Positions 1 to 64,000 of a stretch of DNA of 64,000 nt are shown piece after piece (position 1 is the stretch's first letter; the number at the start of each line of letters is the position of its first letter). The DNA comes from Ruditapes philippinarum (Eukaryota). The stretch spans positions 806,001 through 870,000 of the forward strand of contig NW_026855294.1 in assembly GCF_026571515.1 (NCBI RefSeq), in the 5' to 3' direction. The notes below the pieces were generated by a model. That model ran no database searches. It saw nothing but the letters and a program-made list of their open reading frames with translations, and was not told the DNA's origin. The translations under genes were made by a program, and so were the position numbers.

Positions 1-260
1 AAAACGGGCTTGGAATTGTAATAGTTATCAATTTTCAATTTAATTCCGAGTATATTTCGTTATTATTATTTGCAATTTTTTTCTTTTTTTATGTCCTTCC
101 AGTGATTTATGTAAAAAGATTAAATGTTATGTTTTAAGAATTTTGACCCAAGTGCAGCTCCTGAGTAAGATTATCAAGATAGCTCCTTTAAGATTGTCAA
201 GATGGTTTATTTAACATCATTCTTGTTCTTCAGAATAAAATTATTGTTGTTGTTGTTGTT
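1..260 (+). mobile_element. Possible 3' end of a non-LTR retrotransposon (AATAAA followed by a (TTG)n tail)
   Basis: AATAAA at ~235-240 is followed almost directly by TTGTTGTTGTTGTTGTT, a typical LINE-type 3' tail. No RT ORF is visible in the window. Confidence 0.3.
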
Positions 261-1438
261 CTAGAAAATGTAGCATGCTCATTTTTCCCAAGATCACTCA
301 AAAGAACTTCAAAACGAAAGAAGAAAGCTTTTTATGTTTACTTTTTAAAATGATGCATAATAAACTTTACTAAACTAAGCTATCAGGGAGGGCTATTGAA
401 AATATTAACATAAAGTCTCATTGTTTATGCATTTTGTATTCCCAACCCTGTTTGCATTCACCTCTTTGATCTTACACAGAATTGATTCGATAACAATACA
501 AATATAACTTGTTTAAAAGATACGGCTTGTTTGCGTACTAATTAGTTCCGATTTAAAAACGCTTGTTGCTACGAGCCGAAACAGTTCTTCGAAAGAATGT
601 TATCGTGATTTGAGCAGAAGACGTTTGATTTAACGCACTTGCAGATTAATTTCCAACTGATATTAATTATCGTAAGATGAAATTCTACCATATTAACATA
701 CAAACGGCATAGAGGTTTCATTTATCAGTCGTCACATAGCTTGTTTAATTAAACTCAAATAAATGAGAATTTTAGGGGATAATGTACGCGATTTGATGAA
801 AAGTTTGCCAATTATTCTAACTCTTTGTTCACGTTTAATAGGATTATTTGTGACACTAGTTGAATTGAAATGAAAGAGAACGTATGTAAGCATGAAATTG
901 ATGGAAGACGCATTTGAAACGTAAATGTCCTTCCCCGTAGATCACCCCTTGCTTTTAGTAATTAAGCCCGTTTAATTTCACATACGTCATGTAGATTCAC
1001 AATCAGGGAGTGTTATTTACCTCATTTAAGAAATACTTTTTGAAATCTCCGGGGTTTAAATATGAATTAAATAAACACTTCTTACTGCTGATTTAAGTCG
1101 ACATTTTTTGGTAACTGGTATTTTAAAGTGACAGACAATTTTATTAATCACATGCAGGTGCTAAATGATTTCTAAAATGAAAAATTATGTGGCCAAAGAC
1201 AAAAGTGATCACATTTTGAACAAGGATAGTTAAATTTAAGGATTAGTTATGTCAAAGTTCAAGCCTACTGGCACAAAAAAATTTGTGCTGTTTTTGACAT
1301 GTTTAAATTCTGACTGATAACTCCGTAAATGACAGGACTTCACTGCTTATTATAAAGTAATTGACTTGATTGAAAAAATTTCTAAAGAGATCAGTCTTGA
1401 ATCATTGGTCAGATGTAAAGTCATTTGAAAAGAACCGG

Positions 1439-1945
1439 CAAATCAAATAATTGACAGTTTTCGTGCTTAAAAATCTTTATATAATAGAACAATAGGTGTT
1501 GCTCCTGAGTGATTGAAAAGTAGATTTAAAGTCTATTTAAACCAAAAATTTAGTATTGCTGTTGCTTTTAAAGTCAAATGAAAAGAAAGAGACAAATCAA
1601 ATAATTGACAGTTTTGGTGCTTAAAAAATCTTTATAAATTTAAAGAACAATAGGTGTAGCTCCTGACTGATTGAAAGCAGATTTGAGTCGTGCCATGACA
1701 AAACCAACATAATGGGTTTGCGACCAGCATGGATCCAGACCAGCCTGCGCATCCACACAGTCTGATCAGGATCCATGCTGTTCGCTATCAGTTTCTCTAC
1801 TTGTTATAGGGTTTGTAAGCGACCAGCATGGATCCTGATCAGACTGTGCGGATGCGCAGACTGGTCTGGATCCATGCTCGTAGCAAACCCACTATGTTGG
1901 TTTTGTCGTGACGCGGCTCAATTTAGTATTGCTGTTGATTTTAGA
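1439..1945 (+). repeat. Local tandem duplication (~154-bp unit), second copy interrupted by a MITE
   Basis: CAAATCAAATAATTGACAGTTTT...GAACAATAGGTGT.GCTCCTGA.TGATTGAAA...ATTTAGTATTGCTGTTG occurs from ~1439 and again from ~1593. Confidence 0.75.
1685..1919. mobile_element. Palindromic MITE, copy 1 (GAG...CTC termini; possibly Sola-type)
   Basis: Inverted arms of ~100 bp (GAGTCGTGCCATGACAAAACCAACAT.../...ATGTTGGTTTTGTCGTGACGCGGCTC). Near-identical copies lie at 3024-3258 and 41527-41662. Flanks are AWWT. Confidence 0.85.
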
Positions 1946-3023
1946 AGTGATATAGAATCTCTACTTTATTTAAGTTTATTAAAGGAGAAAAAAAGTCATG
2001 AATGTGATTTTTTTTACTTCTAAACTTGATTAAATATTTAAGCAACATCCTTTGTGCGCTTATTTTTTCGCTACAATTTAGGTACGAATAAAAAAAAATC
2101 GGAAGTTCTTGAGTTAACAAGTTGGCACGGGGAATAATTTCAGCATTAAGACTATCAGACCAACCGGCCAATCGACTTTGTTCATTAATTTCAAGTTAAT
2201 TTCTTCATTAACACGTGCACTGATATGAAAGAAATTTCATAGTTATCATGTAAAAACAGTAGTATCGTATAATTTCACAGAACCCCTCTCTTAAATTAAA
2301 ATCAATCTCCTTCCAGCTTTGATGTTATTTAATCAAGACATATTTTATTACCTTTTATCTTTCGACACAGCAAAAATCAGAGGGAAATAGGGCAAATTAG
2401 TTAAGATTTAAGTGACCCATGATGGCTGCCTGTAATCATTATCCAAGTCATATGTTCTAGATTGCCAGGGAAACATTTTGGCATTTTAAAATAATGAATT
2501 AAAAAAAAATTTCGCTATTAAAACTAATATTTTACTAGAAACATTTTAGAAGATTTCAACTCGGAGACATAGTGCTGATGTTAAGCAATTTTCGTGGAAC
2601 ATGGAAAAGGGCATGATTTCAGTTTTGTTTGTTTGTTTGTTTTTACGGCAATGTTTGTGTCATTTTTTCAGCAACATTTCTATAAATTATTCATTTAGGA
2701 AGAATTCTTTATATCTGTACCAGTCCTAACCAGCCTTTATACTGATAGGTCCACAGAAGTCACTTGAACCACAGAGCCAGAGGTGCCCAATGCATTAACC
2801 CTTACCATGTTTACTGTCATTTTTCCTTTTTCCAATCTGGACAAAACTGTTCATCATTCTTCAGGTAACATTTCATAATAAATACTGACTGAATAGCAAA
2901 CAGTGCAAGAACATGATCAGACAGCATAAAAATGTCGGCCTATCAGATGCCTCTGATCTTGGTCAGACCCGGCCACTTAGGTAGATTCAGTTGCGGCTAG
3001 CAGTGGCTAAGAGTAAAACATTT

Positions 3024-3258
3024 GAGTCGTGTCATGACAAAACCAACATAGTGCATTTGTGACCAGCATGGATCCAGACCAGCCTGCACATCCGCGCAGT
3101 CTGATCAGGATCCATGCTGGTCGCTTACAAACCCTATAACAAGTAGAGAAACTGATAGCGAACAGCATGGATCCTGATCAGACTGCGCGGATGCGCAGGC
3201 TGGTCTGGATCCATGCTGGTCGCAAACCCATTATGTTGGTTATGTCATGACGCGGCTC
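3024..3258. mobile_element. Palindromic MITE, copy 2 (inverted relative to copy 1), ATTT target-site duplication
   Basis: Same TIRs as copy 1, with the central spacer reverse-complemented. Flanks read ATTT|GAG...CTC|ATTT. Confidence 0.85.
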
Positions 3259-3759
3259 ATTTCACAAGACGAACCATAGTTATAATTGTCATTAACCAGA
3301 TCATTGTAGAAAACATTATGCATTCAGAAAGCCTATCAAACTTACAAATCTATCTGAAACTTAGATCCATAGGTCTTACATTATAATGCTGAACCATCAT
3401 GTAACACAATGTTAAGCTGAATGAATGCTGATTATTATCTTGCAGTTCAGCTTCAAAGCATCTGACTACCATCTGAAATAGGCTGAAGAGGCTTACACCT
3501 GGGTTCAAACTTGTTCAGGGTATAGAATATGTCTGGGGGAAAAAACAACTTAAAAAAGCCTCTAAAAATATGTCAGTTTCATAATTTCAGTCTTGTTTCA
3601 GATTCAGCAAATGATCAGTCTTGTTTCAGAAATAAACAAAGAAAGATATAGCCAATTTAACTAGAAATCAGATTGGCTGATTTTCAGCCACTTGCCCCTC
3701 TTAGCTTTAGATTTGACTTTTGCAAGGGACATCTAACTTTCATCTACTTAACAGGAATT

Positions 3760-5470
3760 ATCATTTGTGGTGGCTCATTTGTTGGAATGGTGTTTGAATC
3801 ACAATAGATTCTTGTTGATTCATCTTTTGGAATGGCGTTTGAATGACACTCATTCTTGGTTGTTTATCTCTTGGAACAGTGTTTAAATGACTGGATAAAT
3901 CAATTGCTATGGTTGATTTGCTGTAATAACGTTGAAATGAATGGTGCACACATTCTTGAAATGGTGTTTGAATGACTGGCAAAAATATTTGTTTTGGTTG
4001 ATTTGTTGGAATGGTGTTTGAATGACTGGCACACATATTTGTTGTGGTTGATTGGTTGAAATGGTGTTTGAATGACTGGCACAATCATTTGTTGTGGTTG
4101 TTTTGTTGGAATAGGGTTTGAATGGCTGACACAATCATTTATTGTGCTTGATTTATTGAAATGGTGTTTGAATGTCTGGCACAATCATTATTTGTGGTTG
4201 ATTTGTTGAAATGGTATTTGAATGCATGGCACAATCATTTGTTGTGGTTGATTTATTGGAATGGCGTTTGAATGACTGGCACAATCATTTGTTGTGGTTG
4301 ATTTAATGGAATGGCGTTTGAATGACTGGCACAATCATTTGTTCTGGTTGATTTGTTGGAATGGTGTTTGAATGTCTGGCACAATCATTTGTTCTGGTTA
4401 ATTTGTTGAAATGGTGTTTGAATGACTGACACAATCATTTGTTGTGCTTGATTTGTTGAAATGGTGTTTGAATGACTGGCACAATCATTTGTTGTGCTTG
4501 ATTTGTTGAAATGGTGTTTGAATGACTGGCACAATCATTTGTTGTGCTTGATTTGTTAAAATTGTGTTTGAATGACTGACACAATCATTTATCGTGGTTA
4601 ATTTGTTGAAATGGTGTTTGAATGACTGGCACAATCATTTGTTGTGCTTGATTTGTTGAAATGGTGTTTGATTGACTGACACAATCATTATTTGTGGTTG
4701 ATTTAATGAAATGGTGTTTGAATGACTGGCACAATCATTTGTTGTGCTTGATTTGTTGAAATGGTGTTAATAGTGTTTGAAAGACTGGCACAATCATTTG
4801 TTGTGCTTGACTTGTTGAAATGGTGTTTGAATGACTTGCACAATCATTTGTTGTGCTTTATTTATTGAAATGGTGTTTGAATGAGTGGCACAATCATTTG
4901 TTGTGCTTGATTTGTTGAAATGGTGTTTGAATGAGTGGCACAATCATTTGTTGTGGTTGATTTGTTGAAATGGTGTTTGAATGACTGGCACAATCATTTG
5001 TTGAAGTTGATTTGTTGAAATGGTGTTTGAATGACTGGCACAATCATTTGTTGTGGTTGATTTGTTGAAATGGTGTTTGAATGACTGGCACAATCATTTG
5101 TTGTGCTTGATTTGTTGAAATGGTGTTTGAATGAGTGGCACAATCATTTGTTGTGCTTGATTTGTTGAAATGGTGTTTGAATGACTGGCACAATCATTTG
5201 TTGTGCTTGATTTGTTGAAATGGTGTTTGAATAACTGGCACAATCATTTGTTGTGCTTGATTTGTTGAAATGGTGTTTGAATAACTGGCACAATCATTTG
5301 TTGTGGTTGATTTGTTGAAATGATGTTTGAATCACTGGCACAATCATTTGTTGTGGTAGATTTGTTGGAATGCTGTTTGAATAACAGGAATACTCATTCA
5401 AGATGAATCATCAATTAAAATGGGGTTTAATTTCATGGAACACTCTTTTATTTGTTAGAATGGTGTTTAA
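3760..5470. repeat. 50-bp minisatellite, ~33 copies
   Basis: Unit AATGACTGGCACAATCATTTGTTGTGCTTGATTTGTTGAAATGGTGTTTG. The core is homogeneous and the edges are degenerate. Confidence 0.95.
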
Positions 5471-8011
5471 ATCACAATTATTTAATATTTTAAGATATTT
5501 AGGGGGTAAACTAATGACAATCAGTTCCATATTCAAAGAAGATGAAAAATCTTGAAAACAATGTATTGTTTAACTGCTGTGTCACCATAATTTATAAACA
5601 TATTGGCAATCACATAAATGAATAAGTAATCTAACTATTCTTGCTTGAAGGATGCAAATTATGGGTATTTAAATAGTTTTGCATTTATTCCATAAAAAAT
5701 GTCATTGGTAGTATTGATATAAGAGTAAGAGTTTTGTAGGAGGATTTTCAACATTTGTCCCGATTCCTGAATAAATGATAAATTTGTTGGAAAGTATTAC
5801 TTCAGATATCGCCTTGATGGGTATCTAATTGTTAGAAAATATTAAAGCAGCTGTCTCATTGCTTGATAATAAAATGTTCTCATCATTTTAAGTGAAAATA
5901 AATAAGAATTTCAAGAAAACAATAGCAAATAATAAATTTTACAGAAAGGAATTTTCAATTAATCTTTCATAATTTATGTAGCATATTGCATATTAAAGAT
6001 TCACTTGTATTTTATGACATGGTTGCTTTAATTTTGTTGGGTTCCTTTTTGTTTTTAATTTATTTTATGAATCAAAAGAAAATGTATACAGTTTTATGAG
6101 AGCATGTATGCTGCTTTTCATATATTTTTGTATACCATATTAAAAGTGCTTTAATTTGCATTGCTTTATAAGAAAAGTTGCCCTTTATAATTTTTTTAAA
6201 GAATTGTCTTTGAAAAGAAACTGCAATTAATGTTTTGTATTTCTTTTAATCATATGAGGTAATTCCACTAATTTTGAAATAATTAGATTTAAAGTACATT
6301 TATTTTTTCCCTATTTAAAGTAATGCAAAATCAGTTTTTGGAATGAATCTTTCAGAGTTATATATGACACAGTTTCTTTAACTTGGAATTGCCTAGAAGA
6401 GTAGACTTTTTCATTAGATATTGATCTTTGGAATAATTGCAGATGGATCATTATTTATGTGTTTCTTCTGCAAACAGTTATCCTCAATTACTACGATATT
6501 CCATCATTTTATGGTAGAAAGAGATTTTGTCTAAGGAAATCTGCAGAAATAATTGTTGAAAGATATTTTGTCCCCAGTTTGTGACATCTTGATAAATGTT
6601 AAAATAAAGTTTTTTTTTGCCTATTTAACAGTGATGTCAAAGTTTCCTAGGAAAATTAAAGCTCTTCTTAAGTTTTATTGTTACAAATTGAAAATGTTTT
6701 ATATGCTATTTTTATGCTAGTTTTTTTACCCTATTGTTTTATTTGTCTTATTGCCTATAGTTATATTTGATATTTTTATCAAAATATGCATTAATACCAG
6801 ATTTTGTGGCTTCATAAAGTTTTTACTTTACAATTTAAGTTGTATGAAATATTTGCAAAAATGAAGAATTTTTTGCCATTTCTTATTTACTAATTTTGCT
6901 TTATTTTTGCTTTAGTTTATTGTTTAAACTTTTGTTGCTTATTTGTCAAGATGCAACAAAAAATTGTACCATCCTGTTATTGATTCATCTTGTTGTTTCT
7001 GAAATTGTCAATCATAGATTTTAAATATTTATTGGTTGAAATGCGCAAAAAAATTGTCATTGTCACTCTTAGATATGTATTGACAGTGTGTACCAGTCTT
7101 TATGTTCTTGTCATTGTCATGTCAAGTGTTTTGTCATAGTATTGTTCCCTGTTTTTGTCACACTGAGTTTGTCATATTTACATGTCCTCAGATTTTCCAC
7201 TTTCTTATTGCCAAGAACTTTTCCAGATTTTTGTAGTCCCCCATTTCCCCAGTAGCATTGCCATTGCCAGGGACTTTGTCAAGTTCTTATTACCAGATGT
7301 TGCCTATTTGATCAAATATTGTCAGAACAATTTGCCACAATTTATTTCAAGAGTATTGCCAGAAATCTTTTTCAGTTTACTGTCACATTTTAAAAATTGT
7401 CTGACAATGTGCAACATTTTCATTGTCAGTCATTTTGTCTCATTGTTATTGTCAGAACAATTTTGTCACATGATGCAAAAGAGAAGAAAAAAATCATGCA
7501 TAAGGTTTTGATTAGTTTTCTATTGTTCAAGGTATCACTCATGAATTCATAACCATAAGTCTGTAGATATAAGTTGTGATGAAGGTGGAAGGGAGATAAC
7601 TCAAATATACAGATAAGGCAGGTGTATGTAATGGGTTGTTAAGTTCCCTCAATCAAAATTGTATGTTCATCAATGAAGAAATAGAAATAACCGACACAAC
7701 CTGATTTTCAACAATATTCATTCTTTCATATATTTTTTGTGTGCGATTTAATTAGAGTAACTCCAATGCTTCACTAAAGAATGTCTTAATGTAAACGGAG
7801 GCTGATAAAACGGGAAAGGTTTTATTTATCTAAGTCGGCCCTGCTAGGATATGTGTTTTCCAATTAACTGAGTAATTAGGATGCAGGTGTTAAATTGAAG
7901 TGTATAAAATATCGGTGATCTGAATGCATTATAGACGAAATGTTAATAGTGTATGGGATGGTTTTCAGATGAAATGATAATTATATAGTAATTATTTTGT
8001 CATTAAAATTC

Positions 8012-8046
<35 letters not shown>

Positions 8047-9869
8047 CGCACTTGATGTAGAATATATTTTCACTGTTTTCAATGATCTTACCTTTTGTCA
8101 TTGTTCGTCAGGGGCGACTTATGGGTATATTATATATTAAAGTATTTTCAACTAAATTTGTGGTTAAAATGAAATAAGATGTTCTATGATCTGCTTTCAA
8201 AGTGATTATAGAGTGTAAGCTCGTCAACTCAGGGATCATGGCCTTGAAATTTACTGGGGTCTTGGCTATGTTAATCTTATGAAGCGTTGGCTACCTTTCA
8301 GGGATGAATAATTTTTTATTGAAACTTGTGGTTAAAATAAAACAAAATGAATTTCAGTCTGCTCTAAAGTGTGGCTGATGGGACTTCTTCCTAACCCAGG
8401 GATTGTAGGTTTGAGCCCTACTTAACAGAGGTCTTATATATGTTTCATCATAATTATGACACCAGTATAGGATAATTTCAGGAAATGTTGATTTTACTGC
8501 CAAACATTATAGTTTTGGATACTGTTTGAATATTTATTTTTTATTATTTTCCTGTGCTTTGCGTTTTAATGTAGATAATTACTTGCCTGTATCAAAATGT
8601 AACCATGCAGACTAATTGGGTTTGATGCCATTGGCTATCCAAATTTCAGAATTTTGATATGGAACTCCCTTAAAATCCTGTGACATTGGTTCAGACTCAA
8701 ATTAAGGGAAGTGCAAACCTATACCACATGTACCACAATTAAAGAGAAGTCTAACCAGGCTCCATACCAATAGATGTCCAAATTTCAGAATTTTGATATG
8801 GAACTTTGTTGAATTTCTAATGTACAAAATCCAAAATTGAAACAAGATAACTACAAACCTTTCAGGCTATGCCACCAGTACTGTGCAGTCTGACCAGGCT
8901 TGATACTATTGGCTCTCCAGTTGAGTATTTTTATACGGGACTTAAATATTCCTATTTTACTGGTCCAAATTTAAAAACGGGACATAATTTTATCATTAAG
9001 TTTTGCATGGGATAAGTTTAAAGTTCTTGTATTTTGACTGAATGTATTGCTGTGTATTATTGTACTTTTTTTTTCTCGGTGACTTTGAAAGCCATATATA
9101 AGAACTTATTATATATTTAGGCTTTTAAAGTTTCCATGTTGATTTATGTTCAGGAATAGAATTAAATGAATTAGCTGAGGGATAACTGGCTGAAGTAATC
9201 CTATTAACTCGTCTAGAGCATTCATTACAATATATTCAATTAACAGTTCTAGACCAAAACATGGAAGAAGCTATGTGTGAACTGTTCGATGTATTTATGT
9301 ACACAAGTGTGAGAAATTTCAGTAAAATGGGTGCCGTTAACAATTTTAAATGTCTACGCAAGCATTTTTTGCCCTTATTAGACTAATGAAAAATGTCCTT
9401 AAACAGGTCAGTGTGTTTACGGGAGAAGACGAAGTGTCATTTCATTTTGAGAGATAAGCTGTTAATTTTTGCGCATTACACGCCGTAGATGTACAAAACA
9501 TGTGAGCTCATTTTTGCATTTGACTGTAATTCTATGTCTGCTACTGTGCCAAAATTGTCATAAAAGTAACAGCAGGAATAATGTCAATGTACACATTAGA
9601 TACGGGTTTTGCTGTACCACATTTCATGGTCTTTATTTAGTTCAATTGTTTGGTTTGGCAGAATCTGTGGTAAATGATGTAGCAGATTCAATGACTACAA
9701 ATATAACTATTTTCATGTCATAATTTTTAGGAAATTGTTTTTGTTTTTTAAGATTAAAGCAGATGGGAAAAAAAAGAAACTAACAGTATTTGATGTTTCA
9801 TTGTAATTTATGAGGCAAAATTCCATCTGCAGTTGTTGCAATGATCAAAATAGTAATAATCTTATAAGT

Positions 9870-10260
9870 TTTTGTTAGTTTTGTTTTAAATCACATGATT
9901 ACTGTAAATGTGTTATGGTGACATGCCAGCTTTATTTGTGGAAGAAGATCAGGGCGTTTTTTTTTCACAGGTAGAGGAAGTGGCCTTTCTTTAAATTTAG
10001 GGGAAAGTAACACAGTATTTTTGGAGAGAAAAAAAGGGAAGTAAAAGATGATGTTAATTGAATTTTATGGGAAAATTCCATGATTTAAGGGGGAAAATAA
10101 TCCAGAGGGGACCATGCCCATTTACTGCCCTTGCTATAGAAGAATAAAGCCCTGAAGACTTGAGATGCCTCTTCTTGTACATTATTCCAAGTAGGAGTTG
10201 GCACCTGCATAGAATGTTCTTATGTCAGCGAGCAGGATAGTTACCAACAAGCAGTACAAA
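9870..10260 (-). mobile_element. Degenerate SINE-like copy interrupted by a small TIR element
   Basis: The reverse complement resembles the 17490-17690 and 11230-11402 copies (…GGAATAATGTACAAGAAGAGGCATCTCAAGTCTT…AAATAAAGCTGG…). Confidence 0.45.
9950..10154. mobile_element. Small CAGGG...CCCTG MITE (hAT-like)
   Basis: Termini CAGGGC/GCCCTG, repeated internal GGGAAA motifs, and AAGAT/AAGAC flanks (a degenerate 5-bp TSD). Confidence 0.45.
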
Positions 10261-11229
10261 CAATTTGATGGTTAATGTTCATAAGAACCTTTACTTATAT
10301 ATGGCAGCAATATGTGACCAAAAGCTGTAAAAAGCCTTTAATGATGTACTTTTGTGCCGGGAAATACATGTGTTACGCATGTGAATGGATTCATTCCATA
10401 AATTTCCTTAAATGTTTGGCTTTATGAAGCAATTTTTTAACTGTCTGGCTCTATATGGCTACAGGAAACTTTTTAATTCTTTGTACATATATAAATACAT
10501 ACATACATTCTTAAAATTTAACGTTTTTTGGCAAACAGAAATGATTTATTTAAAGCTGTTAACTTTTATTCTTTAGATTGCCCATTTACTTTTAAAGTTT
10601 ACTTAGAATATACGAAGATAATAGCTCAATTTTGCTTATATAGTCTGGAATTGTAAACTCATTTTTCAAAATCTAAAAAAAAAAGAGTAGATTTGTAATT
10701 TTGTATGCTGTCTAGTTGGAACAAATGGCAGGAAAATGGAAGCCAGAGCTGCGGAATTAGTTGATATCAAACTGTTTAAATAACGTCACGCAGATCTTAT
10801 AAACTTGGTGGTGTTTCTGTTGGTATTTCAAGAAATTTTGCTTAATAGATTACATAAATGGCAAATGCCCTGTGGCAAAAGACCCAAGTGACTAGTAGTA
10901 GTATAGACGAAGATAAGGTCACCGTCTGTTCACTATTCAATCAGTACTTATTTTGAAATTTTTCCCTAAACTTTCTGATGGTATGGTAAAAATTGAAAGA
11001 TTGACAAATTTGGTAAAAATTGAAAGATGGACAAGACCATTTATCATGGTTAGGGTTACTTATATAAAGCTTGATTATACGCCACTTTCAGATACTTCCT
11101 ATACAAATATGTCAAAATTTATTCAAAATTGCTATTTTTAGGGTTGACTGCAAAACTGCAGTAACTTACATGGCATTAAAAGGAATTACAACAGTCTTGC
11201 AGTCAACCCTTGATTTGGACTATGATATG

Positions 11230-11402
11230 GTTAACCATATCTAACCTGCTGTAGCTCACTGAAGGGTTGTCTTGTTTTACTAGGGGTCCCACATTGTGCC
11301 TGAAATAATGCAGACAGTGAGATCTGAAATTTGAGGATCCTCCATCTGTAAAAATGGAAAAATACCATCTTAATTTGACTGTCAAGTGTTGTTAAAAACA
11401 AA
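11230..11402 (+). mobile_element. Degenerate SINE-like remnant
   Basis: Shares TTGTGCCTGAAATAATG and an A-rich TTAAAAACAAA end with the 17490-17690 copy. Confidence 0.4.
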
Positions 11403-12036
11403 GGTGAAGGCGAAAAGAGACAAAATATAGTGGTAAAATAAAATTGCAAATGTGATAATAATAAAGAAAATGATAATATTGACTTGAGCTCATGAAGAGA
11501 ATGTAAATTACAGACATATGATATGAAAACTTGATTTTGTATTATGGCATTGAAACATTTCAATGACTTTAAAATCAAGCAAAATATAGGGGGAAATGTC
11601 AAAAGCAAACATGTTTATCCAATGGTATGTTAGATGTAAGCAGTGATTTGTCTGTACTAGTAGTTTGAAAATATGCCAGTCTGTGCATAATTTCTGGCCT
11701 CAAACTATTGGCTGATTAGTTTTAGCCTTTTGTCTATCAAAATCCCTAACATCAATGAGCTGTAGTACCAAATGCAAATCAAGTACAAAATTAAGCAAGC
11801 AAATTGTGCGAGGTAAGGGTAAATAGGGGATCAAAATTTAATACTGGTTCTCTTGTTTGAAATGTAGTTCAGACCTTCAACTGATTTCTTTTACACTGAC
11901 TGCATTGTGCAGATAAATTTCTTAATTTTGTAATTCCCGAAAGGTTGAAACATATTCATATAGACTTCTCAGGTCAAAAGATGTTTAACTGTGTTTAACT
12001 GTAAAATTGTTTCCATTTCAGGTTAAAGGTTTAAAG

Positions 12037-14221
12037 ATGGCTTCTGAGGAAACGAGTGAGATGCTGGAATCATCTAAACCTCAGTTAGACCTCCGTTTTG
12101 TAGACCATGTTGAATCAAAGATACAAAGCCCTGAGAGAGAAGTTATCAGTCCAACAAAAAAGTCAATAAAAGGTCCATTTTCTGCTTCAGCAACAAGTTT
12201 AATTGGAAAGATAAATGAAAATGGTACTATGGATAATGTTAATGAAAATGCAAAATCAGACAGTAAAAAGGAAGAACAAAGTGAAACTAAGAGTAATGAT
12301 AGTGGACTAGATTCTTCAAATGTTAGTTCAGAAAACAGTGAGGAACATTTTATAGACAGACAAGAAAGTTATACAGCAGTCGATGAACCAGAAGTATTAA
12401 CATCACCAAATAGAACTGTGGATAAGCTGTTTAACTTTTTAGACAGTTCCTCTTCACAGTCTTTAGATGCCCTTAATAACAATAGTGAAGTCATAATAGG
12501 TGATAATGAAGAGGATAAGATTGAAGTTGCTCAAACAGATATGTATCTTGGGAAAGAGGTAGCCTTGCATGGAGGTGAAAATGGTAAAGATGAGAATGTA
12601 GAACAAAAAGAGACTGATGATGCATCTATGAATTTGTATTGGTATACCAGTAGTTTAGATGTGGATATGGCAGAATTGGAACAATTTAAGACATCACAAA
12701 CAGAAGAAAGTAAAACAACAGAAACTATCACCACAAATTTACAAATAACTGTAGGAAATGGTTATTACAAGACAAAAAATATTGAAGTAGATTTAGAGCC
12801 TCAAAATGGAAGTGTGTACAAATCAGAAACAAGTTTTGATATTAAAGCAACACCTGTTAAAAGAGATAGTTGGTCTCCTGCCTTTGAATCAGCTTCTAGT
12901 AGAATCCTTGATCTAGCATCAGAACTGAAATCTGAGCCAAAGCATAAAAAGAATAAGGAAAATGAGTCTATTAGAAGTGCTGTAGAAGTTGATTTAGAAA
13001 AACACCCATGGGGTTTAGATGTGGATAGAAAAGTTATGTCTGAAGTTGAAACAGAAGGTCCTGATGATTTACCAGATATTGGTGAAATTTCAAGTAGAGA
13101 TAATGTAGATAGTTCTGTAGGTCCTTATCAAAGTGAGGCCTCAGTAGCATTTATGGAGAATGAATTTTTAAGAAATACTGAAAGCTTGGAAGACGAAGCA
13201 GATGCTATAGGGTATATGGAATTGGCAGACAAACCTATTGTAGAAGTAACAAGTAAATCTGTTAAGTCACAAAAAGGTAAGAGATTGGACCAAGAGGACA
13301 AAGTGAAAACAGTTGGTGCTAAAGAAGAGCATAAACAAAAGATTGAAGTTTGTGCTGAAGATGTAGCAGATGCCATTGGTTATATGGAATGGAAAGATAA
13401 GCCAGTAGATGAATCAATAAAAGTTTCTGAACAAACAGTATTAGAATATGTTGACCATAGAAGTACAGAAAGAACTGTTGGTGAAGTAAGGACTGAAACA
13501 GCTAGTGTCACAAGTATTGAAAGTCAAATTTTAGGCAAAGGTGCAATGGTTGAAGCTAGTCAGAAATCTAAGTCAGAAGGAATAGATTCTCCTGATGCAG
13601 GATTGGAAGTTATTGAAAAGTCAGATAACAAAACTGTTCAGTCTTCATTACAAGAATCTCTAAAGGAGCCAGAGAAAGTTGAAGCAAAGCCATTTGATCC
13701 ATTTAATATTAAAAGAAAATACATTGTAGGAAGAGATTCAGAAGGGACTGTGAAAAAGATGGGAGGAAAGTTAATAGGAACGGAAAAAATGGTTGATGAA
13801 TATTTAGATGATAGTAACTATTCTCTTCTGTTGAATGACTGTTGGTTAAGACTTAGAAATAAGAAATTTGAAATGAAAGTCAATGCCGCCTTTGGCTATG
13901 GTCCAAATATATCACCAGCTGTAGAAATGCTTACTAATGAAAGTGATATCCAAGAAATGCTGATGAAGAAGTTTGAGAAGACATTGGAACAAAAAAGAAG
14001 GGTGTCTGAAAGACAGTTAGATGTTCTCATTGATGCTTTAGGCTTCTCAGAGTTTGTTACATTTGAGACCATAAGAAAGAAATTCCAGGTGGATGGTTTT
14101 ACTGTTACTATGGAAACGACCAACTTCGGGTTCCAGGTTGGTGAGGTTGACATTGTTGCCAATAGTTTGCCAGAGATGATGACCAGTTTGAAAAACATGG
14201 ATGACTTAGCTGCAAAATTAG
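12037..14221 (+). CDS. Main coding exon of a thiamine-triphosphatase (CYTH)-like protein with a ~555-aa acidic low-complexity N-terminal extension
   Basis: Acceptor TTTCAG ends at 12021, ATG is at 12037 and donor G|GTATGG is at 14221/14222. The C-terminal ~175 aa (NIKRKY...GGKL...DEYLD...LLLNDCWLRLR...FEMK...RKKFQVDGFTV...FGFQVGEVD...LAAKLG) match the motif order of vertebrate THTPA as recalled. Confidence 0.85.
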
Positions 14222-14863
14222 GTATGGCTTTTAAGAAATGTTTTGATGATATAGTTAACAGTGACTTTTAAAGTAAAAACTGTTGTGGGAAAAAGAAAAC
14301 TTGTATGTTATATACGCAGTAATAGTACATTTGAGTGCTAACAACAAACTTATTGCTGCTTTGAGTCGTGGGTTTGAACCTTTTGCTTATAAGTATCATA
14401 TTCATGGAAGTTGCCATGACTGCTTTTGTCTGAAATTTATTTTGAAGGAGATGTTGATACTCTGTATATTAATTTAGTTTAATTTTTGTTTTTAATTTGA
14501 AGTTAAACTTATGTCTTGGATTTTAATGTTGTAAAGTATGGAAGAAATATATATGATGCAAATTACCATTACGTTAACGTTTTATCACCCCTTAGAGTGC
14601 TGGTGTCAATAATTACTTATTACTAAATATGACACTAGTATAGGGGCAAACTAACCTTACCTGTGAAGTTTTACCAAGCTCGAACCTGTTGGCTGTGCAC
14701 ATTTGTATTTTGATATTAATATGCTTGAAACAAATAATGGACTGCTCCAGATTGCAGACAAGGCAAAAAATTTTTTTTTTAATTTTGGTAATAAAATCGT
14801 TAATGAACAATTTGGGGCTTTGCTATCTCTATAAGTGTGTATATATTTTTCTGTCTATTATAG

Positions 14864-14889
14864 GTTTTAGACCATTACAAAGCAATTAA
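14864..14889 (+). CDS. Final coding exon of the THTPA-like gene (G-FRPLQSN-stop)
   Basis: Acceptor TATTATAG ends at 14863 and the phase-1 join restores Gly. A GTAAGT donor at 14923 suggests a further 3'UTR exon, with a candidate acceptor TTTCAG ending at 20489. Confidence 0.65.
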
Positions 14890-15480
14890 ATGCTGACAAG
14901 ATGACTTGTGCAAGTGGAAATGGTAAGTGCCAAGGTATTGCCAACTTCTCCAACGTTGAAGTGGATTCTTCAGAAATATCATGCTTTTAATTAGTTATTA
15001 ATTCTGGCATGTAATTAAAATCACTCGAGATAATTTACGTTTTGGTTTGCGGTTAAAACCGAATGAAGTGGTGCTATTTAAAATTCAGCTGCAGTTTACG
15101 ATTTTGAGAAAGTGCTGTTGCTTGTAATTTGTGTTTCTGCGGTTGGCCACAAGATAAAGACAGCCCTACTTCTCAATGAGAATGACATTTTTGTACTTGT
15201 AAATTTGTACTTTAAAATGATGAATACCTTCAGATGAGTAAACAAATTTAGAAAGAAAAAAAACATTACGAAAAAATGTAGCGAAAGAATTGTAATGATA
15301 TTTCCAATGAACTTTGTTATGATTAATCTGAAATATGTCAGAATTAACTATTTTTACTACCATATTTCTACCTGTGTTACTAATGGAATGAGGGTTGTTT
15401 CTTTGACATATTTATACTTTTAAATATTTGTACTTAATGAAACCCAAAGTGAAACAATCAGACAAAATATAAAAGAGAAT

Positions 15481-16572
15481 TTTAGCTCACCTGAGCACAA
15501 AATGTGTGCCAACTTCTTATGGTTGATGGCTGTCTGTTTTGTCTTCCCTGTGAGAGGATAAGGGTCACTGGGTTCAAGGTCACTTAATGCTTAAACAGTC
15601 AAAAAATAGATTTTCTGCATTTCTAATGTAGCCTTTATTTATTAAGAACCATCTCAAAGTATTAAGTTTAATCATTATTTATTGTGAAAAAGCTTATAGC
15701 TTATTTGAAGTGCCGTAAAGTCCTCCCAGTACTGGTGTCATAATAGAAAAATTCCATGACCCTTGTATGGCTTGAAACTACTATCCCTTGGTTAAAAGGC
15801 TGGCACCATGAACTAGGCCACCACTGACTTCAAAATATTTCAATTATAATAATTTGATGTGAGATAACTTGTTTGCATTGGTTAAACGATTTAGTAGTTT
15901 TCTTTTATTGTCATTTTCTTCAATACTAACCTAGATATAGCATTGAAACTTTATCAGGGCCAAAAAACTCTTCTATGTAGAGGCTGAATATAGGCTGCTT
16001 CCCCAACCAACTAGCCTCTTTTTCCCCCCAGTTTGGTCCTCAAAATTCCCCAGTCTTTTTAAATTTCCCATAGAATTTAGAACAAAATTAAATGATGGTG
16101 TTGAATTAAGGTCTTTTACTGCCTTATTAGTATTTCCCAGTGCTTTTTGCTTTTCTATTTTGAAGAACTTGCTAAAAGTTTGTGTTAAATTTGAGACCAC
16201 TTTCCCAAAGTATGCCAAAATCACGCATATTTTCCCCAAGAAAAAGGCTGAAGCCCCTTCCCCAAAAATGGTGTTTTGGCCCTGTTTATATATGGATACA
16301 CCTTGATGAGATATACTTGTCACATTTATTTTAAGATCAAAAGGTCAAGGTCTCTGTGACCTGTAATGGGTTACTAATAAGGTAAGGTTTATTTTCTCAG
16401 AAACTATTAGAATTGGAATTCACTTCCAACTTGAGATACTTGTTTACTATCAAGGGCAAATGATTCTGATAAGCAGTTTTTCAGAATTATGCCCCATTTT
16501 AAAGTTTGCTGTTACTGTATTATCAAGTTTTTAGAAAAGTGGAGCGGACTGATACTTTTAGACAGCTCTTGG
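15481..16572 (+). mobile_element. Old degenerate non-autonomous Helentron-type (HINE-like) element
   Basis: 5' end TTTAGCTCACCTG matches the 33965-35171 element. Internal AAGGTCAAGGTC boxes are present and the 3' end reads ...GACAGCTCTTGG. Confidence 0.4.
15955..16284. mobile_element. MITE with 11-bp TIRs and a 5-bp TSD (hAT-like), nested in the HINE remnant
   Basis: CAGGGCCAAAA ... TTTTGGCCCTG with TTTAT on both sides and repeated internal TTTCCC motifs. Confidence 0.7.
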
Positions 16573-17489
16573 TTTTAACGTGTTTTTTACTTGGCTTTAA
16601 GAAAGGAAGAAAAATCATACTCAGACATAGTTATGATTCTGTTTTTTAATTCAAATTGATTTTTCTGCATCCCTATATAATATTCTTTCTATTGAATTAC
16701 ATGGAAGAGTATATAAATATTTTAAGTTTCTCAATTCAATCATAAACCTAGATCACATTCTATCATTTTCACACTCGTTAGACTGTGTGCCTTATCTAAA
16801 AATGTTCCTCTCCAAAAGTTTATTAATAAATAAGAGAAAATAAGACCCAGACTTAACACAGTCTGGTATATATAAAAAAACGTAAGTATTGCTGTATTAA
16901 TTAGACATGTTGAATGATGATAGATATTCAAGGAGTTATACATTAGTCAAAATTATCAGTAATCCCAGGGGCTTCTAGACAGTAAATAATGTACGATTGG
17001 CATCTTCAAACATCGAAAACAGTAATTAAGAGGTGATAATTACAAAAAAATCCAGCTGTCTTCATTAATCAACAAGGAATATAATGAGAAAATGAGGCAT
17101 GTGAAATTTCTAGGCTTCAAATAGTTTCGATGTATCTGGAATTGTAATTAAAGGTGTTAGATTTAACTTTAGAATGTAAACAGTCTGATTCAAAGAATTT
17201 TAACAGTCTCGAAGTGGGGATTTTTTTTCTTTTTTCCCCTTTCTCGTTGATTTCTCTGCTTTCTCGTGCTCTTTCAAGTGCGATTACAGGTTGTTATGAA
17301 AATAAATATGAAATGCAGTCTGCACTACATTACTTGTACTGCACTGGTCTAAGGTCTGTTTTAATGTTGATAAAATCTACAGATTAAAGCAGCAGTATAA
17401 TATACAGTGATATACAGTCTCCCACTGAAAAACTGCATTAGTACTTTATTTTGAGGGGGATTGTGCGTCTTGTACAGAAATTTCTTCAA

Positions 17490-17695
17490 CTGCCAGAGAC
17501 TTTCTCCTGTGAGGAAGCTGTTTGGCTGGCTTACATATGGTTGGTGGTTCTACTCGTATCCCTTGCTTGTGCCTGAAATAATGTATGGAAGAGCATCTGA
17601 CGTCTTCCTAGACCAGTAAAGCTTGAAAGTGGCCATATGTTCTTTACACTGTTGGGGCAACTTAAAAACAAAAAAACAAAAAATAAATAAATAAT
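17490..17695 (+). mobile_element. SINE-like remnant (3' part, A-rich tail)
   Basis: GTGAGGAAGC...GGTGGTTCTAC...TGCCTGAAATAATG...AAAGCTTGAAAGTGGCCATATG...TTAAAAACAAAAAACAAAA. Related copies lie at ~9.9 and ~11.3 kb. Confidence 0.5.
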
Positions 17696-20600
17696 TTGCA
17701 AATTATTGATGTTTTCAAAACTTTGATATTGATGGTAAGATGATGTAGGTTACCCTCTGCTCAATCATAAAATTTCCAGCATCATTTCACAAATTTGTAG
17801 AACCTCCCGACCCCCATCCAAGAAAAATTCAGGAGAATATGATGTAAGACAAATCAAATTCAGTTATTTTAACATTCCACTTAAATTTCTGATCTCAAGG
17901 GAATCTCCTGATGGTAAAGCAGTAATAAATAAAACACATTTTGATTGGCTTGTTTTTGCGCAATAAATTCATCTGAACCAATCAAGAGTCTTGAGACAGA
18001 AAATTGAAGTTCAAGATTAAAGAAATGAAATTACTTTACAGCCATAAGTTAGCCTCAACGTTTCCTGGTATTTTAATTTAATAAATCATGATGAGCTGGT
18101 GATAAATAAACATTATTACTCTAGTGTCAGATTTGAAATAAAAAATTCCCGATATCAGAAAGTCGTTAAACTTGTGATCTTCGAATTGCCGATGTGACCT
18201 CATTCATTCCGGTCTGGTTGTCTATTGTCCTAAGACAATCAAGTGTGGAATAATTGCTGTAAGAACTTCAATATTTTAGTCGGAGAGATCAATGGTACGG
18301 CACCACTGTTCTGACAGTTCATTATACTTCACAGCCCCGATCTTAATTAACGGTCTAAATGTCGAGACCAGAAAAACACTTTCAATACACACTAATGAAA
18401 GGAAAAAATGATAGCGAAAGCTCGTAGGACGCTAACTAATCACTTTCTTAGAAATCATTTGCGTAAAAGGCATTTTCCTGTTGTTTAATTATGTAGCTTT
18501 TCCATTTGCCGCTAAGATTTATAATTTGTTGTATTGATTGAAGGGTTGATAGGATGGTTTAATCAAATTACGCGGGGTTGCTATGAAATAGAAATATAGA
18601 AATAAAGAAAATGTTCTTCTACAGTGGAGAACAAACATCGGGGAATTAGATGTCTCGATAGAGACAGCCTATGATTTGTATAAGATTGCGGACATTTGTT
18701 TTTGACTTAAATCATATAAATGGTAAATCACTTTTGTGCATCGCTGTAATATTGTTCTAAAAAAATTTAAACGAAAGTGCGTTCCGCACATTCTTTGATA
18801 ATGTTTCTGGATTTTTTTTTTCTATCGTTTAATATTAGGCAGATCGAGGTTTTGACATTCGGCAACAGATATTGATGTACATGACATGTAAATTAGCGTT
18901 TATGAACTTGGTTTCAAATAACGCATATTTGCAGTGCGTACAGCTTAGTAAATATTTAAACTTTAATTGAAGTAACTGTGAAAAAAATCCACATTGAATT
19001 GATAATGCAATTAATAGAAAATCATTAGTGTTACGATTAAAATTTTTCACATCAATTTTACGATCTTGTTGTTTATCCTTGTGTTTATGAGCTGTTTGTT
19101 GCTTTTGATTTAAGTTAATTTATGGAATAGTTGTTATATGATATTCTAGGGACATTTTTTGTGATGCGTTTAAATACGGTTGTGACAATGCATGGAAATA
19201 AATGCTTTTCCCAGATCATTAGTTTAATTTGGTCTTATTTCCTCTCCCCTTTAATGGATTTTAAATTACTTCTGAACCTTTACGATAATTTCTCTTAAAA
19301 CAGCTTAGTAGCTGATTAGTGACATGAGTTTTATAAAATTGGATACGTCTAATTAAGATTTCATTATTTTCAAACTATGCGAAATTGAATAATTTGTCCA
19401 AATTGAAGCAGTAGCAGTTACGTTTAGTAGTTTCTTTGTTTATTTTTTTCCTGACATTTTCGGGAAACAATCATCCTCAATCGTTGTCTCATTTGACTGT
19501 TGATTTATTTCGTGCCCGTGTATTTTGCGCGTATTCGGCAATGAAAGATAGATCTGTTGATAATGTTTAGCAAATTATTAGATATTTCGGCAATATTTTA
19601 TAAAAATGAGAACTAGCGAGCATGTTTGCCAATAGATCGTAATCGTTGATGAGCAATATCTGCAGTTTTAATGGCAATTTGTTCTCATTTAAAAACATTT
19701 TATGTAATTTAGAAACATCAGGTTAGGCCGCCATAACATTTCACTAGTTTGATTAGATACTTTCAAGATGTTTATACATTGTTTAAAAAGCTGAAACAAA
19801 GGTCACTGCTACAAATTGAGAACTTTTGGTGAAATTTTAACTAAAATACACTGGAATAAATAATTCATGGTCAAAAGTGCAAATATGTTCCCATATTGAG
19901 AGTCCTTCTGATTTGGTAAAGAAAAGTACACATGGATACTAAAGTGTAGACCTGTTCAATACAATATTCTCAGAAATTCTTTTTATTTCCAGCCCATGGG
20001 AAACTTCCGGGGGGCTTAATCCTCCTCCTTACTGGTGTATGATTGAATGATAGGGAAATATGGGTTTATTCACACAACACCAACATCCCCCCACCCCCAA
20101 CCCAACCCCAGAAACAGACAAAACAAAGTGATTTTGTCCAGGAAGATGCATATCTTTTTCAACCCATCACTTTCAATATTAAAGAAATTGTACATAATAC
20201 AATAATTATTGACGTGTTTAACTACTCACATGTCTTTAGTATAGTACATGTAATTATTTAAAGAAATGTCATTCTAAAGGTCAACATTACTATGACGTCA
20301 AGCCACCTAGGGTTTCTGTGTTTCTTCCAATATGATAAAATTATTTAAAAAATGATTTTGGTATTGTGATTGCAATTTGGTACTGACTATCTGAAAGTTT
20401 TTAAGCTTTCATAATTTGATCATTTAGCAATTTAATTGAAAAGTGATGTAACTATTTTAACTGTTGTCAATGACTTTGTTATATTTCAGTTTGGAAGTCT
20501 TGTTGCCATGGCAATGCAGAGTAAATGGATGACGGGTGCTTTAAATGGACCAGTAAACTTGACAGCCTTTTTGCATCCTAGCTTTTAAAACTACTGCGTG

Positions 20601-21143
20601 TATATCCATATAAAACTTTTCCGTATATATATCGATATATCTTGTATATTATGTATTGTCGCCTGATATTATAATTATAATAATGTATTGCTATGTGAAC
20701 TGTGCACTCTGATGCCATATCACTGTTGTTGTTTTTTTATGGTAATATTTATGTATATCCTGTCATTAGAATTTAGGATCTTGCGTAACAAATTTAAAAA
20801 TTTTTGCATCATGATATTATTCTAAGCTTTTTTATGAGCTTTTTAAAATGTGATATTAAGTAAGTGTCAAATAATACCTTTTATAGAGAATAAGTTACTA
20901 ATATTTAAGTTAAAACTTGTGCATTCAGAAAAAAAGAAGTTATTAAAAAAAACAATATTTTTTTCATGAAAATTTTAAGTTCAAGGGAGGTAATTCTGAT
21001 AAATTTTGTGCTAGAGTTGTAAACTTTGTCACATATGATGTGGTTGATGACTAGCAACCAGAATTTTCAACATAGGAAGATAAGAAAAGGATGTGTAAAT
21101 TAATCATCTGAATACAGTTCATAATTAAAGATATATACATCTT

Positions 21144-21379
21144 AAGGTAATAAATTGCTCTGTTAAGAAAGGTGGTCTTAAATAAGAGGTTAATATATGG
21201 CAGTTCAGTAACATATCCATATATATTCTTATATAATGTTACTTATATCACAGAATAGTGATTTAGAAGTATAAATAGATATATAATAAAACCGTCATGC
21301 TTTATTCTATGATACTGATCTATCATATATTAACCTCTTATTTAAGACCACCTTTCTTAAAAGAGCAGTTTATTACCTT
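21144..21379. repeat. Long inverted repeat (~56-bp arms, ~124-bp spacer), followed by degenerate AAGACCACC repeats to ~21880
   Basis: AAGGTAATAAATTGCTCTGTTAAGAAAGGTGGTCTTAAATAAGAGGTTAATATATG and its reverse complement at 21324-21379 differ at 2 positions. Confidence 0.85.
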
Positions 21380-22861
21380 CTGTAAAAGAACAGTGTAAAA
21401 AAAAGTACAATGGTATACTAATAGATACCTTTATTTAAACAATATGTAACCTCTACTGTAAGACCACCTCCTTTGAAGATCTGTTTCAGTTAAATATTGA
21501 ACAAATATATTGCATTTCAGTTTTATTTTAACTTTTGCCTTGTGACCATCTTTTAAATAAAATTTGGAGTTTTATCTAACCACCACCTGTCTTAAAGGTC
21601 TGGTTCTTTCTATTTACAGTTTATATATTGTATTTAAAGTTTTATTAACCTTTGTCTTAAGACTACTGGCCATTATCATTTCAATTCAACGTAAAACAAA
21701 TATTATATATAATTGTATAACAGTTTATTCTAATCTCTGGATAAGGACCACCTGTATTAAACCAATTCAGTTTTGGTGTAAACATATTGTATGGAATAGT
21801 TAATTTAACCTCTAAAGACAACCTGCATTAAAAGACCACTATCCATATAATTCGAACACTGGTCTTTGTAGACAGGGATCTCTATAATCTAAGAATTATG
21901 ATTACAAAAGTCAGTAATTAGTGCAATTTATATGATATGTTAATTCCAATGTTTCCGTCTGCATTCACTTTCACGTGTTGGAGAACAATAAACTTTGAAG
22001 CGTAGGTTTTTATGTTGGGGATTTGCCTAGAATCCAATACATTGTACAAATGTCCATTTTATGACCAATTTTGATGGAAAATTGACACTTTTAATGGGAG
22101 AAATTTGTTATTTTAAGCGAAAATAATGAGTCTGTGTGAACATATTTTCATCAGTTTATTACTACACTGGAAGCCTGCAATTTCATATTTGTTATTATTT
22201 CCTGTAACTATTTATTATTATTTTCATAGCTTCATATAAAAATTTTATGAATTTCACTCGTGAATGAAGCGTATAGTTGCTAGTGGTCACGTGTCATGCC
22301 TTTTCATATTAGTAAATAAATGATTATTAAAAAAAAAAAAAAAAGAGGAGAAAAGAATGGAGAAACTTTTAATTTGATAAATATATCAGTGGTCCAATTT
22401 GAATCTCAATAATAAAATATAATGGTTATTAAAAATATAGAAAAAAAAGAAAATTATGATATTATTTTAAGGATGCATATCATAAGGACTGCATAGTAAA
22501 TTAAGTAAAAGTTAAATAAGTGTCACTGGAAGCCTTTCATTTACATGTATAGAGTAAAAGCAATATAAACTTCTAAAGGAACATTTTCCTGCACTCTTGT
22601 TTTTATAGAAACTATATAGAAACCTTTTTCAAGAACTAAAATTAACAATAAATTAAAAGATTAGGAGGGGAGAAAAACACATCAAATATATTTTAAGTAA
22701 ACTAATAAAGTGGTACAGAACAAAATAATATGCTGCTATTTTATTGAAGGTTTTATCAAGCAAAAATTTTCTGCTTTTTAACCAGGTTTTCAACGAAAAC
22801 CGGGTTATTGTAATGCCGAAGTCGGCGGGCGGGCGGGCGGGCGGGCTGGCGTCAACTTTTG

Positions 22862-23447
22862 GTTTCCGCTCAATAACTTTAGTTTGCTTAGGCCTATTGA
22901 CACCAAACTTGGTGTATGGGTAGCTTATATCAAGAGGCAGCTTGGGATTGCTACCCAGGTGTCTGTGATCAAGGTCAAGGTCACTGTTACTAAAAATAGA
23001 AATTCAGTTTCCGCTCAATAACTTTAGTTTGCTTTGGCCTATTGACACCAAACTTGGTGTATGGGTAGCATATATCAAGAGGCCGCTTGGGATTGCTACC
23101 CAGGTGTCTGTGATCAAGGTCAAGGTCACTGTTACTAAAAATAGAAATTCAGTTTCCGCTCAATAACTTTAGTTTTCTTTGGCCTATTGACACCAAACTT
23201 GGTGTGTGGGTAGCTTATATTAAGAGGCCGCTTGGGATTGCTACCCAGGTGTCTGTGATCAAGGTCAAGGTCACTGTTACTAAAAATAGAAATTCAGTTT
23301 CCGCTCAATAACTTTAGTTTTCTTTGGCCTATTTACACCAAACTTGGTGTATGGGTAGCTTATATCAAGAGGCAGCTTGGGATTGCTACCCAGGTGTCTG
23401 TGATCAAGGTCAAGGTCACTGTTGCTAAAATAGAAATTCAGTTTCCA
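22862..23447 (+). repeat. 4 x 145-bp tandem array inside the Helentron 5' region
   Basis: GTTTCC(GCTCAATAAC) recurs at 22862, 23007, 23152, 23297 and 23441. The copies are nearly identical. Confidence 0.95.
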
Positions 23448-24742
23448 TGTAATTGCTTCATTTTGCATGTATTGATTGTGTTGCTTTCAAATGAATGCTT
23501 TGTATCCATGTTGCTTTGTATCTGTAAATGTGTAGTACCCTTATATATCATGCATTTGTTACGGTGCCCTTGCTGAATTGATCAATATCCAATTATTGCA
23601 ATAGAAAACAAACTATCTGTCAAAAGAAATAAAGAAGCTAAAAGCTTATATTTAATCTATTTTATTTAATAATTACATCTGTATCAATTCAGCAAATGTG
23701 ACTTACCTCCTATAGGTGGGCACTGGAAACAAAACCACCTTACTAAAAGCTTGAGTGCAAATAGTCGCTTGTTGACATTGTCATTTAACCCCTGTTTGTT
23801 ATTGTGTGTTTGTATGTGAAGGCTGCGCATTATGCTAGTGTAGACATTGTTTCTTTAATAACTTTTTACATACATATTTAAAGAATATTTCAAAAAGAAT
23901 ATTTCTAATATACTTTTGCACTGTACTTTTGGCTAAATCTTCTTGCACTGAACAAGGGCATGGCTTAGTACTATTTAATGTGCGATATGTAACTGTAAAG
24001 TAAACATTTTCCATCTGCAATCACAGCATACTGCTTCTGCCTTTAAAACGCTAGTATACACACATTTGCATTCAAGCTTTATTATAATATTCTGTAGTTT
24101 GAACCTTATAGTAAGCACAGTAGTGTAGTTGGTGCAATGCATGTTCTTCATTTGATTTAAGAAATAGTTGTCTTTTGGACATGCTGGAAAGCACATCAAG
24201 ACACTTTTTCATTTTTCCACACAACCCTTATTAAATCGTAGCACAATCATTTAATATTACAAAAGTGACTGGTTTTATTTGCAAATGTCTGCATAAAACC
24301 TGTTAATGAAGTTAGACATGGTGGTGGTTTTGGCTAAAAGTCACTTTTACATAAATATTCCTTATTTTGTCTGCTCTAAACAAAAGATCTCTGCATTTTA
24401 TTTGATTTAAACTGCTGCATACATTGGTCAGTGTCTTTATTAGCATTTTGGTATTCAGTAAGTCCTCTGAAAAGCATGTTTATATAAAAGTGTATTTTGT
24501 TTAAAGCAGACAGTTTATAATCACAGTTCACATAGCAGCTTTATTTCTATTTCAGGCATCATTTGATTCTAACTTCATCATCATTATCTGTAATAAACCT
24601 TTCACTAACAGCTTTATTTCAGATAACACAGAATTTTATTTTTAAGATGGCAATAGATATGAATTCAGAGTAAACGTCCAACATTTACAAAGTTTTCCAT
24701 ATTATACACATATTACTTTGTATTTGCAGATAACATATAAAA

Positions 24743-25219
24743 ATGGCAAGTAACATTAATGATCTTAGAAAATTTATCTCAGAGTCTGTGTGTGATATTG
24801 ATATTCATTTGAAGGCAGCGGGATATGACATGTTTGCTGCTGATAGACAAGCAGGAACTCAGACCCTGGAATTGATTAGGAGTAAAGTAAAAGAAATGGA
24901 GGAGAAATCCAAGCAACGGATTTCAAACATTGAGAGGTCCATGCACTCTCTTGAGCACCAGCTTAGAGTGAAGGATCAGCGCAATTACCATCTGGAGAAG
25001 GCCAATGAACGGCTTACTGCTGAAAACAACAGGTTAAAGCAGGAATTGGATGACTTCTTTCCAACCATCGCAGACACAAGTATTCTTAATGTTAGCATGA
25101 ATGCCTCCCAGGATGATTCAGATGACAAGAGTGAAATTGCTGGCTCAAGTAGTCATTTTGGTGCCTGGCAGGATGATGTCAAGAGTGACACTCCAGACAA
25201 GAAACAGAAAACCGCATAG
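24743..25219 (+). CDS. Helentron accessory ORF: 158-aa orphan coiled-coil protein with an acidic tail and a C-terminal basic NLS-like motif
   Basis: AAAATGG start context with acceptor TTTGCAG ending at 24729. Higher GC than the flanks. Heptad pattern (LEHQLRVKDQRNYHLEKANERLTAENNRLKQEL) and PDKKQK near the C-terminus. Confidence 0.7.
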   Translation: MASNINDLRKFISESVCDIDIHLKAAGYDMFAADRQAGTQTLELIRSKVKEMEEKSKQRISNIERSMHSLEHQLRVKDQRNYHLEKANERLTAENNRLKQELDDFFPTIADTSILNVSMNASQDDSDDKSEIAGSSSHFGAWQDDVKSDTPDKKQKTA

Positions 25220-25652
25220 ACTGTTGTCTCTAATCATTTTGCACAAACATTATGTTAATAGATATTATACCTGAAAGCATCAGACTCATTTGTACCTGCT
25301 GAATACTTATGTTTGTATTGTTACATCAAGCAGATGAACTTAGTGGGAAAAAACATTTATCGTTGAAAATTTAGTGGGAAAAAACATTTATCGTTGAAAA
25401 TTTGTTTGAACTCTAAAACAGTGACTGTCTACGTGTTGATTAATTGATTGATTCTTTGTATTGCTTATATATTTTGTTTTGCATATTGCAGGCAAAAGGT
25501 GACTTGTATAGTTGCATACAGAAGGAGTGTATGTCTGTGATTTATTCACTTTATGTTAAGAAATGTTTGCTTGTTGTTAAAATTGTATATGTAAATTGTA
25601 AATTGTATATGTGTACTAATAGTTTTGAATAAATCTTTTTTCAGATTGAACA

Positions 25653-28600
25653 ATGCCTAAGTTGAAGAAAAAATCAGATAATCAAAAGCACGCCCAAGAC
25701 AGGGAGAGGAAGCGCAGGATTTCTTTACAAAATGTATCTCAAACTAGTGACACTGACACTTATCATAATGATATGAACACTGTTTCTGTTAATCAGTCAA
25801 CACAACATTTTGTTTTCAACGCTGTGGACTTAATGTGGCAAATTCAAAAGTGTCTGGATATAAATACACGTTTCAACAGTTCATTAAACATAATACAAAA
25901 TCTCCAAAGCAGAATATCTCAGGAAATTCATGAACCTACAATATGTATTAAAGTTAAAGGGGATGGAAACTGCTTTTTTCGATGTATTGCTTATGTGCTA
26001 TGTGGAGACGAAAGCTTTCATACCCAAGTTAGACAGACAGTGCTTTTACATATGTGCTCCAGTTCCCAGATACTAACTTCACTCTTGCCACCAAATACAA
26101 CCATGTCACAATACATAGCTAGGTCAAAGATGTCTGAAGATAAAGTATGGGCAACACAGGTTGAGATAATATCCACAGCTCACTTATTACAGACTGACAT
26201 ATATACATACTCAAAATATGGACATGAACTGAAATGGTTAAAACATACTGCACAGTTCGTAGACAATACACTCCAGATAAATGAAAAAGCAGTTTATTTA
26301 GACCACCATACAGGTATTCATTTTGATGTTGTACTTGATGTTGGAACATCAGTGTCTAGTGATTCTACAGCTGAAAAAACTTTTCTGTGGAGTGAATTGT
26401 TGAAGCAAGAAAGTCGGCAAATATACAATAAGTACTACAAGCAGGCCCAAAGACAATGTGCTGAGTACAAAAACAAAGAAAACAGAAGCAGGAATGAAGG
26501 ACGCTCTTCAAAAAGAACCAATAGTGAGTACAGACTGTTACAAAACCAGCGTAGGAATGAAACACGTTCTTCCAAAAGAACTGACACTGCATACAGACAC
26601 TCAGAAAACCAGCGTAGGAATGAAACACGCTCTTCCAAAAGAACCGACAGTGCATACAGACACTCGGAAAACCAGCGTAGGAATGAAACACGCTCTTCCA
26701 AAAGATCCGATAGTGCATACAGACACTCAGAAAACAAGCGTAGGAATGAAACACGCACTTTGAAAACTACCAGTAGTGACTACAGACAATTACAAAACAA
26801 GCGTAGGAATCAAACACGTTCTTTGAAAAGAACCGATAGTGACTACAGACACTTGGAAAACCAGGGTAGGAATCAAACACGTTCTTTGAAAAGAAACGAT
26901 AGTGACTACAGACATATGGAAAACCAGGGTAGGAATCAAACACGTTCTTTGAAAAGAACCAATAGAGACTACAGACATATGGAAAACCAGGGTAGGAATC
27001 AAACACGTTCTTTGAAAAGAACCAATAGAGACTACAGACATATGGAAAACCAGGGTAGGAATCAAACACGTTCTTTGAAAAGAACCAATAGTGACTACAG
27101 ACAGTCCGAAAATGAAGATAGAAATGAAAACCGTAAAAGAAAACGAAGCAATAGTCAATATAGACAAACAGAAAATGATCACAGAAAAAAATGGAGATCA
27201 TCGTCACATCGAAAGCAGAGAGAATTACTTTTAAAGCGTAAACAAAGGCAGAAAAAAAGGTCAGAGCAATCATCGCTACAAACACAAGTACAGCTATTCA
27301 ATGATCTTTTAAATAGAGGAGATGACTTTGTGTGTACAAGCTGCCAACAGACGTTTTACCAGCACAGTGTCTACACAGTGAGTAGAAAAAGTTTAATCAG
27401 GAAAGGAATATCACCCCAGTTTATAGACAAAGTGTTAACAGATTATAAGAGTGTTTTAAATTCAGAATGGATATGTAAAACCTGTTACAATTACATCTCA
27501 GATGAGAGAATGCCTCCAATGGCTGTTGCCAATGGGTTCTTACTTCCACACCTTCCAGATTCACTATCTTCTCTTAGTCCAACAGAAACAGAGGAGCGAT
27601 GTACAGCATTGAGGATCCCATTCATGCAACTGAAACAACTGGGCATTGGAAAACAGTTTGGCATCTATGGAAACACTGTTAATGTACCAATGAACCCCTC
27701 GAGTGTAGTGTCTATGCTCCCAAGAAGATTTGAACAAACAGAGACTATACACCTTCAGTTCAAGAGAAGACTTCAGTTTAAATCTTCAGTATATTATGAA
27801 ACAGTCAGGCCAAAGGTAATATATGACTTCACCAAATACTTTGTAGAAAACAGTGACTTATACAAAGAAGAGGGAGTTACATTGGATAATGAATGGTATA
27901 AAGAAGCACAGGACAAAAAAGAAATTTCCTTTTCTTCTGTGGAAGATATTGAAAATTTACAAACGGAAGACACTAACAAAGAAAAGCAGGAGAGTACTGA
28001 AGAGGATACTTGGAATGAATTGACCGAAGAAGAACAGGCAGGTGCAGGGAACAAGGACACCTTGATGCAAAATGTTGACTTTGCAGATGATGGTCTTCAT
28101 GCACTGCAGATAGCGCCTGGTGAAAAGAACCATCCAATAAGTCTATTTATGGACACTTTTGCTGAGGAGAAGTCTTTTCCTATCTTGTTTTGTGGCAAAA
28201 AAAGAATCGAAAATATTGAACGGACTGTACCAGTAACTTACAGTTCAATATGTAAAGCAGAGTTAAGGAATGTGGATACAAGATTCTCTAAATCCGTCCC
28301 AAATATGTTTTTCAAACTTAAAAAATTACAGGCATTGCAAGTAAGAGATTTGGCTACAACTGCTCTCAGAAAATCTAAGAATGTTTCATATACTGCGGGA
28401 GAACTGAAAATACCAGAAAACATTCAAAACATCCTACATCATGATGACGGATTTCGATTTCTAAAAACTCTTCGATCTTCTCCACCATACTATCAGACAA
28501 AACAAAAAGATTTGTTTGCCATGATCAACCAGCTAGGCTTGCCAACATTCTTTGCCACTTTCTCTGCAGCAGAAACAAGGTGGCCAGATCTGTTAAAACT

Positions 28601-31600
28601 TCTCTGTAAAAAGTCTGGCAAAACTGTTACTGAACAGGAAATAGTCAACCTGAACTGGATGGAAAAGTGTCAACTGATACAAAACAATCCAACCACATGT
28701 GCTAGACACTTCCATTACAGAACTAAGTTGTTTTTAAACAACTTCCTCACATCAGATATCTCACCTATTGGGAAGGTGGAAGATTTCTTTATCAGGGTGG
28801 AATTTCAACAAAGAGGGTCCCCTCATCTACACTGTTTGTTCTGGGTAAAGGATGCCCCTGTGTATGGCTCCTCTCCAGAAAAGGACATAATTGAATTCAT
28901 TGACAACAATATCAGCACAAGTTCTGATGTTCATGAAGATGCAAAACAGTTTGTACAGTTACAGATGCATCGCCATTCCCAGTCATGTAAGAAGAAAGGG
29001 AAAGAGATATGTCGATTTGGATTTCCCCTCCCACCAATGAAGGAAACTTTGATAATGGAACCATTTTCTTCTGACACGGAAAAGGAAGTTTTGAAAGCAG
29101 CCAAACAGAACTATGAGAAAGTACTGAAAGTGTTAAAAGCACTACCTAAGGATGCAGAACTAACATTTGATCAATTCATTGGACAGTGTGAGCTTACCTA
29201 CGACCAGTATCTTGGCGCTGTTAGGTCATCATTGAAGAGGAAACAGGTACTTCTGAAAAGAGCAGTGAAAGATGTGAGAATGAATGCATACAACTTGAAT
29301 GTATTAAAAATCTGGCAGGCAAACACAGACCTTCAGTATGTGCTAGATCCTTGGGGAGTTTGTGTGTATATTGCGAGTTACATCATGAAATCACAGAGAG
29401 GAATGAGCCTGCTTTTACAGAGAGCAACGGAGGAAGTGAAAAAAGGAAATTTAAAGCTAAGGGAGAAAGTCAGACACATCGCCAACAAGTTCTTAAATCA
29501 TTGTGAAGTCTCTGCCCAGGAAACCGTTTATTTGTTGCTACAGCTTCCTCTCACTCAGAGCTCAAGAAGTGTGATTTTTATAAATACCTCCCCACCAGAA
29601 AAACGTGTAGAAATTCTGAAGCCATTGTCACAAATAGAACATCTTCCTGATAGCTCTACAGATGTAACATGTTCTGGATTGATTGACAGGTATGCTGATA
29701 GACCAAAAATATTAGAACAGCTATGTTTAGCAGAGTTTGCCGCATTCTTTGAAAAAAAACCACGTTTAAAGAAAGAAACTGGAAAAGAAATTCCAACTGA
29801 AATAGATAACACAGACAACAATGTTGACATTGTAACACCAGGCACTGAGATCAAATTGGCAGATGGAAGTCGACTTGTACATCGCAAGACACCTAAAGTG
29901 ATACGCTATGTGAAATTCAATGTATCAAAAGACACAGAGATGTATTACAGAGAACAGCTGATGTTATTCTCACCTTTCAGGGAAGAAATGAAGCTAATGG
30001 GCACATCAGACAGTTTTGAAAGCCAGTATAAACTCTTAGAGGAAAAAATAACCAACAAACGCCATCAATTTCAGATTGGTACAGAAGGTATAGAAGAGGC
30101 TATGAATGCAGTATCAGAAGAAATGATCAATGATGAATTAGATGACATTGCACCAGTTGCCAGGCAGTCTGAAGAAGATGCCGTTTTACAAAAGGAAGAT
30201 CCTGTTTCCATGCTGCAACCTCCACATGAAAAATACAAGCACTTTGATATAGGGTCTTTTAAAGACTCACCAGAAGCAAATACTCGGGGATGCATTATCC
30301 AGAACAGAGTGTCAAATGAAGATTTTTTCTCTATGGCAGTGTCTTTGAATGAAGAGCAAAAGAAGTTTTTTTATGAAGCATTACACAGAATTAAGACAAC
30401 AACTGAACCATTTTACTTCTTCCTTTCCGGTGGAGCAGGAGTTGGAAAATCCCATGTACTTAAGACCATTTATCAGGCCTTGGTTCGTTATTTTGACAGT
30501 GTCCCAGGCGAAAATCCTGATGACATCAAGGTTGTTATTGCTGCACCAACTGGTAAAGCAGCGTACAATGTACATGGGAATACGCTGCACAGCCTTCTTG
30601 ACATTCCACCCAGCAATGCTTTGAGATCTTATATACCACTTAGTAATAGCACTCTCAATACCTTGCGCAGCCGTTTTTACAAGCTAAGAGTTTTAATCAT
30701 TGATGAAGTATCTATGGTCGGAGTCAACCTCTTTAATTTTGTATGTAGCAGACTGCAACAAATCTTTGATTCCACCAAGCCATTTGGAGGTATTTCACTA
30801 ATTCTTGTTGGAGATCTCTTTCAGCTGAGACCAGTTGGTGATTCATGGATTTTTGAGAATGATTCTGTTCAATATGGTCCATTATTGAGAAACCTTTGGC
30901 AGGACCTAGTCCAGCTGTATGAACTGACAACCATAATGAGACAGAAGGATGATGCCATATTTGCATGCTGTCTCAACCGCATTAGAGAGGGAAAGCAGAC
31001 AAAGGAAGACATAGATCTTATTGCATCAAGGCTATGTACCAAGGAAGACACTAATCAGTGTATTCACTTGTTTAGCACCAACCACCTGATTGACGAACAC
31101 AATCAACAAGTGTTATCATATAAGGAAGGACTGACATTCATTTCTGTTGCTGTGGACTATATACAAGGTGATGTGTCTGTTAAAGACAGGACAGCAGTTT
31201 TAGACTTTGTTAAACACTTAGAAGTTAGGAAAACTCAGAATTTGAGATTTGAACTCCAACTTAAAGAATCTGGAAACTACATGCTAACACACAATATCAG
31301 CACAGCAGATGGATTAACCAATGGTGCCAGTTGTCAAATAGAAATGGTTCAATGTTTTAATAATATACCGACAGTAGTATGGGTCAAATTTCAGCCAAAT
31401 GAAATAGGATCAGTCACAAGACAGGAACATAAGCACTTGTATGCATACAGTTCTGCAATTCACAAATCATGGACACCAATACAAAAAATCCAAAAAGAAT
31501 TTCAAACATCCAAAAACAGCAAAGTAAAAATAGTGAGAAAACAGTTTCCTCTGCAGGCAGCAGAAGCCATATCTATTCACAAATCTCAAGGTTCAACTCT

Positions 31601-32435
31601 TGATGAAGCAGCTGTGTCCTTCAGAGGTAGAATTCAGAAACACATGGTCTATGTAGCATTAAGTAGAGTCAGAACTTTAAAAGGACTTAAACTTCTTGAC
31701 TTTGATCCTAAGAAGATTACTGTTGATTATCTTGTTCAGCAAGAAATGCTAAGAATGCGGAATGAATCATCATTGCAGTGCACACAGTTCTGTCTTCCAA
31801 AGTCAAATTTTACAGTTGCATGTCATAATTCAAGGTCACTTCACAAGCATATCAACCAGTACAGGAACGACACAAGACTCACTGATGTTGATGTCCTGGT
31901 TTTACAAGAAACATGGGCATTAAAGGATGACTATAAACACCATTACCACCTGAATACTTTTCAGGATCCCTATTGCATCTACACAGAAATTGATCGGAAG
32001 AGACCACACTCTGGAACATTCATATATGTTAAAATAGGGCTTAACATTGTATCTAGTGTTCAGGCAACAGAGCCTGGCCTGGAAAGTGCATGTCTTCTGA
32101 TAGAAAAGAATGGACACCAGTTTGAAATCATAAGTGTATATTGCCATCCACCTGGAAACACATCTAAAGTTTGTAAAACAGTACAAACACTCAGAACTCG
32201 AACAGTGCCATGCATTATAATGGGAGACTTTAACATTGACCACTTACACCTCTCAAAAAGTGAGAAATTATGTCAGTTCATGGAAAGACATTTGAAAGCA
32301 AAGCCACAGATCTCTGATGAAACAACAGATTACCATTCCCTACTGGATCAGATATACTCTTCAAAACCAGCCATAAGTGCAGGAGTCCTTGAAACTGTTT
32401 GGAGTGACCATAAGATTGTGTGGGCAGCCATATAA
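25653..32435 (+). CDS. Helentron RepHel polyprotein (OTU cysteine protease, 21-aa repeats, Zn-finger, HUH Rep, PIF1-family SF1B helicase, AP-endonuclease), 2260 aa
   Basis: OTU motifs GDGNCFFR...WAT..EI...HFD. Zn motif CTSC...CKTC. HUH motif VEFQQRGSPHLHCLFW and catalytic YIASYIMK. Helicase motifs GGAGVGKS, IIDEVSM, GDLFQL, MRQ, SIHKSQG, YVALSR. EEP/APE motifs HNSRSL, LQETW, GDFN, LDQIY, SDH. No stops or frameshifts. Confidence 0.96.
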   Translation: MPKLKKKSDNQKHAQDRERKRRISLQNVSQTSDTDTYHNDMNTVSVNQSTQHFVFNAVDLMWQIQKCLDINTRFNSSLNIIQNLQSRISQEIHEPTICIKVKGDGNCFFRCIAYVLCGDESFHTQVRQTVLLHMCSSSQILTSLLPPNTTMSQYIARSKMSEDKVWATQVEIISTAHLLQTDIYTYSKYGHELKWLKHTAQFVDNTLQINEKAVYLDHHTGIHFDVVLDVGTSVSSDSTAEKTFLWSELLKQESRQIYNKYYKQAQRQCAEYKNKENRSRNEGRSSKRTNSEYRLLQNQRRNETRSSKRTDTAYRHSENQRRNETRSSKRTDSAYRHSENQRRNETRSSKRSDSAYRHSENKRRNETRTLKTTSSDYRQLQNKRRNQTRSLKRTDSDYRHLENQGRNQTRSLKRNDSDYRHMENQGRNQTRSLKRTNRDYRHMENQGRNQTRSLKRTNRDYRHMENQGRNQTRSLKRTNSDYRQSENEDRNENRKRKRSNSQYRQTENDHRKKWRSSSHRKQRELLLKRKQRQKKRSEQSSLQTQVQLFNDLLNRGDDFVCTSCQQTFYQHSVYTVSRKSLIRKGISPQFIDKVLTDYKSVLNSEWICKTCYNYISDERMPPMAVANGFLLPHLPDSLSSLSPTETEERCTALRIPFMQLKQLGIGKQFGIYGNTVNVPMNPSSVVSMLPRRFEQTETIHLQFKRRLQFKSSVYYETVRPKVIYDFTKYFVENSDLYKEEGVTLDNEWYKEAQDKKEISFSSVEDIENLQTEDTNKEKQESTEEDTWNELTEEEQAGAGNKDTLMQNVDFADDGLHALQIAPGEKNHPISLFMDTFAEEKSFPILFCGKKRIENIERTVPVTYSSICKAELRNVDTRFSKSVPNMFFKLKKLQALQVRDLATTALRKSKNVSYTAGELKIPENIQNILHHDDGFRFLKTLRSSPPYYQTKQKDLFAMINQLGLPTFFATFSAAETRWPDLLKLLCKKSGKTVTEQEIVNLNWMEKCQLIQNNPTTCARHFHYRTKLFLNNFLTSDISPIGKVEDFFIRVEFQQRGSPHLHCLFWVKDAPVYGSSPEKDIIEFIDNNISTSSDVHEDAKQFVQLQMHRHSQSCKKKGKEICRFGFPLPPMKETLIMEPFSSDTEKEVLKAAKQNYEKVLKVLKALPKDAELTFDQFIGQCELTYDQYLGAVRSSLKRKQVLLKRAVKDVRMNAYNLNVLKIWQANTDLQYVLDPWGVCVYIASYIMKSQRGMSLLLQRATEEVKKGNLKLREKVRHIANKFLNHCEVSAQETVYLLLQLPLTQSSRSVIFINTSPPEKRVEILKPLSQIEHLPDSSTDVTCSGLIDRYADRPKILEQLCLAEFAAFFEKKPRLKKETGKEIPTEIDNTDNNVDIVTPGTEIKLADGSRLVHRKTPKVIRYVKFNVSKDTEMYYREQLMLFSPFREEMKLMGTSDSFESQYKLLEEKITNKRHQFQIGTEGIEEAMNAVSEEMINDELDDIAPVARQSEEDAVLQKEDPVSMLQPPHEKYKHFDIGSFKDSPEANTRGCIIQNRVSNEDFFSMAVSLNEEQKKFFYEALHRIKTTTEPFYFFLSGGAGVGKSHVLKTIYQALVRYFDSVPGENPDDIKVVIAAPTGKAAYNVHGNTLHSLLDIPPSNALRSYIPLSNSTLNTLRSRFYKLRVLIIDEVSMVGVNLFNFVCSRLQQIFDSTKPFGGISLILVGDLFQLRPVGDSWIFENDSVQYGPLLRNLWQDLVQLYELTTIMRQKDDAIFACCLNRIREGKQTKEDIDLIASRLCTKEDTNQCIHLFSTNHLIDEHNQQVLSYKEGLTFISVAVDYIQGDVSVKDRTAVLDFVKHLEVRKTQNLRFELQLKESGNYMLTHNISTADGLTNGASCQIEMVQCFNNIPTVVWVKFQPNEIGSVTRQEHKHLYAYSSAIHKSWTPIQKIQKEFQTSKNSKVKIVRKQFPLQAAEAISIHKSQGSTLDEAAVSFRGRIQKHMVYVALSRVRTLKGLKLLDFDPKKITVDYLVQQEMLRMRNESSLQCTQFCLPKSNFTVACHNSRSLHKHINQYRNDTRLTDVDVLVLQETWALKDDYKHHYHLNTFQDPYCIYTEIDRKRPHSGTFIYVKIGLNIVSSVQATEPGLESACLLIEKNGHQFEIISVYCHPPGNTSKVCKTVQTLRTRTVPCIIMGDFNIDHLHLSKSEKLCQFMERHLKAKPQISDETTDYHSLLDQIYSSKPAISAGVLETVWSDHKIVWAAI
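26463..27200 (+). repeat. Coding 63-bp (21-aa) tandem repeat, ~11-12 units, inside RepHel
   Basis: Consensus xYRHxENQxRNxTRSxKRTxS. GTAGGAAT recurs with a 63-bp period (26551, 26614, ...). Confidence 0.92.
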
Positions 32436-32894
32436 GTTACAAAGTACATCAATACGGTACATGTATTATTATTAAGAATTACTAGCTGGGTTTGTTTCGG
32501 CCACTACACAAACATGTATGAATCAGTAATTTGCATATGGGGAAAAATTGGACTGAAATTACTGACTCCTTATATATCTGTGTAATGTCAGGAACAAGCC
32601 TTATAATTGATTTATTTCATCAACCACTTTTCCTAATCATTTATTTATTTCAGTGTTTCACCATATCCTTAGTACTAAACCTGTATGATTTCTACTAACC
32701 CTACATAATGAGATCACAATCTGCATGCAACCAAAATAATGGCATCATGTGTTTTCTTCACTCCCATCTTTTATTTTTCATTCTGTCAAATCAATACTTG
32801 GACGTTGAAAACCTGGTTTCGTCGCATTGCGGCGCTTCTTGTTCTCTTTTGTTCTGTTTACAGTTAGATGGCCCCCTATCCCTATTCGGTAGTG

Positions 32895-32945
32895 GGGACG
32901 GACAAAGCGGCTACTATATGCTCACCCTTAGGGGAGCATAAAAAT
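32895..32945 (-). mobile_element. Isolated 5' terminus of another HINE-like element
   Basis: GACGGAC remnant, TATGCTC-ACCC-TTA-GGG-GAGCATA hairpin and AAAA, the same layout as the termini at 35171, 52804, 56322 and 62835. Confidence 0.5.
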
Positions 32946-33964
32946 CTATTTACATCAGTGTGGTGACCTTGACCAAAAGTAGACCTTTACCAAAAGTTAC
33001 CACCCAAGATGTCTACAAAATATTAAAGACATCAGTCATTTAATAAAGGCTGTATAAGCAAGACAGCACTGGTAACCTTGACCCCTTGTCTTTCCAAAAT
33101 TACAAGACCACTGAAGGTCTATACCAATCAAACATGAACATCATCAATTAATAAAACCTGTTTAAGCAAAAGTGTAGAGGTCTATTTTGAGCAATGGTGA
33201 CCTTGAACTTAGTGGCCCTAACTCATCATAAAGTTTGAGGATTACTCAAGGGATCTACTCACCAAATATAAAAGGCAACAGCTTGTAAATAAGGCTTCAT
33301 AAGCAAATTGTTTCAATCCATTTCTAGCAAGGATGGTCTTGTTCAATTTACCCCCAAAGTTAGATAACCTCCAAAAGTAAGTATTATATAGGGAGATAAT
33401 TAAAAAAAAAAAAGTTAGGCAGAATAATGGTTCTTGCATGGACACTGCACTTCCTATCACTGGCTGAAGATTTAATCAAGTTCTTTCAACATTTTTTATT
33501 CTCCAAACAAGTGCATTTACATTATAAAGGAATGCCATTCAAAATCTAAGTAATGTATTATGTAGAGTAATTGTTCTTTGACAATGCATTTCTTCTCACA
33601 TGTCTATAATTATGAGAAATTTCAATGCATCATTGATTACTGTTTATACTCTGAACTATCATTATTTACTCAAGGGAATATATTAAAAAGTTATGGCATA
33701 GTAGATTTATTTCAATCTATAATCCAGACTAGAGCATTATAGACATCTACATTTTTCTTTTACTTTCTTCTTATTTTTTATTATTATTTTTTTGTTAATA
33801 GAACACATATATCATGCCTACTTCCTCATGTTGTCCTTTTTAAATTATAAACCACAGCTATTTTTTCATTTGCAAAATTTGTAAAGCAGAAATGTTATAA
33901 TGGTGAAATATAAATAACTATTAATTACCAGTCTGCTGTTTGACATTTTTATGACAAAGGAAAA

Positions 33965-35171
33965 CAAGAGGGCCATGATGGCCCTGAAATCACTCACCTG
34001 TATATAGGCCCCTAGGCCAAGGCCAATTTTAAACCAGGGGCTTTTATTTGACAAACTTGGAAGACACCCATTAGAAGATGTTTCATGATAAATATCTAAG
34101 CTCTAGCTCTTTGGGGTTTATATCAGAAGAGTTTTAAAGTTTTTACTATATACATATAGGGTAAAACAATACCCCCATCACAGAGGGGCCAATTTTGACC
34201 CCAGGGCTTTTATTTGAACAAACTTGGTAGACACTCACTAGAAGATATTTCATGCTAAGTCTCTAAACTAGCTCTTTGGGTTTTTTATAAGAAGATTATT
34301 TAAGTTTTTACTATACACAAATAAGGAAAATCAATGACCCCTGGGGCGGGCCAATTTTAACCCAAGGGCCCTTATTTGAACAAACTTGGTAGACACCCAT
34401 TAGAAGATGATTCATGCGAAATATCTTAGCTAGATCTTTGGGGTTTTTAAAAGAAGATTTTTTAAGTTTTTACTATATACATATAGGGAAAAACAATGAC
34501 CCCCTGGGGCTTGGCCAATTTTTATCCCAGGGCTTTTATTTGAACAAACTTGGTAGACACCCATTAGAAGATGTTTCATGCTAAATATCTTAGCTCTAGC
34601 TCTATGGGGTTTTTAAAAGAAGATTTTTTTAAAGTTTTTACTATATACAAAATCAGGAAAATCAATGACCCCCTGGGGTTCAGCCAATTTTTACCCCAGG
34701 ATATTTATATGTACAAGCTTGGTAGACACCCACCAGTAGATGTTTAATGCTTAATATCTTAGCTCTAGCTATTTGGGGTTTTTAAAAGAAGATTTTTTAA
34801 GTTTTACTATATACAAATAAGGAAAATCAATGACCCCAAGGGGCGGGACCAATTTTGACCCCAGGGCATTTATTTGAACAAACTTGGTAGAAACTGACTA
34901 GATGATGTTTCATGCCAAATATTTAAGCTCTAGCTCTTATGGTTTTCTGAAAGAAGATATTTTAAGTTTTTTCTTTCGGATGCCATGGCTTGGAATTAAA
35001 TTCTTTGAACAATTTTTAAAATTGACTACCAAAGGAACATTCCTGTGGAGTTTGGATGAAATTTGCTTAGCGGTATATGAGGAGATGTCGTTTAAAGTAA
35101 AAGTTTACGGACGGACGCCGGACGAAAAGCGATCACAAAAGCTCACCATGTCACTTTGTGACAGGTGAGCT
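33965..35171 (-). mobile_element. Non-autonomous Helentron-type element (HINE/DINE-like) with a ~6 x 165-bp array
   Basis: The low-coordinate end has AA|CAAG, an AGGGCCAT-G-ATGGCCCT hairpin and CTCACCTG. The other end has GACG repeats and a GCTCACC...TGTCAC/GTGACAGGTGAGC fold-back followed by TAAAAA. CCAATTTT recurs every ~165 bp. Confidence 0.88.
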
Positions 35172-35381
35172 AAAAATATTAACAAACACACATAATTGTT
35201 TAACATTTTTTATTGATACATAATAAAAATTTTGACTTAAGAAGTCAAAAAAAGCACAATAAAGCTCAAAATAACCTTGAACTTTGCTCAAACATGAACT
35301 TTTTGAACATTGTTCAAGAAATAAAACATAGAAATAAAGGCAGATGTGCAAAACTAATATATGATTTGATGTAAATAAATA

Positions 35382-36854
35382 CAGGCTGTCCAGCACCTTC
35401 TAACAAAAAATTAGGGCAAATTTTAGGGCAATTTTAAAGAAAATTTAGGGCTAAAATTAGGAATTTTAAGGTAAATAAAGGAAATTTTAGGGCTAAAATT
35501 TGGAATTTTATAACTAAATTATGGCCTCAAAAGACCATGATAATTGGGCTCAACTTTACACATTTGATATAAAAGTAACTCACAAATAATGCTCTAGTTC
35601 AGTTATAGCACAGGTGTAACCAGTGTTCCATAGTCACCAGTGAAGGAATGGATTTATTGGTCAACTGCCTTTAAAAAGAGCTGAAAAACTACATTAAAAC
35701 TTAACTAGAATGAAAGCATTTTCAAAGTTGTAAGTATCCCTGAACAACCAATATTCAATTAATTAAGCTATGATTAGCCAATAATAAATGGAAGGGGAAA
35801 TTATGCTTTAGATTATTTTAGCTATAAATGCATTTCTTATTAACATTTATTCATTTTAAGGTTAATTGGTACATTTTCAACAAGTCTTGATCTTTCTTAA
35901 AAAAACAATAAAAACGATATGACCCACTCAAGTCATTCCCAGGAATATTTAAACTTATATTCAAACAGCAGGGTATACATCTATGATGAATTTGTTCAAG
36001 ATAAATCAGGCTACTCAAAATTGTAGAAAATTTCACAACAGTGTCAGTTTATTCAATGATTTTCAACAGTTTTTTTCCAGATTTTAAAAAACTTACACTA
36101 TATGTTTATTTGTTATAACATATGTTCAGTACATGTTAATGTGTACAAAAAGGGCAGCTGAAGGTGTTAAAATGGTAAAAGCATCCAATCATTACTGCCA
36201 GTTTACCTTACCCACTTTATAATAAGCAAATATAAAAACTTGTTTAGATCTGCCAGCTGGTATCACTTACAAAAGATCTGTTCCAGTCATCACTTGACAA
36301 TAACTTGATTACAAATTAAGATTTTATTGATACGAACCCTTACATAAAGTTTGATGAAATTTAGTGGTTCATCATGTAAATAGTTGCTTTAAATACACCT
36401 AAGACTTAGGTAAATGGCAAAACTCTGTAGCCAATAAAAATGTAACTTCCTTGGAAATTTTTTTATCACAATTTTAAACAGGTCACTATTTTGATATAGT
36501 CAAAGTCGGACAATTTCCATTGTTCCATTTAAAACAAACAGTGTCTTATTATTTTTCTGATAACATCTGACAATCAAGTATAGCATTTCTACATACTAAG
36601 TAAATACAACATGTGACTTCATGCAATTTAGTCAGACATGACATCAGTTCCACTGAATGTGTTCGAATTTAGGTTGTGATTGAAACATGGTTGTTTCGTG
36701 ATGTTTATCACAAAAGATAAAAAAAATAGGAATTTTAGTGAAAAAATAGGGCTTTTTTAGGAATTCCCTTTGAATTTTTCATTTTTTTAGGAATTTTAGC
36801 CAAACTGAAAAAAATTAGGATTTTTTAGGAATTTTAGGGACGCTGGACAGCCTG
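35382..36854. mobile_element. 1.47-kb non-autonomous DNA transposon with 13-bp TIRs, a 6-bp TSD and TTTAGG subterminal repeats
   Basis: CAGGCTGTCCAGC ... GCTGGACAGCCTG with TAAATA on both sides. Clusters of (A)ATTTTAGG(G) lie near both ends. Confidence 0.8.
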
Positions 36855-39800
36855 TAAATAGGTGATCTTGAGATCAAGCTGTGAGTTATTATGCTGAAAT
36901 CTTTGCTGCTGATAACTAGACTGGACATTGCAGGAACAAATTCTTGTTTATTACAATTGTATTTTAAACAATGATATATGAAAGCATGACAGTGGTATTT
37001 ATTTCATTCTGTGAATGAATGCAATAATTGTTACCATAAATTGAATAAATGATGGGCGACAGTGTTTATGTTACTTTGCCAGTGAGATATTTCTATATTT
37101 CACAAGATAAAATGCAGGACTGGTATATATTCGAGCATGTATCAACAAAAATGCCTTAAAAGTATATTATGTCTTAAATCTAACTTTTTATTAAAGACCA
37201 AAAAAAAATCTGTTTTGCAACAAAGAAACTACTGTCAATTATTTGTTTGTTTCATTTTTTACGCCTTTTTCCAACAGTATTTCAGTCATATAGGCAACTA
37301 CTGTCAATTAAAATGGATTTTTCAGGAAACATTAATAACCTTACTGAATTAAGAATCATTTGCTTTGATGTACTGTCAATTAAAATGGATTTTTCAGGAA
37401 ATACATCAAAGCAAATAAATGTTAATTTCAATTGCTGTTTAATACACGCGGGATAACAAGCTGCCTTTAATTACAAAACCACAGATATCCATTAAATATT
37501 GATCATACTTAATCTTAACTTTGACAATCTAGCTCAGATATGAAAACATACTGCTCAATAATCTTTATTTTATTTGCAAATAAAATTTGTTCGATTAAAC
37601 AATGCCATTTTCTAAATGAAATAATGTCTTTTCATGGTGCTCTTTACGTGAACATTAATAACCTTACTGAATCACCACAAGTCAGCCTTAATAAATAACC
37701 AACATTTATCTGATCACACAGGCTCACAATGGATCCCACAGTGAAGTTTAGTTGAACTAATATCATCAATTTATATCATTTTTCTTCAGAGAACATTAAA
37801 TATAAACAAATATAGTATTACAATGAGAAAAGCTGCTACAATTTGCACATCTGCCTTTACAGTTTAAACAGATCACAGTAACACTGATTGGTTTAAATGC
37901 TTAACAAATTACAACAACCACAGGACACAACTACCAGCATGATCAATCCAATAACATCATTAATGTCGACATCAAATTTTACATTTACTAACAGGTCAAA
38001 ATTGCCAGTAAAGAGTCAGTTTAGAATGCCCATAACTTGATCAGAATAAAAACTGTTTTTCTATAAACATCTTGTCAACAATGTTAGGGTTGTCTTAGCT
38101 GTCATTTAAAGATGTGTTCACAGTTTACATAAATATAGAACCAAACATATGGTATAGTTTTCACGTAATGTTGTTTCCCAAAAATTGTTGAACATGAATG
38201 TCATGAAGAGAATAAACATTAAAGAGTTAAGATCAGTAACAATAAATAAAGCACTATGGAGTAAATACAGAGGAAATATCAACCTCAACAGTAACCATTT
38301 TACACTGAAAATACGTAGAATCTTCTTAATACATTGGTAAATTCTGAAGCAACACATATTAAATGTGTGTAACCTATTCAAGGTGACCTCCATACAGATA
38401 TTCTATTTTTTGTCCATTGATATAACTTACAGAATGAGAAATTTAAAGCAGAAAAGAATTCTTACATTTCCATGACAATAAGATATCAATATTCAGGAAA
38501 TTGCCTATCAAAATATGAAACAGATTCCAAATATAATCTCCCAAAATGTCATGTAGTACCCTATTGACCCCTTGGTATTGCCTACAAGAATATTCATGAA
38601 ATTTAAAAATAAAAATATTGTTTTAACAGAAAAAAAGTACATAAAAATAGCAACTGATAAAAGAAGTAACAAGAAAAAAATTGAGTACAGACAAGCACTG
38701 TGATCTACTGACCATATAATGCCTTTGAAAAGTGGAAAGATTCTATGGCACATTATATATATACAACTAGTGAAATCAAATAACTAACAACTTGACATTT
38801 CCACATGTTAATAATCTGAAATAAGACATCTGTTTCAAACTTCTTGTCTCAGATTTCTCACCTCTAAATGTTATAAGCAATAACAGATTTCTAAGTCAAG
38901 GTTGTAAAAGGAATACCTGTAAATTAATAACATTTCATAATACCTGAAAGGTAATACGTCTGCTTTCATAATGTAAACCCTAGGAGTGTATGTCTTGTAC
39001 AGATTTATAAAGGTAAAGGAATAAATTTGACTAACTTTGAGGAACCAACTCTAAACAATTAAGGTAAAACACAAATTTATATGTTACAGGGTGAAATGTT
39101 ATACCTGGCTAGTAGGTATTCTATAAAATGTGCAATTGTGTTGGGTTTCATATCCTTACAATTTCATCTGAAAAGAATTTTAGCAAAAAGTGTCACTATC
39201 ATTTAACAGAATGGAATAAAACATTCCTAACAAAATATTCAACTGCTGTTCTTCTAAGAAGCAAAGTTAAAGTTTGCCCTCAACCAGCAGGTAAAGGATT
39301 ACAGTATTACAGGAATATGTATGGAACTGTTAGGTAATTGAACACTTGACTGTTTGACCTAAATGAAAATTTTCAGACTTTGTCAGAATTCTAAAGTAAG
39401 TATCCTATGTTAAATAAGTCAAGTATATACGCATAAAAATATAGAAATTTTTACCTTAATAAAAGAATGGTTACTGAGTTATTGACCCATATCTCTCATT
39501 GATGACTAAGTGACTAAGTTGTACACACTGGCAAGATTTCTTACTTGAGACCATAACATACACACAGCAGTTAAAAACTATCCGATTTTATCATACAAGT
39601 CTAAAACTATTTAAAACAGATTATTTTCACAACTTCTCGAAACACAAAAATCTATTAAAAAAATGCAAGAAACAAACAATGGTAATATCACTATTGAACA
39701 ATAGTACATAGATCAATGCATTGTAATACTAATAAATAACCAATCATGATGATAGTGAACAGTTACTTATCTCATACCCTTAGCACTTAATTAATTTCCA

Positions 39801-41526
39801 TACAATTTATGGCAAGATTTTAAACATTTAATACCCTTAACACGGCTAATAAGGTCAATTTTAACACTTACTGATATTGTATCAAAAATGACTGACCAAT
39901 GAGATTTCACACGAGCTGTACATTTAAAACATGCAGCAAATAGTGAGGTATGCAAATTAGGCACATTAAAACTGCATAAAAGCTTAAATGCAACAAGGCT
40001 TTGATTGACAAAACAATTTTAGTGATTTATAGACAGGTATACACATTTATCTTTGATATTTGGGTGGTACATATTCTAAAAAAACTTCTACACATACAAT
40101 TATACACTGTCTTAACATAACAGCTTCAATAAATAGATACCCATGTTTTAAAGTAGTTTTCTAGATTTTCAATTGTACCAAATTTCAAAGACAATTATTT
40201 ATCAAATTCACCATAATGTATAAAGTAATACATGTAGTTTACAAAACAATTAGTGTGAAAAATTAAAGACATTTAGACAAGGAAAGTAAGGTAGATGAAG
40301 GGGAAACATGTGAGTGATTAATATAGCTTTATAAAGTCAGTGTACAGCAACAGACCCAACATACTACAAGCAGATAATATGATTGATCTATCAATTTTGG
40401 AATGCCTTCTTAAATGAAATCTAAATTATTAGACCAATGAAAAAATCCTTATCTCAAGATTGGAGAGGGGAAAAATGCAAGAATAATTGAGTAAGATGCT
40501 AAATCAATAATCTTGTTTTGCCAGGATTGATTGTTGTTACAATCTGTTCAGACTAAAGTTTTATTCAATAATTAATCCTGCAGATAGCTGTCTATAGTGC
40601 ACAAATTTCAATCTTCTATACTTGTCATTATTAATGCAACGTGATCACATGGTAATTCAATACAAGATAAAAACATCATTTTATTTTAGACTGATTCTTA
40701 GATACTTGAAGCTGTGATATTACAAGTTTGCCTCCAGCAACAAGCAAAACATTTACTAATTTGAGAAATTTCAAATACTGGCATTTTTCATAACTGATTT
40801 TAGAATGAAAGTTTAAGATAACAAATTAGTTACACCAACATATGTTGTTTTTATGTTACTAACATCATTTCAGTTTTCAAAATCTACTTACAACCAACAG
40901 GTGATATCCAAGTTTGAGTGAAGCAATATAACATCTTGATTTTCTAGGCCCAAGAAAACCAAGAATAATGCCTCAGTCATTCAAAAATCAATAATTTAAT
41001 CTTTAATTTAAAACAACCTGCAAAGATTTAAAGTGTCATTACCATTAAGAATCAGTTTAAGAAACAGAAACAAGCATTACTTAACACTTTCTTCAACTTA
41101 TTAAATAAAAACTTGGTAAAACAATTAAAATAGAACGTCAACAAATATCAATTAAAACACCACATGGTCCTTTTTTAATGAAGTTCTTTACAAAAAAAAT
41201 ACACTGTTACAAAATATGCCTGATTTAGTGATTGCTATTCCTTATTTGTTAGGATATATCTAGCAACATTTTCAATTTTTTCCTGCCACTACTTAGACAC
41301 TATAAATCAAAAATTGGCAACATGTACATAAGAAATACAGAAACAACGACTGTATAAAATGATACATGCATATCAATAATTAACATGTAAAAAATGTAGA
41401 AAATACCAAATTTGATTTAATTATTGACTTTTCCCTTACAACTAATTTGTTTCAACTAAAATCATCCTAGCTCTAGACAAAGAGAGATGGAATGAAGACA
41501 GATAGAAAATAGAGCAAGATATAATT

Positions 41527-41662
41527 GAGCCGCGCCATGACAAAACCAACATAGTGGGTTTGCGACCAGCATGGATCCAGACCAGCCTGCTCATCCTCGC
41601 AGGCTGGTCTGGATCCATGCTGGTCGCAAACGCACTATGTTGGTTTTGTCATGACACGGCTC
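41527..41662. mobile_element. Palindromic MITE, copy 3 (internally deleted, 136 bp), in the probable TTBK 3'UTR
   Basis: Same TIRs as the 1685 and 3024 copies, with the central spacer missing. Confidence 0.85.
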
Positions 41663-41731
41663 ATATATAAAATTGTTGTAGATAGATATAAACACCAGTC
41701 ATTAATGAGTATATAGTATCAACAGTGAGCA

Positions 41732-41873
41732 TTAATTATCTTCCTCGGAGAAATCATCTTCTTGTTTCTTTGTTGGACTGTCTATATCATCAATATCATC
41801 ACAATGAACTACTTCAAGTTTGGCGTTCCGCAGAAATTCACCGGAGAAAACGTTCAACTGGGGCAGACACAAT
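41732..41873 (-). CDS. TTBK: TTBK probable alternative terminal coding exon (acidic tail LCLPQLNVFSGEFLRN...DDFSEEDN-stop)
   Basis: Acceptor TTGCACAG. The phase-2 join with the 43772 donor gives an open frame of 46 codons plus TAA. Confidence 0.6.
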
Positions 41874-42616
41874 CTGTGCAAGACAATAAAAAAAAAATTA
41901 TTATCTGATGTTCATATTCAGTTTATTTTACAATGATTAAATAATTTTTGAACACAACATCTACTTTTTTTTAACAATTTAATAAAATAAGACATGCATA
42001 CTACAGAAATGCAAATTTGCTGTTTTTAAAATATTTCTGGTGTTAAAAAACCCAGACAATATCAAGCAAAAGATAATTGCACTACTCTCTTTGGCTGTAT
42101 TGACACACGATTTTTTTTTCGCAAGCAATGCTTATTCATCAATTTCAGTTGCAAAGGCAGTTTGCCAAAGCAATTTAATTGTCTGTGAACTGCAACAGAC
42201 ATAAATGGCTTAGATTCTGCAGCTGTAAACACTCAAAATCCTTTACTTCATGTTTGCTCACATATTTGCAAAGGTACTTCACTGAATTTGCAAAGTGTTG
42301 AAAACACTCGTAAAGTTAAGGACTCAAACCCTCAAATGAAAGAAGAAAGCAATAGAATGCAAGCAAACTAATATCTGCTACACTTAGATACTTAAAAGCT
42401 AACTAAACATGCAAAGCATTGGAAAGTATTCAAGTTTTCACAATAAATAAAATCAAGCAAATACAAAAACAAAAATTCTTTACCTTTTACAAGAAACTTA
42501 TGTCTCGCCCAGAGTTGATCATTAGCGATGAATCAAGAAATGATAATTGCACAAGACAAAAACACTAAACTGAACAAATATGGAGGTCATGTGACTTGGA
42601 TTGATCATGTGACTAG

Positions 42617-42686
42617 TTACTGTGCTTGTGGCGAGGACGGAGAACGAGGACTTGAGTTTGCTGACGCCATTTTATACCGACGTCGC
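42617..42686 (-). CDS. TTBK: TTBK terminal coding exon (RRRRYKMASANSSPRSPSSPQAQ-stop)
   Basis: Acceptor TTGCAG, phase compatible with the 43772 donor. GC-rich coding-like sequence. Confidence 0.75.
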
Positions 42687-43771
42687 CTGCAACGAGACAA
42701 ATATTCTAGTAAGTTGCATCCCTGGCTCGTTAAATTTGTCACAAGATATTCTTTAAATTAAAAAAATCATATCGTTTTTTGTAATGACAGTTAACACCTT
42801 TAAAGGTTTCAAAGCAGGTAGACAAGTTTACATACAACCTAGTCATATTATAGTTTTCACTTATGATAGTTCCGGAGCAAGTATTGTAAATTGACTCTAA
42901 AAGATCACTAGCCATGTGACCCTTTAATTTAGCCAATAATCTGTCACATGTGACCTCAGTGTCACAGAAAAGCTTGCTACAAAATAAATGTACAAATATA
43001 TCATAGGTGCTTCAATTTACAATATGAAAGTGTACTCACAACAACAAAAAACAACATCAATATTTTTCTTAAATCACTTCTATTCTAAATATTTTTTTTT
43101 ATTCTAAAGTTCAAAATGTATTAGCAACCTAGAAGTACAAATGCATTTAATCAGTTAAATATTGCAATAACTTCTTAACATTGTGGTCACATGCATGGCA
43201 ACTGTCTGTTCTTTGATATTAAAATTCTGACAATTTAATCCCATGGTTTATTTAGATAATTATTATGTAATGAATATGTAAAATTGAACAAAGAAGCTGG
43301 AAGTCTGCTGAAGACATTTATATTATATTATGTGAAGTACATGAACTGAATGTTGCATTAAAAGGAATTTCAGTACACTCATTATTCCGGCATAAAATTA
43401 TGATACTTAATACTTTTTCAACTATTAACTGTTATTACTATACATCAATCTTCAATTATATGCAATGAGTAGTCAAAATCTCTTATTTTTCCATAGCAAG
43501 TTGTAAGCAATGTGCTTAAATAATTTATTCAGTTTCAAAGAAATTATGCATAGTGCATACTTATTTGAATGTTTGTTGTTTTTTTTTAATAAAAAGTTGA
43601 ACCTTAAGCATTAACAATAACTATATCCTTGACTCAAGTAAAATACTTACTACTCTGAAACTAACAAAACCACTGGAAATATACAACACTTAAGATTACA
43701 TTTTCACAATATGTAAACATGAAAGAAACAGAGATAACAGGCTGCATAAAGCAATAATAGAAACTATTTAC

Positions 43772-46015
43772 CTAGCTGAGTAAACAAGGTTCTTCTTTGG
43801 CGCTGATCCTTGATCTGGTGGTTTTGGTACTTTCTGGTTTAAATCAAGTGGTGGAACCGGTGTAAGATAATCTGGTTGAGAATTTTTGTTGTTATCACTC
43901 TTATCAACTCTTGGCGCTGAATTTGAACGTCTAAGTGCTCGTCTTTCTCTCCTTTCCTTATTCTCAGAGCGTTTCTTCTCCTCTTTTAATTTATTATCTT
44001 TAGTATCACTGTCTTTATTATCATCAACAACAATTGCATTGTTCAGTTTACTATCACTACTACTACTTGGCACTATATTAAAATGATTTTGCACTTTTTC
44101 TTCTAATGGTGATATAGCCGGTGTTGCACCTCTTGTCCGTATATGTTCCTCTATAGTCGTTAATGACTGTCTACGTTTAGTCTTATCTTCAGACCTAGAA
44201 TTGCTTCGGCCTCTTTCTCTACCTTCGCGACTTCTACTTCGCGACCTCCTTTCTAATCCAGCAATATCACCATCAGATTTTGTCTTCTCTTTTAACAGTA
44301 AGTCAATAGGCTTTAACAAATGTCTAGACTTAGCAGGAGAACCACTTATATTACTATCAGACCTTTTATCTTTTGCAATTTTGTCCAGGCTATCTGAACT
44401 TTTTTCTTTTCTTAGATTAGAGCTAGACAACTTACCAAAATTTGACAATTTCAAGTTATTTAAAACAGCTAATTTTTTAACATCTGACAAACTTTCTTTG
44501 TCTTTTAAAGATGATTTAGAAGGACTAGTAGGATATTTTGAAGGGGCATTCATTCGATTTCCTAAGTCTTTTGTTAATTTGTCACTAACATTTTCTGAAA
44601 GTTGACTGGGTATGGTAAATGCATGAGGTATTGCAGAATAACTAGAAGCTTGACTTGTTCCTATGGCACTCCCGTCCTTACTTGTTCTTTCACTTCTACC
44701 CCGCGACCTTTCACTACCAACAGCACTAAATGAAAAATCTCTAGAATCTATATTTAAACTTTTTTCATCCATTTTTTCTTTAATGAAAATATTCATGTGT
44801 TCTTGCGGACTATCTTCTATATCATCATCTATAAATATCAATGAATTCCGCATTAACTTTCCATGATCTTTATCAGAGTCAAAGTACATGGAATTCCTCG
44901 CTATACTATCTAACTTTAAATCATCTTCATCTGCTAAAGTATTCATAAGATTCATTTTATTTCTAGACTTTGTAGTAGATTTATGCACTTTGCCATCTGC
45001 TCCAATGACCTCTTCACCTCCCTCCTCCTCATTATCACTGTTATCAGTACTAGATGCAAACCCTGACACACCTTGCCATTGACTAGCATGCGTGAAAGGT
45101 GCTGCACGAGTTGCATTTTCATCTACATTATCATCACCCATAGTGTGAGTTCTATCATCAGTTTGCATAATTGCAAATGTTAACTGAGCTCTGCTAATTA
45201 AATGCTCTGGAAAAGAATTTTCCACAATATTGCACGAAGGTTCTGACTGGCGTCTTGGAACTATACCCCTATCCTTTTCACTCATATTTTCTGGCACGCT
45301 AAAAGCTTTTGGTATTTCCATCCCATCTTTATCCCTACCCACTTTCTCAAAGTTTCTGACTAACTGTTTCACACTATGAGGTTTATGCTGAGCAGTTTCA
45401 TTAATATCTGTTGCAGGTACAGCTTCAGGTACTTGTTCATCATCATTAGCACTTGATTTCTGACCTATATTCATTCCACCCCCAATCTTATTCATAGCAC
45501 TTTCAAATCTTTCGATTTGTGGTAAAGTTCGACTTGGCTTTGATATAGCACCATCTTGCTTACTAGCACTTGTCTTTTCAGGTTGAACATTTTTAGCTTC
45601 AGGCTTTATCACTTCGTTCTCTGACAATTTAATAGACACTCCCGTTTCTAGTTCTTTTAAATTCTGTTTACTATCACTTGTTTTAAGAATACCCTTTAAT
45701 TGTGTATCAAGTTTGGCTAAATCCTCACCAGCCTTTTCATCTTTATCTTTCTCCAGACCTTTGTTTTCATTTTCTTTATCCTCAATCTTTTCTTTTACTT
45801 TTTGTTCAGCTAAATGCTTTTCTTCTCCATCTTTATCATCTCGCATCTTCTCAGCTTCTTTCTCTTCACGAAGTTTGTTGTCCATTATTTTATATTTGTC
45901 ATCATTGATATGATCTGCTTCTTTCATTTTTTTCAGGTTTTCTTCACCATCATTTTCACTTAAGTTCTCATCAATTACTTCCGTTGCACCATGGCCTGGA
46001 GGATACTGGTTCAAG
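43772..46015 (-). CDS. TTBK: TTBK large exon encoding the disordered C-terminal tail
   Basis: 753-aa ORF with acceptor TTTTCAG and donor AG|GTAAAT. Phase matches the 46679 donor. Confidence 0.85.
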
Positions 46016-46677
46016 CTGAAAAAATACATACATGAATAACACTCATGTTTAATTGATCAGAGTTAATTTGATGCTTAACTACAGGCAAAAAATAAGTAGA
46101 AAATTATAAAGATGATACTATGTGGAAGTTTATAGTCTAGCATTTTTACGATACTTTGCATTTGTAATGTCACTTTTCATTGTGCAATCCTGAAGTTTAC
46201 ATAAACTATATACACAGTTGATGAGTAATTTTGAGTAATTTCTTTCTTTCTTTTTCTTTTCAAATAAAGGAAGTTTGCTGTATCATAAATTCTTTATATA
46301 GATTCTTGACAGGTTATATGGCTGTATATAGGTGCAGCTTGGATTAAATATACAAACCACCATATATATAGGGTCATATAACCTGTCCAAAATCTTTATA
46401 ACTAATAACTTAAGGTTTGAGAAAAGATATAATGAATTTATTTTCTATAAAACAAAAACCTTTGTCTCTACTGCAATGGAAATAAGTAAGGATAAAACCA
46501 TGTTTTTATTACACTGCGTAAAGTATTCCTAGTATTAAAGCTTCCAAGAAAGCATTGATTTTGTAGGATTAGTAACCTACAGAACATATGCTATAATATT
46601 ATGTACAGTAAATCATGTGCACATGGACCCTTATTAAACAGAAAAAAATAGGGGGATCAATTAATGTTGGTATCTTA

Positions 46678-47070
<393 letters not shown>

Positions 47071-47723
47071 TTAAGATAACACTTTGTTAATTAATCTCTC
47101 TTACCATTATGTTTTTCGAGCAAATATCTTGACTAACAGAAATAGGATGGTGTGATCCAAAAGTTGGCAGCTAAATCAACAAACTGACTGAAGAATTATT
47201 TTTTAATACATAAATTATCTTGAAAACTATTCAAACTAAACAAGCATGGTTATAAAATTTAAATTCAAAACATCTCTACATCAATACAAACAATGTAGAT
47301 ATATAACATGAGAACATAAATATTCCAATTCTTACTTCAACCCATCTTACCTCCCTGTATGAAATTAAGTTTGATGATAATGTTCTGTAAAGTCAATCAA
47401 TTTTTTAACTACAATCAGAACTTAAGACCTTTTTATGCATCCAAAAACATTACAAATGGCACTTGACATCTAAATGAAGTAGCAAATTAAAGCTCAAACA
47501 ACCATTAAATATGCATACATTCCTGTAACAGATGAAGTTTTCATTGAAATTAACATTTGATACAACCATTTTATCTCCAACAATGGGAGAAGAATTAGAA
47601 AATCATGTTAATTTTACAGCATCACGAAATTTACTGAAGAAATCTGAGGGAATTTATCAATGTGAAATAATCAAATTCATTCCTATCTTGTTAAATTGCT
47701 ACAGGCTTCTATTGAAATACATG

Positions 47724-48294
47724 TAATTCTCTATTTACAAACATTTATTTCATGATTTCCAGTGTTTTATTGTAATATATCAGATGATTATATTCTGATA
47801 AACCACTAGTGAAATTTATAAAATATAATTTTCACTGTAGCCGGACTATATCTGTATGCGGATGAAAAGAAAATCAAAACTGAATGGAATAACAGGCAAA
47901 AATAAATGCCGTCATGCGTAAATTTTGATTCTTTCGGAAAAGAAAATCGATGTCACCATACATTATGCTAAAAAAGTAACAAAATAAGAGAAATTTCACA
48001 GAACTATATTTCCAACCTGTTGATGTGACGTCATGATGTGATGACGTCACGAAGGAGAATGCGTGACGTTACGCGGCAAAATCAGTAAAAATTACTGAAA
48101 ATCACTTAAAACGCATGAAATAAAAAGAAAATTTATTTGTTTTACATATAAGATTGAAATATATTTCATTCGTGAACACCAGCTATTATATTTTCACTCG
48201 TGGCTACGCCACTCGTGAAAATATTGCATCTGGTGTTCACTCAGTGAAATTATATTTCAATCTTACATGCAAAACAAACAAATATCCTCTATAT
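47724..48294. mobile_element. Non-autonomous interspersed repeat, possibly Crypton-like
   Basis: Short direct terminal similarity (ATTCTCTAT / ATCCTCTAT), an internal imperfect palindrome TTTTCAC..GTGGC-TAC-GCCAC..GTGAAAA and two TGACGTCA sites. No TIR or TSD was seen. Confidence 0.4.
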
Positions 48295-49617
48295 CTTTTT
48301 TCATTCTTTTATATTTCTTTATATGAAACAATACTTTTATTGTTATTAAGGAAATTATATGAATTAATCATCTTCAAAAAAAAAATGAACTGTGATAAAC
48401 ATAATAAAATATCTGAGTATCGAACATTTCAATTGCAACAATGTTTGAGATAAAATAAACAAACCCCATGTGGACATGCTAATATCGATTCTAGTCTAAT
48501 ATGATCTTTAATGGATGTAAATTCTGATACAGGAAATGCACTCCTATAAAATTGCTGATGTCGGAACAAAGAAACAATAAAGATAGTTAAAATTGTCAAT
48601 ATTATTGCACTTCAGAGATGAGAATGGAGCCGTTATTGGTGTTAAGGCGCCATATTGATAATAAAGACAAGTAAAAGTCGGATATATAAATATCCTACAT
48701 GCACAGCATCTATCATTATCCGGATGCTTTTATCCTGTACATTTTGATTGCTGCATGTAATCTTGCTTTCACATTAGTGGTATTACTACCAGCTTCTTTC
48801 TACCATATTAACACAGTAATTAATGTACCATATTACTACATACACAGTTATTAATGTCAAAATTACTGCCATAATTATTAAACAATATCAAATATACAAG
48901 TGCCATTTCTATTTAACAATTTCGTCAAATTATGATGATTTGGTATCATATTTACAAATTTGGTATCATATTTACACAGTATTTATGGTAAAATGCTTTG
49001 ATGCCATAATTATGTACTAAAACAGCAATGTCAAATTCATTTTTGTAACCCTATATACCGGTATATAACAGTACAGTTAAAATGCCCAGTTTTTGAAGCT
49101 ATATATACATCAACATCGCAACAACTTCTTAACAGAAAATATAGGACAGATCTCAATACAGAATAAGTTCCTTGTCTGTTACATGCTGCTTATATTACTT
49201 ACAACTTGCAAACATTACGACAATGTATCAAATATTGAGGACTTTATTCTACGTCTTGACAAAAATATGATTTAAATATAAAATAACATATTTATAACAC
49301 TTGTTTTATAACACTTATTAAGTAAGTACTCTTTATTTTTGGTGTGTTAACGTTTAATTAAAACTTCTTATTATCTAAAACACATGTAATCCAAGATGTT
49401 TATAAAAAGCCTGCACGAAATAAGAGATGTAATTTTCTCTAAATGCTCTCATTTTACAAGTGAAAATGTATTTTAAGCAAATAAGTAACCTAAATGAGAT
49501 GAAACATGAGGGAAAAAGAAATGATGTATATTTATGTCTATCTGATATTAACTGGCAAACATCGAAACATCGTATCTTTATCTAGTTATGTAAGAATACA
49601 TCAAGTTTCACTTGTTA

Positions 49618-49974
<357 letters not shown>

Positions 49975-50310
49975 CTACTACATGCAAACAATTTAATATC
50001 CCCTAACATTTATAACACTGCAGCATATATAACAGAGAACTATTCATTGAATCAATGGTAAAATGGTAAAATTATATTTCACATACAAATAAACATCTAA
50101 TATAAATTCTTTGATAATCAGCAATATTTCTGATATAAACATATTTATAGTAAACCAACTTATGTAATATCCTAAGATAAGTTCATCATCTAACAACAGT
50201 GTCTCACAATGATTCCAGTAGAAAACATTATACACCCTTATTTGGATTTTTACCATATATGAAATCATGTGTTGCTGTTACTGGTTGTAATACATGTACT
50301 TATAATTCAA

Positions 50311-52804
50311 CAAGATATGTTTGTAAAACATGTATGCCCCCTATCAGCAGCCAATTATTCATGTGATAAGGTAATTATGCATGACTTCTGACCCAGTGAT
50401 CAAACAATTAATAAGGGTTATCAAGTATCTACTGGTCATGACCTTGACCTTTGACCCCTTGACCCAAAACTTAATAGGGGTCATCTGCTGGTCAAAACAA
50501 ATCATCATACAAAGTTTGAAGCTCCTAGGCCTAAGCGTTTTTACTTAATTGATCAGAAACCGTTTTTACTTACAAGGTCAATGTGACCTTGACCTTTGAC
50601 CCCTTGACCCCAAAATCAATAGGGGTCATTTGCTGGTCATGACTAATCACCATGCCAAGTTTGAAGTTCCTAGGCCTAAGGGTTCTTTTATTATTGATCC
50701 GAAACCGTTTTAACATACAAGGTCAATGTGACCTTGACCTTTGACCCCAAAATCAATAGGGGTCATCTGCTGATCATGACCAATCACTATGCCAAGTTTG
50801 AAGTTCCTAGGCCGAAGTGTTCTTTAGTTATTGATCAGAAACCGTTTTTACTTACAAGGTCAATGTGACCTTGACCTTTGACCCCTTGATCCCAAAATCG
50901 AAAGGGGTAATCTGCTGGTCATGAAAAATCACCATACCAAGTTTGAAGTTCCTAGGCCTAAGCGTTCTTAAGTTATTGATCAGAAACCGTTTTTACTTAC
51001 AAGGTCGATGTGACCTTGACCTTTGACCCCTTGACCCAAAACTCAATAGGGGTCATCTGCTGGTCACCACCAATCATCATACAAAGTTTGAAGTTCCTAG
51101 GCCTAAGTGTTTTTAGTTAATTGATCGGAAACCGTTTTTACGTACAAGGTCAATGTTACATGACCTTTGACCCCTTGACCCTAAAAACAATAGGTCATCT
51201 GCTGGTCATGACCAATCACCATACCAAGTTTGAAGTTCCTAGGCCTAAGGGTTCTTAAGTTATTGATCGGAAAGCATTTTTACCTACAAGGTCAATGTGA
51301 CCTTTCCCTTTGACCCCTTAACCCCAAAATCAGTAGGGGTCATCTGCTGGTCATGACCAATCACCATACCAAGTTTGAAGTTCCTAGGCCTAAGGGTTCT
51401 TTAGTTATTGATCGGAAACTGCTTTGACCTAAGAGGTCAATGTGACCTTGACCTTTGACCCCTTGACCCCAAAATCAATAGGGGTCATCTACTGATCATG
51501 ACCAATCACCATACCAAGTTTGAAGTTCCTAGGCCTAAGGGTTCTTTAGTTATTGATCCGAAACTGTTTTTACCTAAGAGGTCAATGTGACCTTGACCTT
51601 TGACCCCTTGACCCCAAAATCAATAGGGGTCATCTACTGATCATGACCAATCACCATATCAAGTTTGTAGTCCCTAGGCCTAAGGGTTCTTTCGTTATTG
51701 ATCGGAAACCGTTTTTGCCTACAAGGTCAATGTGACCTTGACCTTTGACCCCTTGACCCCAAAATCAATAGGGGTCATCTACTGATCATGACCAATCACC
51801 ATATCAAGTTTGAAGTCCCTAGGCCTAAGGGTTCTTTTGTTATTGATCGGAAACCGTTTTTACCTACAAGGTCAATGTGACCTTGACCTTTGACCCCTTA
51901 ACCCCAAAATCAATAGGGGTCATCTGCTGGTCATAACCAATCACCATACCAAGTTTGAAGTTCCTAGGCCTAAGGGTTCTTTTGTTATTGATCGGAAACC
52001 GTTTTTTACCTAAGAGGTCAATGTGACCTTGACCTTTGACCCCTTGACCCCAAAATCGTTAGGGGTCATCTACTGATCATGACCAATCACCATACCAAGT
52101 TTGAAGTTCCTAGGCCTTAAGGTTCTTTACTTATTGATCGGAAACCGTTTTTGCTTACAAGGTCAATGTGACCTTGACCTTTGACCCCTTGACCCCAAAA
52201 TCGTTAGGGGTCATCTACTGATCATGACCAATCACCATACCAAGTTTGAAGTTCCTAGGCCTTAAGGTTCTTTACTTATTGATCGGAAACCGTTTTTGCT
52301 TACAAGGTCAATGTGACCTTGACCTTTGACCCCTTAACTCCAAAATCAATAGGGGTCATCTACTGATCATGACCAATCACCATACCAAGTTTGAAGTTCC
52401 TAGGCCTTAAGGTTCTTTACTTATTGATCGGAAACCGTTTTTGCTTACAAGGTCAATGTGACCTTGACCTTTGACCCCTTGACCCCAAAATCAATAGGGG
52501 TCATCTACTGATCATGACAAATCACCATACCAAGTTTGAAGTTCCTAGGCCTTAAGGTTCTTTAGTTATTGATCGAAAACCGTTTTTGCTTACAAGGTCA
52601 ATGTGACCTTGACCTTTGACCCCAAAATCAATAGGGGTCATCTACTTGTCATGACCAATCACCATACCAAGTTTGAAGTTCCTAGGCCTAAGGGTTCTTT
52701 AGTTATCACTCGGAAACCATTTGGTCTACGGACCGACGGACCGACGGACCGACGGACCGACAAGTGCAAAGCAATATACCCCCTTTTTTTCAAAAGGGGG
52801 CATA
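50311..52804 (-). mobile_element. Non-autonomous Helentron-type element with a ~16 x 145-bp array, in a TTBK intron
   Basis: AA|CAAG plus hairpin, 10-bp subTIRs TATGCCCCCT / AGGGGGCATA, a (GACGGACC)n microsatellite and a 145-bp period (e.g. 51435 to 51580). Confidence 0.92.
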
Positions 52805-52829
52805 ATAAAATATATCACAATAAATTTTA

Positions 52830-53081
<252 letters not shown>

Positions 53082-53451
53082 TTAATATTAGATAACATTA
53101 TACACTATTTCAATATTTTCTAATTTACATCAGAGTTGTTCTAAAATAAGTGAATTTATCAAGAAAACATAATTATAAGAAAGTATTGATCACCAAATTT
53201 TCTGCAACTAGTTCCAACTTACATTCATTTAATTATTGACCAGAAGAAATGTCAGGATTGAGTCGAACCACACAATACCATTCCATGATTCAATAAATTT
53301 AATATACACTATTAAAACTCTACAAAAACAATTATTTATTATGTCATTATTTCTTATACCAACTATTCAAGAAGCTGATCATTAAAAAAACTTCTGACAT
53401 AATGAGAGGTCTAAATATGGTAAAGATTTAAACTTTAACTGTATGATATTA

Positions 53452-53631
<180 letters not shown>

Positions 53632-53659
53632 CTATGTATCAACAAAATTTAATAATATA

Positions 53660-54501
53660 CGAGGGGTCATCCAAAAATTCGTGGACTTTTTAAATATCTT
53701 TTGAACATCAACGTGTATTGATATGAAATTTTATCAGCATACATTGTAGAATATTATCAACACGTTTTGAAACGAAGAGTTAACTGCGTCAATAAAACAT
53801 GGATTTTATATTGCTTTGAAATAAGCACATACACGGCACCCGGCGCACGGTAGAAAAGCGCAGTTAGTCAGCGTATATTTTTTGCTAAAAAAATACTAAT
53901 TAACGTAGAAAACCCGTTAAACATCGCATATTTCTTCTATGATGTAATTTAAGTAATTCTTTAAAATTATGGACGTCATTTCCATTCATTTTTGTTGAAA
54001 TCGCCAGAAACGCCAGACGATGATATTGTTTACAACGGGAACATTACGGACACGCAGAAATTAGAAAATAGCGTGATCACAATATTTTGTTGTAATTTGG
54101 GAATGACACCAACAAAAACATTTGAAAAAAACAGAACAACAAAAGACAGCAGGCAAACAGAAAAAATAAAATTTCACTATCATTAGTGTTTAATTGGCAT
54201 ACAAATTTAGTGATGGACATTACTACGTGAAGCAGTAATGATTATTGACTGCGTAACGTTGAAGCATAAGTTGACGTTAAATGTTATGACGTTGACGTCA
54301 ATAACTTTTTGGAGTGCGCCGCTGTCGCAGACATATGTTTATGTAAAATTAAATATTGTTGTAATATAAATAGATACTAACATGAATTTTTCTGTGTTTA
54401 TTTATTATTTATTCTTCTAAGCAGTGTGAGAATTTCAAATCAATATCTCAAATATATTTTACGCAACAAAGAAAGTCCACGAATTTTTGGATAACCCCTC
54501 G
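53660..54501 (+). mobile_element. Internally deleted Tc1/mariner relic
   Basis: ~30-bp TIRs CGAGGGGTCATCCAAAAATTCGTGGACTTT / AAAGTCCACGAATTTTTGGATAACCCCTCG with TA TSDs. A decayed mariner N-terminal HTH-like peptide (SVITIFCCNLGMTPTKTFE) is present. Confidence 0.88.
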
Positions 54502-54740
54502 TACTTCATATAAAGTAAATACATAATATGAAACCAGTCTTTGGAAGGTAAAGATTTTGGTTTTTGTAGAGAGGTGTTGCTATACAGAGGTTTAATCTTT
54601 AGTAAGGTCTTACTTTGAAAAAATAATGAAATTGTTGTTGTAAAGAGTTGATCTACAGAAGGCTACTGTGCAAGATTGCACTATATCTCCAAAAATATAG
54701 TGTAACATGTCAAAATTTTCCTTTATAACATTAAGGTGAA

Positions 54741-56322
54741 CAAGAACTGTCGGAGGACAGTAACGCTCGACTATTCGAAAATTTGTCACAAGGGTGTTTC
54801 ATTGATTATAATAATGCTTACCTATATGAATACATAAAATTGTCCGAAAAGGTACAAACCCTTCAAGTTTCAATACATTCCCTTCAGTACTTATGGAGAT
54901 ACAAGCTTACACACAAAAACTTAACCAAGAATTTATGAATCGAAAAAGGGGCATTATTATGCGAAAAAGAAAATCCGAGTTATGGGACTTGTGCCAATCA
55001 TCTTAGATAATCACAGACAACAAGAGTGTTAAGTTTCAATCCATTCCCTTCAGTAGTTATGGAGATACCAGCTTACACGCAAAAAATTAACCAAGAATTT
55101 CTAAGTCCAAAAAGGGGCATAATTATGTTAAAAAGCAAATCAGACTGATGGGACTTGTGTCAATCATCTTAGATAATCACAGAGAACAAGTGTGTGAAGT
55201 TTCAATCCATTCCCTTCAGTAGTTATGGAGATACCAGCTTACACGCAAAAACTTAACCAAGAATTTCTAAGTCGAAAAAGGGACATTATTATGTAAAAAA
55301 GCAAATCAGAGTTATGGGACTTGTGCCAATCATCTAAGATAATCACAGAAAACAAGTGTGTGAAGTTTCAATCCATTCCCTTCAGTAGTTATGGAGATAC
55401 CAGCTTACACGCAAAAACTTAACAAGAATTTCTAAGTCGAAAAAGGGGCATTATTATGTAAAAAAGCAAATCAGAGTTATGGGACTTGTGCCAATCATCT
55501 TTGATAATCACAGAGAACAAGCGTGTGAAGTTTCAATCCATTCCCTTCAGTAGTTATGGAGATACCAGCTTACACGCAAAAACTTAACCAAGAATTTCTA
55601 AGTCGAAAAAGGGGCATTATTATGTTAAAAAAGCAAATCAGAGTTATGGGACTTGTGCCAATCATCTTAGATAATCACAGAGAACAAGTGTGTGAAGTTT
55701 CAATCCATTCCCATCAGTAGTTAATATGGACATACCAGCTTACACGCAAAAACTTAACCAAGAATTTCTAAGTCGAAAAAGGGACATAATTATGTAAAAA
55801 AGCAAACCAGAGTTATGGGACTTGTACCAATCATCTAAGATAATCACAGAGAACAAGTGTGTGAAGTTTCAATCCATTCCCTTCAGTAGTTATGGAGATA
55901 CCAGCTTACATACAAAAACTTAACCACAAATTTCTAAGTCGAAAAGGGGCATAATTATGTAAAAAAGCAAATCAGAGTTATGGGACTTGTGCCAATCATC
56001 TTAGATAATCACAGAGAACAAGTGTGTGAAGTTTCAATCCATTCCCTTCAGTAGTTATGGAGATACCAGCTTACATACAAAAACTTAACCACGAATTTCT
56101 AAGTCGAAAAAGGGGCATAATTATGAAAAAAAGCAAATCAGAGTTATGGGACTTGTGTCAATCATCTTAGATAATCACAGAGAACAAGTGTGTGAAGTTT
56201 CAATCCATTCCCTTCAGTAGTTATGGAGATACCAGCTTACATACAAAAACTTAACCACAGGGACGCCGACGCCGACAAATGGGTGACTGCATTAGCTCGA
56301 TTATTCTGCGAATAGTCGAGCT
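54741..56322 (-). mobile_element. Non-autonomous Helentron-type element with a ~9 x 166-bp array, in a TTBK intron
   Basis: AA|CAAG, an ACTGTC-GGAG-GACAGT hairpin, perfect 13-bp subTIRs GCTCGACTATTCG / CGAATAGTCGAGC, (GACGCC)n and a period of ~166 bp. Confidence 0.92.
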
Positions 56323-56789
56323 AAAAACAGCATTATTACTGGCATGCAAGTAGTTCCCATACAAAAGCTGCAGTTATTTGATATATATTTTTAGTATGCT
56401 CACTCACTAAAAAATTTTTGCTACACACTAATATTTGGCTTTTGACACAAAATCTTGGAAATCTTGATGTGTTCTTAATACAGAACGTCTTTAGGTAGAA
56501 GACCTGGTATTGTCTCATTTTGTATGCAGAGAAGCAGTTCTTACACACAAAATATATCCCAATATAATTATACTATGTTGTTATATCAGTCCTCTGCTCC
56601 ACTTATCATTGTTTAAGAGACCATTTGTCTGGAGTTTAATAAACATGTCATTCAGAATATATGTGTGTACAGGAAATACTTGGATGCCAGAATACTAAAA
56701 CCCTTTCTCTGTCAAATTGGATGCCAGAATACTAAAACCCTTTCTCTGTCAAATTAAAGTGACTGTTTCTAAAGATAAAATATACTTAC

Positions 56790-56846
56790 CACTTTCCATC
56801 TGTCCTTGACTACCTGACCGGCCTGCAAAAGATCTTCTGTTGTCAT
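56790..56846 (-). CDS. TTBK: TTBK first coding exon (MTTEDLLQAGQVVKDRWKV)
   Basis: Matches the TTBK/Asator N-terminus. GTAAGT donor; an upstream acceptor TTTCCAG places the exon start at 56973. The full protein is ~1091 aa. Confidence 0.92.
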
Positions 56847-57804
56847 AGTTACTCTTGCAGGTCACGGTCCTCTCAACAAATCACAATTTCACATTATGTC
56901 AGGTGACCTCACTGCCAACCAATCAGATTACTCTAAGATTTCATCTTTTGTCTTTCATCTCTCATTATACAATCTGGAAATACAAGAAAATAACAAATGT
57001 TATTCTTAATACTTTAACAATGGCTTTTTGTTGTTTAACCTAAATCAATCTAAATTATTTTTCCAAATTACCCTATTATGAAACATGCATCAACTTTTGC
57101 CAAACTCTGTGACTGATTTGCAAATCTCAATGATAAAGAACATAAAATGAATGGATATCATATGTTGTAGCAGGTAGCAAACATGCAAGCCCATCTATTC
57201 TGTCAACTGCCTAAAACCTTATATTATAGCACAGTCTCTGCAAACTGGAATATATCTGGTTACTTCTTTCAACATGTTTCTCATTTTATAACAAACATAA
57301 ATTATTATATGGTTTGTTCAACACTTGAGACATAGTGAATTGCCTGCCAACATAGTTAATAAGGCAGGTTGGTATTTTCTCCAGAAATAAAGCACCTTAA
57401 TCAATAACTAGTATAAATAGATGAGAGAAAAATAAATATCCCAATAATCACAATACATGTAATGTAAAGAAATGCATAAAAAACCAATCAACTTAAGTTA
57501 TTGACCAATAATCAATAATAACAGCATGTAAAACGTTCCTGTATCCTGCTCTAAATAAGGGGACAAACACATAACTTGCAAACACTTTTTCTGCATTCCC
57601 CTGACATGACTTGTTTCCTTATAAATTACATTTTTAGGACATGGTATTGGCTTCTTTGATAAACAGAAATTGAGACTGCCTCTCTTACCCCTTTTTGAAA
57701 TGCCTTACTGAAAAGGGTAAAAGTATTAAGTGACATTCAAGGATTTTTTATCACTTGGAAACTGAATCAAAACAATCTAATTCATTGACTCTTTAATTTT
57801 TAGC

Positions 57805-58835
57805 TGTGATGATTTGCTTAAAGCATCAGTTTGGAGTCAGGCCAGCCGGCATGTCCTTGCAATTAGGCCAGGCTTTGATTGTTTGCATAAAGCATCAGTT
57901 TGGAGTCAGGCCAGCCAGTATGTCCTTGCAATTAGGCCAGGCTTTGATTGTTTGCATAAAGCATCAGTTTGGAGTCAGGCCAGCCAGTATGTCCTTGCAA
58001 TTAGGCCAGGCTTTGATTGCTTGCATAAAGCATCAGTTTGGAGTCAGGCCAGCCAGTATGTCCTTGCAATTAGGCCAGGCTTTGATTGCTTGCATAAAGC
58101 ATCAGTTTGGAGTCAGGCCAGCCAGTATGTCCTTGCAATTAGGCCAGGCTTTGATTGCTTGCATAAAGCATCAGTTTGGAGTCAGGCCAGCCAGTATGTC
58201 CTTGCAATTAGGCCAGGCTTTGATTGCTTGCATAAAGCATCAGTTTGGAGTCAGGCCAGCCAGTATGTCCTTGCAATTAGGCCAGGCTTTGATTGCTTGC
58301 ATAAAGCATCAGTTTGGAGTTACACCAGCCTGAATATCCTTGCAGTTAGGCTAGGCTGTGATGATTTGCATAAAGCATCAGTTTGGAGTCTGGCCTGCAG
58401 GCATAGTCTTGCAATTAGGCCAGGCTTTGATTGCTTGCATAAAGCATCAGTTTGGAGTCACACCAGCCTGAATATTAGGCCAGGCTGTGATGGCTTGCAT
58501 ATAACACCAGTTTGGAGTCAGGCCAGTCTATATGCCCTTGCAGTTAGGCCAGGTTGTTATGACTTGCATAATTGCATCAGTTTTCAGTCAGACATGCCAG
58601 CATGTCCTTGCAGTTAGGCCAGGTTGTTATGACTTGCATATAGCATCAGTTTGGAGTCAGACCAGCCTATATGTCCTTGCAGTTAGGCCAGGCTGTGATG
58701 ACTTGCATATAGCATCAGTTTGGAGTCAGACCAGCCTATATGTCCTTGCAGTTAGGCCAGGCTGTGATGGCTTGCATATAACATCAGTTTGGAGTCAGGC
58801 CAGCCTGCATGTCCTTGCAGTAGGACAAGACTGTT
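57805..58835. repeat. 69-bp minisatellite, ~15 copies
   Basis: Unit AAGCATCAGTTTGGAGTCAGGCCAGCCAGTATGTCCTTGCAATTAGGCCAGGCTTTGATTGCTTGCATA. It accounts for the 23-aa-repeat ORFs. Confidence 0.93.
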
Positions 58836-59729
58836 AAATTTCAGCTGTTTTTTAATGAAATACAATTATTAATGAAAATAACAATGGACTATTCCAAAAT
58901 CAAAGCAGGCAAATCCATATATATATATATAATATATGAAAGGTTAAGAACTTTTCCATGGTGTGAATAGTAAATTATATGGCTGCAAATATTCAATAAA
59001 ACAACAATTACTTGTGGCAAAATTATAAATCATTCCTTTAGTCTAGCTCAGTGTTATCATCAACATTTTCCTGGAACAAACCAGACAAATAACATAAAAT
59101 AAACAAGATTACAGGCTGATTATTTTGCTGCTCTTTATCTACCTCAAAATAAAATCAGTCTATCGTAAAACAAACAACAAAGAAGAGACTTACTTATAGT
59201 AAAGCCAATTAGGAATACCCTTTACATCACCTTTGACAAACAAAATTAGGCTTATTTTCCCTATTATCTTTTGTATATTTCATTATTTTGCTGTATACTG
59301 ATTTCACAAAATATTTCCAATAAATTTTGACATTTTTCTCTTTGTTCCTTAATGAGATCTTCAGAAGACAAGCATCAATAAATTCAGTATTGTTCCGAGG
59401 AGAAATTACTGCTGTTGCCTCCAGTACTTGACACACAGAAATCCACAATAAATATAAATGAACAGGATCTGTTGTTAATGCAAGGCAATTGTGGGTCATA
59501 TCATTAGCAATAAGAACAAATCAAACACAGTTTGAACAGAAAATGATGTTATTTATGCAGTAGTATTTCTGACGGCCTTTCATTGTGAAGGGTTTCTTTT
59601 GTTTTTTGGGGGTTTTTTAAATCATGTTTTTTAATCAACAACATTTTTCTAAAAAAGAAATTAAACAATGAAAATGTTTCCTTGCAAGAAATATTGTCAA
59701 TGTACTATTCACTCTGGGTGCTGATTACT

Positions 59730-59843
59730 ACCTTCCAGCCCTAATCTGCCCTTCCAGTCCTACTCTGCCCTTCCAGCCCTAATATGCCCTTCCAGTCCTA
59801 CTCTGCCCTTCCAGCCCTAATATGCCCTTCCAGTCCTACTCTG
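59730..59843. repeat. 19-bp tandem repeat, ~6 copies
   Basis: CCCTTCCAG(C/T)CCTA(A/C)T(A/C)TG with alternating variants. Confidence 0.85.
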
Positions 59844-61872
59844 TGGTATATTAACCTCTTACTATTACATCTGTATGCCAATATTACAGAATCTTACACA
59901 AACAGCAATACAACCATTAACTGTGCTACTCTTGACAAATTGATCATAATTCACAAATTAAGTTTGATGGTTCAATAACTACATAACACTTTTATCAGCA
60001 GAGAATGGCAAGTCAATATCTGTGGTAAAAGTAACAACCAGTAATAGCGGCTAGTCATGGACAAAATGATCCAGAATTTGCATAAAACATGATGCCTGCA
60101 AGCTATAAAATATAAGATTTACAGGAACATATAAATAAGAAATCAATAAGTCTCTGAAATCTGTCTTAAATGATAATTGAGAAATTATATGCAGTACTTG
60201 TTACATTCATTGCTGCGGTATTTTTACCCTTCACATCCTGGATATATTAAATGGACTTGTCCAGCTAAAATATTTGGAACTGTCCAATATTAAATTTTGG
60301 GGATATCAAGACAAAAACTGTTGGATGCAGACTGGGTCTACACTAGTGGCAAAGGCTAATCACTTTCACAGTTCCAGCAGGGAACCATTCAACAATTATG
60401 GAATCAATATTTGACATCAGAAGTTTTATCTGGTACAAGTTATTTTGTGTATAGGAAAGTATATCCCAGAATGATATGTATACAGACTTTTATTGGTGAC
60501 AATGGTAGAATCAATACTTTAACCAAAATATGTCTCAACATATACAAAAACAGAAGAAATCTGAGTGGAGATGTAATTATCTGATCTGAGTGGAGATGTA
60601 ATTATCTGATGTATTTTTCTACAGTATGTAACCTGTCTTTTACTGTTTTAATATAAATCTCCTACTATATTGCGTTCAATTAACTTCTGACAAAAGACAC
60701 ATGGAAGGAAATTAATTTAAAATATGTGTACAAGCAACATAAAACATTCCGAAGAAATGGTCTGACCCCACAACACATCATTATCACTATGTACTTAGAA
60801 AACAAAATGTGATAATGTCCTTCTCTCTAAGGTATATAAACTTAATTACCCCTGCACCTTAAACCACGTCAATAGCATTTACAGTCAGTCAATTATATAC
60901 ATGTATATAGGACTTTGTGATTAGACAAACCGGACAAGACTAGACTCAACTTTAAAAGCGTTTCCATATATGACAACCATCTAAAAGTTATCAATTATAT
61001 AACCATAATGCAGCAAAAAATTCAGTAAAATACCAGCAGACTTGTCAAATAAATCAGCAGACACTGTTTTCTTAATTAAGGAATAAAACATCAACCTGCC
61101 ATATCATCAAAATATCATTATTGATATTTTCTAACACTGCAATACATGTATTTACCTTTGTGCATGAAAACAGTTTAAGCAAGAAAGTCTAAATCAATGG
61201 TTTGGTATAAAGCACTATTTACAGAGAACAATCCCAGCCTGAAGAAGAAATAAAATTTGATTAGTATCCATCAATGCTGGCCCAGTTTTGTACATAAAGT
61301 CAATAAAGCTTGATTAAAGGGGCAAGAAATCACCGACAAGTCTTCTTATATTTGACAGATGATGTTTCGCAAGTCTACCCATGTTTCCAGAATATTTCTT
61401 TTATAGTATCAGCTTTTATACTGAAATCTAAAACCTACATGAAATAATGTCTTTATTGATAATAATATCTCTAAAGAAAACTTTAGTTTTTTTTCTCTAA
61501 ATGTCTTCATGGGAACAATAGTGTGGGCAGCACCAAATACAGTGATACCAGTATAATACTTACTAAAAGAAAAAAAAAGAAATGAAAAATTTTGTAATTA
61601 AAACAGATAGACCTATAAAAGGGGATAGATGGATGCTTGTTTATATAACGTGCAATGATGATGCATCCATGAAAAAAAGGTTACTTATTTTGTTTGTTGA
61701 AAACTGCCCAACCCATTAAAATATTTAAAGGCTTAAAACCTGTAAAACTTGTTTTTCCACCAAACACATCAAAGTAACAACCTTGCAATCAAGGGTTTAT
61801 AGGACATTACATATCATGAGCCCTTCATCACATTGTCTCATGTTTAGAAAAACAGACTGAAATATGAACAAA

Positions 61873-62835
61873 CTAGAACTGCCACTGTCATGGCGTGAAT
61901 ACCCCCTGCATACCAGAATCAACAGTGACCATTTAGATTCACCCTGCCAAATCTGAGGTTACAAAGCCAGTGCATTTCTAAGATATGTATTCTCCATGCT
62001 TCAAATGTGAAAATTTCAAAATCAAATTTTTTTAGTCAAGGCCCCTGTGACCTTGACCTTTGACCCATTGACCTCAAAATCAATAGGGGTCATTTACTAA
62101 TCATTACTAACCTCCATGCCAAATATGAAGACTGTGGGTCAAAGAAATCTCAAGTTATTGGGCAGACAAGCTTTTTTTAAGTCAAGGCCCCTGTGATCTT
62201 GAACTTTGACCCAGTGACCTCAAAATCAATAGGGGTCATCTACTAATCATGACTTACCTCCATGCCAAATATGAAGACTGTGGGTCAAAGGAATCTCAAG
62301 TTATTGGGCGACAAGCTTTTTTTTAGTCAAGGCCCCTCTGACCTTGACCTTTGACCCAGTGACCTCAAAATCAATAGGGGTCATTTACTAATCATGCCTA
62401 ACCTCCATGCCAAATATGAAGACTGTGGGTCAAAGGAATCTCAAGTTATTGGGCAGAAAGCTTTTTTTTAGTCAAGGCCCCTGTGACCTTGATCTTTGAC
62501 CCAGTGACCTCAAAATCAATAGGAGTCATCTACTAATCATGACTAACCTCCATGCCAAATATGAAGACTGTGGGTCAAAGGAATCTAAAGTTATTGGGCA
62601 GACAAAGTGTTTTAAGTCAAGGTCCCTGTGACCTTGATCTTTTACCAAGTGACCTTAAAATCATTAGGGGTCATCTACTAATCATGACTAACCTTCATGC
62701 CAAATATGAAGACTGTGGGCCAAAGGAATCTCAAGTTATTGGGCGGACAAGGAAAAACCGACGGAAGGACGGGGAGACGTCCGGACAAGCTGATTCCAGT
62801 ATACCCCCCCATACAACTTTGTTGTGCTGGGGTAT
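61873..62835 (-). mobile_element. Non-autonomous Helentron-type element with a ~5 x 145-bp array
   Basis: AA|CTAG plus hairpin, imperfect subTIRs ATACCCC.../...GGGGTAT, degenerate GACG repeats, and GTCAAGG recurring at 62035, 62181, 62326, 62471 and 62616. Confidence 0.85.
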
Positions 62836-64000
62836 AAAATCATACTTCAAGCCATTCAATGTTTTTAAATGGTGCTGAAAAATATTACACCAATTGTTTC
62901 AATAAGGACAAATTATAAATCTTGCTGTCAGAGCATGCTATTCTGCAGGGATATATTTTCAACTTGTCTGACACAGACTAAGATGATGGATGGAATGAAG
63001 CTCATAAACCATTGGACAGAAGAATGGATGGACAACCCCCCCCCCCATACCGTTATAGGACTGAAGATATATTTTGGCATATAAAAAGGGAAATAAGTGG
63101 AGAAATTGGATGGCACAGTTATGTCACTTGCTGAGGTCAACGCCTTTGTACCAGTAAATAATTCTGTATAGTATGAAGCCAGTGGTACAGATAAAACTTT
63201 AGCCATATCCAACTCGCTGGAATATGTTCACCACACTCATTTTGAAAATGCTAAAAGGGAAATACCTGGGGTGTAATGAATGCAACCCTAAGATCAAGGA
63301 CTTTGTATTGGTAAGTAAGTTTGTATGGTATAAAACTATTGGTATAGGTAGAACTTATCTTGCTTAAGTTTAAGTTGATCTGGTACGAACAGATGGATGG
63401 ACAAACAGTTTATTTACTATATTCTCAGAAGGCATTTAACTTTTTTTATTTGAAAATGGTTTATGAACAGTTAGTTATTGCTTTATTTATATATATTTTT
63501 TATTTTATATATTCAGAGCTGTAATCATTTGATGAGAACTTAATAGGTGCCATGTACATTCATTAAGGCGGAAGTGAAAGCCTACAACCCCCCCCCCCCC
63601 ATCCCAATTAGCCTACCATGCTAAATGGACACAAAGAATCAAATGGGATAATACAATTCTGCAGGTGTAATTCATTTTCCATTTACCTTTTAAATGATCA
63701 GTTTGCAAGCAATAAAAGGATGGTGTTGTTTTCACTTGTGAACACATACTAATAGTATGAGATCATGTATGTTATACATTTAGCATTTCATAAATCTATC
63801 AATGTGTCTAAATGCCATTTGTGACTTTCAATAAATCTTTATCCTGGGAGAAATAAAATGGTGATGACATCCATTTAGGGTAAGAGCAATACTACAGAAT
63901 TGTATAGATGTTATAGTGTAATATCAAGAGCTCATGCAATTCACTCGTTCATCATGTAGCAGTTAGAGACTGATACTTTAACAGCCTGTCATCTGGTAAA

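What the first reader, a model, noticed from the sequence alone, without database searches (positions are those of the whole stretch)
22780..32841. Intact, possibly active autonomous Helentron that also has the full DINE/HINE terminal architecture
Seen: perfect 16-bp subTIRs, a 5' fold-back, a (GGCG)n microsatellite, a tandem array, a 3' hairpin, insertion at a TT site, and an uninterrupted 6.8-kb ORF retaining the recognisable catalytic motifs (OTU Cys/His, HUH plus two Tyr, Walker A/B, APE N/E/D/H). Known: the subTIR-microsatellite-array-hairpin layout is mainly described from short non-autonomous HINE/DINE-1-like elements. Inference: this is a young master element linking that layout to its transposase, and a candidate for reconstituting Helentron transposition.
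Basis: partly seen in the sequence, partly recalled or inferred. Interest (0 to 1): 0.8.

Follow-up and report, generated by a model that had tools for sequence, protein, structure and literature searches.

The report
Intact Helentron transposon with HINE-type ends
This is a complete, coding-intact rolling-circle transposon (a Helentron) in a mollusc genome. It has the same ends, microsatellite and satellite-like repeat array as about 300 short non-coding copies, so it is a good example of a known kind, but it has not been shown to be young or mobile.

Summary
Window 22780-32841 has a perfect 16-bp subterminal inverted repeat, a 5' fold-back, a (GGCG)n microsatellite, a 145-bp x4 array and a short 3' hairpin. 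It also has an open 2260-aa frame with OTU, DUF6570, Rep (Helentron-type GSPHLH), Pif1 helicase and AP-endonuclease domains.

Twenty-four short HINE copies examined end at exactly the same bases, flanked by TT on the left and T on the right. The 45-nt 5' end occurs 314 times in the 1.41-Gb assembly.

- Autonomous Helentrons sharing HINE ends have been known since 2014.
- At least 14 other intact Helentron frames exist in this genome.
- This is the only intact copy of its subfamily. Its closest relatives (74-91% identity) are dead.
- Its 3' end differs from all examined HINEs at fixed positions, so it is not their direct parent.
- No empty site was found.
- Its two flanks belong to different repeats, and the only twin of the 3' flank (contig C85) does not give a simple insertion picture.

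In favour of function, variants in other individuals are biased toward synonymous changes, and RNA-library contigs cover the gene. One variant carries a stop codon.

Verdict: new member of a known kind, of moderate interest.

The parts
22778..22779 (+). Conserved TT directly left of the 5' subTIR. It is either the host T of the T^T target plus the element's first T, or two element Ts. This leaves the 5' boundary uncertain by 1-2 nt.
   Evidence: TT in 23 of 24 HINE copies and in the window; position -3 is variable. Thomas 2014 (PMC4067079) states that strings of Ts at the boundaries are part of the element.
22780..22795 (+). 5' subterminal inverted repeat, AACCAGGTTTTCAACG.
   Evidence: Perfect 16/16 complement of 32803-32818. 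It is identical in the HINE copies examined. The 45-nt 5' end occurs 314 times in the genome, against 0 for the control.
22779..22807 (+). 5' fold-back (the IR of DINE-1 type). AACCAGGTTTT pairs with AAAACCGGGTT, and its 5' arm is nested in the subTIR.
   Evidence: DNA fold -9.2 kcal/mol, z -3.77, 0 of 200 shuffles as good.
22824..22851 (+). (GGCG)n tetranucleotide microsatellite, 7 units with one mismatch.
   Evidence: Read. Its length varies among HINE copies.
22862..23446 (+). Central tandem array, 145 bp x 4.0.
   Evidence: TRF 97% matches. It is 96.9% identical to HINE arrays, which are 97.7% alike among themselves.
23447..24742 (+). Non-coding 5' internal region, specific to autonomous copies. 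It presumably holds the promoter and 5' UTR.
   Evidence: Found only in the dead paralogues at 73-81% identity (C2641, C12542, C10206, C2453) and absent from HINEs.
24743..25219 (+). ORF1: a 158-aa coiled-coil accessory gene of unknown function.
   Evidence: Only weak sub-threshold Pfam matches to coiled-coil families. A 73%-identical homologue lies at C2641:90710-91185, upstream of that dead paralogue's Rep region. Further homologues lie at C12542 and C11302.
25340..25403 (+). 31-bp x 2.1 direct repeat between the two ORFs. Each unit contains CGTTGAAAA, the first 9 nt of the 3' subTIR.
   Evidence: TRF 100%; inverted-repeat pair I3 with the 5' end. Its significance was not tested.
25653..32435 (+). 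ORF2: a 2260-aa OTU / basic repeat / DUF6570 / Rep / Pif1 helicase / AP endonuclease polyprotein, uninterrupted.
   Evidence: There are 632 relatives with the same layout, the best at 45-47% identity.
25956..26333 (+). OTU cysteine protease domain, with catalytic Cys in GDGNCFFRC and His in GIHFDVV.
   Evidence: PF02338, E 3.4e-8; motifs located.
26490..27103 (+). In-frame 63-bp x 9.7 repeat encoding a basic 21-aa unit between OTU and DUF6570.
   Evidence: TRF; translation.
28272..29390 (+). Rep (HUH-Y2) nuclease domain: VEFQQRGSPHLH at aa 1049-1060 and Y-x3-Y at aa 1239-1243.
   Evidence: PF14214, E 7.9e-28. GSPHxH is the Helentron-diagnostic form according to PMC4067079.
30345..31004 (+). 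Pif1-like SF1 helicase core with Walker A (GGAGVGKS) and Walker B (LIIDE).
   Evidence: PF05970, E 4.9e-25.
31821..32420 (+). C-terminal apurinic/apyrimidinic-type endonuclease domain, the feature that defines Helentrons.
   Evidence: PF03372, E 3.9e-8, and PF14529, E 8.9e-7; N, E, D/N and DH motifs located.
32803..32818 (+). 3' subterminal inverted repeat, CGTTGAAAACCTGGTT.
32820..32834 (+). 3' hairpin, CGTCGC-ATT-GCGGCG, ending 7 nt before the element's end.
   Evidence: Predicted (weak, z -0.05). Conserved in 24 of 24 HINEs.
32835..32841 (+). 3' terminus, CTTCTTG. The next base (32842) is the conserved flanking T.
   Evidence: The same end is present in 24 of 24 HINE copies with unrelated flanks. 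The autonomous-type last 59 nt occur only here and at C8222:310271-310329.
32842..32945 (-). Not part of the element. It is the 5' module (palindromic subTIR plus a GTCC-type microsatellite) of a different, very abundant HINE family ('R'), cut off where it meets the Helentron's 3' end.
   Evidence: The complete R copy lies at the twin locus C85:34803 to about 35915.

Best explanation
Window 22778/22780-32841 is a full-length autonomous Helentron, an endonuclease-encoding rolling-circle DNA transposon, in a mollusc genome. It carries two genes: a small coiled-coil ORF1 and a 2260-aa OTU-Rep-Pif1 helicase-AP endonuclease protein.

Its ends have the complete HINE/DINE-1 layout:
- a conserved T or TT,
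- a 16-bp subTIR nested in a 5' fold-back,
- a tetranucleotide microsatellite,
- a 145-bp array,
- the 3' subTIR,
- a short hairpin,
- the terminal CTTCTTG.

Likely mechanism, inferred from the Helitron/Helentron literature and not tested here:
1. The HUH-Y2 Rep domain recognises the subTIR and hairpin structures and nicks one strand at the two ends.
2. The Pif1-type helicase unwinds the element.
3. A single-stranded or circular intermediate is inserted at T-rich sites (T^T) without target-site duplication.
4. The roles of the AP endonuclease, OTU and ORF1 are unknown.

The roughly 300 short HINEs keep an identical 5' 45 nt, the same subTIR and the same hairpin. They are the non-autonomous partners that a protein of this family would move in trans. 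They look like deletion derivatives that lost everything between the array and the last roughly 60 nt.

Shown here: anatomy, domains, shared boundaries, copy numbers, an intact frame, a synonymous-biased set of variants, and presence in RNA libraries.

Inferred: that this particular copy is, or recently was, transposition-competent (my estimate 0.3-0.4), and that it rather than a lost sibling serves the HINEs.
For: Domains and motifs:
- Domain order and catalytic motifs are complete in one open frame.
- The Helentron-diagnostic GSPHxH motif is present.

Boundaries and family size:
- Ends are identical to those of 24 HINEs at different loci.
- There are 314 genomic copies of the 45-nt 5' end, at least 100 of them perfect, against 0 for the control.
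- HINE-HINE identity is 97-98%.
- By the Thomas 2014 rule the element and the HINEs are one family and subfamily: the subTIR is 16/16 identical and the last 58 nt are about 91% identical.

Accessory gene:
- ORF1 is conserved at the same relative place in paralogue C2641.

Selection on the frame:
- Against the intact C12560 lineage, pN is 0.23 and pS 0.84.
- Among near-identical versions in other individuals there are 17 synonymous, 14 non-synonymous and 1 stop change. The expected synonymous fraction is 25%, giving P = 6e-4.

Expression and other copies:
- Contigs from an RNA library cover 28838-32832 at 98-99% identity, while the unique flank 33100-33299 has no coverage.
- A second locus (C8222) carries the last roughly 182 nt at about 100% identity.
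Against: - It is the only intact copy, and the only copy above 91% identity, of its subfamily in the assembly.
- The nearest paralogues are dead.
- Its 3' end carries five differences that are fixed against all 24 HINEs, whereas its 5' 45 nt are identical to them. It is therefore not the HINEs' direct source, and its 5' part may have a separate history.
- No empty site was found. The left flank (single copy, ending in one repeat family) and the right flank (the 5' module of HINE family R) do not join into any sequence seen elsewhere.
- The only twin of the right flank, C85, continues leftwards with the rest of R and with unique DNA that is absent from the window.
- The version of the ORF in run X14 has a stop at codon 1162, and frameshifted relatives exist.
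- RNA evidence comes from assembled contigs only: there is no strand, start or level information, and those contigs are 1-2% different from this copy.
Confidence: 0.85

Rival explanations
1. The copy as assembled is a recombinant or chimera. Its first roughly 670 bp (5' end, microsatellite, array) and its left flank come from an ordinary HINE. The join to the autonomous body was made either by ectopic recombination in the genome or by collapse of the repeat during assembly. Under this reading the locus is not a simple insertion and may not be a mobile unit as it stands.
For: - The 5' 45 nt are 100% identical to the HINEs and the array is 96.9% identical, inside the HINE-HINE range of 96.0-98.6%. 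The 3' 58 nt are an outlier at about 91%, with fixed differences.
- The left flank shows no trace of the R sequence that the right flank and its twin C85 would predict.
- About 300 near-identical 5' modules are available as recombination or mis-join partners.
Against: - The array is followed without a break by autonomous-specific sequence. Paralogues C2641 and C10206 start matching within 15-65 nt of the array's end. That is what is expected if the ancestral autonomous element had an array at this place.
- The asymmetry rests on only 58 nt, with about 2 differences expected and 5 seen.
- 5' ends may simply be under stronger constraint.
Confidence: 0.2
2. The mobile unit was larger than 22780-32841. 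A Helentron sitting inside an R copy at a C85-like locus read through its 3' end and carried the downstream flank (R's 5' module plus at least 2.6 kb) to the present locus, that is, 3' transduction. The C85 contig would then be the insertion-free version of the donor site.
For: - Homology with C85 (98%, 2554 bp) starts within 0-7 nt of the family's 3' end and nowhere upstream.
- C85 has the complete R where the window has only R's 5' module.
- C85's upstream 4.8 kb is unique in the assembly.
- From my own knowledge, capture of flanks by read-through is the classic Helitron behaviour.
Against: - C85 is a 38-kb contig with 98% identity and a TE presence/absence difference (window 35382-36860). 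That pattern is also what a leftover haplotig looks like in a highly heterozygous mollusc.
- No donor copy (a Helentron inside R) was found.
- The far end of the duplicated block lies beyond the end of C85, so no second boundary or new terminator can be shown.
Confidence: 0.1
3. It is an old, fixed and now immobile insertion whose frame has stayed open by chance or through recent gene conversion. The HINE family was amplified by other, now lost or unassembled, autonomous copies.
For: - It is a single copy with dead close relatives.
- Fixed 3' differences separate it from the HINEs.
- It is present, with 0.3-0.8% differences, in DNA runs of several studies.
- A nonsense variant exists in X14.
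Against: - An open 6.8-kb frame is very unlikely to persist without selection.
- The variants are significantly enriched for synonymous changes.
- RNA-library contigs cover the gene.
- C8222 carries an identical 3' end at another locus.
Confidence: 0.3
4. It is a host gene domesticated from a Helentron rather than a transposon.
For: A long intact frame under purifying selection that is single-copy.
Against: - It keeps both transposon ends in the family's exact form.
- A nonsense allele segregates.
- The best relatives in other species are only 45-47% identical. They form a large multi-copy family rather than a set of orthologues.
Confidence: 0.03

Closest known systems
Autonomous Helentrons and their HINE partners (Thomas, Vadnagara & Pritham 2014, PMC4067079), for example Helentron-Mo-1A/HINE-Mo-1A in the mite, Helentron-Cq/HINE-Cq in Culex, and the Drosophila partners of DINE-1
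   Same: - Rep-Pif1 helicase-AP endonuclease in one frame, with the GSPHxH signature.
- subTIRs of more than 11 bp, a 5' IR nested in the subTIR, and a short 3' stem-loop a few nt from the end.
- Ts at the boundaries and T-rich/TT insertion sites.
- Much more numerous non-autonomous partners that share the ends.
- OTU as an optional domain.
   Different: - Here the autonomous element itself carries the microsatellite and a 4-unit satellite-like array.
- The subTIR starts 0-2 nt from the 5' end, and the 3' subTIR ends only 23 nt from the 3' end (the paper gives 38-60 nt from the 3' termini for the mite).
- There is an extra coiled-coil ORF1 in place of RPA.
- The host is a mollusc.
Bivalve HINEs that carry satellite-like repeats: Cg_HINE of Crassostrea gigas (Vojvoda Zeljko et al. 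2020, PMC7492417), the pearl family, and DTC84 of Donax trunculus (PMC3879986)
   Same: Left module with subTIR plus IR, a tetranucleotide microsatellite, one to several central repeats of about 145-170 bp, a right module with subTIR plus palindrome, and TT (reported there as AA) at the ends.
   Different: Those are non-autonomous. For C. gigas the authors state that they could not relate any of 10 autonomous Helentrons to the Cg_HINEs. Here a coding element and its HINE family share both modules and the array. I could not compare sequences with those published families.
Canonical Helitrons, including the reconstructed bat element Helraiser
   Same: HUH-Y2 Rep fused to a Pif1-like helicase, a 3' hairpin near the end, no target-site duplication, and a rolling-circle/circular-intermediate mechanism assumed.
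   Different: There is no 5' TC or 3' CTRR and no A^T target. It has subTIRs, an AP endonuclease and an OTU domain. No Helentron has been shown to transpose experimentally, as far as the papers read here say.
Helitron2 (asymmetric terminal inverted repeats), as summarised in PMC4067079
   Same: The 5' end is complementary to a sequence just upstream of a 3' hairpin, and insertion is at TT.
   Different: Helitron2 proteins lack the C-terminal endonuclease.

Membership tests
Helentron (endonuclease-encoding rolling-circle transposon) | Rep domain with an HUH motif and two catalytic tyrosines | tested here: met
   PF14214, E 7.9e-28. HLH lies in VEFQQRGSPHLH at aa 1049-1060, and Y-IAS-Y at aa 1239-1243.
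Helentron (endonuclease-encoding rolling-circle transposon) | Helentron-diagnostic residues at Rep motif 2: S between G and P in (V/I)ExQxRG(S/L)(P/L)HxH, preceded by F/Y-x-R | tested here: met
   FFIR-VEFQQRGSPHLH. The criterion was read in PMC4067079.
Helentron (endonuclease-encoding rolling-circle transposon) | Pif1-like SF1 helicase downstream of Rep in the same frame | tested here: met
   PF05970, E 4.9e-25; Walker A and B present.
Helentron (endonuclease-encoding rolling-circle transposon) | AP-type endonuclease fused to the C-terminus of the helicase | tested here: met
   PF03372, E 3.9e-8, and PF14529, E 8.9e-7, at aa 2061-2256 in the same open frame.
Helentron (endonuclease-encoding rolling-circle transposon) | Subterminal inverted repeats plus a short 3' palindrome shared with non-autonomous partners | tested here: met
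   16/16 subTIR. The hairpin at 32820-32834 is conserved in 24 of 24 HINEs.
Helentron (endonuclease-encoding rolling-circle transposon) | Insertion within TT without target-site duplication, confirmed by empty sites | tested here: inconclusive
   Flanks are TT...T in 23-24 of 24 copies and no duplication is visible. No empty site was recovered for this copy or for a HINE. The only twin of the 3' flank (C85) is not a simple empty site.
Helentron (endonuclease-encoding rolling-circle transposon) | Phylogenetic placement of Rep/helicase in the Helentron clade | not tested
   No tree was built. All top relatives have the Rep-PIF1-Exo_endo_phos layout.
HINE / DINE-1 terminal architecture | 5' IR whose 5' arm is nested in the subTIR | tested here: met
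   Fold-back at 22779-22807, z -3.8.
HINE / DINE-1 terminal architecture | Short microsatellite followed by central tandem repeats between the two end modules | tested here: met
   (GGCG)7 at 22824-22851; 145 bp x 4.0 at 22862-23446.
Same family and subfamily as the roughly 300 HINEs (rule of Thomas et al. 2014) | [quoted passage not shown] | tested here: met
   The subTIR is 16/16 identical. The last roughly 58 nt are about 91% identical, with 5 fixed differences including a 1-nt indel. The rule was read.
Direct master copy of the HINE family | Ends identical or nearly identical to the HINE majority at both termini | tested here: not met
   The 5' 45 nt are identical, but the 3' end differs from all 24 HINEs at fixed positions. 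The autonomous-type 3' end occurs only twice in the genome.
Canonical Helitron | 5' TC and 3' CTRR ends, with insertion between A and T | tested here: not met
   The ends are (T)TAACC... and ...CTTCTTG, and the flanks are T and T.
Active (currently transposing) element | Insertion polymorphism, identical copies at several loci, or experimental transposition | tested here: inconclusive
   There is one full copy only. One other locus has an identical 3' 182 nt. Contig-level read data could not bridge the junctions. No experiment was possible.

The most novel reading that the evidence does not exclude
This would be the living autonomous partner of a roughly 300-copy, satellite-carrying HINE family in a mollusc, caught in a transposase-linked rearrangement. 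In that reading its 3' end sits inside another HINE, and either a read-through transduction or an adjacent deletion removed the rest of that HINE. That would give the first directly testable system for two questions: how Helentrons move, and how they seed and spread satellite-like arrays and reshuffle flanking DNA in bivalve-type genomes.
Probability: 0.15. Interest if true: 0.6.

Novelty: new member of a known kind. Interest (0 to 1): 0.35.

Why it matters
Helentrons and their HINE derivatives are among the most abundant repeats in molluscs and insects. They are thought to spread satellite-like arrays, yet no Helentron has been shown to transpose. For oysters, the published survey could not pair any autonomous element with the HINEs.

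This locus gives a concrete pair in one genome. The coding element carries the same end modules, microsatellite and array as its short partners, and the protein frame is intact and under selection. That makes it a reasonable natural starting point for expression studies and for an ordinary transposition assay.

Its value is limited in three ways. The class and its architecture are already described, many other intact Helentron frames exist in this same genome, and neither youth nor mobility of this copy is demonstrated.

Tried and rejected
Searches for an empty site:
- I searched both 600-bp flanks separately in the whole assembly.
- The left flank is single-copy.
- The right flank has one twin (C85), which turned out not to be a simple empty site.

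Checks on whether C85 is allelic:
- C85's upstream 5.8 kb has no other match.
- A search with C85:20001-30000 was swamped by a high-copy repeat and told nothing.

Read evidence for the junctions:
- Only Logan contigs were available.

Paralogue and C8222 sequence:
- I could not read C8222, or the DNA upstream of C2641:89458 and C10206:18172.

- The protein Atlas could not take ORF1.

Negative searches:
- An exact 45-nt search for the 5' junction in JGI metagenome contigs found nothing.
- Rfam found nothing in 22000-37000.
- NCBIfam added only RecD/TraA-like helicase similarity.

Rejected or unsettled ideas:
- Some HINE matches extend 20-30 nt beyond the array. I asked whether they prove shared internal sequence. 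The extension is only a decayed next monomer, so it does not settle whether the array is native to the autonomous copy.
- The two 753-754-aa ORFs on either side of the element are not an inverted pair; they are unrelated.

I did not run the large representative-protein search, because the family scans and the word search left nothing open. 

Full report
WHAT IS THERE

A single open frame runs from 25653 to 32435 (+), 2260 codons without a stop. Pfam places the domains in this order:
- OTU protease, aa 102-217
- DUF6570, aa 618-747
- Helitron_like_N (Rep), aa 874-1062
- PIF1 helicase, aa 1565-1784
- Exo_endo_phos (AP-type endonuclease), aa 2061-2253

The catalytic motifs can be read in the translation:
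- OTU Cys (GDGNCFFRC) and His
- Rep motif VEFQQRGSPHLH and a Y-x3-Y pair
- Walker A (GGAGVGKS) and Walker B (LIIDE)
- the N, E, D/N and DH motifs of the endonuclease

GSPHxH, with S between G and P, is the form that Thomas et al. 2014 give as diagnostic of Helentrons rather than Helitrons (PMC4067079).

The terminal features are as follows:
- The 16-bp subTIR AACCAGGTTTTCAACG (22780-22795) has a perfect reverse complement at 32803-32818.
- The 5' end folds back on itself over 22779-22807 (-9.2 kcal/mol, z -3.8).
- A (GGCG)7 microsatellite lies at 22824-22851.
- A 145-bp x 4.0 array lies at 22862-23446.
- The 3' hairpin (32820-32834) is only a 6-bp stem and is not better than shuffled sequence. 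It is conserved in every family member examined.

A second gene, ORF1 (24743-25219, 158 aa, coiled coil, no family match), lies upstream of the large frame. A 73%-identical homologue sits at the same relative position in a dead paralogue on contig C2641, so ORF1 belongs to the element.

THE FAMILY IN THE GENOME

The window is C3781:806001-870000 of a 1.41-Gb, 15,874-contig assembly. The sequencing-run labels point to a mollusc.

Short non-coding copies (1.0-1.7 kb) consist of the first roughly 670 bp of the element (end module, microsatellite, 3-8 monomers) joined to its last roughly 60 bp. In 24 such copies at different loci:
- the sequence starts at the same AACCAGG and ends at the same CTTCTTG;
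- the two bases on the left are TT in 23 of 24;
- the first base on the right is T in 24 of 24;
- everything beyond is unrelated.

The 45-nt 5' end occurs 314 times with at most 3 mismatches, at least 100 times perfectly, and 0 times for the reversed control. The HINEs are 97-98% alike among themselves.

By the 2014 classification rule the coding element and the HINEs are one family and one subfamily. [quoted passage not shown]

In the HINEs, the sequence just upstream of the 3' subTIR looks like a decayed monomer. The HINE is thus, in effect, array plus ends. The coding region of the autonomous element lies between the array and that last partial monomer.

IS IT YOUNG, AND IS IT THE MASTER?

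Evidence against:
- The coding part has no second copy. A search with 27300-32700, in which all 34 candidates were scored, returned only itself at 100%. The next hits were C2641, C2997 and C10206 at 77-91%, C4282 at 80%, and C12560 at 66-69%.
- The first four of these are riddled with stops and frameshifts.
- The autonomous-specific 5' internal region (23447-25652) exists only in those dead relatives, at 73-81% identity.
- The element's last 58 nt differ from all 24 HINEs at five fixed positions, including a 1-nt indel. Its first 45 nt are identical to them, and its array falls within the HINE range. The HINEs did not derive from this copy.
- This copy is also not exceptional. C12560 holds a different intact Helentron (2247-aa frame, 70% identity in Rep-helicase). 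At least 13 further loci have uninterrupted frames of 1.6-2.6 thousand codons across the whole Rep-helicase region.

Evidence for function:
- The exact autonomous-type 3' end (59 nt) occurs once more, at C8222:310271-310329. Upstream of it, C8222 matches window 32660-32700 at 100%. A second locus therefore carries the last roughly 182 nt essentially unchanged, without the ORF.
- Fourteen DNA runs from eight studies hold 77-92% of the sampled words of 27300-33400.
- When laid on the window, contigs of X2 are identical, those of X9 differ by about 0.3%, and those of X14 by about 0.8%.
- Of the 32 listed substitutions inside the frame, 17 are synonymous, 14 non-synonymous and one is a stop (K1162*, X14). 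Given the change types, 25% synonymous is expected, so P = 6e-4. The versions in the population have therefore diverged under selection for an open, functional frame, although at least one is now broken.
- Against the C12560 lineage, pN is 0.23 and pS 0.84.
- Contigs from an RNA-seq library (X15) cover 28838-32832 at 98-99% identity and share variants with X14. The unique flank at 33100-33299 has no coverage in that library. This argues for transcription rather than DNA carry-over. Contigs give no strand, ends or level.

THE FLANKS DO NOT GIVE A SIMPLE INSERTION

The 600 bp to the left are single-copy. Their last roughly 90 bp resemble a dispersed repeat.

The first 103 bp to the right (32842-32945) are the 5' module of a different and extremely abundant HINE family, here called R. 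It lies on the minus strand and has a palindromic subTIR and a GTCC-type microsatellite.

The rest of the right flank has one twin, on the 38.5-kb contig C85:
- C85:35806-38350 matches window 32835-35381 at 98%.
- The window then has a 1479-bp repeat (35382-36860; 605 first-look candidates in the genome) that C85 lacks.
- The last 126 nt of C85 match 36861-36986.

In C85 the R element is complete and is preceded by 4.8 kb of unique DNA. None of this is in the window. Relative to C85, the Helentron therefore replaces the first roughly 1 kb of R and everything upstream, and the breakpoint lies within 0-7 nt of the family's 3' end.

Three readings fit:
- C85 is the other haplotype. In the window's haplotype an insertion into R was followed by, or accompanied by, a rearrangement on the 5' side. 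One possibility is ectopic recombination with another family member, given about 300 near-identical 5' modules.
- The element was copied together with its downstream flank from a C85-like donor site (3' transduction).
- The contig is mis-joined inside the repeated 5' module.

I could not separate these readings. What the comparison does show is that 32841/32842 is a real joint at the family's 3' end.

COMPARISON WITH WHAT IS KNOWN

That premise is out of date.
- Thomas et al. 2014 identified full-length Helentrons with exactly these end structures in mite, mosquito, Drosophila and Nematostella.
- The same paper showed that HINEs/DINE-1 are their deletion derivatives with more than 95% identity.
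- It noted T strings at the boundaries and TT targets, and listed OTU as an occasional domain.
- The protein has 632 relatives at E <= 1e-20 among the candidates scored. Hundreds are full length with the same OTU/DUF6570/Rep/PIF1/endonuclease layout, in gastropods, oysters, mussels, scallops, clams, corals and sea cucumbers. The best is only 45-47% identical.

One thing is less well covered for molluscs.
- The satellite-carrying HINEs (pearl, DTC84, Cg_HINE) are well described (PMC3879986, PMC7492417).
- For C. gigas the authors could not relate any autonomous Helentron to them.
- Here a coding element and a HINE family share both end modules, the microsatellite and the array within one genome.

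VERDICT

The identification as an intact autonomous Helentron with full HINE-type ends is secure.

It is a new member of a known kind. It is useful as a natural autonomous/non-autonomous pair in a mollusc and is a reasonable object for expression and transposition tests.

The claims 'young' and 'master' are not supported by the data obtained. The locus has an unexplained flank structure that should be resolved with long reads before the copy is treated as a clean insertion.

The earlier notes of this scan on the same window (ORF1, the 21-aa repeat, the array) and on another piece (a HINE sharing the 3' terminus) agree with what I found.

Noticed in passing
window 32842-32945 (- strand); complete copy at C85:34803 to about 35915 (L059/L064): A second, far more abundant HINE family ('R', 9433 first-look candidates). 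It has a palindromic 5' subTIR (ATGCTCCCCTAAGGGTGAGCAT), a GTCC-type microsatellite, a central array, and a 3' end (...GGGAGCAT CACCAGGTTCAACCGGTTCTTGTT). The hairpin of that 3' end resembles the 5' fold-back of the Helentron family studied here.
   Followed up: partly
window 35382-36860: A 1479-bp interspersed repeat (605 first-look candidates, copies 83-92% identical). It is present in the window but absent from the 98%-identical twin contig C85, so it is a presence/absence difference between the two.
   Followed up: partly
G000:C8222:310271-310450 (- strand): The only other place in the genome with the autonomous-type 3' end. The last roughly 182 nt of the element are about 100% identical there, but there is no ORF and no 5' internal region.
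   Followed up: partly
G000: C12560:4424-7231, C3192, C11722, C4213, C14516, C14714, C14040, C7999, C102, C6060, C14149 and others: At least 14 further loci have uninterrupted frames of 1.6-2.6 thousand codons spanning the whole Rep-helicase region (36-70% identity to this protein). The genome holds a diverse set of apparently intact Helentrons.
   Followed up: partly
window 25340-25403: A perfect 31-bp x 2.1 direct repeat lies between ORF1 and ORF2. Each unit contains CGTTGAAAA, the first 9 nt of the 3' subTIR. It could be an internal Rep-binding or pseudo-end site, or chance.
   Followed up: no
window 29086 and 33111 (read laying, table 5c): Contigs in three DNA runs (X2, X9, X14) join 29086 to 33111 with the same 32-40 foreign letters between. 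This could be a deletion allele of this locus or an unrelated locus that combines a paralogue fragment with the partly repeated 33.1-kb region. It remains unexplained.
   Followed up: no
window 26490-27103: An in-frame 63-bp x 9.7 tandem repeat encodes a basic 21-aa unit (RNETRSSKRTDSAYRHSENQR-like) between the OTU and DUF6570 domains. The dead paralogues also match this part repeatedly.
   Followed up: partly
window 50439-52722, 62027-62751, 54865-56257, 34021-34971, 3956-5382, 57814-58819: Six further tandem arrays lie in the same 64 kb, with periods of 145, 145, 166, 165, 50 and 69 bp. The two 145-bp arrays are related to each other (60-73%) but were not compared with the Helentron array. 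They are probably central repeats of other HINE families.
   Followed up: no
window 1684-1921 and 3022-3259: A 238-nt inverted repeat pair, 93% complementary and 1.1 kb apart. The same 240-bp unit occurs twice on C85 at 85-92% identity. It looks like a foldback or MITE-like repeat.
   Followed up: no
window 12007-14271 (+) and 43768-46029 (-): Two long open frames of 754 and 753 aa lie on opposite strands either side of the element. They have strong opposite base skews and are unrelated to each other. The first has a weak CYTH-domain match (E 1.4e-6). They are probably large exons of host genes.
   Followed up: partly

Follow-up and report, generated by a model that had tools for sequence, protein, structure and literature searches.

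A 145-bp array inside an autonomous mollusc Helentron shares spaced boxes with the arrays of HINEs that have unrelated termini, and may be an amplified cis-acting module

In the window analysed here (the whole stretch of 64,000 nucleotides), an autonomous Helentron, hereafter element A, carries inside its left end an array of four 145-bp monomers that align without gaps to the monomers of two HINEs with unrelated termini and share boxes with them. The spacing of these boxes is held across further monomer families, and the monomer occurs at very high depth together with the left-end microsatellite. On balance, and judging from sequence comparison, we lean towards the view that array A arose by tandem amplification of a selected cis-acting module and is not passive cargo.

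Element A begins with a perfect 16-bp subTIR at 22780, whose sole reverse-complement partner in the whole window lies at 32803, and is made up as follows:
22780..32843, plus strand: element A, autonomous Helentron with both termini present and a 16-bp subTIR pair
22780..22808, plus strand: left subTIR with inner inverted repeat (hairpin; fold z=-2.26), a T run before it
22824..22850, plus strand: (GGCG)n microsatellite of the left end, from sequence
22862..23447, plus strand: array A, 4 x 145 bp, inside the left end, by TRF
22871..22920, minus strand: outermost core box of array A, bipartite, 50 bp, by profile
22971..22984, minus strand: GTGACCTTGACCTT box, DR0 on the plus strand, with further copies at 23116, 23261 and 23406
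24743..25219, plus strand: ORF1, 158 aa, coiled-coil-like, no family above the Pfam cut-off
25653..32435, plus strand: RepHel ORF, 2260 aa, uninterrupted, with Pfam matches to OTU, DUF6570, Helitron_like_N (Rep), PIF1 helicase and AP-type endonuclease
32803..32843, plus strand: right subTIR, short palindrome and CTTGTT end, from sequence, fold and the match end of other copies

The left end runs from the T run through the subTIR hairpin and (GGCG)n to the four monomers. The array thus lies to the right of the left subTIR and ahead of the ORFs, from which no second right end separates it, and so it belongs to the autonomous element. Three metagenome copies of element A (L260-L262), 90-92% identical to it, have match ends at 32842-32853 and different flanks; T runs flank element A at both ends and recur in the 3' flanks of these three copies. 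SubTIRs of at least 11 bp, a 5' inner inverted repeat and a 3' palindrome identify the element as a Helentron, as does the presence of the PIF1 helicase and a C-terminal AP endonuclease within the single RepHel ORF (PF05970 E=4.9e-25, PF03372 E=3.9e-08, PF14214 E=7.9e-28). Rep motif 2 reads FFIRVEFQQRGSPHLH and is of the Helentron type by the criterion of PMC4067079 (S between G and P, F/Y-x-R before), though its middle residue I is absent from the residues listed in the available text of that paper. Among 7998 scored sequences, 1012 were RepHel homologues at E<=1e-50, the named ones coming from molluscs (oysters, mussels, scallop, periwinkle), cnidarians (corals), echinoderms and a hemichordate. 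No RPA ORF was found in element A; ORF1 is coiled-coil-like instead. The RepHel N-terminus contains a basic coding repeat of 63 bp (21 aa; 26490-27175, 9.7 copies), and coding repeats of 69, 114 or 138 bp occupy the same place in many homologous loci. About 15 bp past the right end lies a short truncated HINE-like left end (32858-32942, minus strand), a hairpin with a microsatellite remnant.

Judged by the accessible text of Thomas, Vadnagara and Pritham (2014, PMC4067079), who described HINEs as deletion derivatives of Helentrons, some of them with central repeats, element A resembles their Helentrons in its S-type motif 2, C-terminal endonuclease, OTU domain, subTIRs, 3' palindrome and T-rich ends. 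That text, on the other hand, contains no account of a full-length mollusc element, nor of central repeats with boxes in common or at constant spacing.

The window (GC ~33%) contains five arrays with periods of 145-166 bp, four of them in HINEs:
50311..52805, minus strand: HINE B, 145-bp array at 50439-52722, 15.9 copies (TRF, sequence, fold)
61871..62835, minus strand: HINE C, 145-bp array at 62027-62751, 5 copies (TRF, sequence)
33963..35175, minus strand: HINE D, 165-bp array at 34021-34971, without GTGACC box, core box undetected by the profile
54739..56327, minus strand: HINE E, 166-bp array at 54865-56257, core box present, without GTGACC box

All four consist of a left subTIR with inverted repeat, a microsatellite, central repeats and a right subTIR with palindrome, hold no ORF, and bear subTIRs unlike those of element A. 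HINE B lies in an intron of a host protein kinase gene (43768-53600, minus strand; weak Pfam Pkinase match), whose exons we take to resemble tau-tubulin kinase. Besides, a large host-gene exon with a CYTH domain at its end was noted at 11989-14271 (plus strand), and a degenerate, older HINE-like array at ~15484-16500, with a D-like subTIR at 15484, a weak core match at 15961 and a GTGACC-type box at 16341.

An earlier note on this DNA had reported a 145-bp array in the autonomous element with boxes in common with arrays B and C, and the array itself is borne out by TRF (22862-23446, period 145, 4.0 copies, 97% matches). Further minus-strand core boxes start at 23065, 23210 and 23355, and those of array A score 34.8-39.4 with a profile that had A itself in its training set. 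Exact GTGACCTTGACCTT occurs four times on the minus strand of the window, always in array A; its 14 plus-strand occurrences comprise 13 in array B (50.4-52.7 kb) and one in array C (62.0-62.8 kb). The boxes claimed to follow the same order in A and B are real and in register, since the monomers of A, B and C are all 145 bp long, their alignment is gapless, and CCAAGTTTG, AGTTATTG and CGGAAAC stand at identical positions in A and B. Another of them, TAGGCCTAAG, was rejected as a general box, as it is present in only 1/4 monomers of array A. In array C, where GTGACCTTGACCTT is exact once, five copies appear when up to 2 mismatches are allowed. Overall, A matches B at 82/145 and C at 81/145 positions (56-57%), while B and C agree at 106/145, and the matching positions cluster beyond permutation in every pair (A-B p=0.006, A-C p=0.027, B-C p=0.0018). 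The divergence of the intervening bases holds for A against B (19/50 spacer positions identical) and against C (21/50) but not for B against C (45/50), a pair that differs more in the core (38/59). This shared spacer points to B and C being in part recent relatives, through either recent common descent or the exchange of half-monomers. Two further claims stood as made: the three arrays face the same way with respect to the hairpin and microsatellite of the left end, and the subTIRs differ. A significant single-strand fold was not detected for monomer A (z=-1.53).

To place these arrays among others, we drew on DNA outside the window. A scan of prokaryotic genome records for two boxes 142-172 bp apart returned 144 loci, mostly bacterial low-complexity or CRISPR repeats, which were dropped; families were drawn only from AT-rich, animal-like contigs, some with HINE structure. 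Five such records hold the search 12-mer 65, 6, 57, 10 and 26 times, against 6, 0, 0, 0 and 3 times for the reversed control. TRF on the window and ~0.52 Mb of such contigs (period 125-190 bp) gave 68 arrays in 43 families, 38 of them outside the window, one coding repeat inside the L170 ORF having been excluded before clustering. Of the 40 test families, 38 come from animal-like DNA in MAG records and about half from one contaminated record (G001). A 50-bp profile trained on A, B and C alone recovered the core box in 11/40 test families (p<=0.05), and an iterated leave-one-out profile in 29/40 (p<=0.03), E included; the remaining 11, D among them, failed the core profile, and allowing a gap rescued none. 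Across 411,453 bases there were 140 core matches, compared with 1 in block-shuffled DNA, for a profile built partly from the same contigs. The core box is bipartite, with a CAAGTTT-like half followed ~33 bp on by a GTTAT/GATAT-like half. Two metagenome contigs contain single core-box matches (L327 9844 and L289 9461, scores 21.9 and 24.8); that of L327 is directly followed by a tetranucleotide microsatellite and stands without an array, a DINE-1-like single-core arrangement.

The second box, GTGACCTTGACC (DR0-type, <=2 mismatches), lies on the same strand as the core in 23/32 core-bearing families, on the opposite strand in 4, and has no same-strand copy in 9/32, its frequency being inflated because the contigs were chosen by this very GTGACC box. 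Where it shares the strand, it sits 62-65 bp upstream of the core in 13/23 families, which 0 of 200,000 uniform draws reproduced. The distance from box to core has a MAD of 1, that from core to next box a MAD of 10, and the period (125-179 bp) correlates with the former at 0.19 and with the latter at 0.86. Mean identity across families is 0.30 in the spacer (shuffled 0.26), as opposed to 0.51 and 0.47 in the core halves (shuffled 0.27 and 0.31). In 11/32 rows, a microsatellite follows the outermost core box within 11-29 bp (regular-expression matches, one spurious); several rows that lack this match end at the contig end or in a further variant monomer. Outside this sample, a hand count on the oyster CL6 arrays in the available supplement of PMC7492417 puts the distance at 65 bp, with no difference in the spacing inside the core. 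Hence the comparison proposed in the earlier note, of box conservation against spacer divergence, shows conservation to be non-uniform and box spacing to be held in DNA from several sources.

The monomer families are homologous and related by descent, so they do not count as independent, and descent alone has to be weighed as a cause. All the monomers could go back to one old HINE-carried repeat whose boxes persisted without function through uneven mutation, conversion among TGACCT sub-repeats and recombination of half-monomers. Residual spacer similarity in 18/78 pairs, the near-identical spacers of B and C and the abundance of families without one or both boxes (as in D and E) are all consistent with such passive descent, as is the account, in the accessible part of PMC5139131, of BIV160/Cg170 as an old, widespread family that has kept two motifs. 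We nevertheless consider it unlikely: the spacer has drifted close to shuffled identity, yet its length is held to ~1 bp when the other segment varies by a MAD of 10 bp, the core box keeps its place beside the microsatellite even where termini are unrelated, and oyster CL6, which its authors call unrelated to other clusters in the text available to us (PMC7492417), fits the same geometry. The proposal of the earlier note that the arrays are functional cis-modules is supported in part, by non-uniform conservation, held spacing and the reading of one box as a DR0 element; of the functions it suggested, nucleosome positioning is not supported as the cause, and family-specific iteron binding is weakened.

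The iteron reading takes the boxes for RepHel sites, bound by the N-terminal basic repeats or the zinc-finger region and multiplied for loading near the origin. It would account for an array inside an autonomous element right beside the hairpin and for a bipartite core box with fixed internal spacing, and it recalls the 90-bp core of DINE-1 beside a microsatellite, which the accessible text of PMC2374699 proposes to matter for transposition. Against it, the boxes are common to families that differ in their subTIRs, which are presumed to be the family-specific signals; this weakens family-specific binding in particular. The GTGACC box, moreover, fits the consensus of a host factor and is found again in a virus whose initiator is unrelated. 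For the boxes at large, we therefore rate this reading somewhat below passive descent, with the core box remaining a fair candidate for a RepHel site. Selection of the arrays mainly as nucleosome-positioning units, with the boxes marking dyad and edge, is the least probable of the alternatives, for although core-to-core spacings peak at 145-149 (19) and 165-169 (20) among 77 spacings below 600 bp without period filter (monomers of one array not being independent), near the 145-147 bp of the core particle and the ~165 bp of the chromatosome, and although the distance from box start to the invariant AA of the core is held at ~74 bp, half a core particle, a 10-bp AA/TT/TA periodicity reached p<=0.05 in just 2/43 families (median p 0.54; 0/5 in the window) and periods form a continuum of 125-179 bp under the 125-190 filter.

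The preferred reading, a selected cis-acting module, gains a candidate partner from the box itself. The other strand of the invariant GTGACC box is AGGTCAAGGTCA, a DR0 sequence as defined in the available text of PMC7724306, which describes binding of this element by NR6A1/GCNF; it is exact in A, B, C and 19/43 family consensuses. The suggestion of AGGTCA-type nuclear-receptor repeats in the earlier note thereby holds at the level of sequence, and we regard the box as the likely, predicted site of a host nuclear receptor. Because the box is common to families with unrelated termini and recurs as a half-site cluster in densovirus terminal repeats, we favour a host factor over a RepHel site specific to one family. 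HINE B monomers contain DR0, DR1 and, in most, a perfect inverted half-site pair with 3-bp spacing that overlaps both. This inverted arrangement, which we take to be estrogen-response-element-like, is found in only 3/43 families.

The viral cluster comprises nine same-strand TGACCY half-sites within ~100 bp (~150-260) in three densovirus records (L001, L003, L005; Denso_VP4), which are related and count once, as one lineage; the following 2.5 kb of these records hold no such half-sites. Their terminal repeats include an exact 19-mer of HINE B, the only matches in the viral collection. Densoviruses replicate by an HUH-type initiator. Like the Helentron left end, these lepidopteran-type densoviruses have a terminal hairpin and short tandem repeats, followed by the TGACC half-site cluster; unlike the arrays, the cluster is viral, lacks the 145-bp period and points the other way relative to the terminus. 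The likeness is likely a case of convergence. A RepHel scan of viral contigs gave 7 pattern matches and 0 relatives, and our literature searches found no description of a densovirus ITR with a nuclear receptor or enhancer.

At parvoviral origins, short tandem repeats next to the nick site are the binding place of the initiator, and a host cofactor binds close by. By analogy, the hairpin and microsatellite of element A may serve as the loading site of RepHel, while the bipartite core box and the DR0-type box ~64 bp upstream of it would recruit proteins, the one on the DR0 box probably a host nuclear receptor, that help the adjoining end act as a transposition origin or promoter. HINEs with such arrays would arise as internal deletions of autonomous elements and selection would act between element copies, with monomers apparently recombining in halves, given that B and C share the box-spacer half and A and B the core half. 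Extended to its furthest, the analogy would make the left ends of invertebrate Helentrons, those of molluscs included, parvovirus-like origins composed of a hairpin, tetranucleotide initiator-loading repeats and a spaced module, at which a nuclear receptor of the host germline (NR6A/NR5A/NR2-type) would bind ~74 bp from another factor and, with it, license transposition; much bivalve satellite DNA would then be amplified module that scatters many thousands of nuclear-receptor sites, and densoviruses would have converged on the site cluster. We put this generalisation forward as a speculation with a small chance of being right in full.

Contig depth over 23290-26450 bears on the abundance of the module. 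Runs that contain the element bear labels that include marine sediment and mollusc metagenome; one run, presumed to be RNA, provides no sign of expression. In four runs, the monomer reached 8,390-1,235,114 and the element interior 7-468, so that the monomer was ~700-5000x deeper than the interior in 4/4 runs (values being summed contig depth and not copy number). In each of the four, loose contig ends upstream of the monomer joined it to the microsatellite just as in element A, and the contig ends listed included none in which the array runs into the right end, as it would in a deletion derivative. Most simply, these data would reflect a non-autonomous partner family of element A that is very abundant.

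Much of the wider picture is already in print. HINE structure, 140-180-bp arrays, fixed orientation, satellite links, conserved segments and a remark on nucleosome length can be found in the accessible texts of PMC7492417, PMC8268682, PMC3879986, PMC5139131 and PMC4067079, and the idea that such arrays seed satellite DNA, also voiced in the earlier note, had been published for HINEs (PMC7492417, PMC8268682, PMC3879986). Closest is Cg_HINE of Crassostrea gigas (Vojvoda Zeljko 2020, PMC7492417), described in the available text with a left flank of subTIR, inverted repeat and 4-nt microsatellite, a 140-180-bp array in fixed orientation and a right flank, and with two conserved segments in otherwise dissimilar monomers. 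A search of the accessible supplement gave 727 matches of the 12-mer on both strands; CL6, with monomers of 146-147 bp that hold the GTGACC box, is among the matches listed. That study, in the same text, could connect none of the HINEs with an autonomous element and regarded most of the monomer clusters as unrelated, whereas here the array lies inside an autonomous element and a common geometry joins families with unrelated termini. In the Pearl/CvA, DTC84, BIV160 and Cg170 satellites, the core repeats likewise adjoin an ACGG-type microsatellite, and two motifs conserved despite divergence were read as a sign of constraint, with length tied to chromatin (PMC3879986, PMC5139131, as far as available); these motifs were discussed there along CENP-B-box-like ideas and not as nuclear-receptor elements. 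There may be overlap between our boxes and the two BIV160/Cg170 motifs. In Drosophila, the DINE-1 core (Yang and Barbash 2008, PMC2374699, accessible text) is a conserved stretch of ~90 bp in the microsatellite-bearing left block A, suggested to matter for transposition; it is single and apart from the species-specific central repeats, in contrast to the repeated core box, to which it is likened by position. Mite HINEs without the DINE-1 core are mentioned in the available text of PMC4067079. The two-box geometry across families, its DR0 reading, an array-carrying autonomous Helentron of molluscs and the densovirus parallel did not appear in the literature searched, though subscription papers, Repbase reports and figure images may hold part of them; nor did these searches return a description of the box motif, among the titles listed, or of Helitrons together with a nuclear receptor and AGGTCA.

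Whether HINE central repeats and bivalve satellites are captured filler or intrinsic sequence, and why their motifs are conserved, are questions left open in the accessible texts of PMC7492417 and PMC3879986. An intact autonomous element with a left-end array, together with a geometry common to families thought unrelated, favours an intrinsic origin. The box geometry provides exact targets for binding, spacing and deletion experiments, and if the DR0 box is bound, the high-copy elements would provide mollusc genomes with nuclear-receptor sites in large number and at dispersed places.

The module is not universal and is not required by all Helentrons. Among 72 metagenome RepHel loci, a box-bearing array lay near the ORF in one only (L288), and both L288 and L170 were rejected as autonomous elements with a 5' array since each has a HINE end of its own between array and ORF. 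At L172 and L169, the array follows straight after the ORF and no HINE-type end motif separates the two, but the contigs stop inside the array and that of L169 points the opposite way, so that these loci lend weak support to an array in an autonomous element; L283 may be an array-less element. At no other locus were both termini convincingly shown. Helentron variants carry OTU at the C-terminus or, instead, a herpes-tegument-type protease domain (PF04843) at the N-terminus (L169 5631-6035, L168 7270-7755; L288). Finally, HINE arrays and intact Helentron ORFs turn up in animal-like DNA within several prokaryotic records (G001/G002, G003/G005, L023-L037, L114), a contamination of public MAGs; G001 has 12 RepHel matches, and in L023-L037 HINE-like units are arranged head to tail every 825 or 896 bp.

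Follow-up and report, generated by a model that had tools for sequence, protein, structure and literature searches.

A 158-amino-acid (aa) open reading frame (ORF) in the window, the 64-kb stretch of DNA analyzed here, is very probably a functional gene of the transposon in which it lies. The transposon is a complete 10-kb Helentron (HLE2), a known type of element, and the ORF represents a real and apparently undescribed family of accessory genes. The gene is optional, being carried by one group of Helentron lineages. Accounts of eukaryotic rolling-circle transposons usually present an element with a single enzyme that has now and then captured a host domain; a partner gene that is conserved yet has no known domain, and that Pfam-based surveys missed, would be an added component of the Helentron machinery.

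Architecture and putative transcription of the element

The element is delimited by inverted arms that match perfectly over 16 nucleotides (nt), at positions 22780 to 22795 and 32803 to 32818 (Table 1). RepHel is a 2261-codon open frame in which OTU (residues 103 to 218), DUF6570 (residues 619 to 748), Helitron_like_N, PIF1, and a C-terminal Exo_endo_phos domain (residues 2062 to 2254) all score above the Pfam cutoff, so that an HUH Rep domain (Helitron_like_N, E value of 8e-28) and a Pif1 helicase (PIF1, E value of 5e-25) occupy one ORF. The Rep-Pif1 ORF, the C-terminal AP-endonuclease, the OTU and DUF6570 domains, and the inverted ends with a 3′ stem-loop are features of HLE2 elements. This layout and these features match the descriptions in PMC4067079 and PMC11417382. 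HLE2 elements insert between T and T without target duplication; T-rich sequence lies on both flanks here. A basic 63-bp (21-aa) repeat within RepHel (positions 26399 to 27265) recurs in many other RepHel families of the genome, with units of 63, 69, 75, or 93 bp.

Table 1 Features of the Helentron in the window (positions counted from the first letter of the window)
Feature	Position	Strand	Remarks
Element 5′ end: 16-nt subterminal inverted arm, nested short inverted repeat	22780..22806	+	T run before it
145-bp tandem repeat, about 4 units, at element 5′ end	22862..23430	.	
Putative splice donor of noncoding leader exon	23700..23721	+	Putative cut after 23715; motif conserved in copies
Small-gene splice acceptor	24710..24729	+	X17 RNA contig alignment begins at 24728
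Small accessory gene, 158 aa	24743..25219	+	Intact ORF; predicted helices 2-31 and 35-105, disordered acidic tail
AATAAA, then second acceptor (AG at 25643-25644), 8 nt before RepHel ATG	25628..25644	+	Putative roles
RepHel transposase gene	25653..32435	+	Intact; OTU, 63-bp repeats, DUF6570, HUH Rep, Pif1 helicase, AP-endonuclease
Element 3′ end: inverted arm, then GC-rich hairpin and T-rich flank	32803..32834	+	

A gap of 433 bp separates the stop of the small gene (25219) from the RepHel ATG (25653). The putative donor motif is found, with up to 5 mismatches in 22 positions, in copies on contigs C2641, C12542, C10206, and C2453; its last 11 letters also occur at loci L027 and L028, and it resembles the join in the RNA contig described below. 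The AATAAA and second acceptor motif are present in L027 too, and the AG of the small-gene acceptor is mutated in that copy. The succession of 5′ repeats, putative leader donor, acceptor and small ORF, AATAAA, and acceptor and RepHel suggests alternative splicing from one promoter. Such a promoter, near the 5′ repeats, would produce a noncoding leader, which would be spliced either to the small-gene acceptor (24729), with polyadenylation near 25628, or to the RepHel acceptor (25644). The acceptor chosen would then determine how much accessory protein is made relative to transposase.

Reexamination of positions 24743 to 25219 confirmed what the initial annotation had reported there: an intact ORF of 158 aa, a good start context (AAAATGG), an upstream acceptor (a pyrimidine tract and CAG ending at 24729, 13 nt 5′ of the ATG), a heptad region, and an acidic tail. 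An ATG-initiated ORF as long as this one appeared in none of 1,000 Markov-resampled copies of the surrounding 2.2-kb region. The heptads extend from I60 to F105, with Leu at 84, 91, and 98 and Asn at 81, 88, and 95. The ordered part of the protein is charge neutral (19 D/E, 18 K/R), and the tail, residues 106 to 158, is acidic (10 D/E versus 5 K/R), rich in Ser/Thr, and terminated by PDKKQKTA. The AlphaFold2 model of the protein (P0001), built from a 10-sequence alignment, consists of two helices, residues 2 to 31 and 35 to 105, joined by a short turn, with no strands, a pLDDT above 90 for 97 residues, and disorder from residue 115. The predicted structure is an N-terminal helical hairpin, in which the first helix packs back against the start of the long helix, followed by a stalk resembling a leucine zipper, three of whose core positions hold Asn, and then by a disordered acidic tail that opens with a Phe-Asp/Pro-Asp-type motif. 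Asn at such heptad core positions is a signature favoring parallel dimers, and the product likely forms a parallel coiled-coil homodimer. The initial annotation had also singled out PDKKQK, a motif that becomes PDKDQK or GKDQK in relatives with 85 to 86% identity; its alteration in the closest relatives leaves a nuclear localization role unsupported and rules the motif out as a conserved localization signal.

Of four sequencing runs, X17 alone was informative on expression. It gave a 563-nt contig (depth, 7.7; ∼97% identity) that covers positions 24728 to 25256, and it gave no coverage of positions 25257 to 26390; a 214-nt intronic contig of depth 3 reflects some unspliced RNA or DNA. The 563-nt contig begins with 30 nt that exactly match a host exon on contig C7443, joined at the element acceptor. 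The joined sequence is exon 1 of a host gene (C7443:35946-36700, L025; a paralogue lies on C157) with a signal-peptide-like first exon and the start of a Cys-rich ectodomain. The host donor whose use leaves the frame open into the first acceptor of the next exon is 22 nt downstream of the join. The host site resembles the element motif at 23700 to 23721, and the fused sequence closes the host frame just short of the ATG of the small ORF. No copy of the element is present in C7443:28000-67999 of this assembly. Two readings fit the fusion: in an individual carrying an insertion at that site, the acceptor may trap the host exon; alternatively, template switching may have joined the host mRNA to an element mRNA in which 23715 had already been spliced to 24730. 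Either reading needs the acceptor to be used, which places acceptor use in one RNA library. The initial annotation had made transcription a test of the gene, and the result is a single contig, from one run and fused to a host exon, that uses the predicted acceptor. X24, although labeled RNA-Seq, was rejected as evidence of expression: GATC lies at or next to the break in all six loose ends listed, and the intron is covered, a pattern expected of a proximity-ligation DNA library. Coverage of the stretch by X6 is even and DNA-like, and that by X19 is restricted to positions 26253 to 26390.

Family, linkage to RepHel, and selection

The protein had at first been taken for an orphan; it belongs instead to an unnamed family with a helical hairpin, a long coiled coil, and an acidic tail. 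Its relatives in protein databases are P0003 to P0008, at 84 to 87% identity, and P0009 to P0013, P0015, and P0016, at 38 to 48%, none with an assigned function. Searches of its own genome (a 1.41-Gb assembly) with four small proteins found at least 18 distinct family loci. Subfamilies AB and C are homologous (hhalign, 97.6%; E value of 3e-12 over 102 columns; reversed control, 0.4%). Identity across distant members is 13 to 46%, and K24, D34, and L91 are nearly invariant.

Similarity and profile searches, which the initial annotation had called for, supplied relatives, yet no Pfam family, no named function, and no host parent. P0001 matched no Pfam family at the cutoff, and 16 aligned members gave only scattered coiled-coil matches. 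PDB sequence, Foldseek, VIA-align, and ESM Atlas searches for a distinctive fold returned generic coiled-coil or unnamed matches only, and neither Pfam nor PDB sequence searches detected a DNA-binding or enzymatic domain. The best PDB sequence matches were bZIP-type coiled coils, weak (E value of 1.5e-4 or worse) and restricted to the zipper part. A bZIP transcription factor was rejected, as P0001 has no bZIP match at an E value of 0.1 and bZIP_1 is weak (E value of 0.0035) in 1 of 16 members; so was an RPA or OB-fold accessory gene, the model being all helical without strands and the 16 members lacking any RPA or Ssb-like Pfam match. The cores of Snf7, PspA, and CHMP align to the model with Z scores of 8.5 to 9.4, equal to those of designed bundles, where the meaningful level of the tool for helical bundles is about 13; Foldseek E values against ESCRT-III/PspA-type folds were 0.98 or worse. 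Viral contigs scanned with the small-protein alignment and with the Rep region gave no matches, nor did a plasmid collection searched by tblastn. Longer or fused forms numbered 0 among 7,992 candidates of 344 to 2,000 aa, which is weak evidence, and a host parent gene was found neither in the own-genome searches, whose counts are lower bounds, nor (again weakly) among longer proteins.

The evidence on genomic context comes from one genome and two metagenome contigs. RepHel lies downstream on the same strand, within 8.4 kb, at 10 of the 18 family loci, or 10 of the 15 testable ones (the window, C2641, C12542, C6405, C7002, C920, C3292, C10654, C4672, and C1385), and directly downstream at both metagenome loci. 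Five loci (C11302, two on C7967, C14695, and C9564) have no RepHel in 8 to 14 kb, and three (C12024, C13420, and a fragment at the start of C10654) reach the contig end within 2 kb. The initial annotation had asked whether homologues always lie upstream of RepHel; they do so at those 10 testable loci, and the other five have none nearby. By arithmetic, even 2,000 Rep fragments would place one within 10 kb downstream of a random site ∼0.7% of the time; the Rep search of the genome gave at least 129 matches.

We also approached the linkage from the Rep side. Among 27 loci selected by Rep, family ABC genes are upstream in three (C14149, C13510, and a weak relic on C15555), look-alike genes that we term family D in two and family E in one, and an antisense gene of family F in one; 20 have none, two of which have less than 1 kb of upstream contig. 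The members on C14149 and C13510 were recognized by hhalign at 77% and 90%, with reversed controls at 0.3%. Four further Rep-selected loci gave no small-gene match. RepHel cores linked to ABC genes are only 24 to 35% identical to that of the window and fall on both sides of a split with a support of 100 in the Rep tree, a quick version that leaves out rows with fewer than 200 aligned residues; a clade of 14 rows in that tree has no such small gene. The trees do not agree throughout: at C6405 the small gene is of B type, but the RepHel remnant is nearest to the other RepHel group. Element ends were returned by an automatic search for C3192 and C102 only; it missed those of the element in the window, which marks it as insensitive.

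Some Helentrons lack the gene altogether. The C14714 family has at least six copies at 76 to 98% identity, with RepHel frames of 2,630 to 2,643 codons open in two; between its shared 5′ end and RepHel, a distance of 3.6 kb, no sense ORF reaches 60 aa. The element on C3753, a close relative (62% in the Rep core), is also without it, and its RepHel is broken. The small protein may be supplied in trans to gene-less elements. The gene-less Rep loci and the C14714 and C3753 elements make a two-gene system true for some lineages only. The initial annotation had proposed a dedicated second component: the part that stands is a selected, element-borne gene, but a need of Helentrons for it is not supported, 20 of 27 Rep-selected loci being without one.

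Two further RepHel clades carry the look-alikes of families D and E, first noticed by visual inspection, in the same slot. These genes have a single coding exon, mostly with an acceptor that precedes the ATG by 3 to 28 nt, and their products, of 143 to 190 aa, combine a coiled coil with an acidic tail; for one D protein the prediction is a helix at residues 3 to 25, a helix at 30 to 144, and a tail, resembling P0001. D and E genes lie inside defined element ends on C3192 and C102. Seven further D loci (three upstream of RepHel, one downstream, three without RepHel) and three further E loci (two upstream, one at a contig end) were found. The downstream case, an intact D gene at C14696:24233-24601 (−), ∼1.7 kb past its RepHel, may be part of a second copy in tandem or of an element that has been rearranged. 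D, E, and F showed no demonstrable homology to P0001, with 20% at best in hhalign, and the D and E genes either are orthologues that have diverged or came to occupy the same slot independently. Family F (C4886:26601-27017 [+], C1542, and C9613) is likewise a small acceptor-ATG coiled-coil gene with an acidic tail; it was excluded from the pattern because in the DNA examined the C4886 gene is antisense and outside the 5′ repeat array and neither of its two paralogues has a RepHel.

Selection was estimated by Nei-Gojobori counting with kappa of 1 or 3 and 300 bootstraps. For the gene in the window, dN/dS was 0.30 to 0.43 against L027 (0.25 to 0.36 for residues 1 to 110) and 0.29 to 0.43 against the C2641 relic, with bootstrap upper bounds of 0.52 to 0.82; against C11302 it was about 0.3, with synonymous sites near saturation. 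The RepHel OTU control gave 0.17 to 0.23 and a close D pair gave 0.23 to 0.34, while the family E pair gave 1.6 to 2.2, three distant pairs gave 0.86 to 1.0 at kappa of 3, and the near-identical C7002/C3292 pair, with 7 changes, is uninformative. Between the gene in the window and its intact relative L027 there is a single in-frame 6-nt indel in 477 coding nt, compared to 9 in 580 nt and 6 in 425 nt of the flanks. Several family copies are broken, as expected of dead transposon copies. Neutral decay, with dN/dS near 1, had been named as an outcome that would speak against the gene; the values of 0.25 to 0.43 against two relatives, with bootstrap intervals below 1, do not show it. We conclude from these sequence comparisons that the 158-aa ORF is under purifying selection.

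Possible roles of the small protein

Selection on a small zipper gene beside very different RepHels, together with its loss elsewhere, is more in keeping with a modulator than with a core part. The reading we prefer, by analogy with Orf121 of IS91 and with confidence a little short of even, is a dimeric regulator of RepHel; that RepHel is the target is itself a tentative assignment, nearly an even call. The small protein would bind RepHel or its complex as a homodimer and regulate transposition, and its acidic tail would make contact with the basic repeats in the N-terminal part of RepHel or else compete for DNA binding by RepHel. According to PMC13181058, Orf121 inhibits TnpA and transposition and sharpens termination, with fewer one-ended events; like the gene in the window, it is a small same-strand ORF directly upstream of an HUH rolling-circle transposase, is found in only some family members, and has potential leucine-zipper motifs. 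Unlike it, Orf121 has 121 aa and a CxxC motif and overlaps the tnpA start codon (PMC13181058), whereas the gene in the window has its own acceptor and a spacer before RepHel. The likeness is one of analogy, not homology. The plasmid collection, which may lack Orf121, showed no sequence similarity.

Small or coiled-coil partners encoded beside a catalytic protein are also known from L1 (ORF1p) and geminiviruses (REn/C3); unlike these, the protein in the window has no RRM or CTD, and Pfam and PDB searches showed no similarity to either. Helentron and HLE2 accessory ORFs described in PMC11417382 and PMC4067079 encode RPA, OTU, Ssb-like OB, UCH, Peptidase_C48, and other domains, and a Pfam-only scan listed RPA, OTU, and EN plus 17 other Pfam domains (PMC11417382). 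As with HLE2 RPA, a separate ORF upstream of RepHel holds the extra gene (PMC11417382), but the gene in the window has no Pfam family above the cutoff, and its product is all helical rather than an OB fold or protease. Since that survey, by HELIANO, sought extra domains by Pfam models only, it could not have listed the small gene. The RPA genes of plant Helitrons (PMC4683698) are likewise second, separately encoded genes on a rolling-circle transposon; they are captured host single-stranded-DNA-binding proteins with OB folds and several exons, whereas the gene in the window has a single coding exon and encodes a coiled coil, and the searches turned up no host parent for it. We found no description of a small coiled-coil gene in Helitrons in the openly available literature, including PMC6431247, PMC10294476, PMC9741609, and PMC4683698; Repbase annotations, subscription papers, and supplements may mention such ORFs.

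Action on the host rather than on RepHel is somewhat unlikely. The zipper would heterodimerize with, or act as a decoy for, host coiled-coil or bZIP factors, or the acidic-aromatic tail would recruit chromatin or transcription machinery, relieving silencing or raising element expression. The fast divergence of distant members, the unrelated look-alikes in the same slot of different RepHel clades, the patchy presence, the dN/dS above 1 of the family E pair, and the bZIP-type character of the best, though weak, PDB matches would all suit this, but those matches span generic coiled coil only, the searches detected no DNA-binding or enzymatic domain, and the A, B, C, and close D comparisons gave dN/dS values under 1. 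A structural role is improbable: a protein that polymerizes on or coats the intermediate, whether single stranded or circular, or that carries it in condensates or in membrane-bound assemblies, as ORF1p or ESCRT-III might, is suggested by the repeated alignment of the hairpin and long helix to Snf7, PspA, and CHMP cores (Foldseek E values of about 1 to 2), yet designed bundles score alike, below the meaningful level, and the ordered part is charge neutral, with no RRM or OB fold.

Two explanations would deny the protein a role, and both are very improbable. That the ORF is a captured host gene or exon riding passively, with C11302 or an unseen gene as the parent, accords with gene capture by Helitron-like elements (PMC11417382 and PMC4067079) and with the intact C11302 copy (L005; C11302:9816-10229 [−]), which has no RepHel in 9.8 kb downstream and no private substitutions compared to three related copies. 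This reading is largely refuted: purifying selection between element copies counts against it, since a passive fragment would show none; the protein tree places C11302 within a group of element-borne members; C6405, of the same subfamily, keeps a RepHel remnant 1.3 kb downstream; and the longer-protein search, weak as evidence, matched nothing. The C11302 gene itself is possibly a domesticated copy. The DNA around it is 96 to 97% identical to that around the C7967 copies, as a segmental duplication would leave it, and the matches of C11302 to the B-type copies (two on C7967, one on C6405) all stop at one point, ∼220 bp past the stop codon. Alternatively, the exon could be a splice and polyadenylation sink that diverts transcripts from RepHel, its frame kept open to avoid decay and the protein being of little importance. 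The order of acceptor, ORF, AATAAA, acceptor, and RepHel and the RNA coverage of the small exon alone agree with such a sink; the conservation of amino acids across subfamilies despite saturated synonymous sites, with three nearly invariant residues, does not.

If the small protein regulates RepHel or termination, as we tentatively prefer, it would offer a handle on Helentron self-limitation and on lineage differences in 3′ read-through gene capture, and gene-bearing and gene-less natural families in one genome form a ready comparison. An extension that we consider unlikely is that A to C, D, and E are one ancient, fast-evolving gene of an ancestral animal Helentron, lost in some lineages, encoding a dimeric RepHel partner that controls activity and 3′-end termination, the eukaryotic counterpart of Orf121. 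If so, whether an element carries the gene would help determine the frequency with which it reads past its end and takes up host DNA.

Other features of the window

Outside the element, a 760-codon open frame at positions 11989 to 14271 (+) is acidic and of low complexity, has a C-terminal CYTH domain above the cutoff, and is probably a large host exon. A 762-codon open frame at 43768 to 46056 (−) has no Pfam match and probably represents a large exon belonging to another host gene. Tandem arrays whose units measure ∼50 to 170 bp occupy positions 3760 to 5480, 34010 to 34975, 50440 to 52720, 54865 to 56260, 57800 to 58835, and 62030 to 62750, and some of them resemble the cores of nonautonomous Helentron derivatives. 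A 278-codon frame at 57781 is a translated 69-bp repeat.
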